NCBI GenBank assembly: GCA_002373615.1
Contig: DFKU01000050.1
Coordinates: 1 to 61,148 of the forward strand
Reading direction: 5' to 3'
DNA: 61,148 nucleotides
From: Alphaproteobacteria bacterium UBA3637
GTDB lineage: Bacteria; Pseudomonadota; Alphaproteobacteria; CAAHEQ01; UBA3637
Shown: in pieces, positions 1 to 61,148 of the stretch
Layout of the letters: every line of letters starts with the position of its first letter
Position numbering within the stretch: the stretch's first letter is position 1
The notes under the pieces: generated by a model
Told to the model about the DNA's origin: nothing
Database searches by the model: none
What the model saw: the letters and a program-made list of their open reading frames with translations, nothing else
Made by a program: the position numbers and the translations under genes

Positions 1-20
1 AAAATTTATTCATTTTTAAA

Positions 21-45
21 GCCCCTTAAAACGGGGCTTTTTTTT
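21..45 (+). terminator. Intrinsic terminator of a gene lying upstream of the window
   Basis: GCCCC(21-25)-loop-GGGGC(33-37) followed by T8. Confidence 0.6.
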
Positions 46-47
46 AC

Positions 48-239
48 TTGACTTTCAATGAAATCTTCACTAGGCTGAAAGGGTATTTTGACAGACGTCA
101 AAATACCGGAACTGAAATTCCAACATTAGAAATCCGTCCTTTGGGCGGATGGTCGCCCAATAAAAAAGAATAAGTGACACTGTTCTAATGCAGTATTTCA
201 GCATCCGTCCACTAAACAAAGTGGAGTTTTTTGTTTTTT
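48..239 (+). promoter_or_regulatory. Promoter plus structured 5' leader (copy A) ending in an intrinsic terminator, upstream of prepilin-like gene 259..1584
   Basis: TTGACT(48-53)-17 nt-TAGGCT(71-76). Hairpins GGTATTTTGAC/GTCAAAATACC and GGAA/TTCC. Long-range pairing GGGCGGATG(143-151)/CATCCGTCC(202-210) encloses CAATA and GAATA. Terminator TCCAC-N8-GTGGA(208-225) plus T-run to 239, then RBS. Confidence 0.5.
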
Positions 240-258
240 AAAAAAGAAAGGATGAAAA

Positions 259-1584
259 ATGAACAAAATTGGTAAATTAGAATCAGGTCGTTCCATGATT
301 GAAATATTGGGGATGTTGGCCGTGATGGGGGTATTAGGGATAACCGGTATTTCAGGATATAATTTAAGCATAAATAAGCACCACGCAAACGAAATTATTA
401 ACTCCGTATCAAAAATGGCAATTTCAGCATCAGGACAATTTATGACTCAAAATACTTTTTCTTTAAATGAATTTAATCATCGAACCGAAAACGGTTATAT
501 TGCATCAGAATTGATTTATGGAAAAGAACCGATTTTTGGTATTCGGATTAAAAATTTACCGAAAGAAATTTGTCAAAAAATTATAGCAACTCATTGGTCA
601 TCCCCCAAGGAAATTGCAATCAACGGAATTGTCATAACAGAAGCATCCAAATGTACAAAAAATGCTACTATTGATTTTATTTTTAGCAAAAATTTGGAAC
701 CAAGTACGTATGAAATAAAACGATGCCAAAATGATAGCCAATGCAGCGGATGTACCTCTTGTCAAAATTATGTTTGTACAGATGGCTGTGCCACAGGAAA
801 ATTGTGCGGAAAAGATATTGAAAATGCTGTTCAAAACACTTGTTGTTCGCAGAGTAATTACCTTGATGGGTTTTGCTGCCGAAAAATTCAAGGAGAATAT
901 TGCTTAAAAAATAATGGCGTTGGATGTCCGGTCGGTTATTTTTGGGGAGAATTAAACGAACAAGAAGGATGCTATTCCTGTGATGAAAATGAATTGATTA
1001 AAATAACATCCCTGTTCCTAAGCAGCTGTCATGTGTGTGATAACAGAGAAGCTATTTTTGGTCAATGTGTTTTACCTGATTACTGTGGCCCCGGACAAAT
1101 TTTACACCGTAATAATCAATGTGATGCCTGTGATTCTAATCAACGTTTAAATATTTCTATGGGGAAAGGCAGAACACGAGCACAATCTGTACGGGATTGC
1201 ATCACAAATTGTGCTGATTACAATCCTAATCGTAAAATTGCCTGCTATCGCACCATTTGGGACGGAACGGGATGCTACTGTTATCCGAATGGTTGTCCAA
1301 CGGGTTCTTCTGATGTGGAAGAAGAAGGTGTCTGCTTATCTTTACCCGGATATTATTACAATTATTACAATGCTGGAAATTTTTCCAAATGTCCCACAAA
1401 TCTTTCTGAAATAGACAATTGGCAATATTGTACAGATGAATGCCATTTAGTGTGGAACACTAACACCAATACCTGCTCTTTTCCAACGGATATCAGTGTA
1501 ATGGACTATCAATGGGGATGCGAAGCAGCCGGAGGTATCTGGTCCGGTGATTCAGATACAAACGGAAAGTGTTTAAGAAAATAA
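259..1584 (+). CDS. Prepilin-type N-terminal domain protein, paralog 1, with a very Cys-rich C-terminal two-thirds
   Basis: N-terminus MNKIGKLESG|RSMIEILGMLAVMGVLGITGISGY: G, then E at +5, then a hydrophobic helix (class III signal). The head domain is alignable to 2345..3526 and 24418..25734 (FGI..., ..ICQ.I...). The remaining ~280 aa are packed with Cys (CxxC, CC, CxC patterns). RBS AAAGGA lies upstream. Confidence 0.75.
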   Translation: MNKIGKLESGRSMIEILGMLAVMGVLGITGISGYNLSINKHHANEIINSVSKMAISASGQFMTQNTFSLNEFNHRTENGYIASELIYGKEPIFGIRIKNLPKEICQKIIATHWSSPKEIAINGIVITEASKCTKNATIDFIFSKNLEPSTYEIKRCQNDSQCSGCTSCQNYVCTDGCATGKLCGKDIENAVQNTCCSQSNYLDGFCCRKIQGEYCLKNNGVGCPVGYFWGELNEQEGCYSCDENELIKITSLFLSSCHVCDNREAIFGQCVLPDYCGPGQILHRNNQCDACDSNQRLNISMGKGRTRAQSVRDCITNCADYNPNRKIACYRTIWDGTGCYCYPNGCPTGSSDVEEEGVCLSLPGYYYNYYNAGNFSKCPTNLSEIDNWQYCTDECHLVWNTNTNTCSFPTDISVMDYQWGCEAAGGIWSGDSDTNGKCLRK

Positions 1585-2172
1585 CTATTCAAATTTTGTC
1601 ATTTGACGTTTCACACGCGCGATTTCTTTAAACAGGTTTTTGGGTGAACGAACAGAGCCGATAAAAGAGACTTGGTTTGGGCGGACCGCTTTATCTTTGA
1701 CCATTTGCATCATAAATTTTAAGACACCATCCCAATAATGATTATAATTCAGAAAAATAACAGGACGGGCCGACCATTCGCCAATTTTAAAGCGCACACC
1801 CATTGTGCCAATTTCATCCAAAGTACCCCAACCGCCGGGGGCCACCAAAACAACCTCCGCACGGGTCACCATGATTTTTTTGCGTTCTTCTAAGGTATCC
1901 ACTAATTTTAATTCGCCTCGTTTAAAAATAGATGGGTCAGCGCATTGTTTTTTTAACAATGGGGGAATCGTCACCCCCAAGACTTTACCGCCGACACTGC
2001 GGGCACCACTGTAGGCCGCCCCCATCATCCCAACATCCCCCACCCCATAAATCAAGGTATAACCTTTTGAGGCAATCAGTTGGCCTGTTTGATACACTTT
2101 TGAATAACAATCAACCGCAATATCGTAATTAGAACTGCCAAAAATCGCCATGGCGGGCGTGTGTTTTTTCAT
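1585..2172 (-). CDS. LOG-family (TIGR00730-type) Rossmann-fold nucleotide-binding protein
   Basis: Motifs GVGDVGMMG and VAPGGWGTLDEIGT (PGGxGTxxE) are typical of lysine-decarboxylase-like/LOG proteins. Confidence 0.75.
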   Translation of the reverse strand: MKKHTPAMAIFGSSNYDIAVDCYSKVYQTGQLIASKGYTLIYGVGDVGMMGAAYSGARSVGGKVLGVTIPPLLKKQCADPSIFKRGELKLVDTLEERKKIMVTRAEVVLVAPGGWGTLDEIGTMGVRFKIGEWSARPVIFLNYNHYWDGVLKFMMQMVKDKAVRPNQVSFIGSVRSPKNLFKEIARVKRQMTKFE

Positions 2173-2183
2173 GTTTCCCCCTT

Positions 2184-2303
2184 TTATTCTTTGACGACAT
2201 AAGTTTCGGGATAGGTAGATCCTGTGGGTCTTTCAGGCTTGGAAATCCGCCCGCATCCCGATAAAATAAAAGCCAATATCATAAGACAAAATATCTGTTT
2301 CAT
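2184..2303 (-). CDS. Small lipoprotein (39 aa), not in the ORF track
   Basis: My translation is MKQIFCLMILAFILSGCGRISKPERPTGSTYPETYVVKE, with lipobox L-S-G-C. It lies immediately upstream of the LOG gene on the same strand. Confidence 0.5.
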   Translation of the reverse strand: MKQIFCLMILAFILSGCGRISKPERPTGSTYPETYVVKE

Positions 2304-2344
2304 GGGGATAGTTTAACGCACCCAAAGGAGCATGTCAAGAAAAA

Positions 2345-3526
2345 TCATTCATCCAGATTTGTTTTGAATTCCCCCGTCCCAGAATTACAGAAAAGTTTTT
2401 TGGTGACGCGATCGAACATACAGGCTTTTCCCTCGCCTTTGGATGATTCGGGCGAAAGAACGGGAATAAGATGCATTCTTTCTTTATTTGTTGACATATC
2501 AATTATTTTTATAGAATAATGTTTTATATATTGCGTTGCACTAGTACTACCTATAACCCAGTCTCCGCTGATTGCATTAAATGTAGGTGTCGCTTTTGTT
2601 ACTCCATCTATATCAAAATGCTCTTTGTATAATTCATAAATATGATGACCAAATATTGTTGATGCTCCCACTGAACCAGCTGATGAACCAAATCTGATAT
2701 AAAAAGTATTTTGTTTGCTTCCAACATCAAAATAAGTGTTCGTTGCTTTTGCAATATAGCAATCACCAGTTGCTTCTGTTCTAATTATCTCACTATCAAA
2801 AATTATTTTATCTGTTTCTAAAGCTGTTAAACCTGTTTCAATTCTATTACCCTTTGCTTCATAGAGTATTTCCAAATACTGAACTCGTTTACAACCATCT
2901 TTACACTTGTGATTTTCTGTATCGCAGACCATACATTCATTTTCGGCGTTGCAATCCGTGTCATCATCACACTCATTGTCTGGTGGTGTGCATTCACTTT
3001 CGCACAAGTGCGTTGTGGAACTACATACCCCACAAACACCACAACTTTCATCACATTCACAATACTGTGTGTCGTTTTTCCCCGTCATATCGTTATTATA
3101 GATAAACAAGAAGCTGTTGTCTTCATCGCAAGAGGTGATGGGCGTGGTTGGGGTAGTTTCCTTACTCAATCGGCGGATGGGGGTGGTGTCTCCAATGGTG
3201 TTTAAAATATTTTGGCAGACGGTTTTTTTAACCCCTGATACCTCTATCCCAAATTGTTTATAAAGCCCCTCTGTTGTCACATCTTCAATAGTTCCGCCAG
3301 AAGTTTGATTTGGGGGATTAAATTCAGCCAGTGAGGGTTCGCGTCCATTAAATCCAATTTGCCCTGCCACAATGACCGCTCGGCGTTGTGCTTCTTGAAT
3401 CAAGGTGTTCGCTCTATTCTTATCCATCGCCACACCATACGCCCAAATTCCCGTAATGGACAGAATACCCATTATCGCCAATGTGCCCAATGTCTCTACT
3501 AAACTCCGTCCTGATTCTGTTTTCAT
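2345..3526 (-). CDS. Prepilin-type N-terminal domain protein, paralog 2, with Cys-rich spacer and a beta-rich C-terminal module
   Basis: MKTESG|RSLVETLGTLAIMGILSITGIWAYG. Conserved head (FGIEVSGVKKTVCQNILNTIGDTTPIRRL...FLFIYNNDM). Cys-rich stretch CECDESCGVCGVC...CKDGC. The ~190-aa C-terminus runs from VQYLE... to ...MFDRVTKKLFCNSGTGEF. Strong RBS AAAGGAGG. Confidence 0.75.
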   Translation of the reverse strand: MKTESGRSLVETLGTLAIMGILSITGIWAYGVAMDKNRANTLIQEAQRRAVIVAGQIGFNGREPSLAEFNPPNQTSGGTIEDVTTEGLYKQFGIEVSGVKKTVCQNILNTIGDTTPIRRLSKETTPTTPITSCDEDNSFLFIYNNDMTGKNDTQYCECDESCGVCGVCSSTTHLCESECTPPDNECDDDTDCNAENECMVCDTENHKCKDGCKRVQYLEILYEAKGNRIETGLTALETDKIIFDSEIIRTEATGDCYIAKATNTYFDVGSKQNTFYIRFGSSAGSVGASTIFGHHIYELYKEHFDIDGVTKATPTFNAISGDWVIGSTSATQYIKHYSIKIIDMSTNKERMHLIPVLSPESSKGEGKACMFDRVTKKLFCNSGTGEFKTNLDE

Positions 3527-3544
3527 TTTTGCCTCCTTTTAAAA

Positions 3545-3779
3545 GTTAAACAAATACTCACTTTGCAGTGAGTGGATGTTAGAAACTATATAGAAAGTAG
3601 ATAGTCTTACCTATTCAGGCAGACGCCTCTATTCGGTAAGCATCCACCCCAAAAGGTAGTGAATGCCCAACCAGGGAATTTGGGTTCCCTTTGTCCTTTC
3701 TATATGGGCTTCTAAACCCACTATCTGAATGGACCATTCAGACAGGGCTATTATAGACTGATTAGTCTTAAAATTTCAA
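3545..3779 (-). promoter_or_regulatory. Promoter plus structured 5' leader (copy B) ending in a terminator, directly upstream of prepilin-like gene 2345..3526
   Basis: On the minus strand: TTGAAA(3779-3774)-18 nt-TATAAT(3755-3750). Hairpins TCTGAATG/CATTCAGA, GGG..GCCC and GGGAA/TTCCC. GGGGTGGATG (plus-strand 3641-3650) pairs with CATCCAC (3572-3578), enclosing CTTACC-GAATAG-AGGC/GCCT-GAATAG-GTAAG. Terminator ACTCAC-N6-GTGAGT (3556-3573). Confidence 0.55.
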
Positions 3780-3868
3780 GTAAAAAATTTACTATTCATA
3801 AAATCTTTACTTTTTTTGAATTTCATGCTATAATACACCTTATTTTATCAGGGAAAAGGAAAATTATT

Positions 3869-5686
3869 ATGAATCAAAATATGCGCAATGTCGCCATTAT
3901 CGCCCACGTGGACCATGGGAAAACAACTTTTGTGGACGCTTTTTTAAAGCAATCCGGCACTTTTCGGGATAACCAACAAGTCGCCACCTGTGCCATGGAT
4001 TCCGGCGATTTGGAACGCGAACGCGGAATCACTATTTTTGCCAAGTGTACCTCGGTTGAATGGCATGGTACACGCATCAACATTGTGGACACCCCGGGAC
4101 ACGCTGACTTTGGAGGTGAGGTGGAACGCATTTTGTCCATGGTGGATGGCGTGATTGTGTTGGTGGATGCGGCGGAAGGGCCCCTGCCCCAAACCAAATT
4201 TGTGGTTGGAAAAGCTTTGAAATTAGGCCTGAAACCCATTGTTGTCATCAATAAAGTGGATCGCGCGGATGCCCGCCCTATGGAAGTCAACAATGAAGTG
4301 TTTGACTTATTTGCCAACTTGGGCGCCACGGATGAACAATTGGACTATCCCATTTTGTTTGCCTCTGGGCGTGAAGGTTGGGCCGTGGAAAATTTAAATG
4401 ACGAGCGCATCAACATTGAACCCCTTTTCCAAAAAATTATTGACCATGTGCCTGCCCCTGTGGTGGATGCCGATGGTCCCTTTAAAATGTTAGTCACCAC
4501 CTTGCACATGGATCCGTTTGTGGGACGCGTGCTGACAGGGCGCATTACTTCAGGCCAGGTCAAAACAAACCAAATGATTAAAGCACTTGACCGCAACGGA
4601 AACGTGGTGGAAACAGCGCGTGTCAGCCGAATTTTGGCGTTCCGCGGGCTCAAGCATCAAGCGATTGAAGAAGGGCTGGCCGGCGATATCGTCAGCATTT
4701 CCGGCTTTCAAAAAGCGACCGTTGCCGATACTTTGTGCGACCAAAGTGTGACTGAGCCCATGCAGGCGCAACCCATTGATCCCCCCACTTTGGCAATGAC
4801 CTTTTCCATCAATACATCACCGCTGGCGGGGCAAGATGGTGACAAAGTGACCTCACGGATGATTTGGGATCGCTTGGAAAAAGAGGCCGAAGGAAATGTG
4901 GCTTTACGGATTTCCCGCACGGATACCACCGATGCCTTTGAAGTGGCAGGGCGTGGCGAATTACAGCTGGGTATTTTGATTGAAACCATGCGCCGAGAAG
5001 GGTATGAGCTGTCCGTTTCCCGTCCGCGTGTGCTGTTCAAAGAAGAAAACGGCCAAAAGTTAGAGCCCATTGAAGAAGTCGTCGTAGATGTGGATGATGC
5101 CTATACCGGTGTGGTCGTGCAAAAGATGAGTGAACGCAAGGCTGAAATGGTGGAAATGACACCCTCCGGTCAAGGAAAGACAAGATTGATTTTCCATGCG
5201 CCGTCGCGGGGGCTCATCGGCTATCACAGCGAATTTTTAACCGATACCTGTGGTACAGGCGTGATGAACCGCATATTCTTGGAATACGCCCCCTATAAAG
5301 GCGATATTCAAACGCGCCACAATGGCGTGCTGATTTCCACTGAAGGCGGGAAGTCTGTGGCCTATGCCCTGTGGTACATTCAAGAACGTGGCCCCTTGTT
5401 TATCGGGGCTGGTGTGGATGTGTATCCAGGAATGATTATTGGCGGTAATGCCAAGATGGGCGATATTGAAGTGAACCCGATTAAAGGGAAAAAACTCACC
5501 AATATGCGTGCGGCAGGAAAAGACGAAGCGGTGGCTTTGGTGCCCCCCACGCAAATGCCTTTGGAAGCAGCACTTTCCTATATTGCGGATGATGAATTGG
5601 TGGAAGTAACCCCAAAGCACATTCGCTTGCGCAAGAAATATTTGGATGCCAATGATCGCCGTAAATTTGAACGCGGAAGATTGTAA
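3869..5686 (+). CDS. typA: Translational GTPase TypA/BipA
   Basis: Full-length 605 aa. AHVDHGKTT, DTPGH and NKVD G-motifs, plus a BipA-type C-terminal domain. Confidence 0.95.
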   Translation: MNQNMRNVAIIAHVDHGKTTFVDAFLKQSGTFRDNQQVATCAMDSGDLERERGITIFAKCTSVEWHGTRINIVDTPGHADFGGEVERILSMVDGVIVLVDAAEGPLPQTKFVVGKALKLGLKPIVVINKVDRADARPMEVNNEVFDLFANLGATDEQLDYPILFASGREGWAVENLNDERINIEPLFQKIIDHVPAPVVDADGPFKMLVTTLHMDPFVGRVLTGRITSGQVKTNQMIKALDRNGNVVETARVSRILAFRGLKHQAIEEGLAGDIVSISGFQKATVADTLCDQSVTEPMQAQPIDPPTLAMTFSINTSPLAGQDGDKVTSRMIWDRLEKEAEGNVALRISRTDTTDAFEVAGRGELQLGILIETMRREGYELSVSRPRVLFKEENGQKLEPIEEVVVDVDDAYTGVVVQKMSERKAEMVEMTPSGQGKTRLIFHAPSRGLIGYHSEFLTDTCGTGVMNRIFLEYAPYKGDIQTRHNGVLISTEGGKSVAYALWYIQERGPLFIGAGVDVYPGMIIGGNAKMGDIEVNPIKGKKLTNMRAAGKDEAVALVPPTQMPLEAALSYIADDELVEVTPKHIRLRKKYLDANDRRKFERGRL

Positions 5687-5705
5687 AAAAAGAAAATAAA
5701 TTTCA

Positions 5706-5736
5706 AATCCCCCTGCACAAATGGGGGATTTTTTTC
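5706..5736 (+). terminator. Intrinsic terminator after typA
   Basis: AATCCCCC-loop-GGGGGATT followed by a T-run. Confidence 0.7.
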
Positions 5737-5778
5737 TTGCTTTTTATGGGATTTTTCCCTACACTGACATAAAATTGA

Positions 5779-7683
5779 ATGAAAGGTTGTACTATGGATG
5801 AAAAAGCAGAATCACAAACTTTTGTTAAGACATTGAAAGAGCTCTATCATTTTTATAAACAAAATTTATTAAAAGAAAATAAGAAAAAGTTTTTTGTCTT
5901 GAATGGCGCAATGGCAGCCAGTTCCATTTTGTGCGGTATTTGTATGCCTTTAACATCCAAATGGTCGATCAATGCCTTAACCACGGCCATTGGGAAAGGA
6001 GCATTAGGAATTACTTTTCCTTTAGCAGCCGCAACTGAACGTGTCATCAGAAGCATAGATGGTTTTATGGATACTTATATTGATACAGCTTGGGATTCCT
6101 TTACTTTTTCAACCGAAAGGCCTTTAGCCCTTAAAAAAACCAGGCAGGCCGCCAACATTCCAGAGGCAGCACAAAAAAAACCATCTGTAGAACTATCACA
6201 AAGTGCCAATCAAAGCGCCACTTATGCAACACGGTTATTAACAAGAACCAGTAATTTGGCTTTTCAAATCCCCTATGCAGTAAGCTCTGCTGTTTTGGCA
6301 ACAGTACTTCACCCTGGTATAGGCGTCACTGCACTTGGCACGTGTATAGCGAATGGTATTTTGACATATAGAAACGCCCAATCAAATAAAAAATCAAATG
6401 AAGAATTTCGTCAAATCAATAAAAAATATGCGGCCAGGCAAGTGGATGTTGTAGAGCATTACCAGCGCGTTAAAAATTTAGGTCGGGAAACACCAGAAAA
6501 CGAAGAATTAACAAGACTCTCACTGGAAGCCCAAGCAGTATTAGATAAACGTAATAAGCGCTTCCGTTTGAACAGAGCTATACAGTTGGGCTTAACCACT
6601 TTATCTAACATTGGTATTGGTATTTGGGCTGGGGCAGAGGCTATTAATTCTGGAGATATCGGTACCGCTATGGCTTTGATGTCCGCTGCATCTGGCATGA
6701 TGTTTTCGGCTGGACGTATTTCAAATATTTGGGGCAACATGAAAGAAACATTGGATTCATGGCGCAACACAGAAAAAGATTTACAATACGATAAATCCCA
6801 TGATTTAACTTATGGCGATATAACTCCATCCAAAGTACAAGGAAAAATTGAAATCAAAAATGTGAGCTACACATATCCTGCAGAGCCTCCAAAACCCGCT
6901 TTAACAGACATCAATTTATCCCTTGGAAATGGGGTAACTGTAATTACAGGTCCAAGCGGTTCAGGAAAATCAACCCTATTGAAATTATTACAACACACAC
7001 GCGAAGGTGACGGAAACATCACATTAGATGGGGTCCCTTTAACACAATTACCTAAAGGATTTTTAGAGCAACAAATAGCCATTGTGAATCAGCGCCCAGA
7101 TTTCTTTTCTCATCGGACATTAAAGGAAAACCTGATGAGCGTTTCTTCTTTAGCAAATACTCATTCTATCAAAAAAGCTTTACATAAAGCAGCCTTGGAT
7201 GGTGAAATTTCATCTGAAGAATATGAAAACAAAAAAATGAATGAACTTTCTGGAGGCCAACAACAACGAGAAAACATCGCAGAATCCTTTTTACAAAATA
7301 AGCCCATTATCATTTACGATGAACCCACCGCTAATTTAGATGAAAACAATAAGCGTCGTATTTGGCATAATTTACAACGAGCAGGTAAAGATAAGACTGT
7401 TATTGTTGTGACACATGATGTGCGTGAAATTGAATCCGCCGACAGAATTATTTATTTAGAAGGTGGGGCTATTATTCAAGATGGGACACCCGAAAATTTA
7501 AAGCAACAAAATGGTCCTGTTTTGGATTTATTTAAGGCCTCTCAAAAGCCTTTAAAGATAAATTCCCAAGTAATTCAATGGGAAGAAAAACAAAAATTAT
7601 TACAAGGACTTAAAAGTCATAAAAAAAGATTGATTCGCAAAAGATTAAATGAAGTTTTAAGTGGACAAAAAGGTAATTCATAA
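5779..7683 (+). CDS. ABC transporter, fused membrane domain plus ATPase (exporter type)
   Basis: Walker A GPSGSGKST, signature LSGGQQQR, Walker B IIIYDEPT. The N-terminal ~340 aa are hydrophobic and divergent. The start may instead be the ATG at 5794. Confidence 0.75.
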   Translation: MKGCTMDEKAESQTFVKTLKELYHFYKQNLLKENKKKFFVLNGAMAASSILCGICMPLTSKWSINALTTAIGKGALGITFPLAAATERVIRSIDGFMDTYIDTAWDSFTFSTERPLALKKTRQAANIPEAAQKKPSVELSQSANQSATYATRLLTRTSNLAFQIPYAVSSAVLATVLHPGIGVTALGTCIANGILTYRNAQSNKKSNEEFRQINKKYAARQVDVVEHYQRVKNLGRETPENEELTRLSLEAQAVLDKRNKRFRLNRAIQLGLTTLSNIGIGIWAGAEAINSGDIGTAMALMSAASGMMFSAGRISNIWGNMKETLDSWRNTEKDLQYDKSHDLTYGDITPSKVQGKIEIKNVSYTYPAEPPKPALTDINLSLGNGVTVITGPSGSGKSTLLKLLQHTREGDGNITLDGVPLTQLPKGFLEQQIAIVNQRPDFFSHRTLKENLMSVSSLANTHSIKKALHKAALDGEISSEEYENKKMNELSGGQQQRENIAESFLQNKPIIIYDEPTANLDENNKRRIWHNLQRAGKDKTVIVVTHDVREIESADRIIYLEGGAIIQDGTPENLKQQNGPVLDLFKASQKPLKINSQVIQWEEKQKLLQGLKSHKKRLIRKRLNEVLSGQKGNS

Positions 7684-7785
7684 GAGCAATTCTGCCCGGA
7701 AAAAATAAAAAATTGATGGACAATCCAAAGTCAAAAGTATATAATAGGTTAAAACGATATAAATCTTTATTTGAAGGGAAATAAA

Positions 7786-9021
7786 ATGAGTATTTTTCAT
7801 AAATTAAAAACTTTTTTAAGTCATAAAAATATTTTGCCCTTTTTAGGCTTGGGCATTTCTGTTCAAGCTCCTATCAATTTAATCGGAGGAACATTAAAAT
7901 GGTGGGCCAGTGATTCAGGATTGAATTTGGCTGCCATTGGTATCTTTGCGGCCGTTACAATGCCTTACAGCTTGAAATTTTTATGGGCCCCTTTTATTGA
8001 CCAAATCAATTTACCTTTTTCAAAAAGGATGGGGTGTAAACGTGTTTGGTGTTTCGTTTTTCAATTAGGAATACTGGCAGGTTTATTATTTATTTCTTGT
8101 TTAAATCCAAAAGTGGATGTTTGGCCACTCTTTTTTGGAAGCCTGTTGATTGGATTTTGTGGCGCCAGTCAAGCATTGACTGTTGATGCTTTGAAAATTG
8201 ACCTTTTAAAAAAAGAAGAGTTAACAGACGGCACAACCGTCAAAGAATTCGGTGGACGTTTAGGATATTTAGGGGCAACGGCCGGTATGTTCGCCCTGTC
8301 CATGTATTTTTCATGGAATACCGCCTATAAAATAGCTTCATTGATGATTCTGATTGGCGTTTTTTCTTTATTCTTTATCCAAGAGCCCCCCAAAAAGCAT
8401 CAAAAAATCAGCTTTCATACTACCATCAAAATGCCTTTTATGGAATTTTGTCAAAGAATAAACTTACCTTTATTATGCTTATTCATTGTTCTTTATAAAC
8501 TATGTAATGGGATGTTGGGCAGTATGGCCTATCCTTTTTATAACCAAATTGGATTTACGGCAAAAGACGTATTAGCGGTATCTTCCATTTTTGGAACAAT
8601 TATGACCGCTTTGGGAATTTTAATCGGGGGCATTATTTTGCATAAAATGAATTTAAGACCCTTGTTATTTGTCTTGGGATGCATTGAAATTTTTACCAGC
8701 ATTGCTTTTGCCGGATTAGCCGCTGTAGGCCCCAGCATTCCTTTGTTCGTTGTCGTCATCATTTTTGACAATATTATTGGCGGAATTGGCAGCGCTGCAT
8801 GGGTTGTTTTTATTTCCAGAATGTGTTCCAAAAGTTTTTCAGCAACTCAATACGGTTTTTTGGACGCCCTCACGATGATTCCATTGACTTTGTTGGGGAT
8901 GCTAAGCGGTTGGTTAGCTCTGCACATGGGATGGCAAAATTATTTTATTTTTACAGGTGCTTTAATGATTCCCGCACTGTGTATGGTGAAATATTGTGAT
9001 ACTTTATTTGAAAAGAAATAA
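7786..9021 (+). CDS. ampG: AmpG-family MFS permease
   Basis: MPYSLKFLWAPFIDQ motif and about 12 hydrophobic segments. The ATG at 7786 is preferred over the TTG at 7771. Confidence 0.7.
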   Translation: MSIFHKLKTFLSHKNILPFLGLGISVQAPINLIGGTLKWWASDSGLNLAAIGIFAAVTMPYSLKFLWAPFIDQINLPFSKRMGCKRVWCFVFQLGILAGLLFISCLNPKVDVWPLFFGSLLIGFCGASQALTVDALKIDLLKKEELTDGTTVKEFGGRLGYLGATAGMFALSMYFSWNTAYKIASLMILIGVFSLFFIQEPPKKHQKISFHTTIKMPFMEFCQRINLPLLCLFIVLYKLCNGMLGSMAYPFYNQIGFTAKDVLAVSSIFGTIMTALGILIGGIILHKMNLRPLLFVLGCIEIFTSIAFAGLAAVGPSIPLFVVVIIFDNIIGGIGSAAWVVFISRMCSKSFSATQYGFLDALTMIPLTLLGMLSGWLALHMGWQNYFIFTGALMIPALCMVKYCDTLFEKK

Positions 9022-9420
9022 ATGCAAGTCAAATACATTGTTTATTGTACAAAAAACGATGATATTCCCAAAGTAGATATTTGGAAAACAACGGGGAAGA
9101 TAACTCATTCTGAATATGCCCAAAGACACAACATAAAACCTCAAGATATTTCTTCCCAAGGCTATGCGTATTTTAATCCTTTTTTTAAAAAGTGGTTTTT
9201 AGAACATTATCAAATGGATGATGGTGTTCCTGCCAGAACCCTGGGAGAATTGATTCAGAAAAAATGCATAGAAAAAAAGGAGCGTTTATATGTAAGGAAA
9301 AAACTGTATCAGACGGACTTTTTTAATGATGCTCAATTAAGAAAAGAAACTTGGCAGGATAGACAAAATTTTATGTCCCTTTGTGCACGTGCATTATTGG
9401 GCGGTATCAAAAATTATTAG
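9022..9420 (+). CDS. Hypothetical protein (132 aa)
   Basis: The ORF is start-coupled to the ampG-like stop (TAAATG). I recognise no motif. Confidence 0.4.
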   Translation: MQVKYIVYCTKNDDIPKVDIWKTTGKITHSEYAQRHNIKPQDISSQGYAYFNPFFKKWFLEHYQMDDGVPARTLGELIQKKCIEKKERLYVRKKLYQTDFFNDAQLRKETWQDRQNFMSLCARALLGGIKNY

Positions 9421-9681
9421 AGTGTCTTCCCCCCCCATATTCAGAACCCGTAGGGCTTCTTCTTGAACAAGATCAGGGGCCCCATTTTTTAAAGCCTGCA
9501 CTTTTTTTTGTAAAAGTTCTTTTTCTGCTTTTACATTTAAAGCGACCATTGAATGATGCTCATGTTCTTTATGAATTTGTTCTAAACGTAATATTCCACG
9601 ATTTCCATAAATACCATGGTAAATAAAATAAGCTGTAATCAAAACAGAAACCAGGGGAATCACATGGAAAAAATGTTTCAT
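9394..9681 (-). CDS. ftsB: FtsB/DivIC-like septum formation initiator
   Basis: 95 aa with an N-terminal TM helix, a coiled coil, and the ...EEALRVLNMGGEDTLII tail typical of this family. Confidence 0.6.
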   Translation of the reverse strand: MKHFFHVIPLVSVLITAYFIYHGIYGNRGILRLEQIHKEHEHHSMVALNVKAEKELLQKKVQALKNGAPDLVQEEALRVLNMGGEDTLIIFDTAQ

Positions 9682-11243
9682 GTATTTGCCCCTTCTTCTC
9701 GCATTTCTTCAGTAAACAGAGTGGCTTGATTTCGCCCATTTTCTTTCGAATGATACAAGGCAATATCTGCTTCTTTCGTCATTAAAGAAATATCTCCATT
9801 TTGGGTATTGGTGATCCCCAAGCTGATTGTAATGGGAACACGTGTTTGACCCGCCATAATAACAGCTTGTTCCACACTTGAGCGAATGCGTTCCGCCGCT
9901 ATTTTTGCCCCTTGAGCATCCGTATTACTGAGGAAAACAATAAATTCTTCCCCCCCAAAACGCGCAATAATATCCGAATCGCGATGAGTTTTATTCAATA
10001 CATCCGCAACCCGCTTTAAAACTTCATCCCCCATATCGTGCCCAAAAGTATCATTTACGTGTTTAAAATGGTCAATATCCAACATTATCATAGAATAAGG
10101 AATTTTTTGACGGATACAATTGGAAAGGGCCATCTGGCTCATCGCTTCGAACTGACGACGGTTATAAAGTCCGGTCAAGGTATCCGTAGAAGCCTCTTTA
10201 AAAAGCTTTTCTTCTGTTTGTTTTTGCGTAGTAATGTTTTGTAAGTTCATATAAAGAGCCAGCTCACCATCCAACTCTACAACACGCGCGGATAAATCCA
10301 ACCAGAGTATATCCCCTGTTTTAGGTGATTTCATTTTAACTTCAAAATTATCTACGATTTTCTTCTGACGCGCCATTTCAATCAATTCATCCCGTTTTTG
10401 GGGTTCTGTAAAATAATCTTTTAGGCGAAAATTTGAAATCCCATCTTTTTCCACTTTTAAAACAGAACATGCTATTGGATTAATGTAAATAACAGAATCA
10501 TCGAGCAATTTTGACACCAAAATAGGAAAGGGGGCAATATCCCAGAATTGAGTCCGGCGTTGCTTTTCTTTTTCAAGATTTTCTTCAAAATCAAGGCAGG
10601 TCACTTCCATAAACTTGATTTGAGCCATTAAGACTGAAAGGGAAACACCCCCAAATATAAAAATGGGAAACCAACCTGTTCCAGATATAAAATCAAATTC
10701 ACGCGCCAGATAATAAAGCGCCAGAACAAAAAAGGCATCCCCTACCCGGTCAAATAAAGAAGTTTTACCAACACTTTTCAACAAATGGAACGAAAAGCCT
10801 ACAACAACCCAACAAGCTGCCAATGACCAATAAATCAAATTGTATTCAGGAAAATAAATTTTAAATACATGAATAAAAATAACCTGAAGGACAAAAAAAA
10901 GAAAAACACAGGATAAAAGCGCAGACATTCCCAACGCACTGACCAACAAACTGACCCCCAAAAAAGAACACCCCAAACTGACTGTGATTCCTTGAATAAT
11001 TTCATACCCTTTAAATGAAATCAAAAAATTAGGATTTAACACAACCAATGAAGGTAATATAACCATCAAAAGGGTTCCAAAAGCCAAAATATAACAGGCT
11101 GTGGATATTAAATGAAACCGCCTTTTTTGGGTTGATCGAATAAAAAACATCCCAAAACATAAGCCCATAATCAAGTAGCCCAGACTTTCTAAGCCATATT
11201 GATTAAACCCTTGAACAATAATTTCAGACATTTCTTTAAACAT
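9678..11243 (-). CDS. Membrane-bound PAS-GGDEF diguanylate cyclase
   Basis: About 7 N-terminal TM segments, a PAS-like region and a GGDEF domain (DHFKHVNDTFGH...RFGGEEFIV). Confidence 0.85.
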   Translation of the reverse strand: MFKEMSEIIVQGFNQYGLESLGYLIMGLCFGMFFIRSTQKRRFHLISTACYILAFGTLLMVILPSLVVLNPNFLISFKGYEIIQGITVSLGCSFLGVSLLVSALGMSALLSCVFLFFVLQVIFIHVFKIYFPEYNLIYWSLAACWVVVGFSFHLLKSVGKTSLFDRVGDAFFVLALYYLAREFDFISGTGWFPIFIFGGVSLSVLMAQIKFMEVTCLDFEENLEKEKQRRTQFWDIAPFPILVSKLLDDSVIYINPIACSVLKVEKDGISNFRLKDYFTEPQKRDELIEMARQKKIVDNFEVKMKSPKTGDILWLDLSARVVELDGELALYMNLQNITTQKQTEEKLFKEASTDTLTGLYNRRQFEAMSQMALSNCIRQKIPYSMIMLDIDHFKHVNDTFGHDMGDEVLKRVADVLNKTHRDSDIIARFGGEEFIVFLSNTDAQGAKIAAERIRSSVEQAVIMAGQTRVPITISLGITNTQNGDISLMTKEADIALYHSKENGRNQATLFTEEMREEGANT

Positions 11244-11307
11244 TTTATCTCCTTTCGGGTTAGTTTAGCAAAAATTTTTCAAAAATCAATGAAAAAAAGA
11301 CTTTTTT

Positions 11308-11340
11308 CCCATTGCGAAATATGATTTTATGACCCATATA
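11308..11340 (+). promoter_or_regulatory. Candidate sigma-32 heat-shock promoter of dnaK
   Basis: CCATTGCGAAA ... CCCATATA resembles CCCTTGAA-N13-17-CCCCATNT. It lies about 55 nt upstream of the dnaK ATG. Confidence 0.4.
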
Positions 11341-11394
11341 GAATTTAGCAAATGAAAAAATGCGTGAAATTTAACCAAACAAAGGAGTTAAAAA

Positions 11395-13290
11395 ATGAGT
11401 AAAATTTTAGGTATTGACTTAGGAACCACCAATTCCTGTATGTGTATTATGGATGGCAAAGATGCCAAAGTATTGGAAAACCGCGAAGGCGCCCGTACGA
11501 CCCCTTCTATTGTGGCCTTTACAGGCAAAGGGGAACGCTTGGTCGGGCAACCAGCCAAACGTCAAGCCGTCACCAACCCGACAGGAACTTTGTATTCCAT
11601 TAAACGTTTAATCGGTCGTCGCTTTAATGACAAGATGGTTGAAAAAGATAAAGGCATGGTCCCTTATCATATCGTTTCCGGGGAAAATGGGGATGCCTGG
11701 GTGGAAGTGGATGGCAAAAAATATGCCCCCAGTCAAGTGTCCGCCTATGTGTTGCAAAAATTAAAAGAAGATGCCGAAAGCTATTTGGGCGAAAAGGTGA
11801 CTCAGGCCATTATTACGGTGCCAGCTTACTTTGATGACTCTCAGCGTCAAGCCACCAAAGACGCCGGTAAAATTGCCGGATTGGAAGTGCTCCGTATTAT
11901 CAATGAACCAACCGCTGCCGCTTTGGCCTATGGGATGGATCAGAAAAAATCAGGAATGATTGCCGTCTATGACTTGGGTGGCGGGACCTTCGATGTGTCC
12001 ATTTTGGAAATCGGTGATGGCGTGTTTGAAGTGAAATCCACCAATGGGGATACCTTCTTGGGTGGGGAAGACTTTGACGCCCGTATCGTGGATTACATGG
12101 CTGATGAATTTAAAAAAGAAAACGGCATTGACTTGCGTCAAGACCGTATGGCTTTGCAACGGTTAAAAGAAGCTGCTGAAAAAGCAAAAATTGAACTGTC
12201 CACCGCTACCACAACGGATGTGAACCTGCCCTTTATTACCGCAGATGCCACAGGGCCAAAGCATTTGAATATTTCTTTGACCCGCGCCAAATTGGAAAGC
12301 TTAGTTGAAGATTTGTTGGAACGCACTAAAAAGCCGATGGAAAATGCTTTAAAAGATGCCGGCCTCAGTAAATCCCAAATTGATGAAGTCATTTTGGTGG
12401 GTGGTATGACCCGTATGCCAGCTGTCCAAAAAATCGTAAAAGACTTCTTTGGGAAAGAACCCCATAAGGGCGTGAACCCTGATGAAGTGGTTGCCATGGG
12501 GGCTGCTATTCAAGGGGGTGTGTTAAAAGGCGATGTGAAAGATGTCTTGTTGTTGGATGTGACCCCGCTTTCCTTGGGTATTGAAACTTTGGGGGGCGTG
12601 TTCACGCGTTTGATTGACAGAAACACCACGATTCCGACCAAGAAATCTCAAGTATTTTCCACCGCTGAAGATGGACAAACCGCCGTCACAATTCGTGTGT
12701 TCCAAGGCGAACGTGAAATTGCACGGGATAATAAACTCTTAGGTCAATTTGACCTGGTGGGAATTCCCCCTGCCCCCCGTGGCATGCCACAAATTGAAGT
12801 CAGCTTTGATATTGACGCCAACGGGATTGTGAATGTGTCCGCCAAAGATAAAGCAACAGGTAAAGAACAATCCATTCGGATTCAATCCTCAGGAGGACTC
12901 TCTGATGCCGACATTGAAAAGATGGTGAAAGATGCTGAAGCGCATGCTGAAGAAGATAAGAAATTCAAGGAAGCCGCTGATGCCAAAAACCATGCAGATG
13001 CTATGGTGGCCTCAACCGAGAAAATGCTGAAAGAAAATGGGGATAAGATTCCATCAGCGGATAAAGAAGCCATTGAATCTTGCATCAAAGATTTGAAGGA
13101 TGCCATTGAGTCCAATGATACCCAAAGAATCAAGGACAAAACAGAAGCCCTTCAAAATGCCAGCATGAAAATGGGTGAAGCCATGTACAAGGCTCAACAA
13201 CAAGCTAACCCCAATCCTGCCGGAGATCAACCAGGGGAAGAAAAGAAAGAAGATGTTGTTGATGCAGATTATGAAGAGGTTAAAAAATAA
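11395..13290 (+). CDS. dnaK: Chaperone DnaK (Hsp70)
   Basis: Full-length 631 aa with canonical Hsp70 motifs ([17 protein letters not shown]). Confidence 0.97.
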
Positions 13291-13365
13291 CTTTAGCTCC
13301 CAACAAAAAGGCGGACTTTTAAGGCCCGCCTTTTGTGCGTTTCAAAGAACATAAAGGAATATGTC

Positions 13366-14460
13366 ATGCGCGATTATTATGATATTTTAGGTGTTTCAAA
13401 GTCGGCGAGCAGCTCAGAGATTAAACAGGCCTTTCGGATTAAAGCCAAAGATTGTCACCCTGATCACCACGCAGGCGATAAAGAGGCCGAACAACAATTT
13501 AAGGAATTGGTGGAGGCCTACGATACCTTAAAAGACGAAGATAAACGCGCACGCTATGACCAATTCGGACATGAGGCCTATAAGGCAGGCATGGGGCAAG
13601 GCGGCTTTGGCAACGGTTTTGGGGGCTTTGATTTTTCAGGCACAGGCTTTGAAGACATTTTTTCCGAAATGTTTGGCATGCATCGGTCTGGCGAAGCCCG
13701 TCGCATTCGTGGGGAAGATTTACGTGCGGATATGACCATTACCTTAAAAGAGGCTCTGACCGGGCTTAAAAAAGAAATTACGGTGGATTATCTGGGGACA
13801 TGCCCTGACTGCCATGGGGAAGGCGGGGAAGGCGTACAAACCTGTGCCACCTGTCGTGGGATGGGACATATCAGGCAACGCCAAGGCTTTTTTGTGGTGG
13901 AAACGGAATGCCCCACCTGTCATGGATCGGGGAAAACGGTGAAGACCCCCTGCCCCAAATGTCGGGCAAGTGGCAGAACACGTCAGAAAAAAACTTTGGA
14001 AGTCAACGTTCCTGCCGGCGTGGAAACGGGTGTCAGGATGCGCCTATCAGGTGAAGGAAACTATGCCCCCCATGGTGTTGCGGGCGATTTATATGTCTTT
14101 TTAACGGTGGAAAAACACCCCCTGTTTGAGCGAAATGGAACAGAGCTTTATTTGAAGATGCCCCTCCCCCTCACCACCGCGGTCTTTGGGGGAAAGGTTG
14201 AGGTTCCGACATTAGATGGGGAATTTAAGGAATACAAAGTCCCTGCGGGCTTGCAATCGGGAACAGAAAAAGTTTTTGAAGGGTTGGGTATGCCTGCCAT
14301 CCGTGGCAAAAAGCGGGGCGATTTACATGTGATTTTTGAAGTGGAAATCCCAACCAATTTGACCAAGAAACAAAAAGAGCTGTGGGAAAGTTTTGAAGGT
14401 GTTCCAGATCAAAATCCCCTGTGCGAAAAGTTTAAGAAATTATTGGGAAAATTGGTTTAG
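13366..14460 (+). CDS. dnaJ: Chaperone DnaJ
   Basis: J domain with HPD, G/F region and four CxxCxGxG zinc motifs. The ATG at 13366 has RBS AAAGGAA. Confidence 0.95.
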   Translation: MRDYYDILGVSKSASSSEIKQAFRIKAKDCHPDHHAGDKEAEQQFKELVEAYDTLKDEDKRARYDQFGHEAYKAGMGQGGFGNGFGGFDFSGTGFEDIFSEMFGMHRSGEARRIRGEDLRADMTITLKEALTGLKKEITVDYLGTCPDCHGEGGEGVQTCATCRGMGHIRQRQGFFVVETECPTCHGSGKTVKTPCPKCRASGRTRQKKTLEVNVPAGVETGVRMRLSGEGNYAPHGVAGDLYVFLTVEKHPLFERNGTELYLKMPLPLTTAVFGGKVEVPTLDGEFKEYKVPAGLQSGTEKVFEGLGMPAIRGKKRGDLHVIFEVEIPTNLTKKQKELWESFEGVPDQNPLCEKFKKLLGKLV

Positions 14461-14461
14461 A

Positions 14462-14695
14462 TTATTTTGAAGCCTCTTGCACCACTTTAGAAAAATCCAA
14501 ATCCAAATAATCAGCCAATAATAAGGCCGTATAAAGGGTTGGGCGCTGCGTGCAATTTTCAATGTATAGAATAGAACTTTTGCTCATGCCCGTCTCTTTG
14601 GCCATCTTATATTGCGTAATTCCTTTTTTTAATCGTTCTTCACGCAACAAGGCCACAATTCTATCGCTGATTTCTTGAGCTTGTCTTTTTTTCAT
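14462..14695 (-). CDS. XRE-family helix-turn-helix regulator
   Basis: 77 aa with GITQYKMAKETGMSKSSILYIE, an HTH_3-type motif. Confidence 0.75.
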   Translation of the reverse strand: MKKRQAQEISDRIVALLREERLKKGITQYKMAKETGMSKSSILYIENCTQRPTLYTALLLADYLDLDFSKVVQEASK

Positions 14696-14774
14696 GAATC
14701 TTATTATAAAGGACTTGACATTTTATCAATAGTTCTGGTTAATGAACTAGTGTTCAATTTTAAAAAGGAGAAAA

Positions 14775-15064
14775 ATGAAAAAAGTTTATAATGTAAAAGA
14801 AAATGTCATTCCTGCCAAGCGTAGCGCGAGCGGGAATCTGATGAGATGCCCCGTCAAGCGAGGCATGACAGAATCCGGTCGTTCTATGGTGGAAATGGTA
14901 CCTGTCCTGCAGGTATTTTCGGAAGAACTTATTGTAAAGATGTGACTGGTGGTTGTCAATCTTGGGAATGTCGTGATTTAGGGGATGGATATAAGTGGGA
15001 CTCTCCTTTGATAGAAGCTGTATCCTGTAAAAATTTAGGTTATTGTGATTGGATTGAAGAATAA
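14775..15064 (+). pseudogene. Decayed prepilin-like Cys-rich gene: leader plus MITE, then deletion and frameshift into a Cys-rich tail
   Basis: Frame 1 reads MKKVYNVKEN-[MITE]-ESGRSMVEM, then stops after 15 more codons. The hydrophobic pilin helix is missing. Another frame continues as GTCPAG...CKDVTGGCQSWEC...CDWIEE. Confidence 0.55.
14805..14870. mobile_element. Palindromic MITE-like repeat (GTCAT...ATGAC family)
   Basis: GTCATTCCTGCC...GGGAATCTGATGAGATGCCCC...GAGGCATGAC is nearly the reverse complement of the element at 60648-60748. Confidence 0.6.
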
Positions 15065-15074
15065 TGATGTTAAA

Positions 15075-15104
15075 AATTCCCCGGCATCTGCGGGGGATTT
15101 TTTA
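15075..15104. terminator. Bidirectional hairpin terminator between the pseudogene and htpX
   Basis: AAAAATTCCCCG-GCATCTG-CGGGGGATTTTTT. Confidence 0.6.
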
Positions 15105-16049
15105 AGTCATACTGTTCAGGCGTTTGATGCGTTCGGCGATAGGGGGATGGGTATCCAAAAGTCCCCCGATTTTTTTTAACGGATTACAAATGCAGGCACA
15201 GGCCATCTGGCTGGATGAATCCAAGGCTTCCACCCGTGGGTCCACAGAAATTTTTTTCAGGGCACTGACCAACGCCTGCGGATGACGGGTGAGATACGCC
15301 CCTGTTGCATCCGCTTGGAATTCCTGCGAACGCGATAACGCCATGTGGATAAAGGGCGCGATTAAATAGCGGAACAATAACAACGACAACCCAACCATAA
15401 TGAGAAGAGCTGCGCCGTTCCCTTTTTTGGATGAACCACGACTACGTCCCGAAGCACGCACCAAAATTTCCCCCAACATGCCTATCACACCAATCCCCGT
15501 AATGATAAACATGTTGAGCCGAATATCCCGATTCATAATGTGACCCATTTCGTGGGAAATAACAGCCTCTAATTCAATGGGATCCAGCTTTTTGACAATG
15601 CCTGTGGTGAGCGCAATTGAGGCACTTTTGGGCGAATATCCTGTTGCAAAAGCATTTAAAGAATCATCCGGAATCAAATACACCTGTGGGGTGGGCAGGC
15701 CTGCCTTTAACGCCAAATTTTCCACCAAGCGATAAACTTGAAAGTGTTCTTTATCATCTGGGCAAATCTTCGCCCCCGAAAAACCCAGCATCATTTTATC
15801 CCCAAAGCCAAATGAGGTGAGCGTTAAGATAGCTGCAATCCCCAAAATAATGGGCACAATCCCGATAAAAATTTCATTACACTCTTGAATAGCCTGATCC
15901 GTTGGGGTTTCACCTAAAAGCGCAAACAAGAAAAAAAATGCATATATAAAGGCTGCCAACGCCACCGGAAACAGCAGGACAAGCCCCACTATCTTCCGGT
16001 TATTCCCCGCGATATGGCCATAAACATCAGTTGGTTTCATCTTAATCAA
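15102..16049 (-). CDS. htpX: M48-family zinc protease HtpX
   Basis: HEMGH motif, TM segments, and a C-terminal ...THPPIAERI motif. Confidence 0.9.
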   Translation of the reverse strand: MIKMKPTDVYGHIAGNNRKIVGLVLLFPVALAAFIYAFFFLFALLGETPTDQAIQECNEIFIGIVPIILGIAAILTLTSFGFGDKMMLGFSGAKICPDDKEHFQVYRLVENLALKAGLPTPQVYLIPDDSLNAFATGYSPKSASIALTTGIVKKLDPIELEAVISHEMGHIMNRDIRLNMFIITGIGVIGMLGEILVRASGRSRGSSKKGNGAALLIMVGLSLLLFRYLIAPFIHMALSRSQEFQADATGAYLTRHPQALVSALKKISVDPRVEALDSSSQMACACICNPLKKIGGLLDTHPPIAERIKRLNSMT

Positions 16050-16599
16050 ACTTTACAGTTGGAGCCTTTTTGGCAGCTTTTGCTTCTTCGGCATCCATTT
16101 CAAAAAATTGCGCTTTTTCAAAATGGAATAAATTTGCAAAAATGTTGCTGGGGAACATTTCAATTTTGGTGTTCAAGGTCAGCACCACCGTGTTATAAAA
16201 TTGACGGGTTGCTTGAATTTTATCTTCAGTATCAGTGAGTTCCCGTTGTAATTCCAAAAAGTTGGTATTCGCTTTCAAATCGGGATAAGCTTCACCCAAA
16301 GCAAAAATGGATTTTAAGGTGCCAGATAAGGCTTCTTCGGCTTTTCCCTTTTTGTCGGCGCCAGTTGTTTTCATGGCCGCATTACGGGCTTCAATCACAG
16401 CCTGCAAAGTCGCTTTTTCGTGTTTTGCGTACCCCTTCACTGTTTCCAATAAATTGGGAATTAAATCATAACGGCGTTTTAATTGGGTATCAATAGTACT
16501 CCACGCCTCCTTCACACGTTGACGCGCTACCACCAAACCATTATAAACAGCAATCACATACAAGACCAAGACGGCCAAAATAATCAGGGCAACAAGCAT
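16042..16599 (-). CDS. lemA: LemA-family protein
   Basis: N-terminal TM, then YNGLV..R..V.EAWS.ID.QLKRRYDLIPNL, typical of LemA. It overlaps the htpX start. Confidence 0.9.
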   Translation of the reverse strand: MLVALIILAVLVLYVIAVYNGLVVARQRVKEAWSTIDTQLKRRYDLIPNLLETVKGYAKHEKATLQAVIEARNAAMKTTGADKKGKAEEALSGTLKSIFALGEAYPDLKANTNFLELQRELTDTEDKIQATRQFYNTVVLTLNTKIEMFPSNIFANLFHFEKAQFFEMDAEEAKAAKKAPTVKFD

Positions 16600-16679
16600 A
16601 TTTTTTCTCCTTTGTTAAATTGAACATACCTTGGGTTTAGCACACTTTTTTATGAAGAGCAAGAAAAAAATAAACGCTT

Positions 16680-17858
16680 CTAATTTGGCCGAATCACATC
16701 AAATAGATGGCAAGCAGGACAAAGGGCTTCCCATTTGGTTGAGGTATGACCACAATGCGTACAAATCCAACCAGACTTGTCCTGCAAATTCAAGGCTTTT
16801 CTTTCCCATTTAGAGGCGGCCTCTTCATGATGCCAGCCTGATCGTTCACATTCGGCCATCATCAAAGCCACTTGTTGCGTTAAAGGGTGACTTTCCAAAT
16901 ATTCCTGCAAAATTTCTTTGGCCTTGGAAAAATTATGAATCGTCATATTCATATCTGCCAAAGCCAAAACGGAAAAACGATTACCACGATTGGATTTAAC
17001 AAATTTCAAAGTTTCTTTTATTTTTTCATCCTCAGTTTTGGCGGAAAGTTCCTTCTTAAAGGCCTGATAAATTTCCCAGCAAGGCGCTATTTCCCAGGCT
17101 TTTTTTAAAACTTTAAGGGCCTTTTCTGGATTTTCCTGCGCATAGGCCAAAATAATGGGGGCCTGCGTAGAATCCAATTTATAGGCTTTTTCAATGTGTC
17201 CTGCCATCATCAAACAACATGCCTTTTGATGAATAAAATCGGATTTTGAAAAAGTCTGTTTAAGCTGTTCCAGGAAAACAAGGGCTTGTTTCCAATCCCC
17301 TTCCATATAGGAGAGTTGCAAATAGGCCTGTCGCACCCACAAAACCTTTCGTTCCTTTTCCGGAAGAGCCTCTAAAAGGGTACGCATCTCAGTGGTATTT
17401 CCAAAATCTTTGGCCGATTTTAAAAAGCCATAAATACCCCCCAAAACTGTTGATGGGAAAGAAAGTAATTTTTGATAAACCTCATCAGTGGGTTGCAATA
17501 AAGCCAATATCACCCAATATTGAATATCCTCTGTCGTAAAATGAGCATAGGCCCCTTTCACCAACAAAGGATATTGTTCCTTATTATGATTTACCAAAGC
17601 TTCTAACACCTGCGCCAAAAAATTTTGCTTTTGTACATCCTTGGACTTTTGACGCCATAAAGACCAACGCTTCATCCACTTGATGGGCAGTAAAAAAAGG
17701 CTCCACACCCACAGGATTCCAACAATCAAGCCAACAAAAGTAAAAGCGGACAAATAAATTTGATGGTTCCAAAAGCTTAGTGTCATAAAAAACATTTCGT
17801 TGGAAATGATCATCCCCAGTCCAAACAAGAAAATCATTAATAATAAGGCTTCAATCAT
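16680..17858 (-). CDS. HemY-like TPR membrane protein with C-terminal zinc ribbon
   Basis: Two N-terminal TM helices, TPR-like repeats, and the C-terminus WICTHCGHTSTKWEALCPACHLFD. The ATG at 17858 overlaps the upstream stop (ATGATTGA). Confidence 0.6.
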   Translation of the reverse strand: MIEALLLMIFLFGLGMIISNEMFFMTLSFWNHQIYLSAFTFVGLIVGILWVWSLFLLPIKWMKRWSLWRQKSKDVQKQNFLAQVLEALVNHNKEQYPLLVKGAYAHFTTEDIQYWVILALLQPTDEVYQKLLSFPSTVLGGIYGFLKSAKDFGNTTEMRTLLEALPEKERKVLWVRQAYLQLSYMEGDWKQALVFLEQLKQTFSKSDFIHQKACCLMMAGHIEKAYKLDSTQAPIILAYAQENPEKALKVLKKAWEIAPCWEIYQAFKKELSAKTEDEKIKETLKFVKSNRGNRFSVLALADMNMTIHNFSKAKEILQEYLESHPLTQQVALMMAECERSGWHHEEAASKWERKALNLQDKSGWICTHCGHTSTKWEALCPACHLFDVIRPN

Positions 17859-18453
17859 TATCTTCCTCGCTTTCAGAGAGGGCCTCTTTAAAATCAATCA
17901 ACGTGTTGGCTTCATTAAAGAGGGGCATAAAAAACAATTGTTCATCAGGGGATAAATCTTGCATTAAATGCGTTATTTGTTCCGGATTTTTGGTATGGAT
18001 TGCATTTTGAATTCTGTCCAATTTTGCCCTTAAAGAATTTCCTGTGGGCGTTTGGTCATGCACATCAAATAAATAATAAGGAAGAGCTTTTATATATCCC
18101 ACAATCTGACCATTTTCTTTTAAGGTTTTATGGATTAAAAGGGCCTTTTTATTTTGACGAAAAAGTTTTAAAAGGGTATCCCAAACGGTTATTTTATTGA
18201 CGCAATAAGTTTGCATTTTATCCCTTAATGTACGTTGTTCTTGAGACAAGAAGGGAAGGCTTTGCAATTGATTAAAATCAACAAGGCAAGATTTTTCCAT
18301 CAAAAAATCCCCCCAAGTATAGCTCAGGTGAAAGGCGGGAATTTCAGGCTCTGAAACGGATTCAGAAATTGTTTCCAATAAAAATTCTTGTGCGAACAAA
18401 GGATGGGATAAAAGGCACCCCCCACACAAAATACCCCAAAAATATTTTTTCAT
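17851..18453 (-). CDS. Hypothetical secreted protein (200 aa)
   Basis: Signal peptide MKKYFWGILCGGCLLSHPLFAQ. The RBS lies in an A8G8 tract. Confidence 0.5.
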   Translation of the reverse strand: MKKYFWGILCGGCLLSHPLFAQEFLLETISESVSEPEIPAFHLSYTWGDFLMEKSCLVDFNQLQSLPFLSQEQRTLRDKMQTYCVNKITVWDTLLKLFRQNKKALLIHKTLKENGQIVGYIKALPYYLFDVHDQTPTGNSLRAKLDRIQNAIHTKNPEQITHLMQDLSPDEQLFFMPLFNEANTLIDFKEALSESEEDND

Positions 18454-18473
18454 CTTCCCCCCCCTTTTTTTTA

Positions 18474-19934
18474 TTATTCGTCTTGGTTTTCATAGATTGA
18501 AAAAGCTTTTTGAATAGCACTTGTCCGAATATCAATGGGGTACTTTTTCGCATAACTTTGTTGCACTGCCCCCATTAAATCCATACTCCAATCCTTGACA
18601 GCTTCTTGTAATTCTGCCTCAGTTGGTGTTTCCTTGGATGGAAGAATACGCTTGGTATAAGCTAAAACAATTCCTTGGTCTGTTGAAAATTTTTGAACAT
18701 TTTCAGCCCCCACTTTTTGTGTCAAAAGAATCGCGCCAATTGTTTTAGGGAAATTTCCAACATCCGAATGACTGATGATTTGTGTCGCCGGTGTGTGATT
18801 TTTCCACCCTCTTCCTTGTTGAACGGAAGTTAAAATTTCTTCGGCTACCTGATTCAACTTTTCTTTTTGATTTTCTTGACGCCATAAAGCAGCGACATCG
18901 CCTTTTACTTCGGTAAATTTCTTATACCCTGCCGGAATCACCTTTTCAAGACCGGCCACCATAAAGCCATTTTCAATTTCCAGTAAAGAGGTTGCTTCCC
19001 CTTCCGACAAAGAAAAAATTTCAGGCAATAGAGGTTTTATTTTTTCTGAAATTTCTTTCCCTGATTTATCTTTCCCAGAGGCATCCACTATCAACGATTG
19101 AGCTGTATTTAGTTTTAAAGCAACTGCGGCCTCAGCTAACGTTTGCCCGGCCCCCAATAAATCCTCTAACCGATGGGAAACTTCAACCATTTTATCATAG
19201 TCATTGGAAAAATCAGCCGCATTAAAGGAAACGACACGCACTTGACGATATTCGGGAATCCCAAATTCTTCCTGATAAGCTTCATAATAATCCTTTAATT
19301 CTTCATCGGTAGGGGTAGTAACAGGCATATTATCAGGGGTTAACAAAACGCTGACAATTTCACGTTTTTCTTTTTTGGCTAAAGCCACCTTCTCCATTAA
19401 ATCTTTATTGCGCGGCGTTGCCACCATAACCGAACGGGCCAAATGTTGATTGGCCAATTCCATACGCATTTGGTGAGCAAATTCTGCTTGAGTCATGTTC
19501 ATGCCCGTTAAATACCCATAAAACAAATTCGCATCAAATTTTCCCAAAGAATCTTTGAAAACCGGATTTTGTTCAATATAGCGGCGCACAGCTTCATCCG
19601 AAGCCATCAGCCCCAATTCATCTTGGATTTGGTTATTGAGTTCACGCAAAGCCAGTTGCTGAACAACTTGATCCAAAAGACCGGCTTGAATGGCACGTTT
19701 CGGGGTCATATATCCCCCCGAAATTTTCGCCATCTTATTGCGTTCAGTATCAAAAGCACGCGACAAGTCCTGCATGGAAACTTTATTGGAGCCAACCTTT
19801 ATGACAGTCCCGTCAGAAGTCGAAGTATTTGAAATTCCCCCTAACCCCCAAAAGGCCATCATACTGAGCCCCAATAAAAAGAAAATTCCCTTGGCAATCC
19901 AACTGTTCCCTAATTTATTAAAAAAGCTAATCAT
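18474..19934 (-). CDS. ppiD: PpiD-like periplasmic chaperone (SurA N-terminal domain protein)
   Basis: N-terminal TM anchor MISFFNKLGNSWIAKGIFFLLGL, followed by a SurA_N-like region. Confidence 0.65.
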   Translation of the reverse strand: MISFFNKLGNSWIAKGIFFLLGLSMMAFWGLGGISNTSTSDGTVIKVGSNKVSMQDLSRAFDTERNKMAKISGGYMTPKRAIQAGLLDQVVQQLALRELNNQIQDELGLMASDEAVRRYIEQNPVFKDSLGKFDANLFYGYLTGMNMTQAEFAHQMRMELANQHLARSVMVATPRNKDLMEKVALAKKEKREIVSVLLTPDNMPVTTPTDEELKDYYEAYQEEFGIPEYRQVRVVSFNAADFSNDYDKMVEVSHRLEDLLGAGQTLAEAAVALKLNTAQSLIVDASGKDKSGKEISEKIKPLLPEIFSLSEGEATSLLEIENGFMVAGLEKVIPAGYKKFTEVKGDVAALWRQENQKEKLNQVAEEILTSVQQGRGWKNHTPATQIISHSDVGNFPKTIGAILLTQKVGAENVQKFSTDQGIVLAYTKRILPSKETPTEAELQEAVKDWSMDLMGAVQQSYAKKYPIDIRTSAIQKAFSIYENQDE

Positions 19935-20066
19935 CTTGAATCCTTTCGTTTTTAAGGTATTCTAGCCAAAAACGCCCCATAAATCAAGCTTTTTTTATGG
20001 GGGGGAAAAAGGCTTGCATTTCGGATAAATTTATGCTAAATATTTTGCATTAAAAGAGGGGGAAAA

Positions 20067-22262
20067 ATGGCTTTTACATCACTTGATTTAGCACAGAAAT
20101 TAGAAAATGGTTCCTTAAAAGGCGATCCTTTTTCAGTGTTGGGCATGCATGAATCCCCCGACGGAAAGGGATTATTTATTCGTACTATGCAGCCACAAGC
20201 CAAAGCGGTGGAGGTTTTGGATAAGAACAAAAAAAAATTGGGGAAAATGACACAGATTTTTGGAGGAATTTTTCAGCTGAACCTCCCCAAAGCAAAAGAT
20301 TTTTTTGCATACAATTTCAAGATTACTCTGCCTGATGATAGCGTTTATGAAGTGGATGATCCCTATCGTTTTTTGCCTGTCTTGGGGGATATGGATTTAT
20401 ACCTGTTCGGCGAAGGTCAGCACTGGGAAATTTATAAAAAACTGGGGGCACACCTTATCACACATCAAGGCGTGCAGGGGGTATCCTTTGCCGTTTGGGC
20501 ACCGAATGCATCCCGTGTCAGTGTGGTCGGCAGTTTCAACAACTGGGATGGACGTCGCCATTTAATGCGCCCCCGCGGGTCCAGCGGGATTTGGGAAATT
20601 TTTATCCCAGGCCTATCTGAGTGGGATATTTATAAATACGAGTTGCTGGATAAGGATGGGCGATTGTTACCATTAAAAGCCGACCCCTACGGGTTTGTGA
20701 GTGAAGTGCGTCCCAAAACAGGAAGTTTGGTTTATGATATTGCTAGTTACGCTTGGCATGATGAAAAGTGGATGGAAAACAGGGCAAAAAACACAAATCA
20801 TCGGGAGCACCCCATTTCCATTTATGAAGTACATTTAGGGTCATGGCGCAGGGACGAAAATAATCGTTGGCAGACCTATCTGGAAATGGCAAGGGAATTA
20901 CCAAAATATGTAAAAGAAATGGGCTTTACGCATGTGGAATTTTTACCCGTGGCTGAGTTTCCCTTTGACGGCAGTTGGGGATACCAAGAAACAGGGCTTT
21001 ATGCCCCCACCAGCCGCTATGGGACGCCTGGGGATTTTCGGTATTTAATTGACCAACTTCATCAAGCAAACATTGGTGTTATTATGGATTGGGTACCAGC
21101 TCATTTTCCCAAGGATGCTTTCGGGTTAGCTAACTTTGATGGCACAGCCCTTTATGAACACGCGGATCCACGTAAAGGTGAACACAAAGATTGGGGAACA
21201 AAAATTTACAATTATGGACGCAATGAAGTATCCAATTTTTTGCTCGCCAATGCCCTATTTTGGATTCGGGAATACCATATTGACGGACTGCGCGTAGATG
21301 CGGTGGCCAGTATGCTGTATTTGGATTATTCACGTAAAGACGGGGAATGGATTCCCAATCAATATGGCGGGCGGGAAAACTTGGAGGCGATTGCCCTTTT
21401 GCGGAAATTGAATGAACTGGTCTATGGGGAAAAATCAGGCGCCATAACCATTGCCGAAGAATCCACCGCTTGGCCGATGGTATCACGTCCCACCTATTTG
21501 GGGGGCTTAGGTTTTGGTTTTAAGTGGAATATGGGCTGGATGCATGATACCTTGGGGTACATGAAAGAAGATCCCGTCAACCGCAAGTATCATCAAAATG
21601 AACTGACGTTCAGCTTTTTATACGCCTTTACAGAAAATTTTGTTTTACCACTATCGCATGATGAAGTGGTGCATGGAAAAGGCACCATTTTAGGACGTAT
21701 GCCGGGCGATGAATGGCAGAGATTTGCAAATTTGCGTGCCTATTATGGATACATGTTTATGCACCCTGGGAAAAAGCTACTGTTCATGGGGCAAGAATGG
21801 GGCTCAACACGCGAGTGGAATTACGCCAGCTCTTTGGAATGGCATTTGTTACAATACCCAGTCCATAAAGGCGTTCAAACACTGGTCAAAGAACTAAATG
21901 CTTTTTATTGTAATCACCCCGAACTCTATTCATTGGATTGTGAAGGAAGCGGCTTTGAATGGATTGATGGAAGTGATGTGGAAAATTCATGTCTGACCTT
22001 CAAGCGCAAAGATAAAAATGGGAATTCATTGATTGTCGCTTGCAATTTCACACCGGTACCACGTTACAACTACCGTATCGGTGTGGATGAAAAGGGAACA
22101 TATCGGGAAGTCTTTAACACGGATTTAGCCAAATATAATGGCTCTGATACCAAAAACGTGGGAGATATTCAAACAGAAGAACCTGGTTGGAATTTTAAAC
22201 CCTATGCCCTCAGGGTTGTTTTGCCCCCACTGGCTGTTGTTGTATTTCAGATAAAAAAATAA
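20067..22262 (+). CDS. glgB: 1,4-alpha-glucan branching enzyme
   Basis: 731 aa with GH13 motifs ([32 protein letters not shown]). Confidence 0.95.
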
Positions 22263-22323
22263 TTATTTAATAATTCCTTTCTTTTTTTTAATTTTTATAT
22301 TATATTAAAGAAAAGGGGAGAAA

Positions 22324-24399
22324 ATGAATTTAGAAGTTTTACCGGGATTGCCTTATCCGTTAGGGGCCAATTATGATGGCAACGGAGTCAATTTTGCTTT
22401 GTTTTCCAAAAATGCAACACGGGTGCAATTATGTTTGTTTGACCACAATGGAAAAAATGAAAAAAGAATTGATCTGCCGCGTTTCACAGATGAAGTGTGG
22501 CATGGGTATATCAAGGGTTTGAAATGGGGACAAAGATATGCCTACCGTGTATATGGTCCCTATGAACCCGAAAAGGGCATGCGTTTTAATCCCCATAAAT
22601 TGGTCTTAGATCCCTACGCCAAAAAATTGACGGGCCCCGTGATTGCCAATAATGCTCAGCTGGGGTACAATTTAAGTTCAGAAAAACAAGACCTTTCACT
22701 GTCGCGCAAAAATGATATGGATTTTATGCCCAAATGTATCGTGGTGGATGATAGTCATTTTGATTGGAGAAATTCCCAAAAGCCCCGTTTGAATTGGGAT
22801 GAAGAAACGATTTATGAAACACATGTCAAAGGATTCACCGCCTTGAATCCCGAGGTTGAAAAAGCCTTTCGTGGAACCTTTAAAGGCTTATCGCACCCCA
22901 AAGTGATTGAGTATTTAAAATCCTTACAAATTTCGGCAGTGGAATTATTACCCATCGCCACCTTTATGACAACAGGACCTTTACAACAAAAAGGCCTCAC
23001 CAACTATTGGGGATACGATCCTATTTTATTTATGTGTCCTTATGCACCTTATTTGGCTTCTGGAGGAGTATCTGAACTGAAACGAGCAGTGCGATTACTC
23101 CACGAAGCAAACATTGAGGTCATTTTGGATGTCGTTTATAATCACACTGCGGAAGGCAATCAATTTGGGCCTACGCTTTGTTATCGGGGGATTGATAATG
23201 CGGTTTATTATCGGTTAAATCAGGAAAATCCGCGTTATTATGAAGACACAACTGGTTGTGGCGCCAGCTTTAATTTGGGGCACCCCCGCGTTTTGCAATT
23301 GGTGATGGATAGTTTGCGGTATTGGTCCGATACCATGCAAATTGACGGGTTCCGCTTTGATTTGGCCACCACTTTGGCACGTGACGATAAAAACACTTTC
23401 GTGCGTAATTCTGATTTCTTAAGCATTGTGCAACAAGACCCAGAGCTGCAACGCTTAAAATTGATTGCCGAGCCTTGGGATTTAGGGGAAGGCGGCTATC
23501 AGGTGGGATCTTTCCGCCCCGGCTGGGCCGAATGGAATGACAAATTCCGTGATACTGTGCGTCGTTTCTGGAAAGGCGATTATAATCAGGCGGCCGACTT
23601 TGCCAAGCGCATGACGGGTTCCGCTGATGTGTATCAAAAAAATGGGCGCAAGCCTTGGGAAACTGTGAACTTTATCACAGCACATGACGGCTTCGGGTTG
23701 GCGGATTTGGTGAGTTTCAATCAAAAGCACAATGAAGCCAACGGGGAAGACAACCGTGATGGAACGGATAACAATTCGTCTTGGAACGGGGGCGTGGAAG
23801 GTGCCACAACAGATAAAGCTATCTTAAAAAATCGCTCAGATCGGGCGCGCGCCATGATGACATCGCTTTTGTGTTCAGCCGGCACCCCAATGATTCGGGC
23901 GGGGGATGAAATTTTACAAACAAACCATGGCAACAATAACCTGTATGCGCAGGATAATAAAACCTCATGGATTGACTGGGAACACATAACGCCTGAGGGG
24001 AAAGAAATGCAGAATTTGGTGAAGTGGCTGATGAATTTCAGGCGCAACCACAAAGTCATGGAATACCATGATTTTTATGATGAAGGCGACTTTGTTTGGT
24101 ATCGCCCCGACGGGCAACCCATGACACCAGAGGATTGGCAGAATTATGTGAGGGCTGTATCCTATTTTATCCGCCAAGATCAAACACGGCTTTTCTTCAT
24201 TTTCAATGCTTTTGATCAGGCCATTAAATGGAAATTACCCGTTTTGGAAAAAGGGCGTAAGTGGCAAATAAAATTAGATACCTCGGACACAAATCCATTA
24301 TTGCGTGGCGGGCAAATTATGGTGCCCCCTTGGAGCGTTTTAATTTTCACCGGCAAAGATGAAAAAGAAGGCCACACATGTAAAAATAATCCCATATAA
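22324..24399 (+). CDS. glgX: Glycogen debranching enzyme
   Basis: 691 aa. GH13_11-type motifs (DVVYNHT, GFRFDLA, AEPWD, ITAHDGF). Confidence 0.93.
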   Translation: MNLEVLPGLPYPLGANYDGNGVNFALFSKNATRVQLCLFDHNGKNEKRIDLPRFTDEVWHGYIKGLKWGQRYAYRVYGPYEPEKGMRFNPHKLVLDPYAKKLTGPVIANNAQLGYNLSSEKQDLSLSRKNDMDFMPKCIVVDDSHFDWRNSQKPRLNWDEETIYETHVKGFTALNPEVEKAFRGTFKGLSHPKVIEYLKSLQISAVELLPIATFMTTGPLQQKGLTNYWGYDPILFMCPYAPYLASGGVSELKRAVRLLHEANIEVILDVVYNHTAEGNQFGPTLCYRGIDNAVYYRLNQENPRYYEDTTGCGASFNLGHPRVLQLVMDSLRYWSDTMQIDGFRFDLATTLARDDKNTFVRNSDFLSIVQQDPELQRLKLIAEPWDLGEGGYQVGSFRPGWAEWNDKFRDTVRRFWKGDYNQAADFAKRMTGSADVYQKNGRKPWETVNFITAHDGFGLADLVSFNQKHNEANGEDNRDGTDNNSSWNGGVEGATTDKAILKNRSDRARAMMTSLLCSAGTPMIRAGDEILQTNHGNNNLYAQDNKTSWIDWEHITPEGKEMQNLVKWLMNFRRNHKVMEYHDFYDEGDFVWYRPDGQPMTPEDWQNYVRAVSYFIRQDQTRLFFIFNAFDQAIKWKLPVLEKGRKWQIKLDTSDTNPLLRGGQIMVPPWSVLIFTGKDEKEGHTCKNNPI

Positions 24400-24417
24400 A
24401 AATACTATTTCTTAAAA

Positions 24418-25734
24418 TTATTCACATAAAGCTACAGGGTATGTTGAATACATCAACCATTTTAAATGTGGGTACATTCTTTCATAACCACTGGATTCTA
24501 TTGTTTGAGTATATCCATTAGTACAATCTTTTTCTAAATCCACATGGAATATTCCAATATAAGAACTTCCCAAATTTTCACTTTCCGCATTAAAAGCATT
24601 ATAAATCCATTTATCGCGGGCATTTACATAATCAGGAGTAACATTCGAACAATTTTCCAATGACCGCAATGTTTCTAATGTCACCAAATGCCCCTGATGA
24701 CCATCGATGGTTAACCTTTGACAAAAGTTTTTTGCAGACCAAGAAGTCATTCCCGCTATTGAACGAACAAAGTGTTTCTTTAAATTTTTTTCTTTATTGA
24801 TCCATGCATATACATCTGTGTATGTCGGTATAGGCTGACACGTTCCACGAGTAACTTTCACACATGTGTGAGAAGAATCACTATAATCCCCCTTTTGTTC
24901 GCAGTATTGTTCGGTATTTTCACACCATTGATTTGAGGTGCAATACGACACTTGGCGACACCCTTTGCTTCCATCACTGGACATATCGCAAACTTCATTT
25001 GATTCACAACAAGTATCACCACAAGGGGAACGCTGGTCCCCACAAAGACATTCCCCAGCAAAACAAGATGTTCCATCCATACATGAATCGCAACATTTTT
25101 CTTGACAAGAACCCGCATATTGTCCAACTCTACACCATTCAAATCCTGCAGCGCTACAGGAGATATCATTTATAAATTCCCCTGCGACAGGGTTGGTCGT
25201 CATATCATTATTATAAACCATCAAGAAAGTATTATCATCACCGCAGGTGGTAAGGGCTGTTTTAGGGCTATCCGTTGTTGATAATCTGCGGATAACTGTA
25301 TTATCCCCCAAAGTATTCAGGATATTCTGACAGATTTCTTTGTTCACACCTGATACTTTAATCCCAAATTGGCCTTCAGGTAAATTATCCGCTTTGGTAT
25401 AAACTTTTGCATCAAATATGGCATAACCCAAATTATTATTGGTAAATTCCGTTAAAGTTGGATTAGCATTATTTTGTAATTGAATTTGTGGGACTACCAA
25501 GGTCGCCCGTTTTTGGGCTTCATTGATGATGGTATTCGCTTTATTCTTATCCATCGCATTTTTAAAACCCGCTATTCCTGCAACAGACAAAACACCGATG
25601 ACAGCCAACACGCCCAGCATTTCGACCATGGAACGACCTGATTCTCCGTCATTCTGAGGGCAACACCCGAAGAATCTGATACCAGATCCTTCACTACGTT
25701 CAGGATGACGATATACTTTATAATTTTTACTCAT
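24418..25734 (-). CDS. Prepilin-type N-terminal domain protein, paralog 3, with Cys-rich spacer and a C-type-lectin-like C-terminus
   Basis: Start ATG at 25734 (RBS GGAAAAGG). The leader MSKNYKVYRHPERSEGSGIRFFGCCPQNDGESG|RSMVEMLGVLAVIGVLSVAGIAGF contains an in-frame MITE. Conserved head (FGIKVSGVNKEICQNILNTLGDNTVIRRL...FLMVYNNDM). C-terminus ...MTSWSAKNFCQRL..GHLVTLETL...WIYNAF...YPVALCE. Confidence 0.75.
   Translation of the reverse strand: MSKNYKVYRHPERSEGSGIRFFGCCPQNDGESGRSMVEMLGVLAVIGVLSVAGIAGFKNAMDKNKANTIINEAQKRATLVVPQIQLQNNANPTLTEFTNNNLGYAIFDAKVYTKADNLPEGQFGIKVSGVNKEICQNILNTLGDNTVIRRLSTTDSPKTALTTCGDDNTFLMVYNNDMTTNPVAGEFINDISCSAAGFEWCRVGQYAGSCQEKCCDSCMDGTSCFAGECLCGDQRSPCGDTCCESNEVCDMSSDGSKGCRQVSYCTSNQWCENTEQYCEQKGDYSDSSHTCVKVTRGTCQPIPTYTDVYAWINKEKNLKKHFVRSIAGMTSWSAKNFCQRLTIDGHQGHLVTLETLRSLENCSNVTPDYVNARDKWIYNAFNAESENLGSSYIGIFHVDLEKDCTNGYTQTIESSGYERMYPHLKWLMYSTYPVALCE
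25647..25710. mobile_element. Palindromic MITE-like repeat inserted in frame in the prepilin leader of 24418..25734
   Basis: On the minus strand: CGTCATCCTGAACGTAGTGAAGGATCTGGTATCAGATTCTTCGGGTGTTGCCCTCAGAATGACG. It has terminal inverted repeats and translates to HPERSEGSGIRFFGCCPQND. Confidence 0.6.
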
Positions 25735-25753
25735 TTTATTTACCTTTTCCCTA

Positions 25754-25986
25754 TAAAAAATTGTGCCACTTGGCGTGAAAGTGGCTGGATGTTCAAAACT
25801 ATTCCACAAGTGATAGTGCGGTATATTACTCCGCAGCGGCTTTTATTCTACCGCCATCCAACCAATTGGTTTTCCGGCAGCAAATTACGCATTTACTTTA
25901 GCGCTTGTGGAATGAGGTTTTGAACCCTCTGAACGGACGCCAACCCGTTCATGAAAAAGTTTAGCATAAAGAAAATCCTTTTGCAA
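25754..25986 (-). promoter_or_regulatory. Promoter plus structured 5' leader (copy C) ending in a terminator, upstream of prepilin-like gene 24418..25734
   Basis: On the minus strand: TTGCAA(25986-25981)-17 nt-TAAACT(25963-25958). Hairpin GAACGG/CCGTTC. GGTTGGATG (plus-strand 25855-25863) pairs with CATCCAGCC (25783-25791), enclosing two GAATA motifs. Terminator GCCACTT-N7-AAGTGGC (25765-25785) plus T-run. Confidence 0.5.
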
Positions 25987-26017
25987 CTTTAAAAATGCCC
26001 CCCCCTTAAAAAAGTGC

Positions 26018-26046
26018 TTGCAAAAAGAAAAATTTTCGTGTATAAT
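26018..26046 (+). promoter_or_regulatory. Sigma-70-type promoter of tRNA-Glu
   Basis: TTGCAA(26018-23)-17 nt-TATAAT(26041-46), about 18 nt upstream of the tRNA 5' end. Confidence 0.6.
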
Positions 26047-26064
26047 AAAATGCATTGTTCGACC

Positions 26065-26140
26065 GACCCTATCGTCTAGAGGCCTAGGACATCGCCCTTT
26101 CACGGCGGTAACGCGAGTTCGAATCTCGCTAGGGTCACCA
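26065..26140 (+). tRNA. tRNA-Glu (anticodon UUC)
   Basis: Folded by hand. Acceptor GACCCTA/TAGGGTC. D-arm GTCT-AGAGGCCTA-GGAC. Anticodon stem TCGCC/GGCGG with loop CTTTCAC. T-arm GCGAG-TTCGAAT-CTCGC. CCA is encoded. Confidence 0.92.
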
Positions 26141-26148
26141 AGAATAAG

Positions 26149-26171
26149 CCACCCAAGAGGGTGGATTTTTT
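26149..26171 (+). terminator. Intrinsic terminator after tRNA-Glu
   Basis: CCACCC-AAGA-GGGTGG followed by ATTTTTT. Confidence 0.75.
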
Positions 26172-26279
26172 GTGACCTATATGAGATTTGGCCGAGCAGA
26201 GTTCGTTCATTGAGCAAAAGCGAAATGGACGCCGAAGACGGTCCTAAAGGAACGAGGGATGAGGGATAATATCCCGAAC

Positions 26280-26306
26280 AATCTCGCTAGGGTCACCAAG
26301 AATAAG
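26280..26306 (+). repeat. 27-bp direct repeat of the tRNA-Glu 3' end (att-like duplication)
   Basis: AATCTCGCTAGGGTCACCAAGAATAAG is identical at 26122-26148 and 26280-26306. Confidence 0.85.
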
Positions 26307-26327
26307 TCCTTTATTTACAAGGGCTTT

Positions 26328-26516
26328 TTAAATTTCCAAAATTTTGCTCTCAACCCAAGAAATCAAAATAGGTAGCAGAAAAATATTTTTGAAGTTCTGA
26401 AAATAAACTCTAAATCTCCTTATGTTCCCTTTATACTTAATCCAGCGCTTTTTGCAGGTATTTGTCTGATTCAGGGTCACTAATTCCATGTATATAAAAT
26501 GGGACTGGTTCAACAT
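26328..26516 (-). pseudogene. Remnant of an IS5-family transposase C-terminus
   Basis: ...CKKRWIKYKGNIRRFRVYFQNFKNIFLLPILISWV resembles the YK.R..IE..F..LK.FRRIATRY.K....FL....LA.I.IW C-terminal signature. No upstream DDE region is present. Confidence 0.4.
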
Positions 26517-26698
26517 TGTCCGATAATTCAGTGGAAGAATTGCGAGATAAAACTTTACTTAAAAGCTGTACAAACAGATTAAAATATATCACATATATAT
26601 TTTCTAATCTTCGTTATTTTTTATACTTGATATATTATTGAGAATAAGATAGAATTGCTTTTAAATTCAAAGGAACCTTAAAACTGAAAAGGCGATTT

Positions 26699-27007
26699 AT
26701 GAAACAAGTCATTGAAAAAAATGATAAAAATGATTTTTATATGTCCTTTTTAAAAGAGGTGGGTTCCCATATGCGTGAATATCGAAAAAAACAGGGAATA
26801 ACACAGGCTCAAATGGCACAAAAACTGGGAATGGCCTTTGTTAGTTATAACAGTATAGAACGTGGGATTGTTGGGACAACCGTCAAAACACTTTACAATA
26901 TTTCCCAACTTTTGGGAGTCTCCCCTGCCAGACTTATGTGTGATAAAGACGAAATTTTGTTCTCCAAAGCGGATATTGCCAAGTTTTATAGTCAGGGGGG
27001 AAAATGA
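26699..27007 (+). CDS. XRE-family HTH regulator, first gene of the glycosyltransferase operon
   Basis: QGITQAQMAQKLGMAFVSYNSIERG. Its stop overlaps the next start (ATGA). Confidence 0.7.
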   Translation: MKQVIEKNDKNDFYMSFLKEVGSHMREYRKKQGITQAQMAQKLGMAFVSYNSIERGIVGTTVKTLYNISQLLGVSPARLMCDKDEILFSKADIAKFYSQGGK

Positions 27008-28173
27008 AAAAACTGTTATTTGATATTGATTTTTTATTGGCTTCTTCCGGAAAGGAAACAGGTATTTGTCGGGTAGCTGTTCAGGTTTTACGTGAATTAT
27101 TTCAAAGCTCAGAATACGAAATTTACCCATTGATTACATGTCCCACAAAAATTGATCCTGTTAAATATCTAACCTCAAAAGGAATAAAAATCCCCCAAAA
27201 GAATATAGTCTATTTAAAGTATTTAAAGGCAACTTATGGCGGGTACAAAACAAAACACAGGATAGCGGCAAAAATTCTGAAATTATTGTGTGGTGCAAAG
27301 TATAAAAGAGAGTTAAAAAAATATGATGAATATATCAGTATTTTTTCACCCATTTCCCCTTTGGTTTTTGAAACTGGTCTCAAAACAAAGCTGTTTATCC
27401 ACGATATGGTCCCTATTAAATTTTCAAAGGCCTGTAATAAAAAATTTGTTCAAAAGTACACCTATTGGATGAAACACATAAAGGCTGATGAATTTATTTG
27501 TGTTTCAAAGCATACTCAAAAAGATTTCTTGGAATTTAGACCCGATATCCCAACGGAGAAAACAATGGTCGTTTATTTGGCGGCTGATGAACGCTTTAAG
27601 CCGACACATGATGCACAAATTAAATCTAAATATGGCATTAAAACACCTCGCTATTTTCTGGGGGTTTCTGATCATAATCCACGCAAAAACTTTTCGCATC
27701 TGATTCAATCTTTTATTGAATTTATCAAAAAAGAAAAAATCCATGATATTTCTTTAGTTTTGGTGGGACCCAAAAAACATTTTAGTGAGATTGAAAGTTT
27801 GGTTGGTCATTTGACAGAACTAAAGGATAAGATTATTTTAACGGGATTTGTTCCTGATGAAGATTTGCCGGCACTTTATAGCGAGGCGGAACTTTTTATT
27901 TACCCCAGTTTATATGAAGGCTTTGGACTGCCTGTATTGGAAGCTATGCAATGCGGGACCCCCGTTTTAACAGGTGATAATACCTCTTTACCGGAAGTCG
28001 GGGGGGATGCGGTAGAGTATATTTCCGGAAAAGATATTTTGGAAACCGTTCAAAAAATGTTTGAGCTTCACCAGAATACCGCCAAGCGTCAAAAAATGGC
28101 TGCCGCAGGTTTGAAGCGGGCACAAAAGTTCAGCTGGACCCAAACGGTTGATCAAATTTTTAGATTAAAATGA
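27004..28173 (+). CDS. GT4-family glycosyltransferase
   Basis: EGFGLPVLEAMQCGTPVLTGDNTSLPEVGGDA (Glycos_transf_1 signature). Confidence 0.85.
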   Translation: MKKLLFDIDFLLASSGKETGICRVAVQVLRELFQSSEYEIYPLITCPTKIDPVKYLTSKGIKIPQKNIVYLKYLKATYGGYKTKHRIAAKILKLLCGAKYKRELKKYDEYISIFSPISPLVFETGLKTKLFIHDMVPIKFSKACNKKFVQKYTYWMKHIKADEFICVSKHTQKDFLEFRPDIPTEKTMVVYLAADERFKPTHDAQIKSKYGIKTPRYFLGVSDHNPRKNFSHLIQSFIEFIKKEKIHDISLVLVGPKKHFSEIESLVGHLTELKDKIILTGFVPDEDLPALYSEAELFIYPSLYEGFGLPVLEAMQCGTPVLTGDNTSLPEVGGDAVEYISGKDILETVQKMFELHQNTAKRQKMAAAGLKRAQKFSWTQTVDQIFRLK

Positions 28174-28185
28174 AAGAGGAATATA

Positions 28186-29457
28186 ATGAAATTGATGTTT
28201 GATGCAACAATTTTAGCAAGTGGTTCAGAAAAAAGCGCAGGGCGTAGTGGTATTTTTTTTACGGCGTATCAAATTTTTAACGAATTAAAACGAAATAAAA
28301 ATATAGATTTAATTTTTTATTGTCCGCCCACACAACAAATGTCTTTAAAAAAAACAAAAGAATTTCAAGATGTCCCCCTTTATCCTAAAGTGACATTATT
28401 TGACAAGTGGTATGGCTTTTTACGGCATAAAAAAAGGTCTTTTAAGATAAATCATAAGATGACTTTGAAAATACTTTGCCATTATGTTTTATTTTTTGAA
28501 AGTTGTCTTTTTTATATTCCCAATAAAATTATTAAAAAAATGCAACCGGATCCATCCCAATTAAATTTAGATGCTTTTTTTTCTCCGTGTAGGGCCATTC
28601 CGCCAGAAATCAATGCGTTAAACATTAAAAAATACATTTTATTACATGATACAATTCCATTGATTGTTCCCCAATATTTTAAAGATATGCAAAATAATGG
28701 GAGTTGGTTTTTGAAATTAATTCATTTTATAAAAGCGAACAAAGGAATACATTATTTTGCAAATTCAGGGTATACAAAATCTGATTTTTTAAAATATGTG
28801 CCAGAATTAACCTCAGAACAAATAACGGTAACACCTCTGGCTTGCTCTGATTCTTTTCATCCGTGTTCCAGGGAACAAACAATTAAATCCCTCAAAAAAT
28901 ACAATTTGCCGACAGATAAAAAATATGTCTTTTCTCTCTGTTCTTTGGAGCCAAGAAAAAATTTGATTCGTGCTGTTAAAACTTTTATTGAATTTATTCA
29001 GAAAAATAAAATTGATGATATGGTATTTGTTTTGGGCGGAGGCTACTGGGAGGATTTTATAAATAAATTGAGCACTGAAATTGCAGGGCTGGGTGATTAT
29101 AAAGACAAAATTATCAAGGCCGGCTATATTGATGATGAAGATTTGGCCCCGCTTTACAGTGGTGCTGAATGGTTCGTCTATACCAGTCAGTACGAGGGCT
29201 TTGGCTTGCCCCCCTTGGAAGCAATGGCCTGTGGTTGTCCGGTAATAACCAGTAACAATTCCAGTTTGCCTGAGGTGGTTGGGGATGCCGGTCTTATGAT
29301 TGATTGGGATTCCGATGAACAACATATCAAGGCGTATGAAGATTATTATTTTCACCCAGAATTACGAGAACAGAATCGCCCAAAAGGGCTTGTTAGGGCC
29401 AAAGAATTTTCTTGGGAAAAGACTGTCAATTTAATCGTAAAGGAAATGATGAAATGA
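28186..29457 (+). CDS. GT4-family glycosyltransferase
   Basis: [32 protein letters not shown]. Confidence 0.85.
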
Positions 29458-30974
29458 ATAATATTCTACACAAAAAACTGTTAAGAACTTATGGAGAGTA
29501 TTCTTCTCCTGAAATTTTTTCTTTTCACACATGGACGCAACCAAAGGTTTCATTGATTATCCCCGTCTATAATAAATATGAAATGACGAAAGATTGTTTA
29601 TGGTCTATCCTACAACATACAAAAGATGTTTCATATGAAGTCATTATCGCTGATGATTGTTCAACTGATGAAACGAAAAATATAGAAAATAAAATTACAG
29701 GAATTAAACATATTAGGACAAAGGAAAATTCCGGCTTTGGCGCAAATTGCACGAATGCAATTCAGTATGCTGAAGGAAAGTATATTGCCCTTTTAAATAA
29801 TGATATGCTATTTTATGATAATTGGCTGAAACCAATTATTGATACGTTGGAAAATGATTCCACTATTGGAGCCGCTGGCGGAACATTGATTAATCCGAAT
29901 GGAAAAGTCAGCGAGCTGGGGGGACTTATTTGGGGTGAAAGTAAAGCTATTCGTATTGGTAGAGATTGTACTTATTCTCCAAAATTAAAAAAACTTAATA
30001 CCGATTTTGATTATAAAAGTGGTTGTTGTTTAGTTTTAGAAAAAACTTTGTGGGATAAGGTGGGAGGCTTTGATCCAGCATTCAATCCTGCCTATTATGA
30101 AGATACAGATTTATGTTTTAAAATCCGTGAATTAGGTTTTAGAATCGTCAATGTTTTTGAATCACAAATCATTCATTTTGAAACGGTAAGCTATGGCGAT
30201 AAAGAATTTGAATTATCCGAAATTTGTCGACGCAATGGAAAATACTTTTTTAGAAAATGGCAAAAATTACTTAATAATCCCGACCGTATCAAAAAAATTG
30301 AAAAACGTGTGACGGAATATCAAAAGTATCAACAGAAAGAAATTTCTCATAGACTTTATTATAAGGAAAAATTACCAAATGGCAGACGAAATATTTATGT
30401 GTGTGGTCTTAAGGTATTTAGTTATAAAAAGAAAAGAAAAATGCAAGAATACGAAATATCTGAGGAGGTCATTTTAAAAGGGAATAACCAAGTATTTAAG
30501 GAAGCCTCGGTTAAAACTCAATTTCCAAATAGTATTGTTATCGGTAAGGGAACTCGTATTGGTCAAGATGTGACAATCAGTAATTATGAAAAAAACGGAC
30601 TTATAAAAATAGGTGAAAATTGTCAAATTGGCTGGAACAATAACTATTATGGACAAGGTGGCATTGAAATTGGAAATAATGTCTTGACAGCTTCATTTGT
30701 TTGCATTTTAACCAGTAATCATGGCTGGCAAGAAGTTGATCTGCCGATTATGGATCAACCCAGTACTTATAAAAAAGTCGTTATAGGAGACGATTGTTGG
30801 ATCGGCTATAACGTTATTATTTTAGCTGGGGTTCATATTGGTAAGCATGTGACTGTGGGCGCTGGCTCTGTTGTCACAAAAGATTTACCTGACTATTCTA
30901 TTTGTGCGGGCAATCCTTGCCGTGTCATAAAGAAATATAATTTTAACACAAAAAAGTGGGAGAAAGTATCATGA
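29454..30974 (+). CDS. Fusion of a GT2 glycosyltransferase and a hexapeptide-repeat acetyltransferase
   Basis: The ATG at 29454 overlaps the upstream TGA. The N-terminal half has VSLIIPVYNK...IIADDCSTDET...YEDTDLC (GT2). The C-terminal ~177 aa carry left-handed beta-helix repeats (IGDDCWIGYNVIILAGVHIGKHVTVGAGSVV). The junction peptide NIYVCGLKVFSYKKKRK sits between the two halves. Confidence 0.8.
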   Translation: MNNILHKKLLRTYGEYSSPEIFSFHTWTQPKVSLIIPVYNKYEMTKDCLWSILQHTKDVSYEVIIADDCSTDETKNIENKITGIKHIRTKENSGFGANCTNAIQYAEGKYIALLNNDMLFYDNWLKPIIDTLENDSTIGAAGGTLINPNGKVSELGGLIWGESKAIRIGRDCTYSPKLKKLNTDFDYKSGCCLVLEKTLWDKVGGFDPAFNPAYYEDTDLCFKIRELGFRIVNVFESQIIHFETVSYGDKEFELSEICRRNGKYFFRKWQKLLNNPDRIKKIEKRVTEYQKYQQKEISHRLYYKEKLPNGRRNIYVCGLKVFSYKKKRKMQEYEISEEVILKGNNQVFKEASVKTQFPNSIVIGKGTRIGQDVTISNYEKNGLIKIGENCQIGWNNNYYGQGGIEIGNNVLTASFVCILTSNHGWQEVDLPIMDQPSTYKKVVIGDDCWIGYNVIILAGVHIGKHVTVGAGSVVTKDLPDYSICAGNPCRVIKKYNFNTKKWEKVS

Positions 30975-31942
30975 TTTACGATTGTTTTACCTTTTTTAAT
31001 GAATTGGATTTATTGGAAATCCGACTGAATATCTTAAATGATGTGGTGGATAAATTTGTTTTAGTGGAAATGAACAGAACCTTCTCTGGGAAAAACAAAC
31101 CTTTGTACTATGAAGAAAACAAAGAACGTTTTTCAAAATTTCAAGATAAAATTATCCATGTTATTGTAACAGATTGTCCAGAATCAAAGGATAGTTGGAT
31201 ATCCGAAAATTACCAACGAAATTGCATCGCCCGAGGTCTCAAAAATTGTCAACCAGATGACGTTATTTTGATTTCTGATTTAGATGAGATCCCAAATCCG
31301 GGCTTAATCAAAAACTTGGATTGTTCACAAAAAATCTATCTATTGGAACAAAAAATGTACTATTATTTCATAAATTATTTAGATATTTACTCTCCATTAT
31401 GGCTCACAGGAACAAAAGTTTTGTCCTATCAAAATTTCTTACATGGGTTAGACCAAGTGAAAATCTCTTATTCCACTTTCCTGCCAGAAAGTTTAAATCA
31501 CGGGACTACAGCAAACAAAATTCGCTTATGGGATGGTGCAGAACATATTCAAAATGGAGGGTGGCATTTTTCATATTTAGGCGGAGTTGAGGCTATTGTC
31601 AAAAAGATTCAATCCTTTTCTCATCAAGAATTTAACACACCAACATATCTTGATAAGAACTTAATTTTAAAACGTATTCAAAATGGTGATGATTTATTTA
31701 ATAGGAAAGATCATAGATACTGGCCGGTTTATTTAGATCATACTTTCCCGCAATATATCTTAGATAATCAGGATAAATACAAAAAATTAATTTTTGAAAT
31801 TTCACCAAGACAACTTCTTTTAAGACGTATAAAATTGGTATTGAAGTCCATTTTAGCGTTTTTATACCATAAAGAAGAATCTATTGGACATCAAAAATTT
31901 TATCTGTTTGGAATCAAAATTTTGTCATATAAAAGGAAATAA
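30971..31942 (+). CDS. GT17-like (GnT-III-like) glycosyltransferase
   Basis: MIYDCFTFFNELDLLEIRLNILNDVVDKFVLVE...ISDLDEIPNP resembles Glyco_transf_17. ATGA start overlap. Confidence 0.6.
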   Translation: MIYDCFTFFNELDLLEIRLNILNDVVDKFVLVEMNRTFSGKNKPLYYEENKERFSKFQDKIIHVIVTDCPESKDSWISENYQRNCIARGLKNCQPDDVILISDLDEIPNPGLIKNLDCSQKIYLLEQKMYYYFINYLDIYSPLWLTGTKVLSYQNFLHGLDQVKISYSTFLPESLNHGTTANKIRLWDGAEHIQNGGWHFSYLGGVEAIVKKIQSFSHQEFNTPTYLDKNLILKRIQNGDDLFNRKDHRYWPVYLDHTFPQYILDNQDKYKKLIFEISPRQLLLRRIKLVLKSILAFLYHKEESIGHQKFYLFGIKILSYKRK

Positions 31943-31943
31943 A

Positions 31944-32849
31944 ATGTCATTTTTAAAAACACTTTATTCACGCAAAAAACTGTCTGATGGTCGTGTCAAA
32001 CAGAAAATATTCGGGATCTCCTTTAAATATCGCCCCAAAGATGGCCCTTATCCACCCGTAAAACATCCTAAATTAGGTGTTTCATACAGCGTATGGGACG
32101 GCGAAGAATTATTGGAAGGAGCCATTCGGTCTATCAGACCTGCTGTCGATTATGTCAATGTGGTATGGCAACGTTTATCGTGGCACGGAAAAGAATGTCA
32201 TCCTGATTTGGAAAAGTTATTGATTGACTTGAAAAACAAAGGATTGATTGATGAAATCATTTTCTTTGATTGTGATCCAAGCATAAATTCAAATGTGAAT
32301 GAATGTGCCAAGCGTAATTTGGGATTAGAGGCGGCCAGACAGGCAGAATGTACCCATTTTATGACCTTAGATACTGATGAATATTGGGATTTAGAGCAAT
32401 TTAAAATTGCCAAACAATATGTGTATGATAAAAACATTTCCCATTCTGCCTGTCCACATGTTTTATATCGAACACCGACTGTTAGACATTTAGACTATGC
32501 TGATTTTTTTATATCCTTTATTTATCGTATTGACCACGGTGAAAAATTTGTTAATGGATGTTTTGCAGATGAACTGCCTTGGCGCATGGATCCAACGCGA
32601 GAAATTCCTATAACCAAAAGAAGTCGTGTTTGTTTTTTGCACAATATTCTTTGTCATCATTACAGTTATGTCAGAAAAGATCTGATTAAAAAAATCAAAA
32701 ACACAGCCGCCAACCATAATGCCGAAGAAGAACAAAAATATCTAAACGAGTGGACATGCTCTGATACCCAGATGCAAGAACGTTTGAACTCGGGATATTA
32801 TGTCCCTGTTCCCAATCGCTTTCACATCAATATAGGAGAAGAAAAATGA
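31944..32849 (+). CDS. Putative GT-A-type glycosyltransferase
   Basis: Operon context and the DxD-like TLDTDEY. The family is not recognised. The ATG at 31944 has RBS AAAAGGAAA. Confidence 0.4.
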   Translation: MSFLKTLYSRKKLSDGRVKQKIFGISFKYRPKDGPYPPVKHPKLGVSYSVWDGEELLEGAIRSIRPAVDYVNVVWQRLSWHGKECHPDLEKLLIDLKNKGLIDEIIFFDCDPSINSNVNECAKRNLGLEAARQAECTHFMTLDTDEYWDLEQFKIAKQYVYDKNISHSACPHVLYRTPTVRHLDYADFFISFIYRIDHGEKFVNGCFADELPWRMDPTREIPITKRSRVCFLHNILCHHYSYVRKDLIKKIKNTAANHNAEEEQKYLNEWTCSDTQMQERLNSGYYVPVPNRFHINIGEEK

Positions 32850-33613
32850 CTCAGACACCACTATTGTCTATTGTTACAATTTGTTTCAATAATAGGGATG
32901 ATATAGAGCGCACCTGTAAAAGTATCGCTAGGCAAACATGGCATGATTTTGAATGGATTGTTATAGATGGTGCCTCAACTGATGGAACTTTAGAAATTCT
33001 AAAAAAATATGAAAAATTTATTGATGTTTTAATTTCAGAACCTGATACGGGACGATATAATGCAATGAATAAAGGCGTTTTAAGATCCAAAGGAAAGTGG
33101 TTAAACTTTATGAATGGTGGAGATGCTTTTCATCATCCAAATGTACTTCAAAACCTATCAGAATTTTTAAAAAATGATGAAGCTGATATTTTATACGGAA
33201 ATATGAATTTTATTACCAATAAAAAAGAACATCAAATTGTTACCTATCCTTTGAATATCACTGATCCCAATTATTTCTATGATGGCTGCATCTCTCACCA
33301 ATCCAGTTTTATCAAAAGATCATTATTTCAACAGTATGGTTTATATAATGAAAATTATAAGATTGTCAGTGATTGGGAAAAGTGGATAGTTTTTTCTTTA
33401 TTGAAGTGCAAATTTCGCCATATTAACCTTACCGTTGCAGATTTCTATGATGGTGGGATAGGATCATCTCCCTCTCCCGCACACATAAAAGAAAGAGAAA
33501 CGGTTCAACAAAGATATGGACTATCCCTCTCCATTCAAAACCAGAAATCTATAAATATAAAATATTATTTATTTGGATTTATCCCTATTTTAAAAATAAA
33601 GGAGCAAAAATGA
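32846..33613 (+). CDS. GT2-family glycosyltransferase
   Basis: LSIVTICFNNRDDIERTCKSIARQTWHDFEWIVIDGASTDGT. ATGA start overlap. Confidence 0.85.
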   Translation: MTQTPLLSIVTICFNNRDDIERTCKSIARQTWHDFEWIVIDGASTDGTLEILKKYEKFIDVLISEPDTGRYNAMNKGVLRSKGKWLNFMNGGDAFHHPNVLQNLSEFLKNDEADILYGNMNFITNKKEHQIVTYPLNITDPNYFYDGCISHQSSFIKRSLFQQYGLYNENYKIVSDWEKWIVFSLLKCKFRHINLTVADFYDGGIGSSPSPAHIKERETVQQRYGLSLSIQNQKSINIKYYLFGFIPILKIKEQK

Positions 33614-33804
33614 GTAAGATAAAATTGAAATTATTTTTTATCATTCCAATTTATGAGATAAAGGAGTCCTCAAACCGAAAAATTTGGAAAATTTTGGGTA
33701 TTCCGTTTCTAAAAAAGAAAATAAACAACAGGGGAACAAAAATTATCTATAAATTTTTAGGAATTCCTGTTTTAAAAATTAAAAGGAAATATCGCTATGA
33801 ATGA
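33610..33804 (+). CDS. 64-aa ORF made only of three copies of the GT 'junction' peptide
   Basis: KIKLKLFFIIPIYEIKE / KIWKILGIPFLKKK / KIIYKFLGIPVLKIKRK. It is coupled at both ends (ATGA at 33610, ATGAATGA at 33797-33804). Confidence 0.4.
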   Translation: MSKIKLKLFFIIPIYEIKESSNRKIWKILGIPFLKKKINNRGTKIIYKFLGIPVLKIKRKYRYE

Positions 33805-34684
33805 AAAAATTCCTTTAATCTGTGCAACGGATGAAAATTACGCACCCTTTGCATCTATAATGATGAAATCCGTTTTAATGCACACAAAATCTTTTATTGA
33901 TTTTTATGTATTGGATGGAGGAATAAAAGATAAAACAAAAAAATTGATTCAGGAAGATTTGAAGAAATATTCAAACCATGAATTACATTTTGTTGACATG
34001 TCTAAATTTAATTTATCCAAATTTCCATCTATACATCACTATTCAGTGAACGCTTTTTCCAGATATTTTATTCCTCTGATTCTACATGATTATAAAAAAG
34101 TATTGTACATGGATGTAGATATTATTGTAAGACGTGATATTACAGAATTATATCAACAAAATATGGATAATTTCCCAATTGCTGCTGTTTTAGAGGATTT
34201 TTACGAAGGAAATTATACTTATCTAAAACAATATATTTGGCCAAAATATACAGCGGGGGATCGTTATTTCAATAGTGGTGTTTTATTGATGGATATTCAG
34301 AAATTAAATAAAATGAACTTTACAGAAAAAGCTATTCAATTAACTTGTCAGATATATGATCGATTAAACACGGCAGATCAAGATATCTTTAACATTTTAT
34401 TTGAAAATAACTTTAAAATATTGGATTATCGGTTTAATTATATGCCAGATCATATCACTTTTTTGAAAGAGAAACACCCGGAAATAACATCTATAAACCC
34501 GGTTGTTCTTCATTATACAGCTCGAAAACCATGGAAGGCAAAAAGTTGTGCCTCTGAAGATTTTGAAAAGGTTTTAAATCAAAGCGTCTTTATGGAAAAA
34601 GTCGTATCTAAATATAAGACGTATGAATGTCTAACATATTATTTATTTGGATTTATCCCGTTTTTAAAAAAATATAAAATATAA
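33797..34684 (+). CDS. GT8-family glycosyltransferase (LPS/LOS glycosyltransferase type)
   Basis: ATDENYAPFASIMMKSV, MDVDIIV (DxD), NSGVLLMD, DQDIFN. Confidence 0.85.
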   Translation: MNEKIPLICATDENYAPFASIMMKSVLMHTKSFIDFYVLDGGIKDKTKKLIQEDLKKYSNHELHFVDMSKFNLSKFPSIHHYSVNAFSRYFIPLILHDYKKVLYMDVDIIVRRDITELYQQNMDNFPIAAVLEDFYEGNYTYLKQYIWPKYTAGDRYFNSGVLLMDIQKLNKMNFTEKAIQLTCQIYDRLNTADQDIFNILFENNFKILDYRFNYMPDHITFLKEKHPEITSINPVVLHYTARKPWKAKSCASEDFEKVLNQSVFMEKVVSKYKTYECLTYYLFGFIPFLKKYKI

Positions 34685-34699
34685 AATTGATATTATTAA

Positions 34700-34721
34700 G
34701 GGGAGCGATTTTCACTCCCCC
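34700..34721. terminator. Hairpin between the convergent GT8 and tail-fibre-associated genes
   Basis: GGGGAG-CGATTTTCA-CTCCCC. Confidence 0.55.
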
Positions 34722-34727
34722 ATTTAA

Positions 34728-35021
34728 TTATTCCTTGGGATACTTAGCTTTAATTTCGGCAATTTTTTGTTGCCATAGATTTGTGTTATTTACCTTATCC
34801 CAGTAAATCATATCTAATTGTTCAGCAATGACTGGATATTCAGCCAAACGTTTTTCTGCGTAGGTCGGCTCTGGTTTTATTGGGGTATATCCAGCAACAT
34901 ACCAAGCCCCATTATAGGCTTGTTCCACTTCCATTTGTGTAAAACCAGATGGAACATAATTTCCCAAAGCAACATCACATTGTTTTGTTGCATCATTTGT
35001 TATTTTGGCATACTTAAGCAT
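34728..35021 (-). CDS. Small phage-type protein downstream of the tail fibre (possible assembly or accessory protein)
   Basis: 97 aa. It overlaps the tail-fibre stop by 8 nt. The call rests on position only. Confidence 0.35.
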   Translation of the reverse strand: MLKYAKITNDATKQCDVALGNYVPSGFTQMEVEQAYNGAWYVAGYTPIKPEPTYAEKRLAEYPVIAEQLDMIYWDKVNNTNLWQQKIAEIKAKYPKE

Positions 35022-36027
35022 TTTGGGCTCCTTTCACCGGATAAAAAATCATAGAAAAGTAAGATGTTGTCTGAGTTGCTTGATAAAACATATCTTTTGG
35101 AATAGGAAAAAGCTTTGTTTCATTATTTGAACAGTTAAAATAATCTCCTGCCACTTCCGTTGGATTAGACATATCATTGTTAGCTGAATAATTTAAGACA
35201 AATGTAGCGGTTGAACCATTTCCTTGTCCTCGGATTGAAATCCAGCCATCTGATTCGGCTTGGTAAATTGTATCCAAAGATTTACTGACACCAGATGAAA
35301 AGTCCGGCATACTCAACGCTATAACGGCCTCTTTACCACCAGTAGAAAGGTTATCCATATCTTTATTAGCCTTTGAGGTAAGTATAGCTGTGGCTTCAGC
35401 TGCTTTTTCTGTGGCAATTTGAGCTTTTGTGGTGGCGATATCCGCTTTATCTGAGGCAATGGTTGCTTTTGTCGTGGCTGTACTGGCGGCGGATTCGGCG
35501 GCTGTTTTATATCCATTTAACGTACTTTCCAAAGCGTTTACCTCAACTGTTGAGTTTTCCAAGTTTGTTCCATCGGCATTCCATACGATGGCTTTTCCCG
35601 CACTGGGGCTTGGCAGGGTTAAATCCAAATCATTGTCGGTTGCATAAGGGGGCAAGACCATAGAGCGGTTTAAATTTTCCGCAATCTGTTGCTGGCAAGC
35701 TATTTGATAATCCAATTCGTCGTTCAGGACTTTTGCTCGAAGGGTCGAACCTTCTTGAAAATCAGATGTCCGTTCAATGGATAAGTTGCGTACGATAGTA
35801 ATAATTATCCCTGATTCTGGGGCTGATTCAAAGGCTACAGAGCCACCATCAGAATGACGTGCCTCTGAGACCGTATAAGTAGAGGTGTCTTGTTTTGTAT
35901 CCCCAAAATAAACCTCTATATCTGTTGTTTTAAAAATAGCAAACGGGAACTCGTATTCTGTCGAAGTTCCGTCTGCCGTATATTGTATCCTTGGCTTAAT
36001 ACCATAGATTTTTACATGTTCTGTCAT
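35014..36027 (-). CDS. Phage tail-fibre protein (T7 gp17-like N-terminal domain)
   Basis: N-terminus ...IQYTADGTSTEYEFPFAIFKTTDIEVYFGD... and FQEGSTLRAKVLNDELDYQIACQQQIAENL fit the podovirus tail-fibre N-terminal signature. It also has a central Ala/Thr/Lys coiled coil and a distinct C-terminal domain. Confidence 0.6.
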   Translation of the reverse strand: MTEHVKIYGIKPRIQYTADGTSTEYEFPFAIFKTTDIEVYFGDTKQDTSTYTVSEARHSDGGSVAFESAPESGIIITIVRNLSIERTSDFQEGSTLRAKVLNDELDYQIACQQQIAENLNRSMVLPPYATDNDLDLTLPSPSAGKAIVWNADGTNLENSTVEVNALESTLNGYKTAAESAASTATTKATIASDKADIATTKAQIATEKAAEATAILTSKANKDMDNLSTGGKEAVIALSMPDFSSGVSKSLDTIYQAESDGWISIRGQGNGSTATFVLNYSANNDMSNPTEVAGDYFNCSNNETKLFPIPKDMFYQATQTTSYFSMIFYPVKGAQNA

Positions 36028-36083
36028 ATTGTCTCCTATTATAATAAAAGTAAAAAAAGCCCCTGTATAAGGGCCTTGGTTAA

Positions 36084-36153
36084 TAAAAAAACACTGGATA
36101 CACCAGTGCCATTAACCGAAGGAGAGTATAGCATAAATTACAAAAAAAGTCAA
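36084..36153 (-). promoter_or_regulatory. Near-consensus promoter followed after ~10 nt by an intrinsic terminator, upstream of the tail-fibre gene
   Basis: On the minus strand: TTGACT(36153-48)-17 nt-TATACT(36130-25), then CACTGG-TGTAT-CCAGTG (36108-36092) plus T7. A weaker second hairpin with T7 lies at 36077-36052. Confidence 0.45.
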
Positions 36154-36228
36154 GGAAAATTTTCCTATAGTTATTTCTTGAACTTTTGTTAAAAATAAGA
36201 TACATTTTTATGCATAAAAGGAGGATTT

Positions 36229-36966
36229 ATGATTTTTAAAAATCTATCTATTTTTTGTTTAATTGCATTGGCGACACCCGCTTTTGCTGGCAATACTGAG
36301 ATTGCTTCATTTACAAAATCAAAAAAATTATTAACCAATGTTGTTTATGCAGGTCACAATGAAACCTTTTATTGTAAGGGACATTTTGATTTAAAGAACA
36401 ACATTATTTTGCCGGAAGGATTCCGGACACCCTCACATGAAAAACGGGCCTATAAATTGGAATGGGAACATGCTGTGCCGGCGGAAAACTTTGGGCGAGC
36501 TTTTGTTGAGTGGCGCGAAGGACACCCAGATTGCGTAGATTCCAAGGGGAAAGCCTTTAAGGGGCGCAAGTGTGCTGAAAAAATGAACAAAGAATTTCAA
36601 TTGATGCAGGCTGATATGCACAACCTGTATCCTGCCATCGGGGCGGTGAATGCCATTCGCAGTAATTTTCAATATGCAGAATTACCAACCACTGAAATCA
36701 CCTTTGGACAATGTCCCATGAAAATTGAGGGGAAAAAAGCTGAGCCCCCTGAATATACTAAAGGGGCTATCGCACGAACTTATCTTTATTTTGAAGAAGA
36801 ATACGCCCCTTTCCGCATGAGTAACACCCAAAAGAAAATGATGCAAGCGTGGGATAAAGTGCACCCCGTGGATGCTTGGGAATGTGAACGCGAACGCAGA
36901 ATTGAAAAGCTGCAAAAAAATGCCAATCGCTTTGTGAAAGAGGCATGTGAAAAAGCGGAACTATAG
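36229..36966 (+). CDS. endA: Periplasmic/extracellular endonuclease I family nuclease
   Basis: Signal peptide plus the EWEHAVPA and DMHNLYPAIGAVNAIRSNF motifs. Confidence 0.85.
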   Translation: MIFKNLSIFCLIALATPAFAGNTEIASFTKSKKLLTNVVYAGHNETFYCKGHFDLKNNIILPEGFRTPSHEKRAYKLEWEHAVPAENFGRAFVEWREGHPDCVDSKGKAFKGRKCAEKMNKEFQLMQADMHNLYPAIGAVNAIRSNFQYAELPTTEITFGQCPMKIEGKKAEPPEYTKGAIARTYLYFEEEYAPFRMSNTQKKMMQAWDKVHPVDAWECERERRIEKLQKNANRFVKEACEKAEL

Positions 36967-36975
36967 GAAGATAGT

Positions 36976-37398
36976 ATGCCTTATGAGTTAAAAAAAATAT
37001 CTGTCGTTTGCGTGATTGAAAAGGATGGAAAATTTTTATTTTTAAAACGTGCTCACACAGGCATGGCGGATGGTTTTTACATGTTGCCGGGCGGGCATGT
37101 GGAGGTTGGGGAATCCATACTGCATGCGGCAGCCCGCGAATTAAAAGAAGAACTGGGAATTACAGTCCGAGAAGAAGATTTGGAATTTAAATTGGTGGAG
37201 CCCATTAAAACACATATTACTTTCTTTTTTAGAGTGAAAAAGTATGAAGGAATACCCCAAAATATGGAACCTAAAAAACATGATGAAGTTGTCTTTTTAA
37301 GCACCGATCATCCTTTAATTCATCCTTTTTCAAAGAAGGAATTAGAATTGATAGAGCAAGGAATTTATTTTTTACCGAATGACACTTTTGATTTATAG
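36976..37398 (+). CDS. NUDIX hydrolase
   Basis: Nudix box GGHVEVGESILHAAARELKEELGI. Confidence 0.85.
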   Translation: MPYELKKISVVCVIEKDGKFLFLKRAHTGMADGFYMLPGGHVEVGESILHAAARELKEELGITVREEDLEFKLVEPIKTHITFFFRVKKYEGIPQNMEPKKHDEVVFLSTDHPLIHPFSKKELELIEQGIYFLPNDTFDL

Positions 37399-37406
37399 GA
37401 GGAAAC

Positions 37407-38243
37407 ATGAAAAACTTAATTCCAATGGCCATTTGTTATGATTTTGACGGGACCCTTTCCCCTGGGAATATGCAAGAATACGGGTGGATGAAGGCGTTAA
37501 ATATCAAAAAGCCAAAGACATTTTGGAAAAATGCCAATGATTTGGGATTGGCACAGGAAGCCGATGAAGTGGCTGCCTATATGTATCAAATGATGCGTGA
37601 AGCCCAAATGCATAACCAACTGATTCATCGGGCAACTTTGAAAAAGGCCGGAAAGGATATTGAACTGTTTAAGGGGGTTGCCACTTGGTTTAACCGAATC
37701 AACAAATATGCCGAAAAACAGGGCGTACAATTAAAGCATTATATTATCTCGTCAGGCCTCAAAGAAATGATTTCGGGAACACCGATAGCCAAAAACTTTG
37801 CCGAAATTTTTGCCTCCTCCTTTATGTATGATGCGCACGGAAATGCCCTGTGGCCTGCGGTAGTGTTGAATTATACCAGTAAGACGCAATTTGTCTTTCG
37901 CATCAATAAGGGCTGTGAAGATATTTGCGATCGGGAAGGTGTCAATGCCTATGTCCCCACAAAGGAAAGAGCTGTTCCTTTTTCGCACATGATTTACGTG
38001 GGGGATGGTGATACAGATATTCCCTGTATGCAGATTATTCGCCGGCATAACGGGCATGCGATTGCGGTTTATAATCCGGACAAAAAAGGCGCCAAAAAGA
38101 AAGTGGAACATTTAATTACCGACAGGCGCGTCAATATTATTGCCCCTGGGGATTATTCAGCAAACAGCCCCATTGACAAATATATCAAAGCCATTATTGA
38201 TAAAATCAAAGCGGTGCACGTATTGCAAGAGTTGGAGAAATAA
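37407..38243 (+). CDS. HAD-superfamily hydrolase-like protein
   Basis: Motif I YDFDGTL and motif IV YVGDGDTD. Confidence 0.65.
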   Translation: MKNLIPMAICYDFDGTLSPGNMQEYGWMKALNIKKPKTFWKNANDLGLAQEADEVAAYMYQMMREAQMHNQLIHRATLKKAGKDIELFKGVATWFNRINKYAEKQGVQLKHYIISSGLKEMISGTPIAKNFAEIFASSFMYDAHGNALWPAVVLNYTSKTQFVFRINKGCEDICDREGVNAYVPTKERAVPFSHMIYVGDGDTDIPCMQIIRRHNGHAIAVYNPDKKGAKKKVEHLITDRRVNIIAPGDYSANSPIDKYIKAIIDKIKAVHVLQELEK

Positions 38244-38251
38244 TTTTTAAT

Positions 38252-38500
38252 TTGCAATTCAAATAAAAATAAAATATAATGTCTTCGTTCGGATCGACCG
38301 TCCGAACTGAGGGAGTAGTAGCCCAAAAATATAGGCGAAAGAAGAATATTCTTTTGTTTGGCATTCACTTCTAAAGTGGAAAATTAAAAACTATCTTTAG
38401 GGTGGATGCCTACCGAATAAGGGTATCTGCCTGAATAAGTAGGGCTATTTCCTATGTTTTAGCTACTAACATCCACTCACTTTAACAGGTGAGTTTTTTT
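38252..38500 (+). ncRNA. Promoter plus structured RNA (copy D of the leader family) ending in a strong intrinsic terminator
   Basis: TTGCAA(38252-57)-17 nt-TATAAT(38275-80). Hairpins GTTCGGA/TCCGAAC, GGG..GCCC and AAGAA/TTCTT. GGGTGGATG(38400-08) pairs with CATCCAC(38470-76), enclosing CCTAC-CGAATAA-GG..CC-TGAATAA-GTAGG. Terminator ACTCAC-N8-GTGAGT plus T7 (38475-38500). Confidence 0.55.
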
Positions 38501-38506
38501 GTAATC

Positions 38507-38571
38507 CGTCATTGCGAGGGCTTTAGCCCGTGGCAATCTGATGAGATTGCTTCACTATCGTTCGCAATGAC
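38507..38571. mobile_element. Palindromic MITE-like repeat
   Basis: CGTCATTGCGAGG...GGCAATCTGATGAGATTGC...TTCGCAATGAC. The two halves are inverted repeats around TGATGA. Confidence 0.6.
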
Positions 38572-38586
38572 AAGAAAGGAGTGAAC

Positions 38587-39057
38587 ATGGAAAAAGTATG
38601 TGTATTTTTTGGTCACAGATTGATACCCAATTCCCAAGAAATTGAGCCACAACTAAAACGCGTGGTTCGGGAGTTGATTAAAGATGGCTTTAATACTTTT
38701 TGGTTGGGTGGGTATGGTGATTTTGACCAATTGGCGCAAAAAGTGACATGGGAATTAAAAAAAGAGTTTCCCTATATTCAACGTGTATTGGCTTTGGCGT
38801 ATTTACCCACGAACAAAGAAGACTATCAATTTAAAAGCCTGTATTATGATATGATGTTTTATCCTGAAGGCGTGGAACTGGGCCCCAAAAAATTCGCAAT
38901 TACCAAGCGCAACCGATACATGGTAGAAAATGCAGATGTGGTGGTGGCCTATGTGAACGCTGAAACAGGGGGGGCAGCGTATGCCTTAAAATACGCAAAA
39001 AAGTTAAATAAAAAAGTGATTGAATTAAAGCCCGATGGACCCAGAGAAAGAAATTGA
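38587..39057 (+). CDS. SLOG-fold / DUF1273-like protein
   Basis: VCVFFGHR......WLGGYGDFD...YMVENADVVVAY fits the DUF1273 (YoqJ/SLOG) pattern. RBS AAAGGAG before the ATG at 38587. Confidence 0.55.
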   Translation: MEKVCVFFGHRLIPNSQEIEPQLKRVVRELIKDGFNTFWLGGYGDFDQLAQKVTWELKKEFPYIQRVLALAYLPTNKEDYQFKSLYYDMMFYPEGVELGPKKFAITKRNRYMVENADVVVAYVNAETGGAAYALKYAKKLNKKVIELKPDGPRERN

Positions 39058-39082
39058 CATTTAAGGGGTTTTGTGGTATAAT
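39054..39082 (+). promoter_or_regulatory. Consensus sigma-70 promoter placed for a leaderless U32 peptidase mRNA
   Basis: TTGACA(39054-59)-17 nt-TGG-TATAAT(39077-82). The ATG at 39090 lies only 7 nt after the -10 element. Confidence 0.5.
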
Positions 39083-39089
39083 TTGGGAT

Positions 39090-41342
39090 ATGCAAAAACC
39101 TGAATTATTGGCGCCTGCGGGCGATTTAGAGGCCGGATATGCTGCCCTATATTATGGAGCAGATGCAGTGTATTTAGGCTTAAAAGCCTTTTCGGCACGG
39201 GCCAGCGCCACCAACTTTTCCCCCGAGGAACTGAACGAATTTACCGCCTATGCGCACCATTTAAAGCGTAAAGTGTATGTCACCATCAACACGCTGGTGC
39301 AGGAAAAGGAACTGGCTGATTTATTGGCCACCTTGGATGTGTGTTCTGCGTGTCAGGTGGATGGGATTATTTTACAAGATTTAGGTGTCGCACGGATTAT
39401 CAAAGAAAGCTATCCGGAATTGGCCTTACACGCCAGCACACAAATGGCGGTACATAATAAAGAGGGGGCGTTAGCGTTGCAAAAAGCGGGCTTTTCACGG
39501 GTTGTTTTGGCGCGCGAACTCACTCTATCCGAAATCAAAGAAATTGCCGAAATTCCTGGGTTAGAAACCGAAGCCTTTATTCATGGGGCACTGTGTTATT
39601 GTTATAGCGGATTGTGTTTGTTTTCATCCATGGAACAGGGGCGCAGTGCCAATCGCGGCAAATGTGCGTATCCTTGCAGAGCCCTCTTTAAACGGGGCGA
39701 AAAAGAAGCGCACTTTTTTTCCATGAAAGACATGGCGTTGCAAGAGGAAGTGTTAAAATTGCCCGTCACCTCGCTTAAAATAGAAGGACGCAAGAAAAAA
39801 GCCCTGTATGTGGCGGCAGTCACCGACTATTATCGGCGGATTTTGGATAAGGGGAAAGCCGATCCTAAACGCGCCGAAAATATTCGCCAAATCTTCTCGC
39901 GTCCTTGGACAAAATTCCGCCTGCATGGCAAAAATACCGAGGTGGTGGACAACGATTTTGTGGGGCATCGCGGATTAGAAATCGGAAAAGTGGAAAAGGT
40001 CTATCACAACACTTTAATCTTTACACCCAATCATGCAGTCGCGCGCTTTGATGGGATTCAAATTGATGTGGCAGGTTCCGAAAAACCTTTTGGCTTTTCT
40101 GTGCAGGAAATGCGCGTTAAAAACAAAAATGTGTTTGAGGTAAAGGCCGGCGAAAAAGTGGAAATCAAACTGCCCCCAAAATCCCCCTTTATTGAGGCAG
40201 GACAAGTGGTATATTTGGCCTCCTCCAGCGAGGTCAAGGGAACCTATAAATTCACCACCCCCAAACCCCATGAATATAAAAACAGGATTTCTGTACCGGT
40301 GGAAGTTATTTTGAATGCAAAAGAAATTGTGGCAAAATCAGGGAAAACAGAAGTACGTTTGACGGGTGATTTTAGTCCGGCGCAAAACCCAGAAAAAATG
40401 AATGAGGCCGTAAAAAGCGCATTTCTAAAATTTAAGGATACCGCCTTTTTGCCCAACATTACAATCAAAAATAACCCGCCTGTTTTTGTGCCGATGTCCA
40501 TATTAAACCAGTTGCGGCGTGAGCTTTATGACAAAATTGAAATAACCCCCAAAAAAGGCGTATTGCCAAAAACTGAAACGCGCGCCCTGCCCCCAAAAGC
40601 AAAATGGATTTTAAAAACAGATGATTTAGAAAAAATGAAAGGCGTGGATTTAACGGATTTTTCGGAAATCATTATTGTTTTAACAGAAGATTTGGATTTA
40701 GATAAGCTGGCAAAATTCCCAAAAGAAAAAGTGCGCTTTGCCCTACCCACATGGTGTTTGAATCCTTTTCACATAAAGAAAAAAATAAGGGACGTTTGGG
40801 AAGTGGGCTACACCCGATTTGAAATTGGGAATGTCTGGGGGCTGGAAGCCTTACCAAAAGGCGCCGAAATCACCGCAGATGCCAGCCTTTATATGATGAA
40901 TTCTGAAGCAATAGAGCAGGCCAAAGAATGGGGCTTAAAACGCATTACTTTATCGGTGGAAGATACTTTGGAAAATTTGAAAACTGTGGCAGAAAAATCA
41001 GCTTTGCCCTGTGTGCTGACTGTGTATCAAGATGTGCCCCTTTTCCAGAGTGTGAATTGTTTAACGCGCCATTGTGCCGTGTGTCAGAAGCGGGAATGCC
41101 GTATGCGCCTTACCCGTAACGGACAGATTTATCATGTGTGGACGAAAGATTGTCAAACAACCATTTTTAATGATAAGCCTTTTTATATTGGTAAAGAACG
41201 GGAACAAATGGCGGCAGATTTTTATCGCATAGATTTTGTGAATCGCCCCTACACCCCCGAACAAGTTTCAGAGATTATTCAAAAAGTGCGCTCTGAAGAA
41301 AACATCCCCGGCCTATCAGGAAACTTAAAAAAAGAGATTTAA
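39090..41342 (+). CDS. Peptidase U32 family protein (long form)
   Basis: PELLAPAGDLEAGYAALYYGADAVYLG...HASTQM...EAFIHGALCYCYSGLC...SANRG.C...CR is the U32 signature. It has a long C-terminal extension. Confidence 0.85.
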   Translation: MQKPELLAPAGDLEAGYAALYYGADAVYLGLKAFSARASATNFSPEELNEFTAYAHHLKRKVYVTINTLVQEKELADLLATLDVCSACQVDGIILQDLGVARIIKESYPELALHASTQMAVHNKEGALALQKAGFSRVVLARELTLSEIKEIAEIPGLETEAFIHGALCYCYSGLCLFSSMEQGRSANRGKCAYPCRALFKRGEKEAHFFSMKDMALQEEVLKLPVTSLKIEGRKKKALYVAAVTDYYRRILDKGKADPKRAENIRQIFSRPWTKFRLHGKNTEVVDNDFVGHRGLEIGKVEKVYHNTLIFTPNHAVARFDGIQIDVAGSEKPFGFSVQEMRVKNKNVFEVKAGEKVEIKLPPKSPFIEAGQVVYLASSSEVKGTYKFTTPKPHEYKNRISVPVEVILNAKEIVAKSGKTEVRLTGDFSPAQNPEKMNEAVKSAFLKFKDTAFLPNITIKNNPPVFVPMSILNQLRRELYDKIEITPKKGVLPKTETRALPPKAKWILKTDDLEKMKGVDLTDFSEIIIVLTEDLDLDKLAKFPKEKVRFALPTWCLNPFHIKKKIRDVWEVGYTRFEIGNVWGLEALPKGAEITADASLYMMNSEAIEQAKEWGLKRITLSVEDTLENLKTVAEKSALPCVLTVYQDVPLFQSVNCLTRHCAVCQKRECRMRLTRNGQIYHVWTKDCQTTIFNDKPFYIGKEREQMAADFYRIDFVNRPYTPEQVSEIIQKVRSEENIPGLSGNLKKEI

Positions 41343-41346
41343 AAGA

Positions 41347-41367
41347 TCCCCACCGAATTAGTGGGGA
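41347..41367 (+). terminator. Hairpin terminator after the U32 gene
   Basis: TCCCCAC-CGAATTA-GTGGGGA. Confidence 0.5.
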
Positions 41368-41513
41368 GGATTATTTTGTAAAAATCTCCCCCAATGTACC
41401 ATAAAAGATATTTTTTGTCAATTTTTATAAGACAAAAAACTTTTTTATAATTCTTGCACTTTTGGGGGATTTTAGGGTAATAGTTAAATCCCCTTTTTGT
41501 TGTTCAAAAAAGT

Positions 41514-41984
41514 TTATTTTTCCACAACTTCCCCGTTATCCAAGCCCCAAAGGCCAGAGCGGGGGAACCATCCTTTTTTGGTATGGTTTTCATCTGAGAC
41601 AGTAATTTTACAGTACCGACCCTGCGGGCATTCTTCCAGACGGGCAATTACCCCCGGTTGCACAATGGCCACAGGGTAAGATTCCGGATCATTCTTTTTT
41701 AAAAGAGACTCTTCCTTTTCCACAATCGCAAAGCGCGCTTTTTTCAGCATGTTTTGGTGTACCCATCCTACAGTACCTTCTTTATCACGCACTTGACGCC
41801 AAATTTCAAAGGTATCTAACACCTCCACTGGATAATTTTTTTCTTGATACACCCACAAAATCGGAAACCTTTCCCCAGGACCAGTCCGCATGTTGACTTT
41901 GTCATATTTCAAAGAGGCATACTCGGTTGCGTATCCCCCGAAAGACAAAAGCATAACAAATAAAAATACGCTCTTATTCATCAT
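41514..41984 (-). CDS. Secreted tandem SH3-like domain protein (alphaproteobacterial DUF1058/COG3807 type)
   Basis: The start MMNKSVFLFVMLLSFGGYA at 41984 is a signal peptide. ...VNMRTGPGERFPILWVYQEKNYPVEVL..WRQVRDKEGTVGWVH... is an SH3_3-like motif. Confidence 0.65.
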   Translation of the reverse strand: MMNKSVFLFVMLLSFGGYATEYASLKYDKVNMRTGPGERFPILWVYQEKNYPVEVLDTFEIWRQVRDKEGTVGWVHQNMLKKARFAIVEKEESLLKKNDPESYPVAIVQPGVIARLEECPQGRYCKITVSDENHTKKGWFPRSGLWGLDNGEVVEK

Positions 41985-42510
41985 CTTTTTTATACCTATC
42001 CCGAATCGAACGCGTCCCCCGTCTGGACGAGGGTTCCAGCGCTTTAAATTCATCCTCTTCTTCTGATTCATCCAATAAAATTTCATCTGTAGATGTTTTA
42101 TTGGTTTGAACCTGACGTTCAACCTCTTGCCACGCCACTTGTACGGCAGGAAAAATCACCAACTGCGCACATACAACTCCACGGTGTAAAACGTAATCAG
42201 ACGTAGAAGTATTACGTAAAAGGACAAACAAAGGCCCTCGTTCAGCCGGATGCAAAATACTGGGGGCATCCGATACAACGATCCCTTCTTTTCTGGCCAA
42301 TTTGGGCAAACTCACAACCTGACCACAATAACCATTGGGAATCCCTATAGCAAACCCCACAGGCACATAGGCACGTTCCCCCGGTTTCAATCTGACTGGG
42401 GCAGAAACCGCAGCTTGCAAAGTTAAAGCAATATGATCCTTGGATTCATAGCTGGGAAGAGGCAAACCTTCCCCATCTGACGTTCGACAAATGTAAAGTG
42501 TTGGTACCAT
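41974..42510 (-). CDS. dUTPase-fold protein with degenerate catalytic motifs
   Basis: Alignable by eye to Dut (PLPSYESKD..., ...GIVV..., ...VCAQLVIFP). Motifs I, II, III and V are replaced (IALTL, LPKLA, SILHPAERG, no GGFGS). The ATG at 42510 has RBS GGGGGA and lies 10 nt after the virB11 stop. Confidence 0.6.
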   Translation of the reverse strand: MVPTLYICRTSDGEGLPLPSYESKDHIALTLQAAVSAPVRLKPGERAYVPVGFAIGIPNGYCGQVVSLPKLARKEGIVVSDAPSILHPAERGPLFVLLRNTSTSDYVLHRGVVCAQLVIFPAVQVAWQEVERQVQTNKTSTDEILLDESEEEDEFKALEPSSRRGTRSIRDRYKKDDE

Positions 42511-42520
42511 TTTTCCCCCT

Positions 42521-43522
42521 TTAAGTAATTTCTGTAATTGCGCGAATATTCCCATTACGATTAATTTGAACAACGCGCAATTTATCCTTCATTTCTTTAA
42601 AAAGTTTTTCTTCTTCTGAACCAGAAAAACTTTGGTGATTACTTTCGGCAATACGCCCGATAAAAGCACGATAGGCTTCATTTGGGTCCGCTGCATGAAT
42701 AGTAGCAAAACAGTTTTCATGTCCCGAATTCATCAGCTTCCAAATGGCATTCGCATTCGTTGTGGAAATTTCCCCCCCCAAAATCGCATCCGGCGTAAAA
42801 CGTACCACCAAATCAATCACATTCGCATAAGTAAAAGTATTTGTGGCTTCAGTACGAGAAACAACCAAGTGAACATGATTCGGTTGCTTTACAATCAATT
42901 CGCGGGTATCTTCAATGGTAATGATACGCTTATGTTCATCCAATAACTTAATCATATTATTCAAAAAAGTCGTTTTACCTGTAGCCGTTGCCCCGCTGAT
43001 CAAGATATTATCCCCCCGCTGAATGGATAAAACCAGACGTTCATAGGGGTCATCAGGATCTTCCACATCTTTTAATCTATTCAGTTGACGTAACCGTCCC
43101 CCTTGTGTTAAACCGAATTGTTCCATACCAATATCCAGATCTTCACGATACACACGAATGGCCATGGCAATACCACCCGTCAAATCATCATTATCGTACA
43201 TAACGTTCCGACCCGCTATCCCAGAAAAACGATGTCCGCCGGGAAGTGCTGCAAACACCACAGGCACCCCACCAACAGGATCATAGGCTAAGTCATAGGT
43301 GTTAGCAATGATGTACATAATATCATTCAAATATTCACGAGTCAGTTTTGGATCTTCATAATAATGCCACGGATGAGCATGTTTTCCCCTGAGACGCAGC
43401 CATATTCCCCCCGGATTATCTATTGCCACTTCTTCCACATTATCTTGGGAATACCAATAGGAAAGCGGCCGAAGGGTCATTTCTAAAACTTTATAGGTAT
43501 CTGTGATTGAAAGGGTACTCAT
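42521..43522 (-). CDS. virB11: Type IV secretion ATPase VirB11
   Basis: Walker A GATATGKTT, Asp box IITIEDTREL, Walker B PDAILGGEI, His box GHENCFATIHA. Confidence 0.9.
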   Translation of the reverse strand: MSTLSITDTYKVLEMTLRPLSYWYSQDNVEEVAIDNPGGIWLRLRGKHAHPWHYYEDPKLTREYLNDIMYIIANTYDLAYDPVGGVPVVFAALPGGHRFSGIAGRNVMYDNDDLTGGIAMAIRVYREDLDIGMEQFGLTQGGRLRQLNRLKDVEDPDDPYERLVLSIQRGDNILISGATATGKTTFLNNMIKLLDEHKRIITIEDTRELIVKQPNHVHLVVSRTEATNTFTYANVIDLVVRFTPDAILGGEISTTNANAIWKLMNSGHENCFATIHAADPNEAYRAFIGRIAESNHQSFSGSEEEKLFKEMKDKLRVVQINRNGNIRAITEIT

Positions 43523-43531
43523 CGTTTTCCT

Positions 43532-46500
43532 TTAAAAAAGAGGTTTGTCTTCCAATGGTACCGGTGCCACTTTTCGATCTGAAATATCCGGCATACGATC
43601 AGTGCCATCATAAATGGGCGTTTCCATTTCTTGTTGATTATTGGAAGGGATATCGGTATTAGAGGAAGCTGGCATTTTTTCATCCTGTTCTGAACGACGT
43701 TGTTGCGTCCATGAATTTATTCCCTGAGGTGTCTTGGCTTGGTATTCCGAATCGTCCTCTTCTTTCGGAGGATTTTTGTCCATATAATCCGCATCATCTT
43801 CTGGGGTTCGCAACCATAAATCCTGAGAAGGGAAGACGGTTAACCGAGTTCCTGAAGGAACAAAAATGACAGGAGGTGTTTGCTGAGCTTTAGCAATCAT
43901 ATCATCCAAAATATCACCTATTTTTTCGATGAATTGCTTGCGCGCATCATTCATTGCTTGAGAACGTTGAGACATTGTTTGAGATTGCGTTTGTTGTCCT
44001 GTTTGCATATTTGTTTGAACAGTCACTTCTTCATTCGTCGCCATTAAATATGAAACCGCAGAACTTGCCAGTGTAGACAAAACGGATGTCCCATATTTAT
44101 TCCATAACTGTTCATCCAAGTAGGCAGCGACCCCACCGCGCCCTTGTGCGTCCCCTGAATTTGATCCAGACAGATCGAAAGCAGAACCATCAGGTCGAAT
44201 TAACCGATTCCAAGAAATCTGAAGCTTTGCAACCCCATTGACTGCATTTTCACCTTCACCCCCAAATGTTCCAATTAAACGACTTCCTGCGGGAATTAAG
44301 ATATTGCGTCCTTCTTCCCCATAAATGTTTGTTTCAACGATCGCAATTGCAGGCACATCCGAATACCTGGAATCGATAGAACGCGCCAAAACTGCCGGAA
44401 TCGCCTTCCCCTGCAGGACAACATGTGTCATATCAACCGGCCAAGTGGAAATGGATTTTCCACTCACCCCGGCCTTTGTCCAATCTTTATCTTTTTTAGG
44501 TTTCGCCATTTCTTTTATTTTTGCAGAAATTTTAAGCGTACCAGCCCCACGTTCCCTTTGCGTTTTCATACCTTGACGACGTTTGTTAATTTTATCCGTA
44601 AAATCATCAATCTGTGCTTGCGTTGGTTTAAATGGCGTATGAATATCGGGACGTTCTCTGTTCCCAGAAACAGGATCCGACATTACCTTGTTATCCCATG
44701 TATAAGGACGTCCATCATCCCCTAAATATCCAATAATCATTCCACTTTCATCGGTTATCGTCCCATCTGAATTAACCATATAGGTGTTTGACCCAATATT
44801 GATAGCACGCGCAGGCCTATTTGATTTTCCCATACCAGACATACCACATTGCTTTAACAGTACAGAAACATCGATACCGCGAAAACTTTCAACATAGTTT
44901 CCATCTGGCGTAAAAACTTGCCCATCAGGGGTTACTGTATAAATCAAATCCCCATTTTCATCCCGCAATGTTCCATCAGCCATCAATGAAGCAATCTTTT
45001 GACCATCATATCCAACTAAATCACACCCAGAAAGGTACCCCAGGCCAGGAACATACGAGGTATGAATATCTGGCAGAGAATTACCCCATGGATCTGTGAG
45101 TTGCCCCTTTGGTGGCACAACAAATATGGGTTCTCCATTGGTTCCTTTCACTATATCATCACCTCCTTGGATATATTTTACAACACCCTCAGAATCTGAA
45201 AAAATGGTATTTTGTCCACCAACATTTATCCCTATTTTGTTCCCATTCCAATCATAAGCCGTACCAGATTCATCCACTTGACCAATATTACTTTCCCCAT
45301 TATAAATACTCCCATCTGAACGGGTCCAACCGATAATATTACCTTTCTCATCAATAATTACACCGCGTTCAACAATCGTACATAATTTTTCCCCGTTTGG
45401 TGCCAACATCTCACCAGAATTTGTGGCACACCCGATTTCAACCCCATTCAAATCCACCACAGTTGAATCAGGGAGGGTTCTCCCCATCAGTTGCTTCCCC
45501 GAAATACAGGGTTCATTATTTCTGACAACACGTCCTATTTTGGAACCATTGGCATCCACTGCCCACATATCACGTCCAATCCGCCCCACAACGGAACCTT
45601 GACCATTGATCACACGACCGTCATAAGCCGTTTGACCAACAATTTTACAATCATTGACCACTAATCCTTCCGGAATTAAAAAACCTTGAATACGTAGTTC
45701 ATCAATTTCTGACTCTGCATCATTCAACCGAACAAGTCCTGCATTGTCCACGCGCCCATGAACCTCCCCTTGATAAGAGATAACAGTCCCATCATAAGAG
45801 GCAATGCCCATTACATCCCCATCATTACTAACAGCGGACATAATCGGGAAAACACGCGCCACAACAGGGGGCTTTTGACCTGATTTATTTACAACATAAG
45901 CATTATCTGTGATACGGAATAATTTTTTAGCAGCATTATCAACAACATCCCCCAGGATGGTTGTACGTCCCAAAACTTTAAAACCTTGATTAAGTCCGAT
46001 CGGAAGGCCTTGTTGAACTGTATGACCTGCATAAGGCATACTGTTAAAGACAGCTTTTTCAGGCACACCTGCTACCGATCCATCCGGTAAAACACGCCCC
46101 GCAAAAACATTTTTATCCCCAACTATGGTGCCATCCACCGTAGAAACAACCCCATAATACGTTCCAATATCATCTACAATTCCCCCATTTGGCATAGTAT
46201 TTCCCAGCCACATATTGTCTGTTGAAAGCGCTGATCTGAAAGCCATTTTATTTCCAATTTGAATCCCTGATTTATAAACAGCCGCTGTTCCAGAAGTCAC
46301 CCCTGCAAAACTCCCACGTTTGTCAATGAATACATTAGGAGCATAAATACCTCCCATTAATTCCCCATTCGGAGAATAAACCAAGCCCGTCCCCGTCACA
46401 ATAGCTGTTTTTTTACCCGCTTTATAAATTTGTCCATCAGAAGCAACTGTACCAATCATCCCCAAGGTGGGCGTGATCGCCGCCCCAGAAGAAACCATTC

Positions 46501-49500
46501 CTCCTGATAATTGATTTGAGGTATTGAAATAATAACGATTCATCATAACCGACCCAATTGTTTTATCTGATCCCAAAGAAACGACTGATCCTGTTTCAGA
46601 AACAATTCCCAATACGCGTCCTGATTCAATGCTGGAAACAAAAGGAGAAGGTGTTTTTTCAAGCCCTATAATCATCCCTTTACTGGCAACATAAGGGTCA
46701 AAACCTGTTTGGGAAATCCTTAAACCATTGGCCTCTAAAATTTCCCCTGACGCACCAATAAAACCAACAGATTTAGAGGCCTCATTAAATGCTGTTGTTC
46801 CAAGGGTTAAAAAACGTCCAATTATTTGACCATTCACGTCAAAAACATGTCCGTCCAAACCAACTGAGCCAAGAACTCTTGTCCCATTTTCAATTTTTCC
46901 ATCTGCACGCAACCATCCCATTAATTGCCCATTGGTGTCTATGGCAATTCCCGGCGTTAAGATCTGACCTATAATGGCACCATCAGCATCATACAAGAAA
47001 GAACTATTTCCTATAACCGCAATCTGTTCCCCTTTGCCGGAGAGAACCTCACCTTGCGAGCTAACAGTCCCCAAATATTCCCCCATTGCGTCCACAACAA
47101 CGGCAGAACTCACAATATTTCCCATGAAATTTTGGGAAAGATCCAACGCTTCACCTGATGGTAAAATCGTTCCCGACATACGTCCATCTGGCGCATTCAG
47201 TTCCCCGTGAAAATTTGTCCATCCCACCAATTTACCATTTTTATTAACAAACGGAGCCAGTGAAATTAAGGATCCTTTAATGGTATTATCTTGTCCCAAA
47301 ATCAAGCCAGTACCAGAAACAGTCCCAATAAAATTACCTCTTATATCATTGACTTGAAATTGATAAGCTAAATCATTTGCCATTCCCGATAATTTAGGTT
47401 CAATAGATCCCACGAAGCCTTGAACAGAAACACCCACCGAAATTGATGGTGCCACTTGACCCAATATTTGATTTTTATCAGAAATGGCCAAGCCATTTGT
47501 CAAAACCCGGCCAATTTTAATTTGCCGATTATCCAAAATTTCAGCACGATTATTTGCAAAACCAACATACTTTCCATCGCTGGACAAAACCGGACCAACA
47601 GGAACAACACCTCCGACCAATTGTCCTTCCATATCCGTCACAGAACCATTTGCATGAATCGTATAATTTCCCATAGCATCTGGACCAATCAAAATCCCAT
47701 TTGCATTCAATGTTCCCAAAAAAGAACCATCTAATTTTATAAAAGTAGAACCTTCCGGAATTAATCTTCCGATAATATCTGTTCCTGTCTGATTGATGAC
47801 TGTAAAGCCCGGTAAAACACGACCTAATTGTCCCCCTGATTTATCTTTTAAGCTGCCTGTCAGTTGATTGTATTGACCCAAAATTTTACCGCTATCTGAA
47901 AACACTGTCCCAGAAAAGGGAACAACCCCTTTTAATTGACCTTTATCCCCAATAACCCAACCATTGAAATAAACATCCCCTAACCAATTTCCATTTTCAT
48001 CATAGGCTTTATTGCCAACAGAAGTCCCCCCCAAGGGATAACCATTTTCATCAACTATGACGCCCCTTGTATTTTGACTTAAAACTTGCAATTTTTTTTC
48101 ATAAACACACCCAATGATTTGGCCTTTATTATCCATAATCTGGCCATCCAAACGAACACGCCCAATCACTTGATTTTGTGCATTGATATAAAGCCCAAGC
48201 GGCGTCACTTCCCCGCTGATATCTCCTTGTAAATTTTGAACAGTCTTGTCTGGATTGACACATCCATTTTTTACTCCCTCCGTTGATACGACATCACCAT
48301 TCATAGAAATGAGCCCCAATAAACGGCAGCCTTCAGCTATGGCTGTTCCCCAAGGAACAATAGCCCCTATTTGTCTTTTTTTATCATCAACTGCTCTTCC
48401 ATCTGGCGTTATATGTCCCAGTTTTTTTAAAGATAAATTCACAACACTGCCATCTGGATAGACGGAGCCTGTATGAGTGCATCCCCCTGAGGTAATTAGA
48501 CCTTCAGGCATCAAAGACCCCACAAACGTTCTGTGTGCAAAAGCCGTTCCATCTGGATTCATAATACCAATTTGTGTCGCTTTAAAATTCAAGGCTTTTC
48601 CTTCAGAATTCACAAAGCCAATAGGAGTCCCCTCCTCATCAATGATAATACCTTCACGAATCACAGAACCCAATTCATTCATCTGATTATCGACAATGGA
48701 TCTATCCAATAAAACATGACCAACAGTTTGATCAAAAGAATCTTTCACCTCACCATTTAACTTTACTTCACCCAAGGAACGGCCACCGGCACCAACCCCA
48801 ACACCACGCGGCACAACACCACCAACCAATTCCCCTTTATCATTAATGGCAAACCCCATAGGACGCATAAAGGCTATTTTTACTTTTGACTCATTGACGA
48901 CAGAACCATCCGGCATAATAAGGCCTACGTAATTCCCCATGGAATCGATCACTGCCCCCCAAGGAGCAACAAAACCAATAGCATTTTTATTAGCATCAAT
49001 AACTTGGCCATCTACCCGCGGATATCCCATCACCTTTCCTTTGGCATCCACATATACAGCAATACCATTATTGACAACAAATTTTCCAAACACATTCCCT
49101 TGTTCATTCATGGCTGGCATTGCATAAATTGCCTTACCAACAATTTTAAAAGTTGTGGGATCAATAATCGTGTTATCGTTCAATAAACGTCCCACAACTT
49201 TTCCTTCGGGATTGACCACATCCCCATTTTTGGCAATATCCCCCATCAATTCATTTTTTAGATCCAAAGGAACTTTTTTAGGTTCTGTGATTCCTATAAT
49301 TTCACCGGTTTCTTTATTCTTTATCAAGCCTTCCGGTGTTTTTTCAGCATCCGGATTATTGGGGTCAACGGGTTTTCCATCAGGCCCCAATCCTTCTTCT
49401 GGACGAGCTTGCGCTTTTTCTTTTTCTTCACAACAAATCACACAATCTTTGGAATCTGTTGATTGTGCTTTCAGCATCACTGTTGTACGTTCTTTTCTGA

Positions 49501-50023
49501 ACACAGAAGGACTGTGTTCCTGCCATTCAATAACTAAAGTATTTTGAATATTACGCAGTGTTTTCGGAGCCCAAGACACGTTAATTGTACATTCTTCATC
49601 TTTTGCCAAACGTTCTTTCTCCATGCAGGATCCAGACAGAACAAAACCATCCGGTTGTTCTTCGATTAATCTTTTACTGATTAATCTGATTGGAGCATTT
49701 TCTGCTTTTAAAACAATCGGAGCCTCCGCCTCAGATCCAATTACAACGTTAGGCGTCATAACCACTTCTGATGGTGTGACAACAAGTTGCGCATCCCCTC
49801 TGGAACTTAAATTAGGCAAACCGGCTTCTTCCGTGCCATTCGGGTCAATCGGTTCAACTGTCCAATCTCCCGGATCCCTGCGCACCCTTTGAGTTGCTTG
49901 TTTGGGTTGCATGCGACACCAAGCCAACAAAAAGAGTAAAGCAATAACAAGCCCAAAAACCAACAACAAATAGTTGGTTCTGCGTTTGGATTGAGCTGAT
50001 AAACTTTCTCTATTTGGTGCCAT
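43532..50023 (-). CDS. virB10: Giant VirB10/TrbI-family protein (2163 aa) with a ~1450-aa repeat insertion
   Basis: N-terminal TM (YLLLVFGLVIALLFLLAW). C-terminal ~215 aa carry the TrbI/VirB10 core (AIPAVLARSIDS...IPAGSRLIGTF...ISWNRLIRPDGSAFDL...GDAQGRGGVAAYLD). The middle is built of ~17-aa G-x-[VI]-x-[DN]-x-x-G-x-x-[IV]-G units. Confidence 0.85.
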   Translation of the reverse strand: MAPNRESLSAQSKRRTNYLLLVFGLVIALLFLLAWCRMQPKQATQRVRRDPGDWTVEPIDPNGTEEAGLPNLSSRGDAQLVVTPSEVVMTPNVVIGSEAEAPIVLKAENAPIRLISKRLIEEQPDGFVLSGSCMEKERLAKDEECTINVSWAPKTLRNIQNTLVIEWQEHSPSVFRKERTTVMLKAQSTDSKDCVICCEEKEKAQARPEEGLGPDGKPVDPNNPDAEKTPEGLIKNKETGEIIGITEPKKVPLDLKNELMGDIAKNGDVVNPEGKVVGRLLNDNTIIDPTTFKIVGKAIYAMPAMNEQGNVFGKFVVNNGIAVYVDAKGKVMGYPRVDGQVIDANKNAIGFVAPWGAVIDSMGNYVGLIMPDGSVVNESKVKIAFMRPMGFAINDKGELVGGVVPRGVGVGAGGRSLGEVKLNGEVKDSFDQTVGHVLLDRSIVDNQMNELGSVIREGIIIDEEGTPIGFVNSEGKALNFKATQIGIMNPDGTAFAHRTFVGSLMPEGLITSGGCTHTGSVYPDGSVVNLSLKKLGHITPDGRAVDDKKRQIGAIVPWGTAIAEGCRLLGLISMNGDVVSTEGVKNGCVNPDKTVQNLQGDISGEVTPLGLYINAQNQVIGRVRLDGQIMDNKGQIIGCVYEKKLQVLSQNTRGVIVDENGYPLGGTSVGNKAYDENGNWLGDVYFNGWVIGDKGQLKGVVPFSGTVFSDSGKILGQYNQLTGSLKDKSGGQLGRVLPGFTVINQTGTDIIGRLIPEGSTFIKLDGSFLGTLNANGILIGPDAMGNYTIHANGSVTDMEGQLVGGVVPVGPVLSSDGKYVGFANNRAEILDNRQIKIGRVLTNGLAISDKNQILGQVAPSISVGVSVQGFVGSIEPKLSGMANDLAYQFQVNDIRGNFIGTVSGTGLILGQDNTIKGSLISLAPFVNKNGKLVGWTNFHGELNAPDGRMSGTILPSGEALDLSQNFMGNIVSSAVVVDAMGEYLGTVSSQGEVLSGKGEQIAVIGNSSFLYDADGAIIGQILTPGIAIDTNGQLMGWLRADGKIENGTRVLGSVGLDGHVFDVNGQIIGRFLTLGTTAFNEASKSVGFIGASGEILEANGLRISQTGFDPYVASKGMIIGLEKTPSPFVSSIESGRVLGIVSETGSVVSLGSDKTIGSVMMNRYYFNTSNQLSGGMVSSGAAITPTLGMIGTVASDGQIYKAGKKTAIVTGTGLVYSPNGELMGGIYAPNVFIDKRGSFAGVTSGTAAVYKSGIQIGNKMAFRSALSTDNMWLGNTMPNGGIVDDIGTYYGVVSTVDGTIVGDKNVFAGRVLPDGSVAGVPEKAVFNSMPYAGHTVQQGLPIGLNQGFKVLGRTTILGDVVDNAAKKLFRITDNAYVVNKSGQKPPVVARVFPIMSAVSNDGDVMGIASYDGTVISYQGEVHGRVDNAGLVRLNDAESEIDELRIQGFLIPEGLVVNDCKIVGQTAYDGRVINGQGSVVGRIGRDMWAVDANGSKIGRVVRNNEPCISGKQLMGRTLPDSTVVDLNGVEIGCATNSGEMLAPNGEKLCTIVERGVIIDEKGNIIGWTRSDGSIYNGESNIGQVDESGTAYDWNGNKIGINVGGQNTIFSDSEGVVKYIQGGDDIVKGTNGEPIFVVPPKGQLTDPWGNSLPDIHTSYVPGLGYLSGCDLVGYDGQKIASLMADGTLRDENGDLIYTVTPDGQVFTPDGNYVESFRGIDVSVLLKQCGMSGMGKSNRPARAINIGSNTYMVNSDGTITDESGMIIGYLGDDGRPYTWDNKVMSDPVSGNRERPDIHTPFKPTQAQIDDFTDKINKRRQGMKTQRERGAGTLKISAKIKEMAKPKKDKDWTKAGVSGKSISTWPVDMTHVVLQGKAIPAVLARSIDSRYSDVPAIAIVETNIYGEEGRNILIPAGSRLIGTFGGEGENAVNGVAKLQISWNRLIRPDGSAFDLSGSNSGDAQGRGGVAAYLDEQLWNKYGTSVLSTLASSAVSYLMATNEEVTVQTNMQTGQQTQSQTMSQRSQAMNDARKQFIEKIGDILDDMIAKAQQTPPVIFVPSGTRLTVFPSQDLWLRTPEDDADYMDKNPPKEEDDSEYQAKTPQGINSWTQQRRSEQDEKMPASSNTDIPSNNQQEMETPIYDGTDRMPDISDRKVAPVPLEDKPLF

Positions 50024-50033
50024 TTAATTTCCT

Positions 50034-51707
50034 TTACTGAATTCGAACCACTGAGCAAGAAAATCCTCTGCGACCAATTTTGCGACACAAAGTATCGGCC
50101 GTTGACACATCTTTTACCATTCCTGCCCGCAAGCGGAAGACCTCCATCACATCCCCATCAGCCGTCGCATCTACGGAATAATAAGGCTCATAACCTGTTA
50201 AAATATCCTTATTTTTGGCATACACTTTATTCCATAAGGCCTCTAACTCTGAAATCTGGGAACTGGTACCAAATTCAATAGCAATAGATTCTGCTCCAAT
50301 ATTAGCCACAATATCCCCTTTCTTTTGAGAGGCCTCTTGAATCGCTTGGCTTGTCTGAGCACTTTGCCGCACTTCTTGCGGAATTGCACGTAAATTCTGC
50401 CATCCTTTTACACCATTACAACGTCCTGAACCTGTTTCATCATAGCAATAAGGTGCCGCATTTGTTGCATAAGGGTTATGAACCATCTCGGTCATCAGTG
50501 GCGTTCCATAAGGATTTAATCCTGTTGATTGTGGGACAGAATCGTACAAAACAGCCCCTCCCCCTGCCAATAAGGCGTTGGATGTTTGATGAGGGTTAGC
50601 GGTTCCTGGATTTGTTGGCATTCCTCCAACACTTTGCGTATTTGCAATTGAACCACTATAGTCTGTGTACTCCAGACCAGCAGCAGGATCCCGACGTAAC
50701 TTGATACAAATCAATTTTTTACCATTGCGCAAAACCAAATCCCCGATGGCTTCCACTACAATCAGACGACTGTTAGGACCACGTGCACGATAACCGACAG
50801 GAACCTCCGTGTCTTGAACCAATAAATTGACAATAGGACGTTGCGTCATCGTCAATGCCTTTGGTCCTAAATCAATATAGGTAAAAATGTTATCTCGCCA
50901 AATATTATCTGGCGCAATATCCACATCATCAGGATTTGGCAAAAACATATCTAAATCAAATTTAATACTTTCAGGATCCATCGGAATTGTTTTCAACCAA
51001 TCATTGGGTCCAGAAGAAGCCGTTGCCAACGAAGTTTGAGCTCCCGCCTTCCCATTTTTGACAGAACCGGAAACAGCCCCAGGTGCAGCCGCCATGGAAC
51101 TGGCACCATTTGCATCGACCATCTGCCCGCCATCAGCCGCGGGTGTCCATCGTGGTCCCACCAACACATCCACAACAGATTGTGTAATTTTATCTGTATT
51201 AAAGGTCTCACTGCGCAAATAGAAAACGTATCTATTCCCCGAACGACCAAAAATAATCATATTGCTGTCTACACCAATGTAGGAAGGATCCGCATAAACA
51301 AGTAATGAATTAGGCGCCACAATTTCCCCATTAAAAGATTCCGGCGATCCGATATGGACTTTTTCAATCAATTCCCAAGCAGGAAGATTGATCAACGTCA
51401 TCATCCCTTCACGCAACCGTACAGGTAAAACCGTATCGGGCGTCCAATTGTATTTAGAATATCCCGGTTTAGTCTGGCCCTCCCCCAAATGTTCCATTGG
51501 ATTATTCCAAGCTTTTTGTTGCATTCCCATAGAATGAATATAACTTAAATCAACCTGATCAAAAGAACCAGCATTTTGATTGATTGCATCCATCATTAAT
51601 GCGCTTTCTGTATCAGTTGGTGTTTGAATTTGCGCATAAGACACGAACGAAACCAAAAGGGAAAAAATCCCCCCCGCCAAAAATGGATAAATGGTTCTTT
51701 GTTTCAT
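50034..51707 (-). CDS. virB9: VirB9-like outer-membrane core protein fused to a C-terminal SPOR domain
   Basis: Signal peptide after the ATG at 51707 (RBS GGGAGGA). VirB9 N-domain (...LINLPAWELIEKVHIGSPESF...NRYVFYLRSE). VirB9 C-domain (FTYIDLGPKA...RPIVNLLV...LVLRNGKKLICIKL). The last ~85 aa (IAIEFGTSSQISELEALW...FRLRAGMVKDVSTADTLCRKIGRRGFSCSVVR) are SPOR-like. Confidence 0.75.
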   Translation of the reverse strand: MKQRTIYPFLAGGIFSLLVSFVSYAQIQTPTDTESALMMDAINQNAGSFDQVDLSYIHSMGMQQKAWNNPMEHLGEGQTKPGYSKYNWTPDTVLPVRLREGMMTLINLPAWELIEKVHIGSPESFNGEIVAPNSLLVYADPSYIGVDSNMIIFGRSGNRYVFYLRSETFNTDKITQSVVDVLVGPRWTPAADGGQMVDANGASSMAAAPGAVSGSVKNGKAGAQTSLATASSGPNDWLKTIPMDPESIKFDLDMFLPNPDDVDIAPDNIWRDNIFTYIDLGPKALTMTQRPIVNLLVQDTEVPVGYRARGPNSRLIVVEAIGDLVLRNGKKLICIKLRRDPAAGLEYTDYSGSIANTQSVGGMPTNPGTANPHQTSNALLAGGGAVLYDSVPQSTGLNPYGTPLMTEMVHNPYATNAAPYCYDETGSGRCNGVKGWQNLRAIPQEVRQSAQTSQAIQEASQKKGDIVANIGAESIAIEFGTSSQISELEALWNKVYAKNKDILTGYEPYYSVDATADGDVMEVFRLRAGMVKDVSTADTLCRKIGRRGFSCSVVRIQ

Positions 51708-51776
51708 CTTTCCTCCCAATTTTTATTTAAATCTTTTGACATCTTAATCCAAAATCATCAGAATGTCCACACTTTT

Positions 51777-52487
51777 TTAATTTGTGTCTTCATTTTCTTC
51801 TAAACTTCTGCGCCCAAATCTCGTAACCATAAAGCCCAATGGATTTCTGAGACGTTGAGCCCACGACATCTTCCTATGGGTTGGTTGAAACATAACTTCC
51901 ATCGTAATCAACCATTTTGAAGTATATTGTTCGCTGATTCTTTGGCTCATATTCACCAATTCAACTTCAGCCACCCACCGACTGCTATCCGGATATTTTT
52001 CTTGCCTATTCACCCGTAAAATACGAACATCACGCGTCAAACCATCTCTTTGAGCTTGTTCCAAACCTTTAATAGATTCTGTTTTAAAAAAGGTATCATA
52101 AACCGACGATTCACTCATTGCAAAAATCGGCCCATCAATTCCCCAACGTTTTTCCATCTCTGCAACATCTGAACTAATTCCGAAACGAGCCAATAAGTAT
52201 TCACGCACCAATGATTCTTGCAGGACTTTTAAATCTTCATCAGACATAGAAGAAAAATCAGGGCGCACGATTGAAATCACTTGATAATCTTTATTTTGGG
52301 CTTGCATATAAAAGGGTTGTACCCGTAACAAAGGGGTCAAACCAGACAAGGCAACAAGTATCAGTATATTCGCAATAAACGCCAGCACGGCAATCAAAGA
52401 AAAAGCACGGGCCATCCACAAGTATCGTTCTTCTTGCAAAACTTCTTTTTCTGAATACTGATCATTTGTGTTTTGTGGTTCTACCAT
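51777..52487 (-). CDS. virB8: VirB8-family protein (copy I)
   Basis: N-terminal TM, then LVREYLLARFG... and the C-terminal RNPLGFMVTRF motif. The ATG at 52487 is preferred over the GTG at 52517. Confidence 0.8.
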   Translation of the reverse strand: MVEPQNTNDQYSEKEVLQEERYLWMARAFSLIAVLAFIANILILVALSGLTPLLRVQPFYMQAQNKDYQVISIVRPDFSSMSDEDLKVLQESLVREYLLARFGISSDVAEMEKRWGIDGPIFAMSESSVYDTFFKTESIKGLEQAQRDGLTRDVRILRVNRQEKYPDSSRWVAEVELVNMSQRISEQYTSKWLITMEVMFQPTHRKMSWAQRLRNPLGFMVTRFGRRSLEENEDTN

Positions 52488-52504
52488 AAAAAATCCTTTT
52501 CCTA

Positions 52505-52681
52505 TTAACCAAGCCACTCAGGTAATTCGGGAGCTTTTTTCAATTCCAAACATGCACAGGGTGATTTTTTTAGTTCGGAATAATCTTTTCCAATCCCTAC
52601 AGGCTCTTGTTCATAAATGGAACCACACGCTACCAAGGCCAATACAGCCAATACAAGCAAAGTAACTGTTATTTTTTTCAT
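52505..52681 (-). CDS. virB7: VirB7-like small lipoprotein (58 aa), not in the ORF track
   Basis: My translation is MKKITVTLLVLAVLALVACGSIYEQEPVGIGKDYSELKKSPCACLELKKAPELPEWLG, with lipobox L-V-A-C. It sits between the two virB8 paralogs. Confidence 0.6.
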   Translation of the reverse strand: MKKITVTLLVLAVLALVACGSIYEQEPVGIGKDYSELKKSPCACLELKKAPELPEWLG

Positions 52682-52753
52682 ACAAAACCCTCCTTTTTTA
52701 ATATTTCCGCCTTAAATCCTAGCACAGAAAATAAAAAATAGCTAATCTTTTTT

Positions 52754-53386
52754 TTAATTTTTTGCAGATTTTACGTCTGCTTCTTCAAAACGTGTAAAAA
52801 CAAGCCCGTACGGATTGGTAAAAAAGGGAGAAAAACGACGCCGCGCCGAAAAATATCCGAATTCCAAAATGGCATTTTTTTCTTTGAAACGCACTTGATT
52901 ATCTGCTAAAACTTCGTACACATGAAATGTCACATCAAAACGGTTATTGGTACGTTCTAATCTTTTGATTTCAATAGATGATACAGAGTTTGGCAAGCCT
53001 TCAATTTTCTTTTCCAGTTCCTGAGCAAAATCACTATATACGGATGGCAATGAAAGTAAATAAAGAGGCCCTCCCCTACCCCAACGATACACCATTTCGT
53101 CTGGGTCTGGATATTGTTCATATCTGATAGACAAATAATAGCGCACCAACATTTCATCTATTTTTTCTCTATCAACAACTTCCATCGGTACAACAGTATT
53201 TAATTGGGAAAATTCATGCAAAGTTGCAGAATCCTTCGTCGCTGAAAAAATTTGGGCATTTACCTGTAATTCTTTTTCTGTTTGAAGAGCCGTCAGGGAC
53301 AGTAAAACAAGCACAGATAAAGACAAAAAGGCGCAAAATAAACTAACACGAAAAAAAATAAGTAACCTTAATTTTTTCAGTGCCAT
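52754..53386 (-). CDS. virB8: VirB8-family protein (copy II, divergent)
   Basis: TM helix, then MLVRYYLSIRYEQY... and the C-terminal FTNPYGLVFTRF. The ATG at 53386 is preferred over the TTG at 53413. Confidence 0.7.
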   Translation of the reverse strand: MALKKLRLLIFFRVSLFCAFLSLSVLVLLSLTALQTEKELQVNAQIFSATKDSATLHEFSQLNTVVPMEVVDREKIDEMLVRYYLSIRYEQYPDPDEMVYRWGRGGPLYLLSLPSVYSDFAQELEKKIEGLPNSVSSIEIKRLERTNNRFDVTFHVYEVLADNQVRFKEKNAILEFGYFSARRRFSPFFTNPYGLVFTRFEEADVKSAKN

Positions 53387-53400
53387 GGTACTCTCTTTCT

Positions 53401-54960
53401 TTAGAATTGACAATTTGCCAACAACGGCATATTTTCACGTTGTTTATCCATAACGGAATTAATTTGCTGATATGATTCCGCTATAATTTTATCCGTTGAC
53501 TTTTTTTCCCGCATCAACTGATCCACATTGATCGCATTGGTTTGCGTCAAATAGACTGAAGCTCCTTCATCTTTTTCCAGTGCCATCAAAGCAAGACGTT
53601 GTTGAACTGTTGGCGACATTTGAGAAACATGCAGTGTCTCTGACATATCAGCTGTGGCAGTTTGAGCTTCTGCTGACAAACGTGCGCGTTTTTGTGATTT
53701 CAATCGTTCACGACGTGCCACATAATCTGGATTTTCTTTGTCTTGTTTTTCTAATTGTTCTGTGTATTTATATGCTTCTTCAATAGCTTTTTTCTTCAAT
53801 TCTTTCAACTGTTTTTGAACACGCACATAATGTCCACGATTAGAAATATCAAAATCTGTTGTGTCTATTCCCAATTCATTCAACTTTTCAATAAATGGTT
53901 GAACCATTTTTTGTTGAGCTGCGGCAGTTCCTAGACTTCCTTTATCCATTGCATCAACCACCAAAGTTATTTCATATTCATTTTCTAAATCACTTTTTTG
54001 GCCAACTTTAGCTTCAACCGTTGGGGTCATACTTTTCCCAACAAACGCCTTTGACATTTCTCCGCCATCTGTATAATTTTTAAATTTATCATTTGACATT
54101 TTTTTCCATGGTTCCGGCAGCTCTGGAATTACATTTCCCGTCAAGGGATCAATTCGCACAATATCCTTCCAGTTAGGAAGTGCTTTGGGTGCTTTTGGCG
54201 GATTACCGCTCACCGCTGTTGGATTTGTTGGACGACGCCCCTGGCTGATTTCAGCGACATATGCTTTATGTGCTGATAAAACTGTATTATATTTTGCCGC
54301 ATTATGACGCGTTTCTTCATCCACTGCAGGGCGTCCCTTTAAAGGAGCACCGTATGCCACATTCAAATTTTCATAAAATTGATTCCATTCCTTTTCAAAC
54401 AAAGAAATTTGATCTTGCCATAAAGGAAATGATTCGCCAGAATTAACTTTTCCCCATTTTTCAGGGTTCGCATACACATCCATCATAATATCACGATTGA
54501 TTGTCCAACCGGCCATTTCATTTTGTTGGCGTTGTCGCAAGGACATTGTCAATTTATCTTGATTTTGATTTTCAATTTCCTTTTGTGAAACTTGACGTTT
54601 CTGCTCATAAGTAGCCATCATTTTTGACCAAACTTCTTCTGGGTTTTTAAAGACCTTCCCTAATTTTTTGACGTTGCAAGAGGTGATATTCTTTTGCATT
54701 TCTTTAAAAAGTTCCCCTTGTTTTTTCAAATTTGCAGAAGTTTGAGCCGTATCACGCAACCCAGGCATTTCATTCATTAAATTATGAATTAAAAATGCTT
54801 TTTCTAAAGCTTCATTTTCATCTGTTAAATATGTTGTAACTTGTATAGATTGAGGCTGAGGAGCACGGCTGGCACGCAAAGTAATACTGGCCATTGAAGG
54901 AAAAGAAATCAATCCAGCCAACATTAAACAAACACCTAAAGAAATCGTTTTTTTATACAT
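53401..54960 (-). CDS. Secreted coiled-coil protein (519 aa), T4SS-operon associated
   Basis: Signal peptide MYKKTISLGVCLMLAGLISFPSMA. Lys/Glu/Gln-rich helical regions. I see no VirB motif. Confidence 0.55.
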   Translation of the reverse strand: MYKKTISLGVCLMLAGLISFPSMASITLRASRAPQPQSIQVTTYLTDENEALEKAFLIHNLMNEMPGLRDTAQTSANLKKQGELFKEMQKNITSCNVKKLGKVFKNPEEVWSKMMATYEQKRQVSQKEIENQNQDKLTMSLRQRQQNEMAGWTINRDIMMDVYANPEKWGKVNSGESFPLWQDQISLFEKEWNQFYENLNVAYGAPLKGRPAVDEETRHNAAKYNTVLSAHKAYVAEISQGRRPTNPTAVSGNPPKAPKALPNWKDIVRIDPLTGNVIPELPEPWKKMSNDKFKNYTDGGEMSKAFVGKSMTPTVEAKVGQKSDLENEYEITLVVDAMDKGSLGTAAAQQKMVQPFIEKLNELGIDTTDFDISNRGHYVRVQKQLKELKKKAIEEAYKYTEQLEKQDKENPDYVARRERLKSQKRARLSAEAQTATADMSETLHVSQMSPTVQQRLALMALEKDEGASVYLTQTNAINVDQLMREKKSTDKIIAESYQQINSVMDKQRENMPLLANCQF

Positions 54961-54968
54961 CTTCCCCC

Positions 54969-55805
54969 CTATTTATTTTTATCATCACCCAAACCATAGT
55001 TTTCAATTTCTGACGGTGTATTATTTTCACCGGCAGCGTTTTGAGGTGTCATTGGCTCAGGCCCTGATTGTAAAGCAGATTCATCGATTATTGCTTGCGT
55101 TGGAATTTTTGTTGTATCTATATCAGCTTCCATTGTTTCTGCACGAGCACGAACACGCGCAGCGATAACACGCTTACGTAATACCATCAAAGCATCCAAG
55201 ATCAAACGACGTGTCGCAACTGTACTGGCCGCATCGCTATAATCAGTATAACTGCCAGAAGAAACCTTCTCTGCAATGGCAGCCAATTCTGCATATGTCT
55301 TTTTCATGACCAAAGCGTCCGTCATGGCCTGAATAGCACGTTGCTGTGCACGATATTCAATCGCCCATTTATCTGCAGACAATTCATCCAAAGATGCCTG
55401 TCCTTTCATGATTTCCCTTGTTCTTAAATCTGCCAATTTCCCAATAGAGGTTTCTTGAATTTTAATATCTGATGGATAGGCGCCAAATTCCGCAGGAATA
55501 TCCGTCACGGATGAAGCAACTGCATTTAATACAAGTTTAGTTGAAATAGAACCTTTGTCACCAGTATAAGCTCCACCACAGCCACCTGAACGACCCTGTT
55601 CCCCTTCAAAAACCAATTTGGCTGTCAACTTCTGGTCATCTGTAAGAAAGTATTTAACAGCTGTAGATAACCCACGTCCGATGGCTCCAAATACATCAAA
55701 ACTGAGATAAGAAAACCGTTGTGCACAAACACCCGCCGCTTGAGCCCGAAACGTTCCTAAGATTAATCCCAATGAAATTAAAGCGATAAAAAATGTCTTT
55801 TTCAT
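54969..55805 (-). CDS. Secreted helical protein (278 aa), T4SS-operon associated (VirB5/TrbJ-like size and architecture)
   Basis: Signal peptide MKKTFFIALISLGLILGTFRAQA and a helical C-terminal half. Confidence 0.5.
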   Translation of the reverse strand: MKKTFFIALISLGLILGTFRAQAAGVCAQRFSYLSFDVFGAIGRGLSTAVKYFLTDDQKLTAKLVFEGEQGRSGGCGGAYTGDKGSISTKLVLNAVASSVTDIPAEFGAYPSDIKIQETSIGKLADLRTREIMKGQASLDELSADKWAIEYRAQQRAIQAMTDALVMKKTYAELAAIAEKVSSGSYTDYSDAASTVATRRLILDALMVLRKRVIAARVRARAETMEADIDTTKIPTQAIIDESALQSGPEPMTPQNAAGENNTPSEIENYGLGDDKNK

Positions 55806-55807
55806 AT

Positions 55808-56659
55808 CTATTTCCTTTCTGCACTGGTCGGTTTTGCTTCATTCATTAATTCAATAGGTTGACCGGATAAGAAATGAATTGCATCTGCCTCCATCATTTC
55901 AATTTGTAAAGCCAAGTCCACCAATGCCATTTTTACCATTTGTTCCAATGTATGGGCATCCACTGCAATAGATCCCAATTCCCCATCCCCTGACACAGCC
56001 GCAGAAGAAATACTTTCCAAATCATTTTGGATATACCCTTTGACACGATATCCCAACGAGATATGGCGACCCGCTGCTTCTTGAGTATACTTATTTCTTT
56101 GAGCACGAATTTTATTTTTATACTCTGTCGTTTTTTGTTCGGATTTTGTTGGGTCGGCAAAAAATTCCGTTTTTACTGCTGTTCTTATATTTGCACGGAC
56201 AGTTTCATTGTTTTTAGCAGAAGCAAGAGCCGTTTTTAAGGGCGAATATCCCACATTTCCTTCATTTGCCAAAATTTCCGCATTCACATAATCAAAGGCA
56301 GAACCAGAAAATTCAGAACCCGCAACTGAACCGGGGTTTAATTGTTCAGTGGTTGTATTCGTTGTTGCCGCAGATCCCCCCGCGCCACAGGCCTTTTGAT
56401 TATCCTCTTCCTGAGTAGCAATTAATTGGGCTTTAGATTCCCCATCCCCTGTTAAGGAAATAATGCCGGCAATAAGCCCTGTAATACTACGCACACTGTC
56501 TGTCGTCACATAAGGTTCTATCGGTACTGCTACAGCACCACACAAAGGAGTTTCACATGGACATTTAGCACTATATCCATTAGGAAGAAATGCCATTACC
56601 TCCTTGACCAAAAAAACACATCCTGCAAACGTTCCCAATAAAATCAGACTTTTTTTCAT
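55808..56659 (-). CDS. Secreted protein (283 aa), T4SS-operon associated
   Basis: The ATG at 56659 has RBS GGAGG. Signal peptide MKKSLILLGTFAGCVFLVKEVMA. Helical C-terminus ...LEQMVKMALVDLALQIEMMEAD. Confidence 0.5.
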   Translation of the reverse strand: MKKSLILLGTFAGCVFLVKEVMAFLPNGYSAKCPCETPLCGAVAVPIEPYVTTDSVRSITGLIAGIISLTGDGESKAQLIATQEEDNQKACGAGGSAATTNTTTEQLNPGSVAGSEFSGSAFDYVNAEILANEGNVGYSPLKTALASAKNNETVRANIRTAVKTEFFADPTKSEQKTTEYKNKIRAQRNKYTQEAAGRHISLGYRVKGYIQNDLESISSAAVSGDGELGSIAVDAHTLEQMVKMALVDLALQIEMMEADAIHFLSGQPIELMNEAKPTSAERK

Positions 56660-56660
56660 C

Positions 56661-57509
56661 TTATTCCTCCGTTTCATCAGACCCATCTATCAAAACAGGT
56701 CCTGTTTCGTTGATAATGCGCAGCCCTGACGCTTCCAAATCGCGCCCCATCAAGGCATTGACATCATTGATTTGACGATGCGTATCTAACACAATATCTG
56801 CCATACGATTATACAGTCCCGTCGGCGAGGTTTGTTTGTTGAAATTTTCAGCCAATTTTTCAAAGTGCTTCTCCAGAGATAGCGTTTCTTTATCGGTTGT
56901 TTTGGTATTTTCTTTTGATTTTTCATCTTCTGATTCTTCTGCGGTGGTTTGACTGTCTTTGGCATCTTGTTTAGCAGACATATTTAAAACCTTATCGGCC
57001 GTTGCAGAAGCCAAAGTAACCGATGCCAACAACCATTCATTTTGACGTTGCGTTGCACAACTTTTATCATCCAAATCGCAGTCCCCTTTTATCGCTGCAT
57101 CGGGTGTTTCAAATAAATATTCTTGTACAGCTTGACGCGTATTTTCAAATATTTTCTCATCAGAAACCTTTGTCAATTCTATTTGAGCTATCACCTGATC
57201 TGCGGTATACACAGTTGCCAATGATGAATCCCCAGAAGTTCCAGAGCTCCCCGAAGATCCTCCCCCTGAGCCCCCACCTAAAGCTTTCTCTAATTGTTTA
57301 ATGGCTTCACCGGCTTTGACGGTACGCTCCCCCAATTTTTCGCTGGTAACCCATGCATCCGCTCCTGTCGCTAGGGTCATTGCAGGGTCAATCCAGGCAT
57401 GCCAAAGCCAAGGAAAAGTTAAATTTTGGTTTCCTATGATAGGGAAGGAAAAAGCAGGCAAAGAAATAACCGCCACAATACCAGCCAAAACAATATTTGA
57501 TTTTTTCAT
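56661..57509 (-). CDS. Secreted protein (282 aa), T4SS-operon associated
   Basis: The ATG at 57509 lies 8 nt after AAGGAGG. Signal peptide MKKSNIVLAGIVAVISLPAFS, a Gly/Ser linker and acidic helical regions. Confidence 0.5.
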   Translation of the reverse strand: MKKSNIVLAGIVAVISLPAFSFPIIGNQNLTFPWLWHAWIDPAMTLATGADAWVTSEKLGERTVKAGEAIKQLEKALGGGSGGGSSGSSGTSGDSSLATVYTADQVIAQIELTKVSDEKIFENTRQAVQEYLFETPDAAIKGDCDLDDKSCATQRQNEWLLASVTLASATADKVLNMSAKQDAKDSQTTAEESEDEKSKENTKTTDKETLSLEKHFEKLAENFNKQTSPTGLYNRMADIVLDTHRQINDVNALMGRDLEASGLRIINETGPVLIDGSDETEE

Positions 57510-57522
57510 TATCATTGCCTCC

Positions 57523-58581
57523 TTAATCTGTTAACTCTGCTGTATCAGGGATTGCTCTGGCCGCTTCAATTGTTAGAACGGATCCTTGTAACATATTCCC
57601 TTGATTCAGGCGTTGCGCCAATTCCAAATTCATCATAGCCACAATTTTCATGGCCGCCACAGTATTCACCCCGGTTCCAATTATGGTACTCAAATCTTGA
57701 ACAGCGATTTTATTGGCTTCCCCATTTGTTGCAACTGCTATTAATTTTTTTCTTGTTTTGTCTCTTTCATCCTCTGACAAAGAGCTACTTTCATCATCTT
57801 CCATGGCTTGCTGCACAGATTTCAGACCCAATTCCGCATGGGCAATACCCGCCGTACCATAATTTTGTTCATTTTGTATTTGGCGTATAGCAACTTGGTC
57901 GCGTTCTTCTGAAGTCATGCTGTCATATTTTGAACAAACAGAATATTTTGCAGCACATGACCCTGCCCCCGGTATTTCATCGGAATCTTCCGTTGTTGAA
58001 GAAGCATTACTTTTTGATTGTAACCATTCCAAATCTTCTAAAATCTTTTCACGTGTTTCATCTGTGACAATTTCAGTCACCAAGGTTCCGACCCCAACGG
58101 CTTCGATCCCTACATTTTTAAGAGCCGCTGCCTGAAAAGGTAATTTTTGAAACATTGAATCATATTTGGTTCCGCCAGGACTCCCCTTATTTCCCGCACC
58201 ATTACTTTTGGCCGCCTTTTGATATTCATCCTGAGGTTTTGGTTTCCATTTTGTTGTCACATCTTTCATCGAATTTAAAACCATATATTCTGCTGTCAGT
58301 TGCGCGGGATCTATGTTGATAGCGGGAACATGTGGGGTTCCGATAGAAACGTAATATTCAGGAGGCTTAACGAACGAAATAACTGCCCCCAAAGCTCCCA
58401 AAGCAATTCCCGCATAGGGGCTGATGGTTGAAGCAGCCGTTCCTGCCGCTGTTTGGGCAACACCACCGGCAATCATACCCAGCGTACCGGTCTGACCAAA
58501 GGCTGTTGTCGAAATAATGGTACCAGCCATCAGCCCAACCATTAACGTTTCTTTGAATATATTCATACAAGATCTTTTCAT
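57523..58581 (-). CDS. Secreted/membrane-associated protein (352 aa), T4SS-operon associated
   Basis: RBS AAGGAGG. N-terminal signal-like segment, then a Gly/Ala-rich hydrophobic stretch (GMIAGGVAQTAAGTAAST...GIALGALGAVISFV). Helical C-terminus. Confidence 0.5.
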   Translation of the reverse strand: MKRSCMNIFKETLMVGLMAGTIISTTAFGQTGTLGMIAGGVAQTAAGTAASTISPYAGIALGALGAVISFVKPPEYYVSIGTPHVPAINIDPAQLTAEYMVLNSMKDVTTKWKPKPQDEYQKAAKSNGAGNKGSPGGTKYDSMFQKLPFQAAALKNVGIEAVGVGTLVTEIVTDETREKILEDLEWLQSKSNASSTTEDSDEIPGAGSCAAKYSVCSKYDSMTSEERDQVAIRQIQNEQNYGTAGIAHAELGLKSVQQAMEDDESSSLSEDERDKTRKKLIAVATNGEANKIAVQDLSTIIGTGVNTVAAMKIVAMMNLELAQRLNQGNMLQGSVLTIEAARAIPDTAELTD

Positions 58582-58592
58582 GTTCAGCCTCC

Positions 58593-60557
58593 TTATTGTG
58601 ATTCCCCCGGACGAATTGTAATACTTGGCGCCGGAGAACTGGGTTCGCTTGGGGTTGTTGTTTTTTCATCAATCGCATTTAAATTGACCGCCCCTTGCAA
58701 TCCTAATTGAACTGCTGATAAGGCCGCCCCGCGTGTGATTTCAAATAAAACAAGACGATCTGCATCCGTGATTGCACTGATGCCACCTAAACTGCCTTGA
58801 GCCCCATCAACTGCATCTTTAAACGCTTGTGCCCGATCATAGAATGTAGATGATATTGCATTTGATCCTTCCCCAATTTGGGTGGCAGCTGTCGCCCATT
58901 CTCCCAACAGTAAGGCTCTGCGTTTTCTGATTTCTTTTTGTTCATTTGTTGTTAATACATCCGCTGAGGGGGTGGAGGTCACTTGACCGGTCCCCGCTGA
59001 TTGCCCCCCTGAGGTTCCGGCAGACATAGAAATCGCAGGCGTCGATGTATTTTCTTTTGGTTTTTCTATATCTTTTGACAACAAGCTGATGTCAATTTTC
59101 CCCATATTTAACAAAGCAATTAAAGAATTTGCCGCCCCCGAAATCGTTGTGGCAGAAATAGGAGTATCGGGTTGCACCGTAGATGCCCCGGAAATAGGGG
59201 TACCTTGAGATTCACCCATAGGCTCTGCTCCTACTATTCTGACTTTTTTGGTGGCATCATCATGTTTATTGCCTTCCACAGCCTCCATAATAATCAAAAC
59301 GTACTGTGGCACATTGGATACACTGACGGGCGCCCAAAGACTTCCGGGCTCGGGAACTCCGCCAGCCCCACCTTCTCCACCTTCTGACGCATTTGGTTTT
59401 ATAGGCGTATCGGATTTTGCCTCTGGTGTATCTCCCATCGGTTGCAAATCTTTTGCTGGCACGGTTTGAGGTCCTGATTCACCTTGGATAGTCACATTAC
59501 CTTTGCCATCTGTACCTATCACCTGGACCGCAGTTCCATCATAACGAACCATATCCCCAACCTGTGGGTTCATAGGTGCTGTTGATGGAGTTGTTGCACC
59601 AGCTAAATCAGTTGAGTTTGAGGGAAAACGAGCCTGTGAAACATCATATTCATTAGCTACTCCACTACCGTCCGCATATCGAAAAGTCCCATCTGACATT
59701 TTATTGATAGTTGTTCCGTATTCTGTTGTCTTTGTATCCACAACAGTGGGAACAGTGGAACCACCAGCGGTACTACCAGCAGAGGCAGAAGTGGATGAAG
59801 CAGGAGCACCAGTCGGCTGCCAACCTTTTTCACTCCCCAAGTACACCAGCGTTTCATCAGTAGTATACTCACCAATTTCTGGAGACGAAGGAGTTGTTGT
59901 GGCTGAACCGCCACCAGCGCCAGCAGCAGAGGCAGGTGCAGAAGTGGATGAAGCAGGAGCGCCAGTCGGCTGCCAACCTTTTTCACTCCCCAAGTACACC
60001 TGCGTTCCATCAGTAGTATACTCACCAATTTCTGGAAACGAAGGAGTTGTTGTGGCTGAACCGGCAGTAGGGGTAGAGGCAGGTATAGGAGCGGGTGAAG
60101 TTTTTGTGGCTACATAACCAGGATCAGGAGCCCTATCAGCAAACGTACCACCACCAACAGCAGGGGTAGATGTAGTAGTGGATGAAGTAGTTGTGGCTGA
60201 ACCGGTCGTGCTAGTAGTAGTGGTAGCAGCAGTAGAGGCGGGCGCAGAAGTGGATGAAGCAACTGCAGCAGAACTCGCTTGTTGTGTTGTCATCCCTTGT
60301 GGCACTTGCCCCCAGTTTTTTCCATACCAAACAAAGTCAGTCGATTGGTTTCCTGAACTCACGGTTACCACTTGACCAACATGATCCCCACTAAAAGACG
60401 GCGCAGAAGGAGTGTTGACCTGAATTCCTCTAATACGAGCATTCGTCTCAGTTACAAAAGGATTTCCACTATAACCAGGAATGGGCGTTGCTCCATATCC
60501 AGCCCCAGACACCAACACTGTTCCCAACAATAAAACTTTTAAGAGATTTTTATGCAT
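58593..60557 (-). CDS. Secreted Ser/Thr/Ala-rich (mucin-like) protein with small beta modules, first gene of the T4SS operon
   Basis: The real start is the ATG at 60557 (RBS AAGGGGGA), with signal peptide MHKNLLKVLLLGTVLVSGAGYG. The upstream 'MPRQARHD...' extension in the ORF track is MITE sequence. Repeated IGEYTTD.T.VYLGSEKGWQPTG modules are separated by STA-rich linkers. Confidence 0.65.
   Translation of the reverse strand: MHKNLLKVLLLGTVLVSGAGYGATPIPGYSGNPFVTETNARIRGIQVNTPSAPSFSGDHVGQVVTVSSGNQSTDFVWYGKNWGQVPQGMTTQQASSAAVASSTSAPASTAATTTTSTTGSATTTSSTTTSTPAVGGGTFADRAPDPGYVATKTSPAPIPASTPTAGSATTTPSFPEIGEYTTDGTQVYLGSEKGWQPTGAPASSTSAPASAAGAGGGSATTTPSSPEIGEYTTDETLVYLGSEKGWQPTGAPASSTSASAGSTAGGSTVPTVVDTKTTEYGTTINKMSDGTFRYADGSGVANEYDVSQARFPSNSTDLAGATTPSTAPMNPQVGDMVRYDGTAVQVIGTDGKGNVTIQGESGPQTVPAKDLQPMGDTPEAKSDTPIKPNASEGGEGGAGGVPEPGSLWAPVSVSNVPQYVLIIMEAVEGNKHDDATKKVRIVGAEPMGESQGTPISGASTVQPDTPISATTISGAANSLIALLNMGKIDISLLSKDIEKPKENTSTPAISMSAGTSGGQSAGTGQVTSTPSADVLTTNEQKEIRKRRALLLGEWATAATQIGEGSNAISSTFYDRAQAFKDAVDGAQGSLGGISAITDADRLVLFEITRGAALSAVQLGLQGAVNLNAIDEKTTTPSEPSSPAPSITIRPGESQ
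59785..60063. repeat. 153-bp (51-codon) tandem direct repeat, about 1.8 copies, inside 58593..60557
   Basis: GCAGAAGTGGATGAAGCAGGAGC[A/G]CCAGTCGGCTGCCAACCTTTTTCACTCCCCAAGTACACC... recurs with offset 153 (59785 vs 59938). Confidence 0.8.
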
Positions 60558-60647
60558 AAATTCCCCCTTTTTATAAGTATACTTATCCACAGAGTACAGG
60601 GAAAAATGGTGGATGTCAAGGAATTTTTTATGTTTTAAAAAAAATGC

Positions 60648-60748
60648 GTCATTGTCATGCCTCGCTTGACGGGGCATCTTTTGATGAGATTCCCGCTCTC
60701 GCTATCGCTCGGCAGGAATGACAGAGTGGGGAAAGCGACAGGAATGAC
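60648..60748. mobile_element. Palindromic MITE-like repeat (about 1.5 copies) between uvrA and the T4SS operon
   Basis: GTCATGCCTCGCTTGACGGGGCATC-TTTTGATGAGAT-TCCCGCTCTCGCTATCGCTCGGCAGGAATGAC, plus an extra ...GACAGGAATGAC. Confidence 0.6.
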
Positions 60749-60756
60749 AGTATTTT

Positions 60757-61148
60757 TTATTTCTTCAAAATCTTTTTCAGGTATTTTCCCGTAAAACTGG
60801 CCGGAACTTTGGCAATCTCTTCGGGCGTGCCGGTGGCCACAATATTGCCCCCTGCATCACCGCCTTCGGGTCCAATGTCAATGACATAATCCGCCGATTT
60901 AATCACATCCAAGTTATGTTCAATAATCATAACGGTATTGCCTGCATTCACCAACATTTGAAGCACATCCAACAGCTTTTGAATATCTGCAAAATGAAGT
61001 CCCGTCGTCGGCTCATCCAAAATATAGAGGGTCTTACCCGTGGATTTCTTCGCGAGTTCCTTGGCAAGTTTGATGCGCTGCGCTTCGCCCCCCGACAAAG
61101 TCACCGCCGATTGCCCCAGCGCAATATAGCCCAAGCCCACACGGCGCA
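60757..61148 (-). CDS. uvrA: Excinuclease ABC subunit A, C-terminal part (gene continues beyond the window)
   Basis: [15 protein letters not shown]...[23 protein letters not shown]...[28 protein letters not shown] is the UvrA second ABC module. Confidence 0.93.

Follow-up and report, generated by a model that had tools for sequence, protein, structure and literature searches.

Genes and organization of the locus

Within the window, the whole 61,148-nucleotide stretch of DNA analyzed here, six consecutive open reading frames on the minus strand, encoding products of 654, 352, 282, 283, 278, and 519 amino acids (aa), open an operon that continues with virB8a, virB7, virB8b, virB9, a giant virB10, and virB11. 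The host belongs to a clade of uncultured gut Alphaproteobacteria, and its type IV secretion system (T4SS) is chromosomal and split. Separate gene calling on the source contig gave 694, 352, 282, 283, 278, and 519 aa for the six genes, and the intergenic gaps calculated from the coordinates with the gene-call starts were 1 to 14 nt, so that both the positions and the tight packing given in the initial annotation were confirmed. We refer to the products as p694 (the 654/694-aa product), p352, p284 (282 aa), p292 (283 aa), p278, and p519.

58593..60557, minus strand: p694 (654 aa); signal peptide, variable region, and conserved C-terminal module
57523..58581, minus strand: p352; probable paralog of p284
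56661..57509, minus strand: p284 (282 aa); probable paralog within the p292 (VirB5-like) superfamily
55808..56659, minus strand: p292 (283 aa); predicted divergent VirB5 homolog
54969..55805, minus strand: p278; possible VirB5-like paralog
53401..54960, minus strand: p519; exported conserved protein outside the paralog family
52754..53386, minus strand: virB8a (210 aa from the gene-call start); divergent VirB8 paralog
52505..52681, minus strand: virB7-like 58-aa lipoprotein with an LVAC lipobox and an 'LKKSPCAC' motif
51777..52487, minus strand: virB8b (236 aa); Pfam VirB8, E=3e-13
50034..51719, minus strand: virB9 (561 aa); Pfam CagX, E=3.9e-14
43532..50023, minus strand: giant virB10 (2163 aa); C-terminal TrbI domain (precomputed PF03743)
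42521..43522, minus strand: virB11-type ATPase, the final T4SS gene of the operon; Pfam T2SSE, E=7.5e-22

The virB8a product aligned with VirB8b by hhalign at 98.5%, and its orthologs gave a weak Pfam VirB8 match; VirB8b itself matched the VirB8 structure 4MEI (E=0.0046). The virB7-like gene was found in every syntenic locus. Its product has a homolog on the Microvirga plasmid pMVF16-3, and its 'LKKSPCAC' motif agrees with the '[KI]KSP'-Cys motif of RvhB7 and ComB7 (PMC2653234). The giant VirB10 measures 2136 to 2430 aa across all related loci. No virB2, virB4, or virB6 gene was found within the window, nor was a virD4 coupling protein gene present after virB11 in this operon.

The gene order from the six genes through virB8a to virB11 was repeated in 12 loci, and the upstream flanks differed among them (uvrA, a tRNA synthetase gene, or infB), indicating that the first of the six genes is the start of the operon. 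The same order was also kept in L030 and L031, two operons that have diverged much further. Co-occurrence of the family with T4SS genes, which had been proposed as a check, was without exception among the loci of sufficient length.

The open reading frame of p694 reaches 60677. However, the ortholog consensus begins with MKNFLKVLLLG, which favors Met41 (60557) as the most likely start and thus the 654-aa product named in the initial annotation. A hairpin at 60657-60677 overlaps the far-upstream ATG and looks like the terminator of uvrA. The predicted Sec signal peptides were borne out in all six proteins by a heuristic check, which found an MKK-type basic start, a 12- to 20-residue hydrophobic core, and an AxA-like site, and these features were kept in the orthologs. 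In p694 the signal peptide is followed by a variable Ser/Thr/Ala/Pro-rich N-terminal region, which contains a 51-aa tandem repeat (59785-60063), and by a conserved C-terminal module of ~255 aa. Its orthologs range from 393 to 789 aa in length, with conservation confined to residues ~448 to 688.

The last of the six proteins, p519, is exported and highly conserved (72% mean column identity), with an invariant C-terminal C.F, and its gene always lies directly upstream of virB8a. Orthologs were recognized in the distant operons L030 and L031 (P=1e-40 and 1e-36). We observed no similarity of p519 to the other five proteins, VirB5, or VirB8, and no PDB match. The proposal that p519 shares a C-terminal module with its neighbors was therefore abandoned; p519 is probably an accessory protein of the periplasm, distinct from the array and well conserved.

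Relationship of p292 to VirB5-type proteins

None of the six proteins matched Pfam, NCBIfam, or PDB, and the VirB5 kinship of the array had escaped all annotation. The VirB5 family PF07996 gave no direct match to any protein of the window, even at E<=10 over 85 family members. Downstream of its signal peptide, p292 combines a 'V.TD..R.I.G.I' helix and a Gly-rich loop with small helices that carry an 'FFADP' motif and a pair of helices of ~40 residues ('KIRAQRNKY...' and '...LALQIEMMEADA'). Besides 51 close homologs, a profile search of 1.84 billion proteins retrieved 68 representatives at E<=1e-3, many of which have a VirB5-type 'PVFD / FVVTD / LVVSD' sequence right after the signal peptide and end with 'ALQI.L.ELEAA'. 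We call the p292 family widened with distant homologs the p292 superfamily.

The superfamily profile aligned with two plasmid-encoded proteins, Ery_251 of Erythrobacter and Mv_273 of Microvirga, with an hhalign probability of 90.9% (P=1.2e-6; reversed control, 0.3), and a second, independent alignment of the superfamily gave 82.8% (P=9.4e-6). In a search with the superfamily hidden Markov model (HMM), Ery_251 and Mv_273 scored E=3.9e-6 and 7.6e-6, respectively, and the best decoy scored 0.16. Both are encoded at the place of virB5, following virB4, in plasmid T4SS operons that are complete. PF07996 recognizes Ery_251 above its gathering score (E=6.8e-7), and the pair matched five members of that family with P=5e-6. 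The close p292 family alone reached only P=0.036 against this pair, and thus the link to VirB5 depends on the widened profile.

The distant operons point in the same direction. An array gene of L030 (7213-7899; L030_228) matched PF07996 directly (E=7.7e-4), and the products L030_231 and L031_229 scored above decoys with a broad VirB5 HMM. Judged by these profile comparisons, p292 is homologous to VirB5-type proteins and p284 to p292, and p292 appears clearly to be a highly diverged VirB5. The VirB5/TrbJ identity proposed in the initial annotation accordingly stands for p292, by way of transitive profile searches, and is a plausible reading of as many as four others, p519 being the exception.

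Probable divergent paralogs within the array

All-against-all BLASTP of the six proteins revealed no similarity, whereas in profile-profile comparison 16 real pairs and 1 of 153 reversed controls fell below P=0.02. Since that control reached P=0.012 to 0.018, single links of P~0.01 are unreliable. The p284 family, with 32 homologs, none of them annotated, matched the p292 superfamily over 72 central columns (90.2%, P=1.5e-6). Its members combine a signal peptide, a 'WIDPAM' motif, a helix, and a Gly/Ser-rich linker with a 'TR.AI.EYLFET' motif, a CxxxxxxC pair, a 'RQNEWLLASVTLASA' helix, and the end 'GRDLEA.GLR'. We consider p352 a probable paralog of p284, the two families being alignable over 221 collinear columns outside the signal peptide (54.3%, P=1.3e-4). 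After the signal peptide, p352 has a second short hydrophobic segment, rich in Gly and Ala; it also contains an 'NIDPAQL' motif and a conserved CxxxxxxC pair, and its C-terminal half is helical. Against the p292 superfamily, the p352 family reached only P=0.006.

Weaker matches were obtained for p278 and p694. Every related operon, including L030 and L031, encodes a p278 ortholog directly after the p292 homolog. The protein has a signal peptide, a 'FDVFGAIGR' helix, a GGCGG loop, the long helices 'YRAQQRAIQAMTDALVMKK' and 'LRKRVIAARVRARAETMEAD', and a variable acidic tail. With the signal peptide removed, it aligned with the p292 family over 208 columns (P=0.0012); against the superfamily the probability was 39.9%, but only across a 25-residue terminal motif. 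It also matched Mv_428/Ery_453, the second VirB5-like protein of both plasmids (P=5e-4), and may thus be a VirB5-like paralog. The C-terminal module of p694 matched the superfamily with P=9.4e-4 and 1.5e-3 (17 to 22%), suggesting a possible VirB5-like domain.

The initial annotation had placed the shared feature in the C-terminal ~90 aa. The motif strings it quoted are all present, and its helices are in register for p278/p292, p694/p292, and p284/p292, but this region was not significant alone (P=0.095 for p278 versus p292), the detectable signal being a collinear likeness over the whole mature domain of ~200 aa. The terminal helix of p352 was misassigned: its counterpart is 'LTIEAARAI', not 'MMNLELAQRL'.

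We favor, with a probability of about 0.6, the reading that the genes at 53401-60557 form an exported non-core part of the T4SS and encode an array in which as many as five products are VirB5-like subunits of the stalk tip or pilus tip. Among these, p284 is probably an ancient VirB5-like paralog, p352 probably so with somewhat less assurance, and p278 and the p694 C-terminal domain would probably join them, though most tentatively. A less likely but serious alternative is that only p292, perhaps with p284, is VirB5-like and that the others have no kinship with it, being lineage-specific accessory proteins of the periplasm or surface, or surface antigens, that are alike through composition and helical periodicity. 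Besides the silent BLAST comparison and the reversed control at P=0.012, it is consistent with the hhalign probabilities of just 6 to 40% for p278, p352, and the p694 module against the superfamily, with the iterative HMM search, which did not raise p278, p284, p352, or the p694 module above decoys, and with the upstream array genes, which are not recognizably orthologous between the window and L030/L031. However, the weak matches run collinearly over long stretches and keep family-invariant residues in register, and real pairs far outnumber reversed controls. In addition, L030_228, L030_231, and L031_229 match VirB5 profiles by themselves, and the plasmid protein matched by p278 has the equivalent gene position.

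It is improbable that the VirB5 likeness is an artifact of profile drift or coiled-coil-like composition and that the set as a whole forms a new family with no relation to known T4SS components. The widened profile compared directly with classical PF07996 members gave only P=0.26 (0.011 with the Erythrobacter and Microvirga proteins added), and profile searches of PDB found no VirB5 structure. AlphaFold2 models of p292 (pLDDT 67.6 overall, ~90 over residues 150 to 210) and p278 (pLDDT 59) have a common order of elements, in which an N-terminal helix is followed by a Gly-rich loop, then by small helices, and finally by two long terminal helices. At this low-to-moderate model confidence, Foldseek returned no significant PDB match, and TraC, TrwJ, and CagL were absent among the 50 matches listed; the suggested structural comparison did not confirm the fold. 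Nevertheless, Agrobacterium tumefaciens VirB5 itself escapes both PF07996 and the small VirB5 profile built here, indicating that weak direct scores are normal for this family. Reversed-sequence controls of the key comparisons gave only P=0.15 to 0.3, the two independently built alignments agreed (83% and 91%), the bridging proteins lay four orders of magnitude from the best decoy, and they stand at the virB5 position of complete operons.

About equally improbable is that the six proteins are Sec-exported cargo, subunits of a complex that is put together in the periplasm before the T4SS releases it, in the manner of pertussis toxin S1-S5, encoded upstream of ptl. No enzymatic or toxin domain was found in any of the six, p292 and p284 share homology with structural proteins of the VirB5 type, and the array proteins are helical, whereas the B subunits of pertussis toxin have an OB fold. 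A TrbC/VirB2 pilin domain in a related array (L031:7680-9167, E=1.4e-4) points to pilus parts. Such cargo would fit the tandem run of five or six signal-peptide genes immediately upstream of T4SS genes, the absence of virD4 after virB11, and the Ptl system, which is likewise without VirB5 (PMC2653234).

Comparison with known secretion systems

VirB5 forms a pentameric stalk tip on VirB6 (PMC9259494). By analogy, we infer location, assembly, and an adhesin role for the VirB5-like array proteins: after export through Sec they would sit on the VirB6 platform as the periplasmic stalk tip and then be pushed outwards on the end of the VirB2 fiber to touch the target surface. The variable, repeat-bearing Ser/Thr/Pro-rich extension of p694 would fit a displayed adhesin.

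Like VirB5, TraC, TrwJ, and TrbJ (PF07996), the array proteins have a Sec signal peptide and a mature length of ~220 to 260 aa, are encoded in a T4SS operon, and are all-helical, a small appendage being surrounded by a helix from the N-terminal part and two long ones from the C-terminal part. The p292 superfamily is profile-profile homologous to the PF07996 member Ery_251, and its distant members retain the mature-protein start 'PV.D'. In contrast, the window proteins neither pass nor approach the Pfam model, their first helix is followed by an inserted Gly-rich loop, and the genes precede virB8a instead of lying between virB4 and virB6. Moreover, up to five mutually unrecognizable copies replace the usual one, and one copy bears a variable extension of ~400 aa.

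Giant, repeat-rich VirB10 homologs have a precedent in CagY of the Helicobacter pylori Cag T4SS. The same system includes CagL, CagI, and CagH, adjacent exported helical proteins, one of them a VirB5 analogue, which have a short C-terminal motif in common and are needed for pilus formation (PMC3164655). The Cag motif comprises the last six residues, whereas the shared 'E-x-M-E-A'-like motif here closes the last helix, with variable tails beyond it, and no sequence similarity between the array and Cag proteins was found.

The Bartonella Trw system, to which the initial annotation had likened the array, has amplified trwJ (VirB5) and trwL (VirB2) copies (PMC2883598). Both loci contain several VirB5-type genes, thought to encode variant surface-exposed tip or adhesin forms, and both are without an adjacent coupling protein gene. 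However, the Trw copies arose by recent tandem duplication, still resemble one another clearly, differ in number among species, and are coamplified with trwI and trwH, whereas the copies here are ancient, unalike by BLAST, five in every complete locus examined, and without virB6 or virB7 copies. A Trw-like recent amplification was therefore not supported.

The order virB8a-virB7-virB8b-virB9-virB10-virB11 is that of islet C of the Rickettsiales rvh T4SS, which also has a duplicated divergent VirB8, a VirB7 with a 'KKSP'-plus-Cys motif, and genes split over several loci, and which is described as without virB5 (PMC2653234). In rvh, virB9a precedes virB8a and virD4 follows virB11, whereas here the VirB5-like array and p519 precede virB8a and no virD4 follows virB11. 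VirB8b was not specifically close to a Rickettsia structure.

A further parallel is in the plasmids of Microvirga (pMVF16-3) and Erythrobacter aureus. The VirB11 of pMVF16-3 is the closest in the plasmid collection to that of the window (41% identity), and the 58-aa VirB7 is homologous. In contrast to the window, the plasmids encode complete conjugation systems at a single locus, including a relaxase, virB2-B4, and virD4; they have a VirB10 of normal size, two VirB5-like genes versus five, and no p519 homolog. Their two successive VirB5-like paralogs, Mv_273/Ery_251 and Mv_428/Ery_453, parallel the p292-p278 pair and matched each other with P=8.4e-9.

Organization of the operon and its first gene

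The six exported-protein genes open a single tightly packed minus-strand gene string, running from 60677 to 42521 of the window, in which they are spaced 1 to 14 nt apart according to ORF coordinates and gene-call starts. Handles such as p292 give the length of the product in amino acids.

Genes of the string in operon order
53401-60557, minus strand: six exported-protein ORFs at the operon start, 694 (654 from Met41), 352, 284/282, 292/283, 278, and 519 aa
directly after p519, minus strand: virB8a, divergent VirB8, 210 aa
52505-52681, minus strand: virB7-like lipoprotein, 58 aa, between the two virB8 genes, with an LVAC lipobox and an 'LKKSPCAC' motif
next, minus strand: virB8b, Pfam VirB8 E=3e-13
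50034-51719, minus strand: virB9, 561 aa, CagX E=3.9e-14
43532-50023, minus strand: virB10 homolog, 2163 aa, TrbI domain at the C-terminus only
following the virB10 homolog, minus strand: virB11-type ATPase, at the end of the string (42521)

The operon is flanked by the 3' end of uvrA upstream and by a dUTPase-like gene and an SH3 protein gene downstream. The rest of the window carries housekeeping genes (e.g., DnaK, BipA, and GlgB), and no virB2, virB3, virB4, virB6, or virD4 was found there; the T4SS is therefore chromosomal, with its genes spread over several loci. The 58-aa lipoprotein is kept in all loci and in the Microvirga plasmid pMVF16-3, and its 'LKKSPCAC' string agrees with the '[KI]KSP'-Cys signature that RvhB7 of Rickettsia and ComB7 are reported to carry (PMC2653234). 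We observed that the VirB10 homolog is about five times the usual size, with 2136 to 2430 aa in every related locus, and that the long region ahead of TrbI consists, by eye, of degenerate Gly/Val-rich repeats throughout, which recalls H. pylori CagY. The C-terminal 80 or so residues of VirB9 gave a weak match to the peptidoglycan-binding SPOR domain (E=0.017). Elsewhere in the window, a low-GC block with glycosyltransferase genes lies at 27000-34700 (32-36% vs about 40-47%), and the N-terminus of the product of an adjoining minus-strand ORF (35014-36027) matches the phage T7 tail-fibre N-terminal domain (E=3.3e-8).

A basic n-region opens each of the six proteins, followed by a hydrophobic core and an AxA-like site, and these are kept in the orthologs; six tight ORFs with Sec signal peptides, as the initial annotation had described them, were thus recovered both in the ORF and gene calls and in the N-terminal features. 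That annotation had also assigned 654 aa to the first gene. The ortholog consensus of p694 begins at Met41. Immediately after uvrA comes a perfect 8-bp stem-loop (60657-60677), probably its terminator, that overlaps with the most distant upstream ATG of the first ORF. Both points favour 654 aa. Within the variable N-terminal part of p694 lies a 153-bp unit (59785-60063, 1.8 copies, 96% identity) encoding two 51-aa copies of '...PEIGEYTTD.T.VYLGSEKGWQPTGAPASSTSA', and ortholog lengths range from 393 to 789 aa.

Relationships among the six exported proteins

All-against-all BLASTP detected no match among the six proteins, and Pfam and NCBIfam scans of these proteins and 118 homologs gave nothing relevant. 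Each protein has a small orthologous family; those of p278, p292, and p284 (36, 51, and 32 members, respectively) come entirely from uncultured 'Alphaproteobacteria bacterium' MAGs or metagenomes and are unannotated throughout, and those of p352, p694, and p519 were assembled from syntenic loci. Two hhalign matches obtained at first, p278-p292 (92%) and p278-p284 (70%), were discounted as wholly or partly driven by signal peptides. With signal peptides removed, hhalign joined five of the proteins in a weak, long, collinear chain (p694C-p292, p292-p278, p292-p284, and p284-p352, where p694C is the conserved C-terminal module of about 255 aa in p694), at P values of about 0.001 to 0.02 over some 200 columns, whereas reversed-sequence controls mostly exceeded 0.1, with one at 0.012. 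An 18-node all-against-all comparison yielded 16 real pairs at P<0.02 versus 1 of 153 reversed controls. A common origin may accordingly extend to p694C, p292, p278, p284, and p352, but p519 was without a match in the chain and took part in none of the 16 pairs.

The proteins had been thought to share a helical module in their C-terminal 90 or so residues. Both of its motif helices fall in register within the chain alignments, but the C-terminal 90-120 residues alone gave no significant match between p278 and p292 (hhalign, P=0.095). The shared motif lies 20 to 55 residues from the C-terminus, and the six tails behind it differ from one another and vary within families.

Profile links to VirB5

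VirB5 is the part of a T4SS that meets the target cell, and it is among the components hardest to recognise by sequence. The VirB5/TrbJ-type Pfam model PF07996 matched none of the six proteins at E<=1, none of the 85 proteins in the p278 and p292 families at E<=10, and none of 33 distant p292 homologs at E<=1. Agrobacterium tumefaciens VirB5 itself fails the PF07996 test and is missed by a small profile of five PF07996 members (P=0.08), and weak direct scores are therefore usual for the VirB5 family. The same five-member profile showed no signal with the six families, although that comparison has little power, given the profile's failure with A. tumefaciens VirB5.

Searching 1.84 billion representatives with the p292 family profile retrieved 68 proteins at E<=1e-3. 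The distant short homologs among them (220-260 aa) carry 'AQYPVFDP', 'ATFVVTD', or 'GQLVVSD'-like strings, the typical mature start of VirB5/TrbJ proteins, right after the signal peptide and end in 'ALQI.L.ELEAA', the counterpart of 'ALQIEMMEADA' in p292. In the distant long homologs (390-607 aa), the same module follows a low-complexity N-terminal extension and 'GIPV', which is the architecture of p694. The '[IV]PV.D'-type motif of the mature start is clear in the distant p292 homologs and in the array members of two distant syntenic operons, L030 and L031; its counterparts in the window proteins ('NIDPAQL', 'WIDPAM', 'VTTDSVR', and 'SFDVFG') are degenerate and lie some way behind the cleavage site.

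The connection to VirB5 runs through a pair of plasmid proteins. The closest VirB11 in the plasmid collection belongs to Microvirga pMVF16-3 (41% identity), whose T4SS encodes, after virB4, an exported 273-aa protein (Mv_273) with a weak PF07996 match (E=0.17). Its sole plasmid relative, a 251-aa protein at the same position on an Erythrobacter plasmid (Ery_251), passes PF07996 (E=6.8e-7, 30.3 bits vs a cut-off of 24.7), and the pair together matched the five PF07996 members at P=5e-6. The widened p292 profile aligned with this pair at 90.9% (hhalign, P=1.2e-6; reversed control, 0.3), and a second, independently built alignment did so at 82.8% (P=9.4e-6), covering the two final helices and an 'FF' motif. 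The superfamily HMM, run on a test set of 74 sequences, found both proteins at E values of about 5e-6, the best decoy being at 0.16. The close p292 family alone reached only P=0.036 with the pair, the widened profile was not significant against classical VirB5 directly, and iterative HMM expansion recruited Ery_251 and Mv_273 only, not p278, p284, p352, or p694C.

Matches within the array (hhalign)
p292 superfamily vs p284: 90.2%, P=1.5e-6, 72 central columns
p284 vs p352: 54.3%, P=1.3e-4, 221 columns
p292 superfamily vs p278: 39.9%, P=3e-4, 25-residue terminal motif only
p292 superfamily vs p694C: 17%, P=1.5e-3, 89 columns
p292 superfamily vs p352: 6%, P=0.006, 71 columns
p292 superfamily vs p519: 1.6%, P=0.031, 23 columns

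From these profiles we infer that p292 belongs to a VirB5-like family, with a probability of about 0.85. Membership is likely for p284 and somewhat favoured for p352, and p278 and p694C stand at even odds; p519 is, by the same comparisons, not a member, and it gave no signal against VirB9, VirB8, or the C-terminal half of the second plasmid protein described below. The proposal that these were VirB5/TrbJ-type subunits thus gains support for p292 through the profile-profile link and, by extension, for p284, with weaker matches for p352, p278, and p694C, but it does not hold for p519. The initial interpretation is partly supported, and the shared features first noticed were confirmed in part. 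What emerges is a VirB5-like gene array, very divergent and not annotated before, with p292 and p284 as its probable members and p352, p278, and p694C as candidates. A hidden VirB2 pilin in the second hydrophobic segment of p352 was considered and rejected (P=0.07).

Downstream of the VirB5-position gene, each plasmid encodes another VirB5-like paralog of greater length (L021:14044-15330, Microvirga, 428 aa; L032:9802-11163, Erythrobacter, 453 aa), annotated only as hypothetical; the two types of VirB5-like protein (Mv_273/Ery_251 and Mv_428/Ery_453) match each other at P=8.4e-9 (hhalign). p278, which occupies the equivalent next-gene position, matched this second protein (Mv_428/Ery_453) at P=5e-4.

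The VirB5 fold (TraC 1R8I and TrwJ) combines a bundle of three helices with a globular appendage. The AlphaFold models of p278 (pLDDT 59) and p292 (pLDDT 68), of low to moderate confidence, share one order of elements, i.e., signal peptide, a helix of about 30 residues, a disordered loop rich in Gly, a small number of short helices, and a terminal pair of helices of about 40 residues each, and this helix order and these lengths agree with the VirB5 fold. Foldseek of both models against the PDB found no VirB5 among the 50 matches listed, which were generic helical hairpins (best E=0.66 and 1.5). PDB sequence-profile searches with alignments A1 (p278), A2 (p292), A3 (p284), A4, A5 (p352), and A7 (widened p292 superfamily) returned no T4SS structure. 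The array is placed ahead of virB8a, not between virB4 and virB6 as classical virB5 is, and neither virB4 nor virB6 is in the window.

Synteny was traced through exact look-ups of homologs, as genome and metagenome scans had yielded few long loci. The array was found in a T4SS operon at all loci, as had been anticipated, including the two distant operons that hold p292 homologs.

Gene order in the distant syntenic operons (numbers are lengths in aa)
L030: 231-228-696-[224]-243-541-virB8a-virB7-virB8b-virB9-virB10 (2430 aa)
L031: 431-229-495-269-[550]-305-496-virB8a-...

In L030 and L031, respectively, the three genes adjoining virB8a are orthologous to p292 (P=2e-24 and 6e-29), p278 (5e-6 and 2.5e-6), and p519 (1e-40 and 1e-36); genes further upstream showed no recognisable orthology to the window array genes. 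One array gene, L030:7213-7899, matches PF07996 directly (E=7.7e-4). Another, L031:7680-9167 (495 aa), has a VirB5-like N-terminus ('FTPVLSDAPQF') and ends in a TrbC/VirB2 pilin domain (Pfam E=1.4e-4) that bears a clear likeness, by eye, to Microvirga VirB2; it looks like a VirB5-like/VirB2 fusion. Given the PF07996 match and the pilin domain, the array would be made of pilus or stalk-tip parts.

Comparison with known systems and a putative tip role

In the order virB8a-B7-B8b-B9-B10-B11 and the VirB7 'KKSPC' motif, the operon resembles rvh islet C. The latter reads virB9a-virB8a-virB7-virB8b-virB9b-virB10-virB11-virD4, and whole lineages, rvh and Ptl, are described as without VirB5 (PMC2653234); here, unlike rvh, no virB9a precedes virB8a, no virD4 follows virB11, and a VirB5 homolog is present. 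Pertussis-toxin-like exported cargo would be another explanation of the array, but it is unlikely in view of the VirB5 homology and the lack of ADP-ribosyltransferase A or OB-fold B subunit domains in the six proteins (Pfam and NCBIfam), and the predicted models of p278 and p292 are all-helical. Amplification in the manner of Bartonella Trw, suggested initially, was not borne out: trwJ copies there arose recently, differ in number between species, and were amplified together with trwI/trwH (PMC2883598), whereas the array has no pairwise BLAST similarity, a constant five genes per complete locus, and no virB6/virB7 copies inside it. The H. pylori Cag system has a giant VirB10 homolog. Its CagH, CagI, and CagL share a conserved hexapeptide at the extreme C-terminus (PMC3164655), whereas the tails of the six proteins differ and their shared motif is internal; no sequence link of the array proteins to the Cag system was found.

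In R388, a VirB5 pentamer on a VirB6 pentamer forms the stalk tip and moves outwards as further layers of VirB2 enter below it (PMC9259494), and VirB5-type proteins are considered to form the adhesive tip (PMC2653234; PMC2883598). By analogy, the VirB5-like array may be read as a set of exported tip subunits of the T4SS, to which p694 would add a variable arm. The chromosomal T4SS of an uncultured gut Alphaproteobacteria clade (MAGs from human gut and yak omasum) combines an rvh-like core with a giant VirB10 and a hidden VirB5 homolog that has up to four ancient paralogs, which suggests that the clade displays an elaborate contact organelle. Our literature search on T4SSs in gut RF32-type Alphaproteobacteria found nothing. 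The profiles could serve for a fresh look at 'missing' VirB5 in other divergent systems.

Exactly five array genes precede the p519 homolog in the window and in L004, L005, L011, L012, L013, L015, L020, and L030, and the count is constant even where upstream members are no longer recognisably orthologous. Together with the five-fold symmetry known for the VirB5 tip, this gives a testable structural hypothesis, albeit an improbable one: the five proteins, one copy each, would form a hetero-pentameric stalk or pilus tip in place of the R388 VirB5 homopentamer, and would not be redundant variants. In such a tip, p694 would be the subunit with the variable adhesin arm, and one subunit would be fused to VirB2 pilin in a sister lineage. 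L031 has five array genes plus an extra first gene (L031:5608-6903). Its 431-aa product, which may be a VirB1-like wall hydrolase, is rich in Ser/Thr at the N-terminus and has a Cys-rich domain at the C-terminus with a faint Pesticin/phage-lysozyme match (E=0.14).
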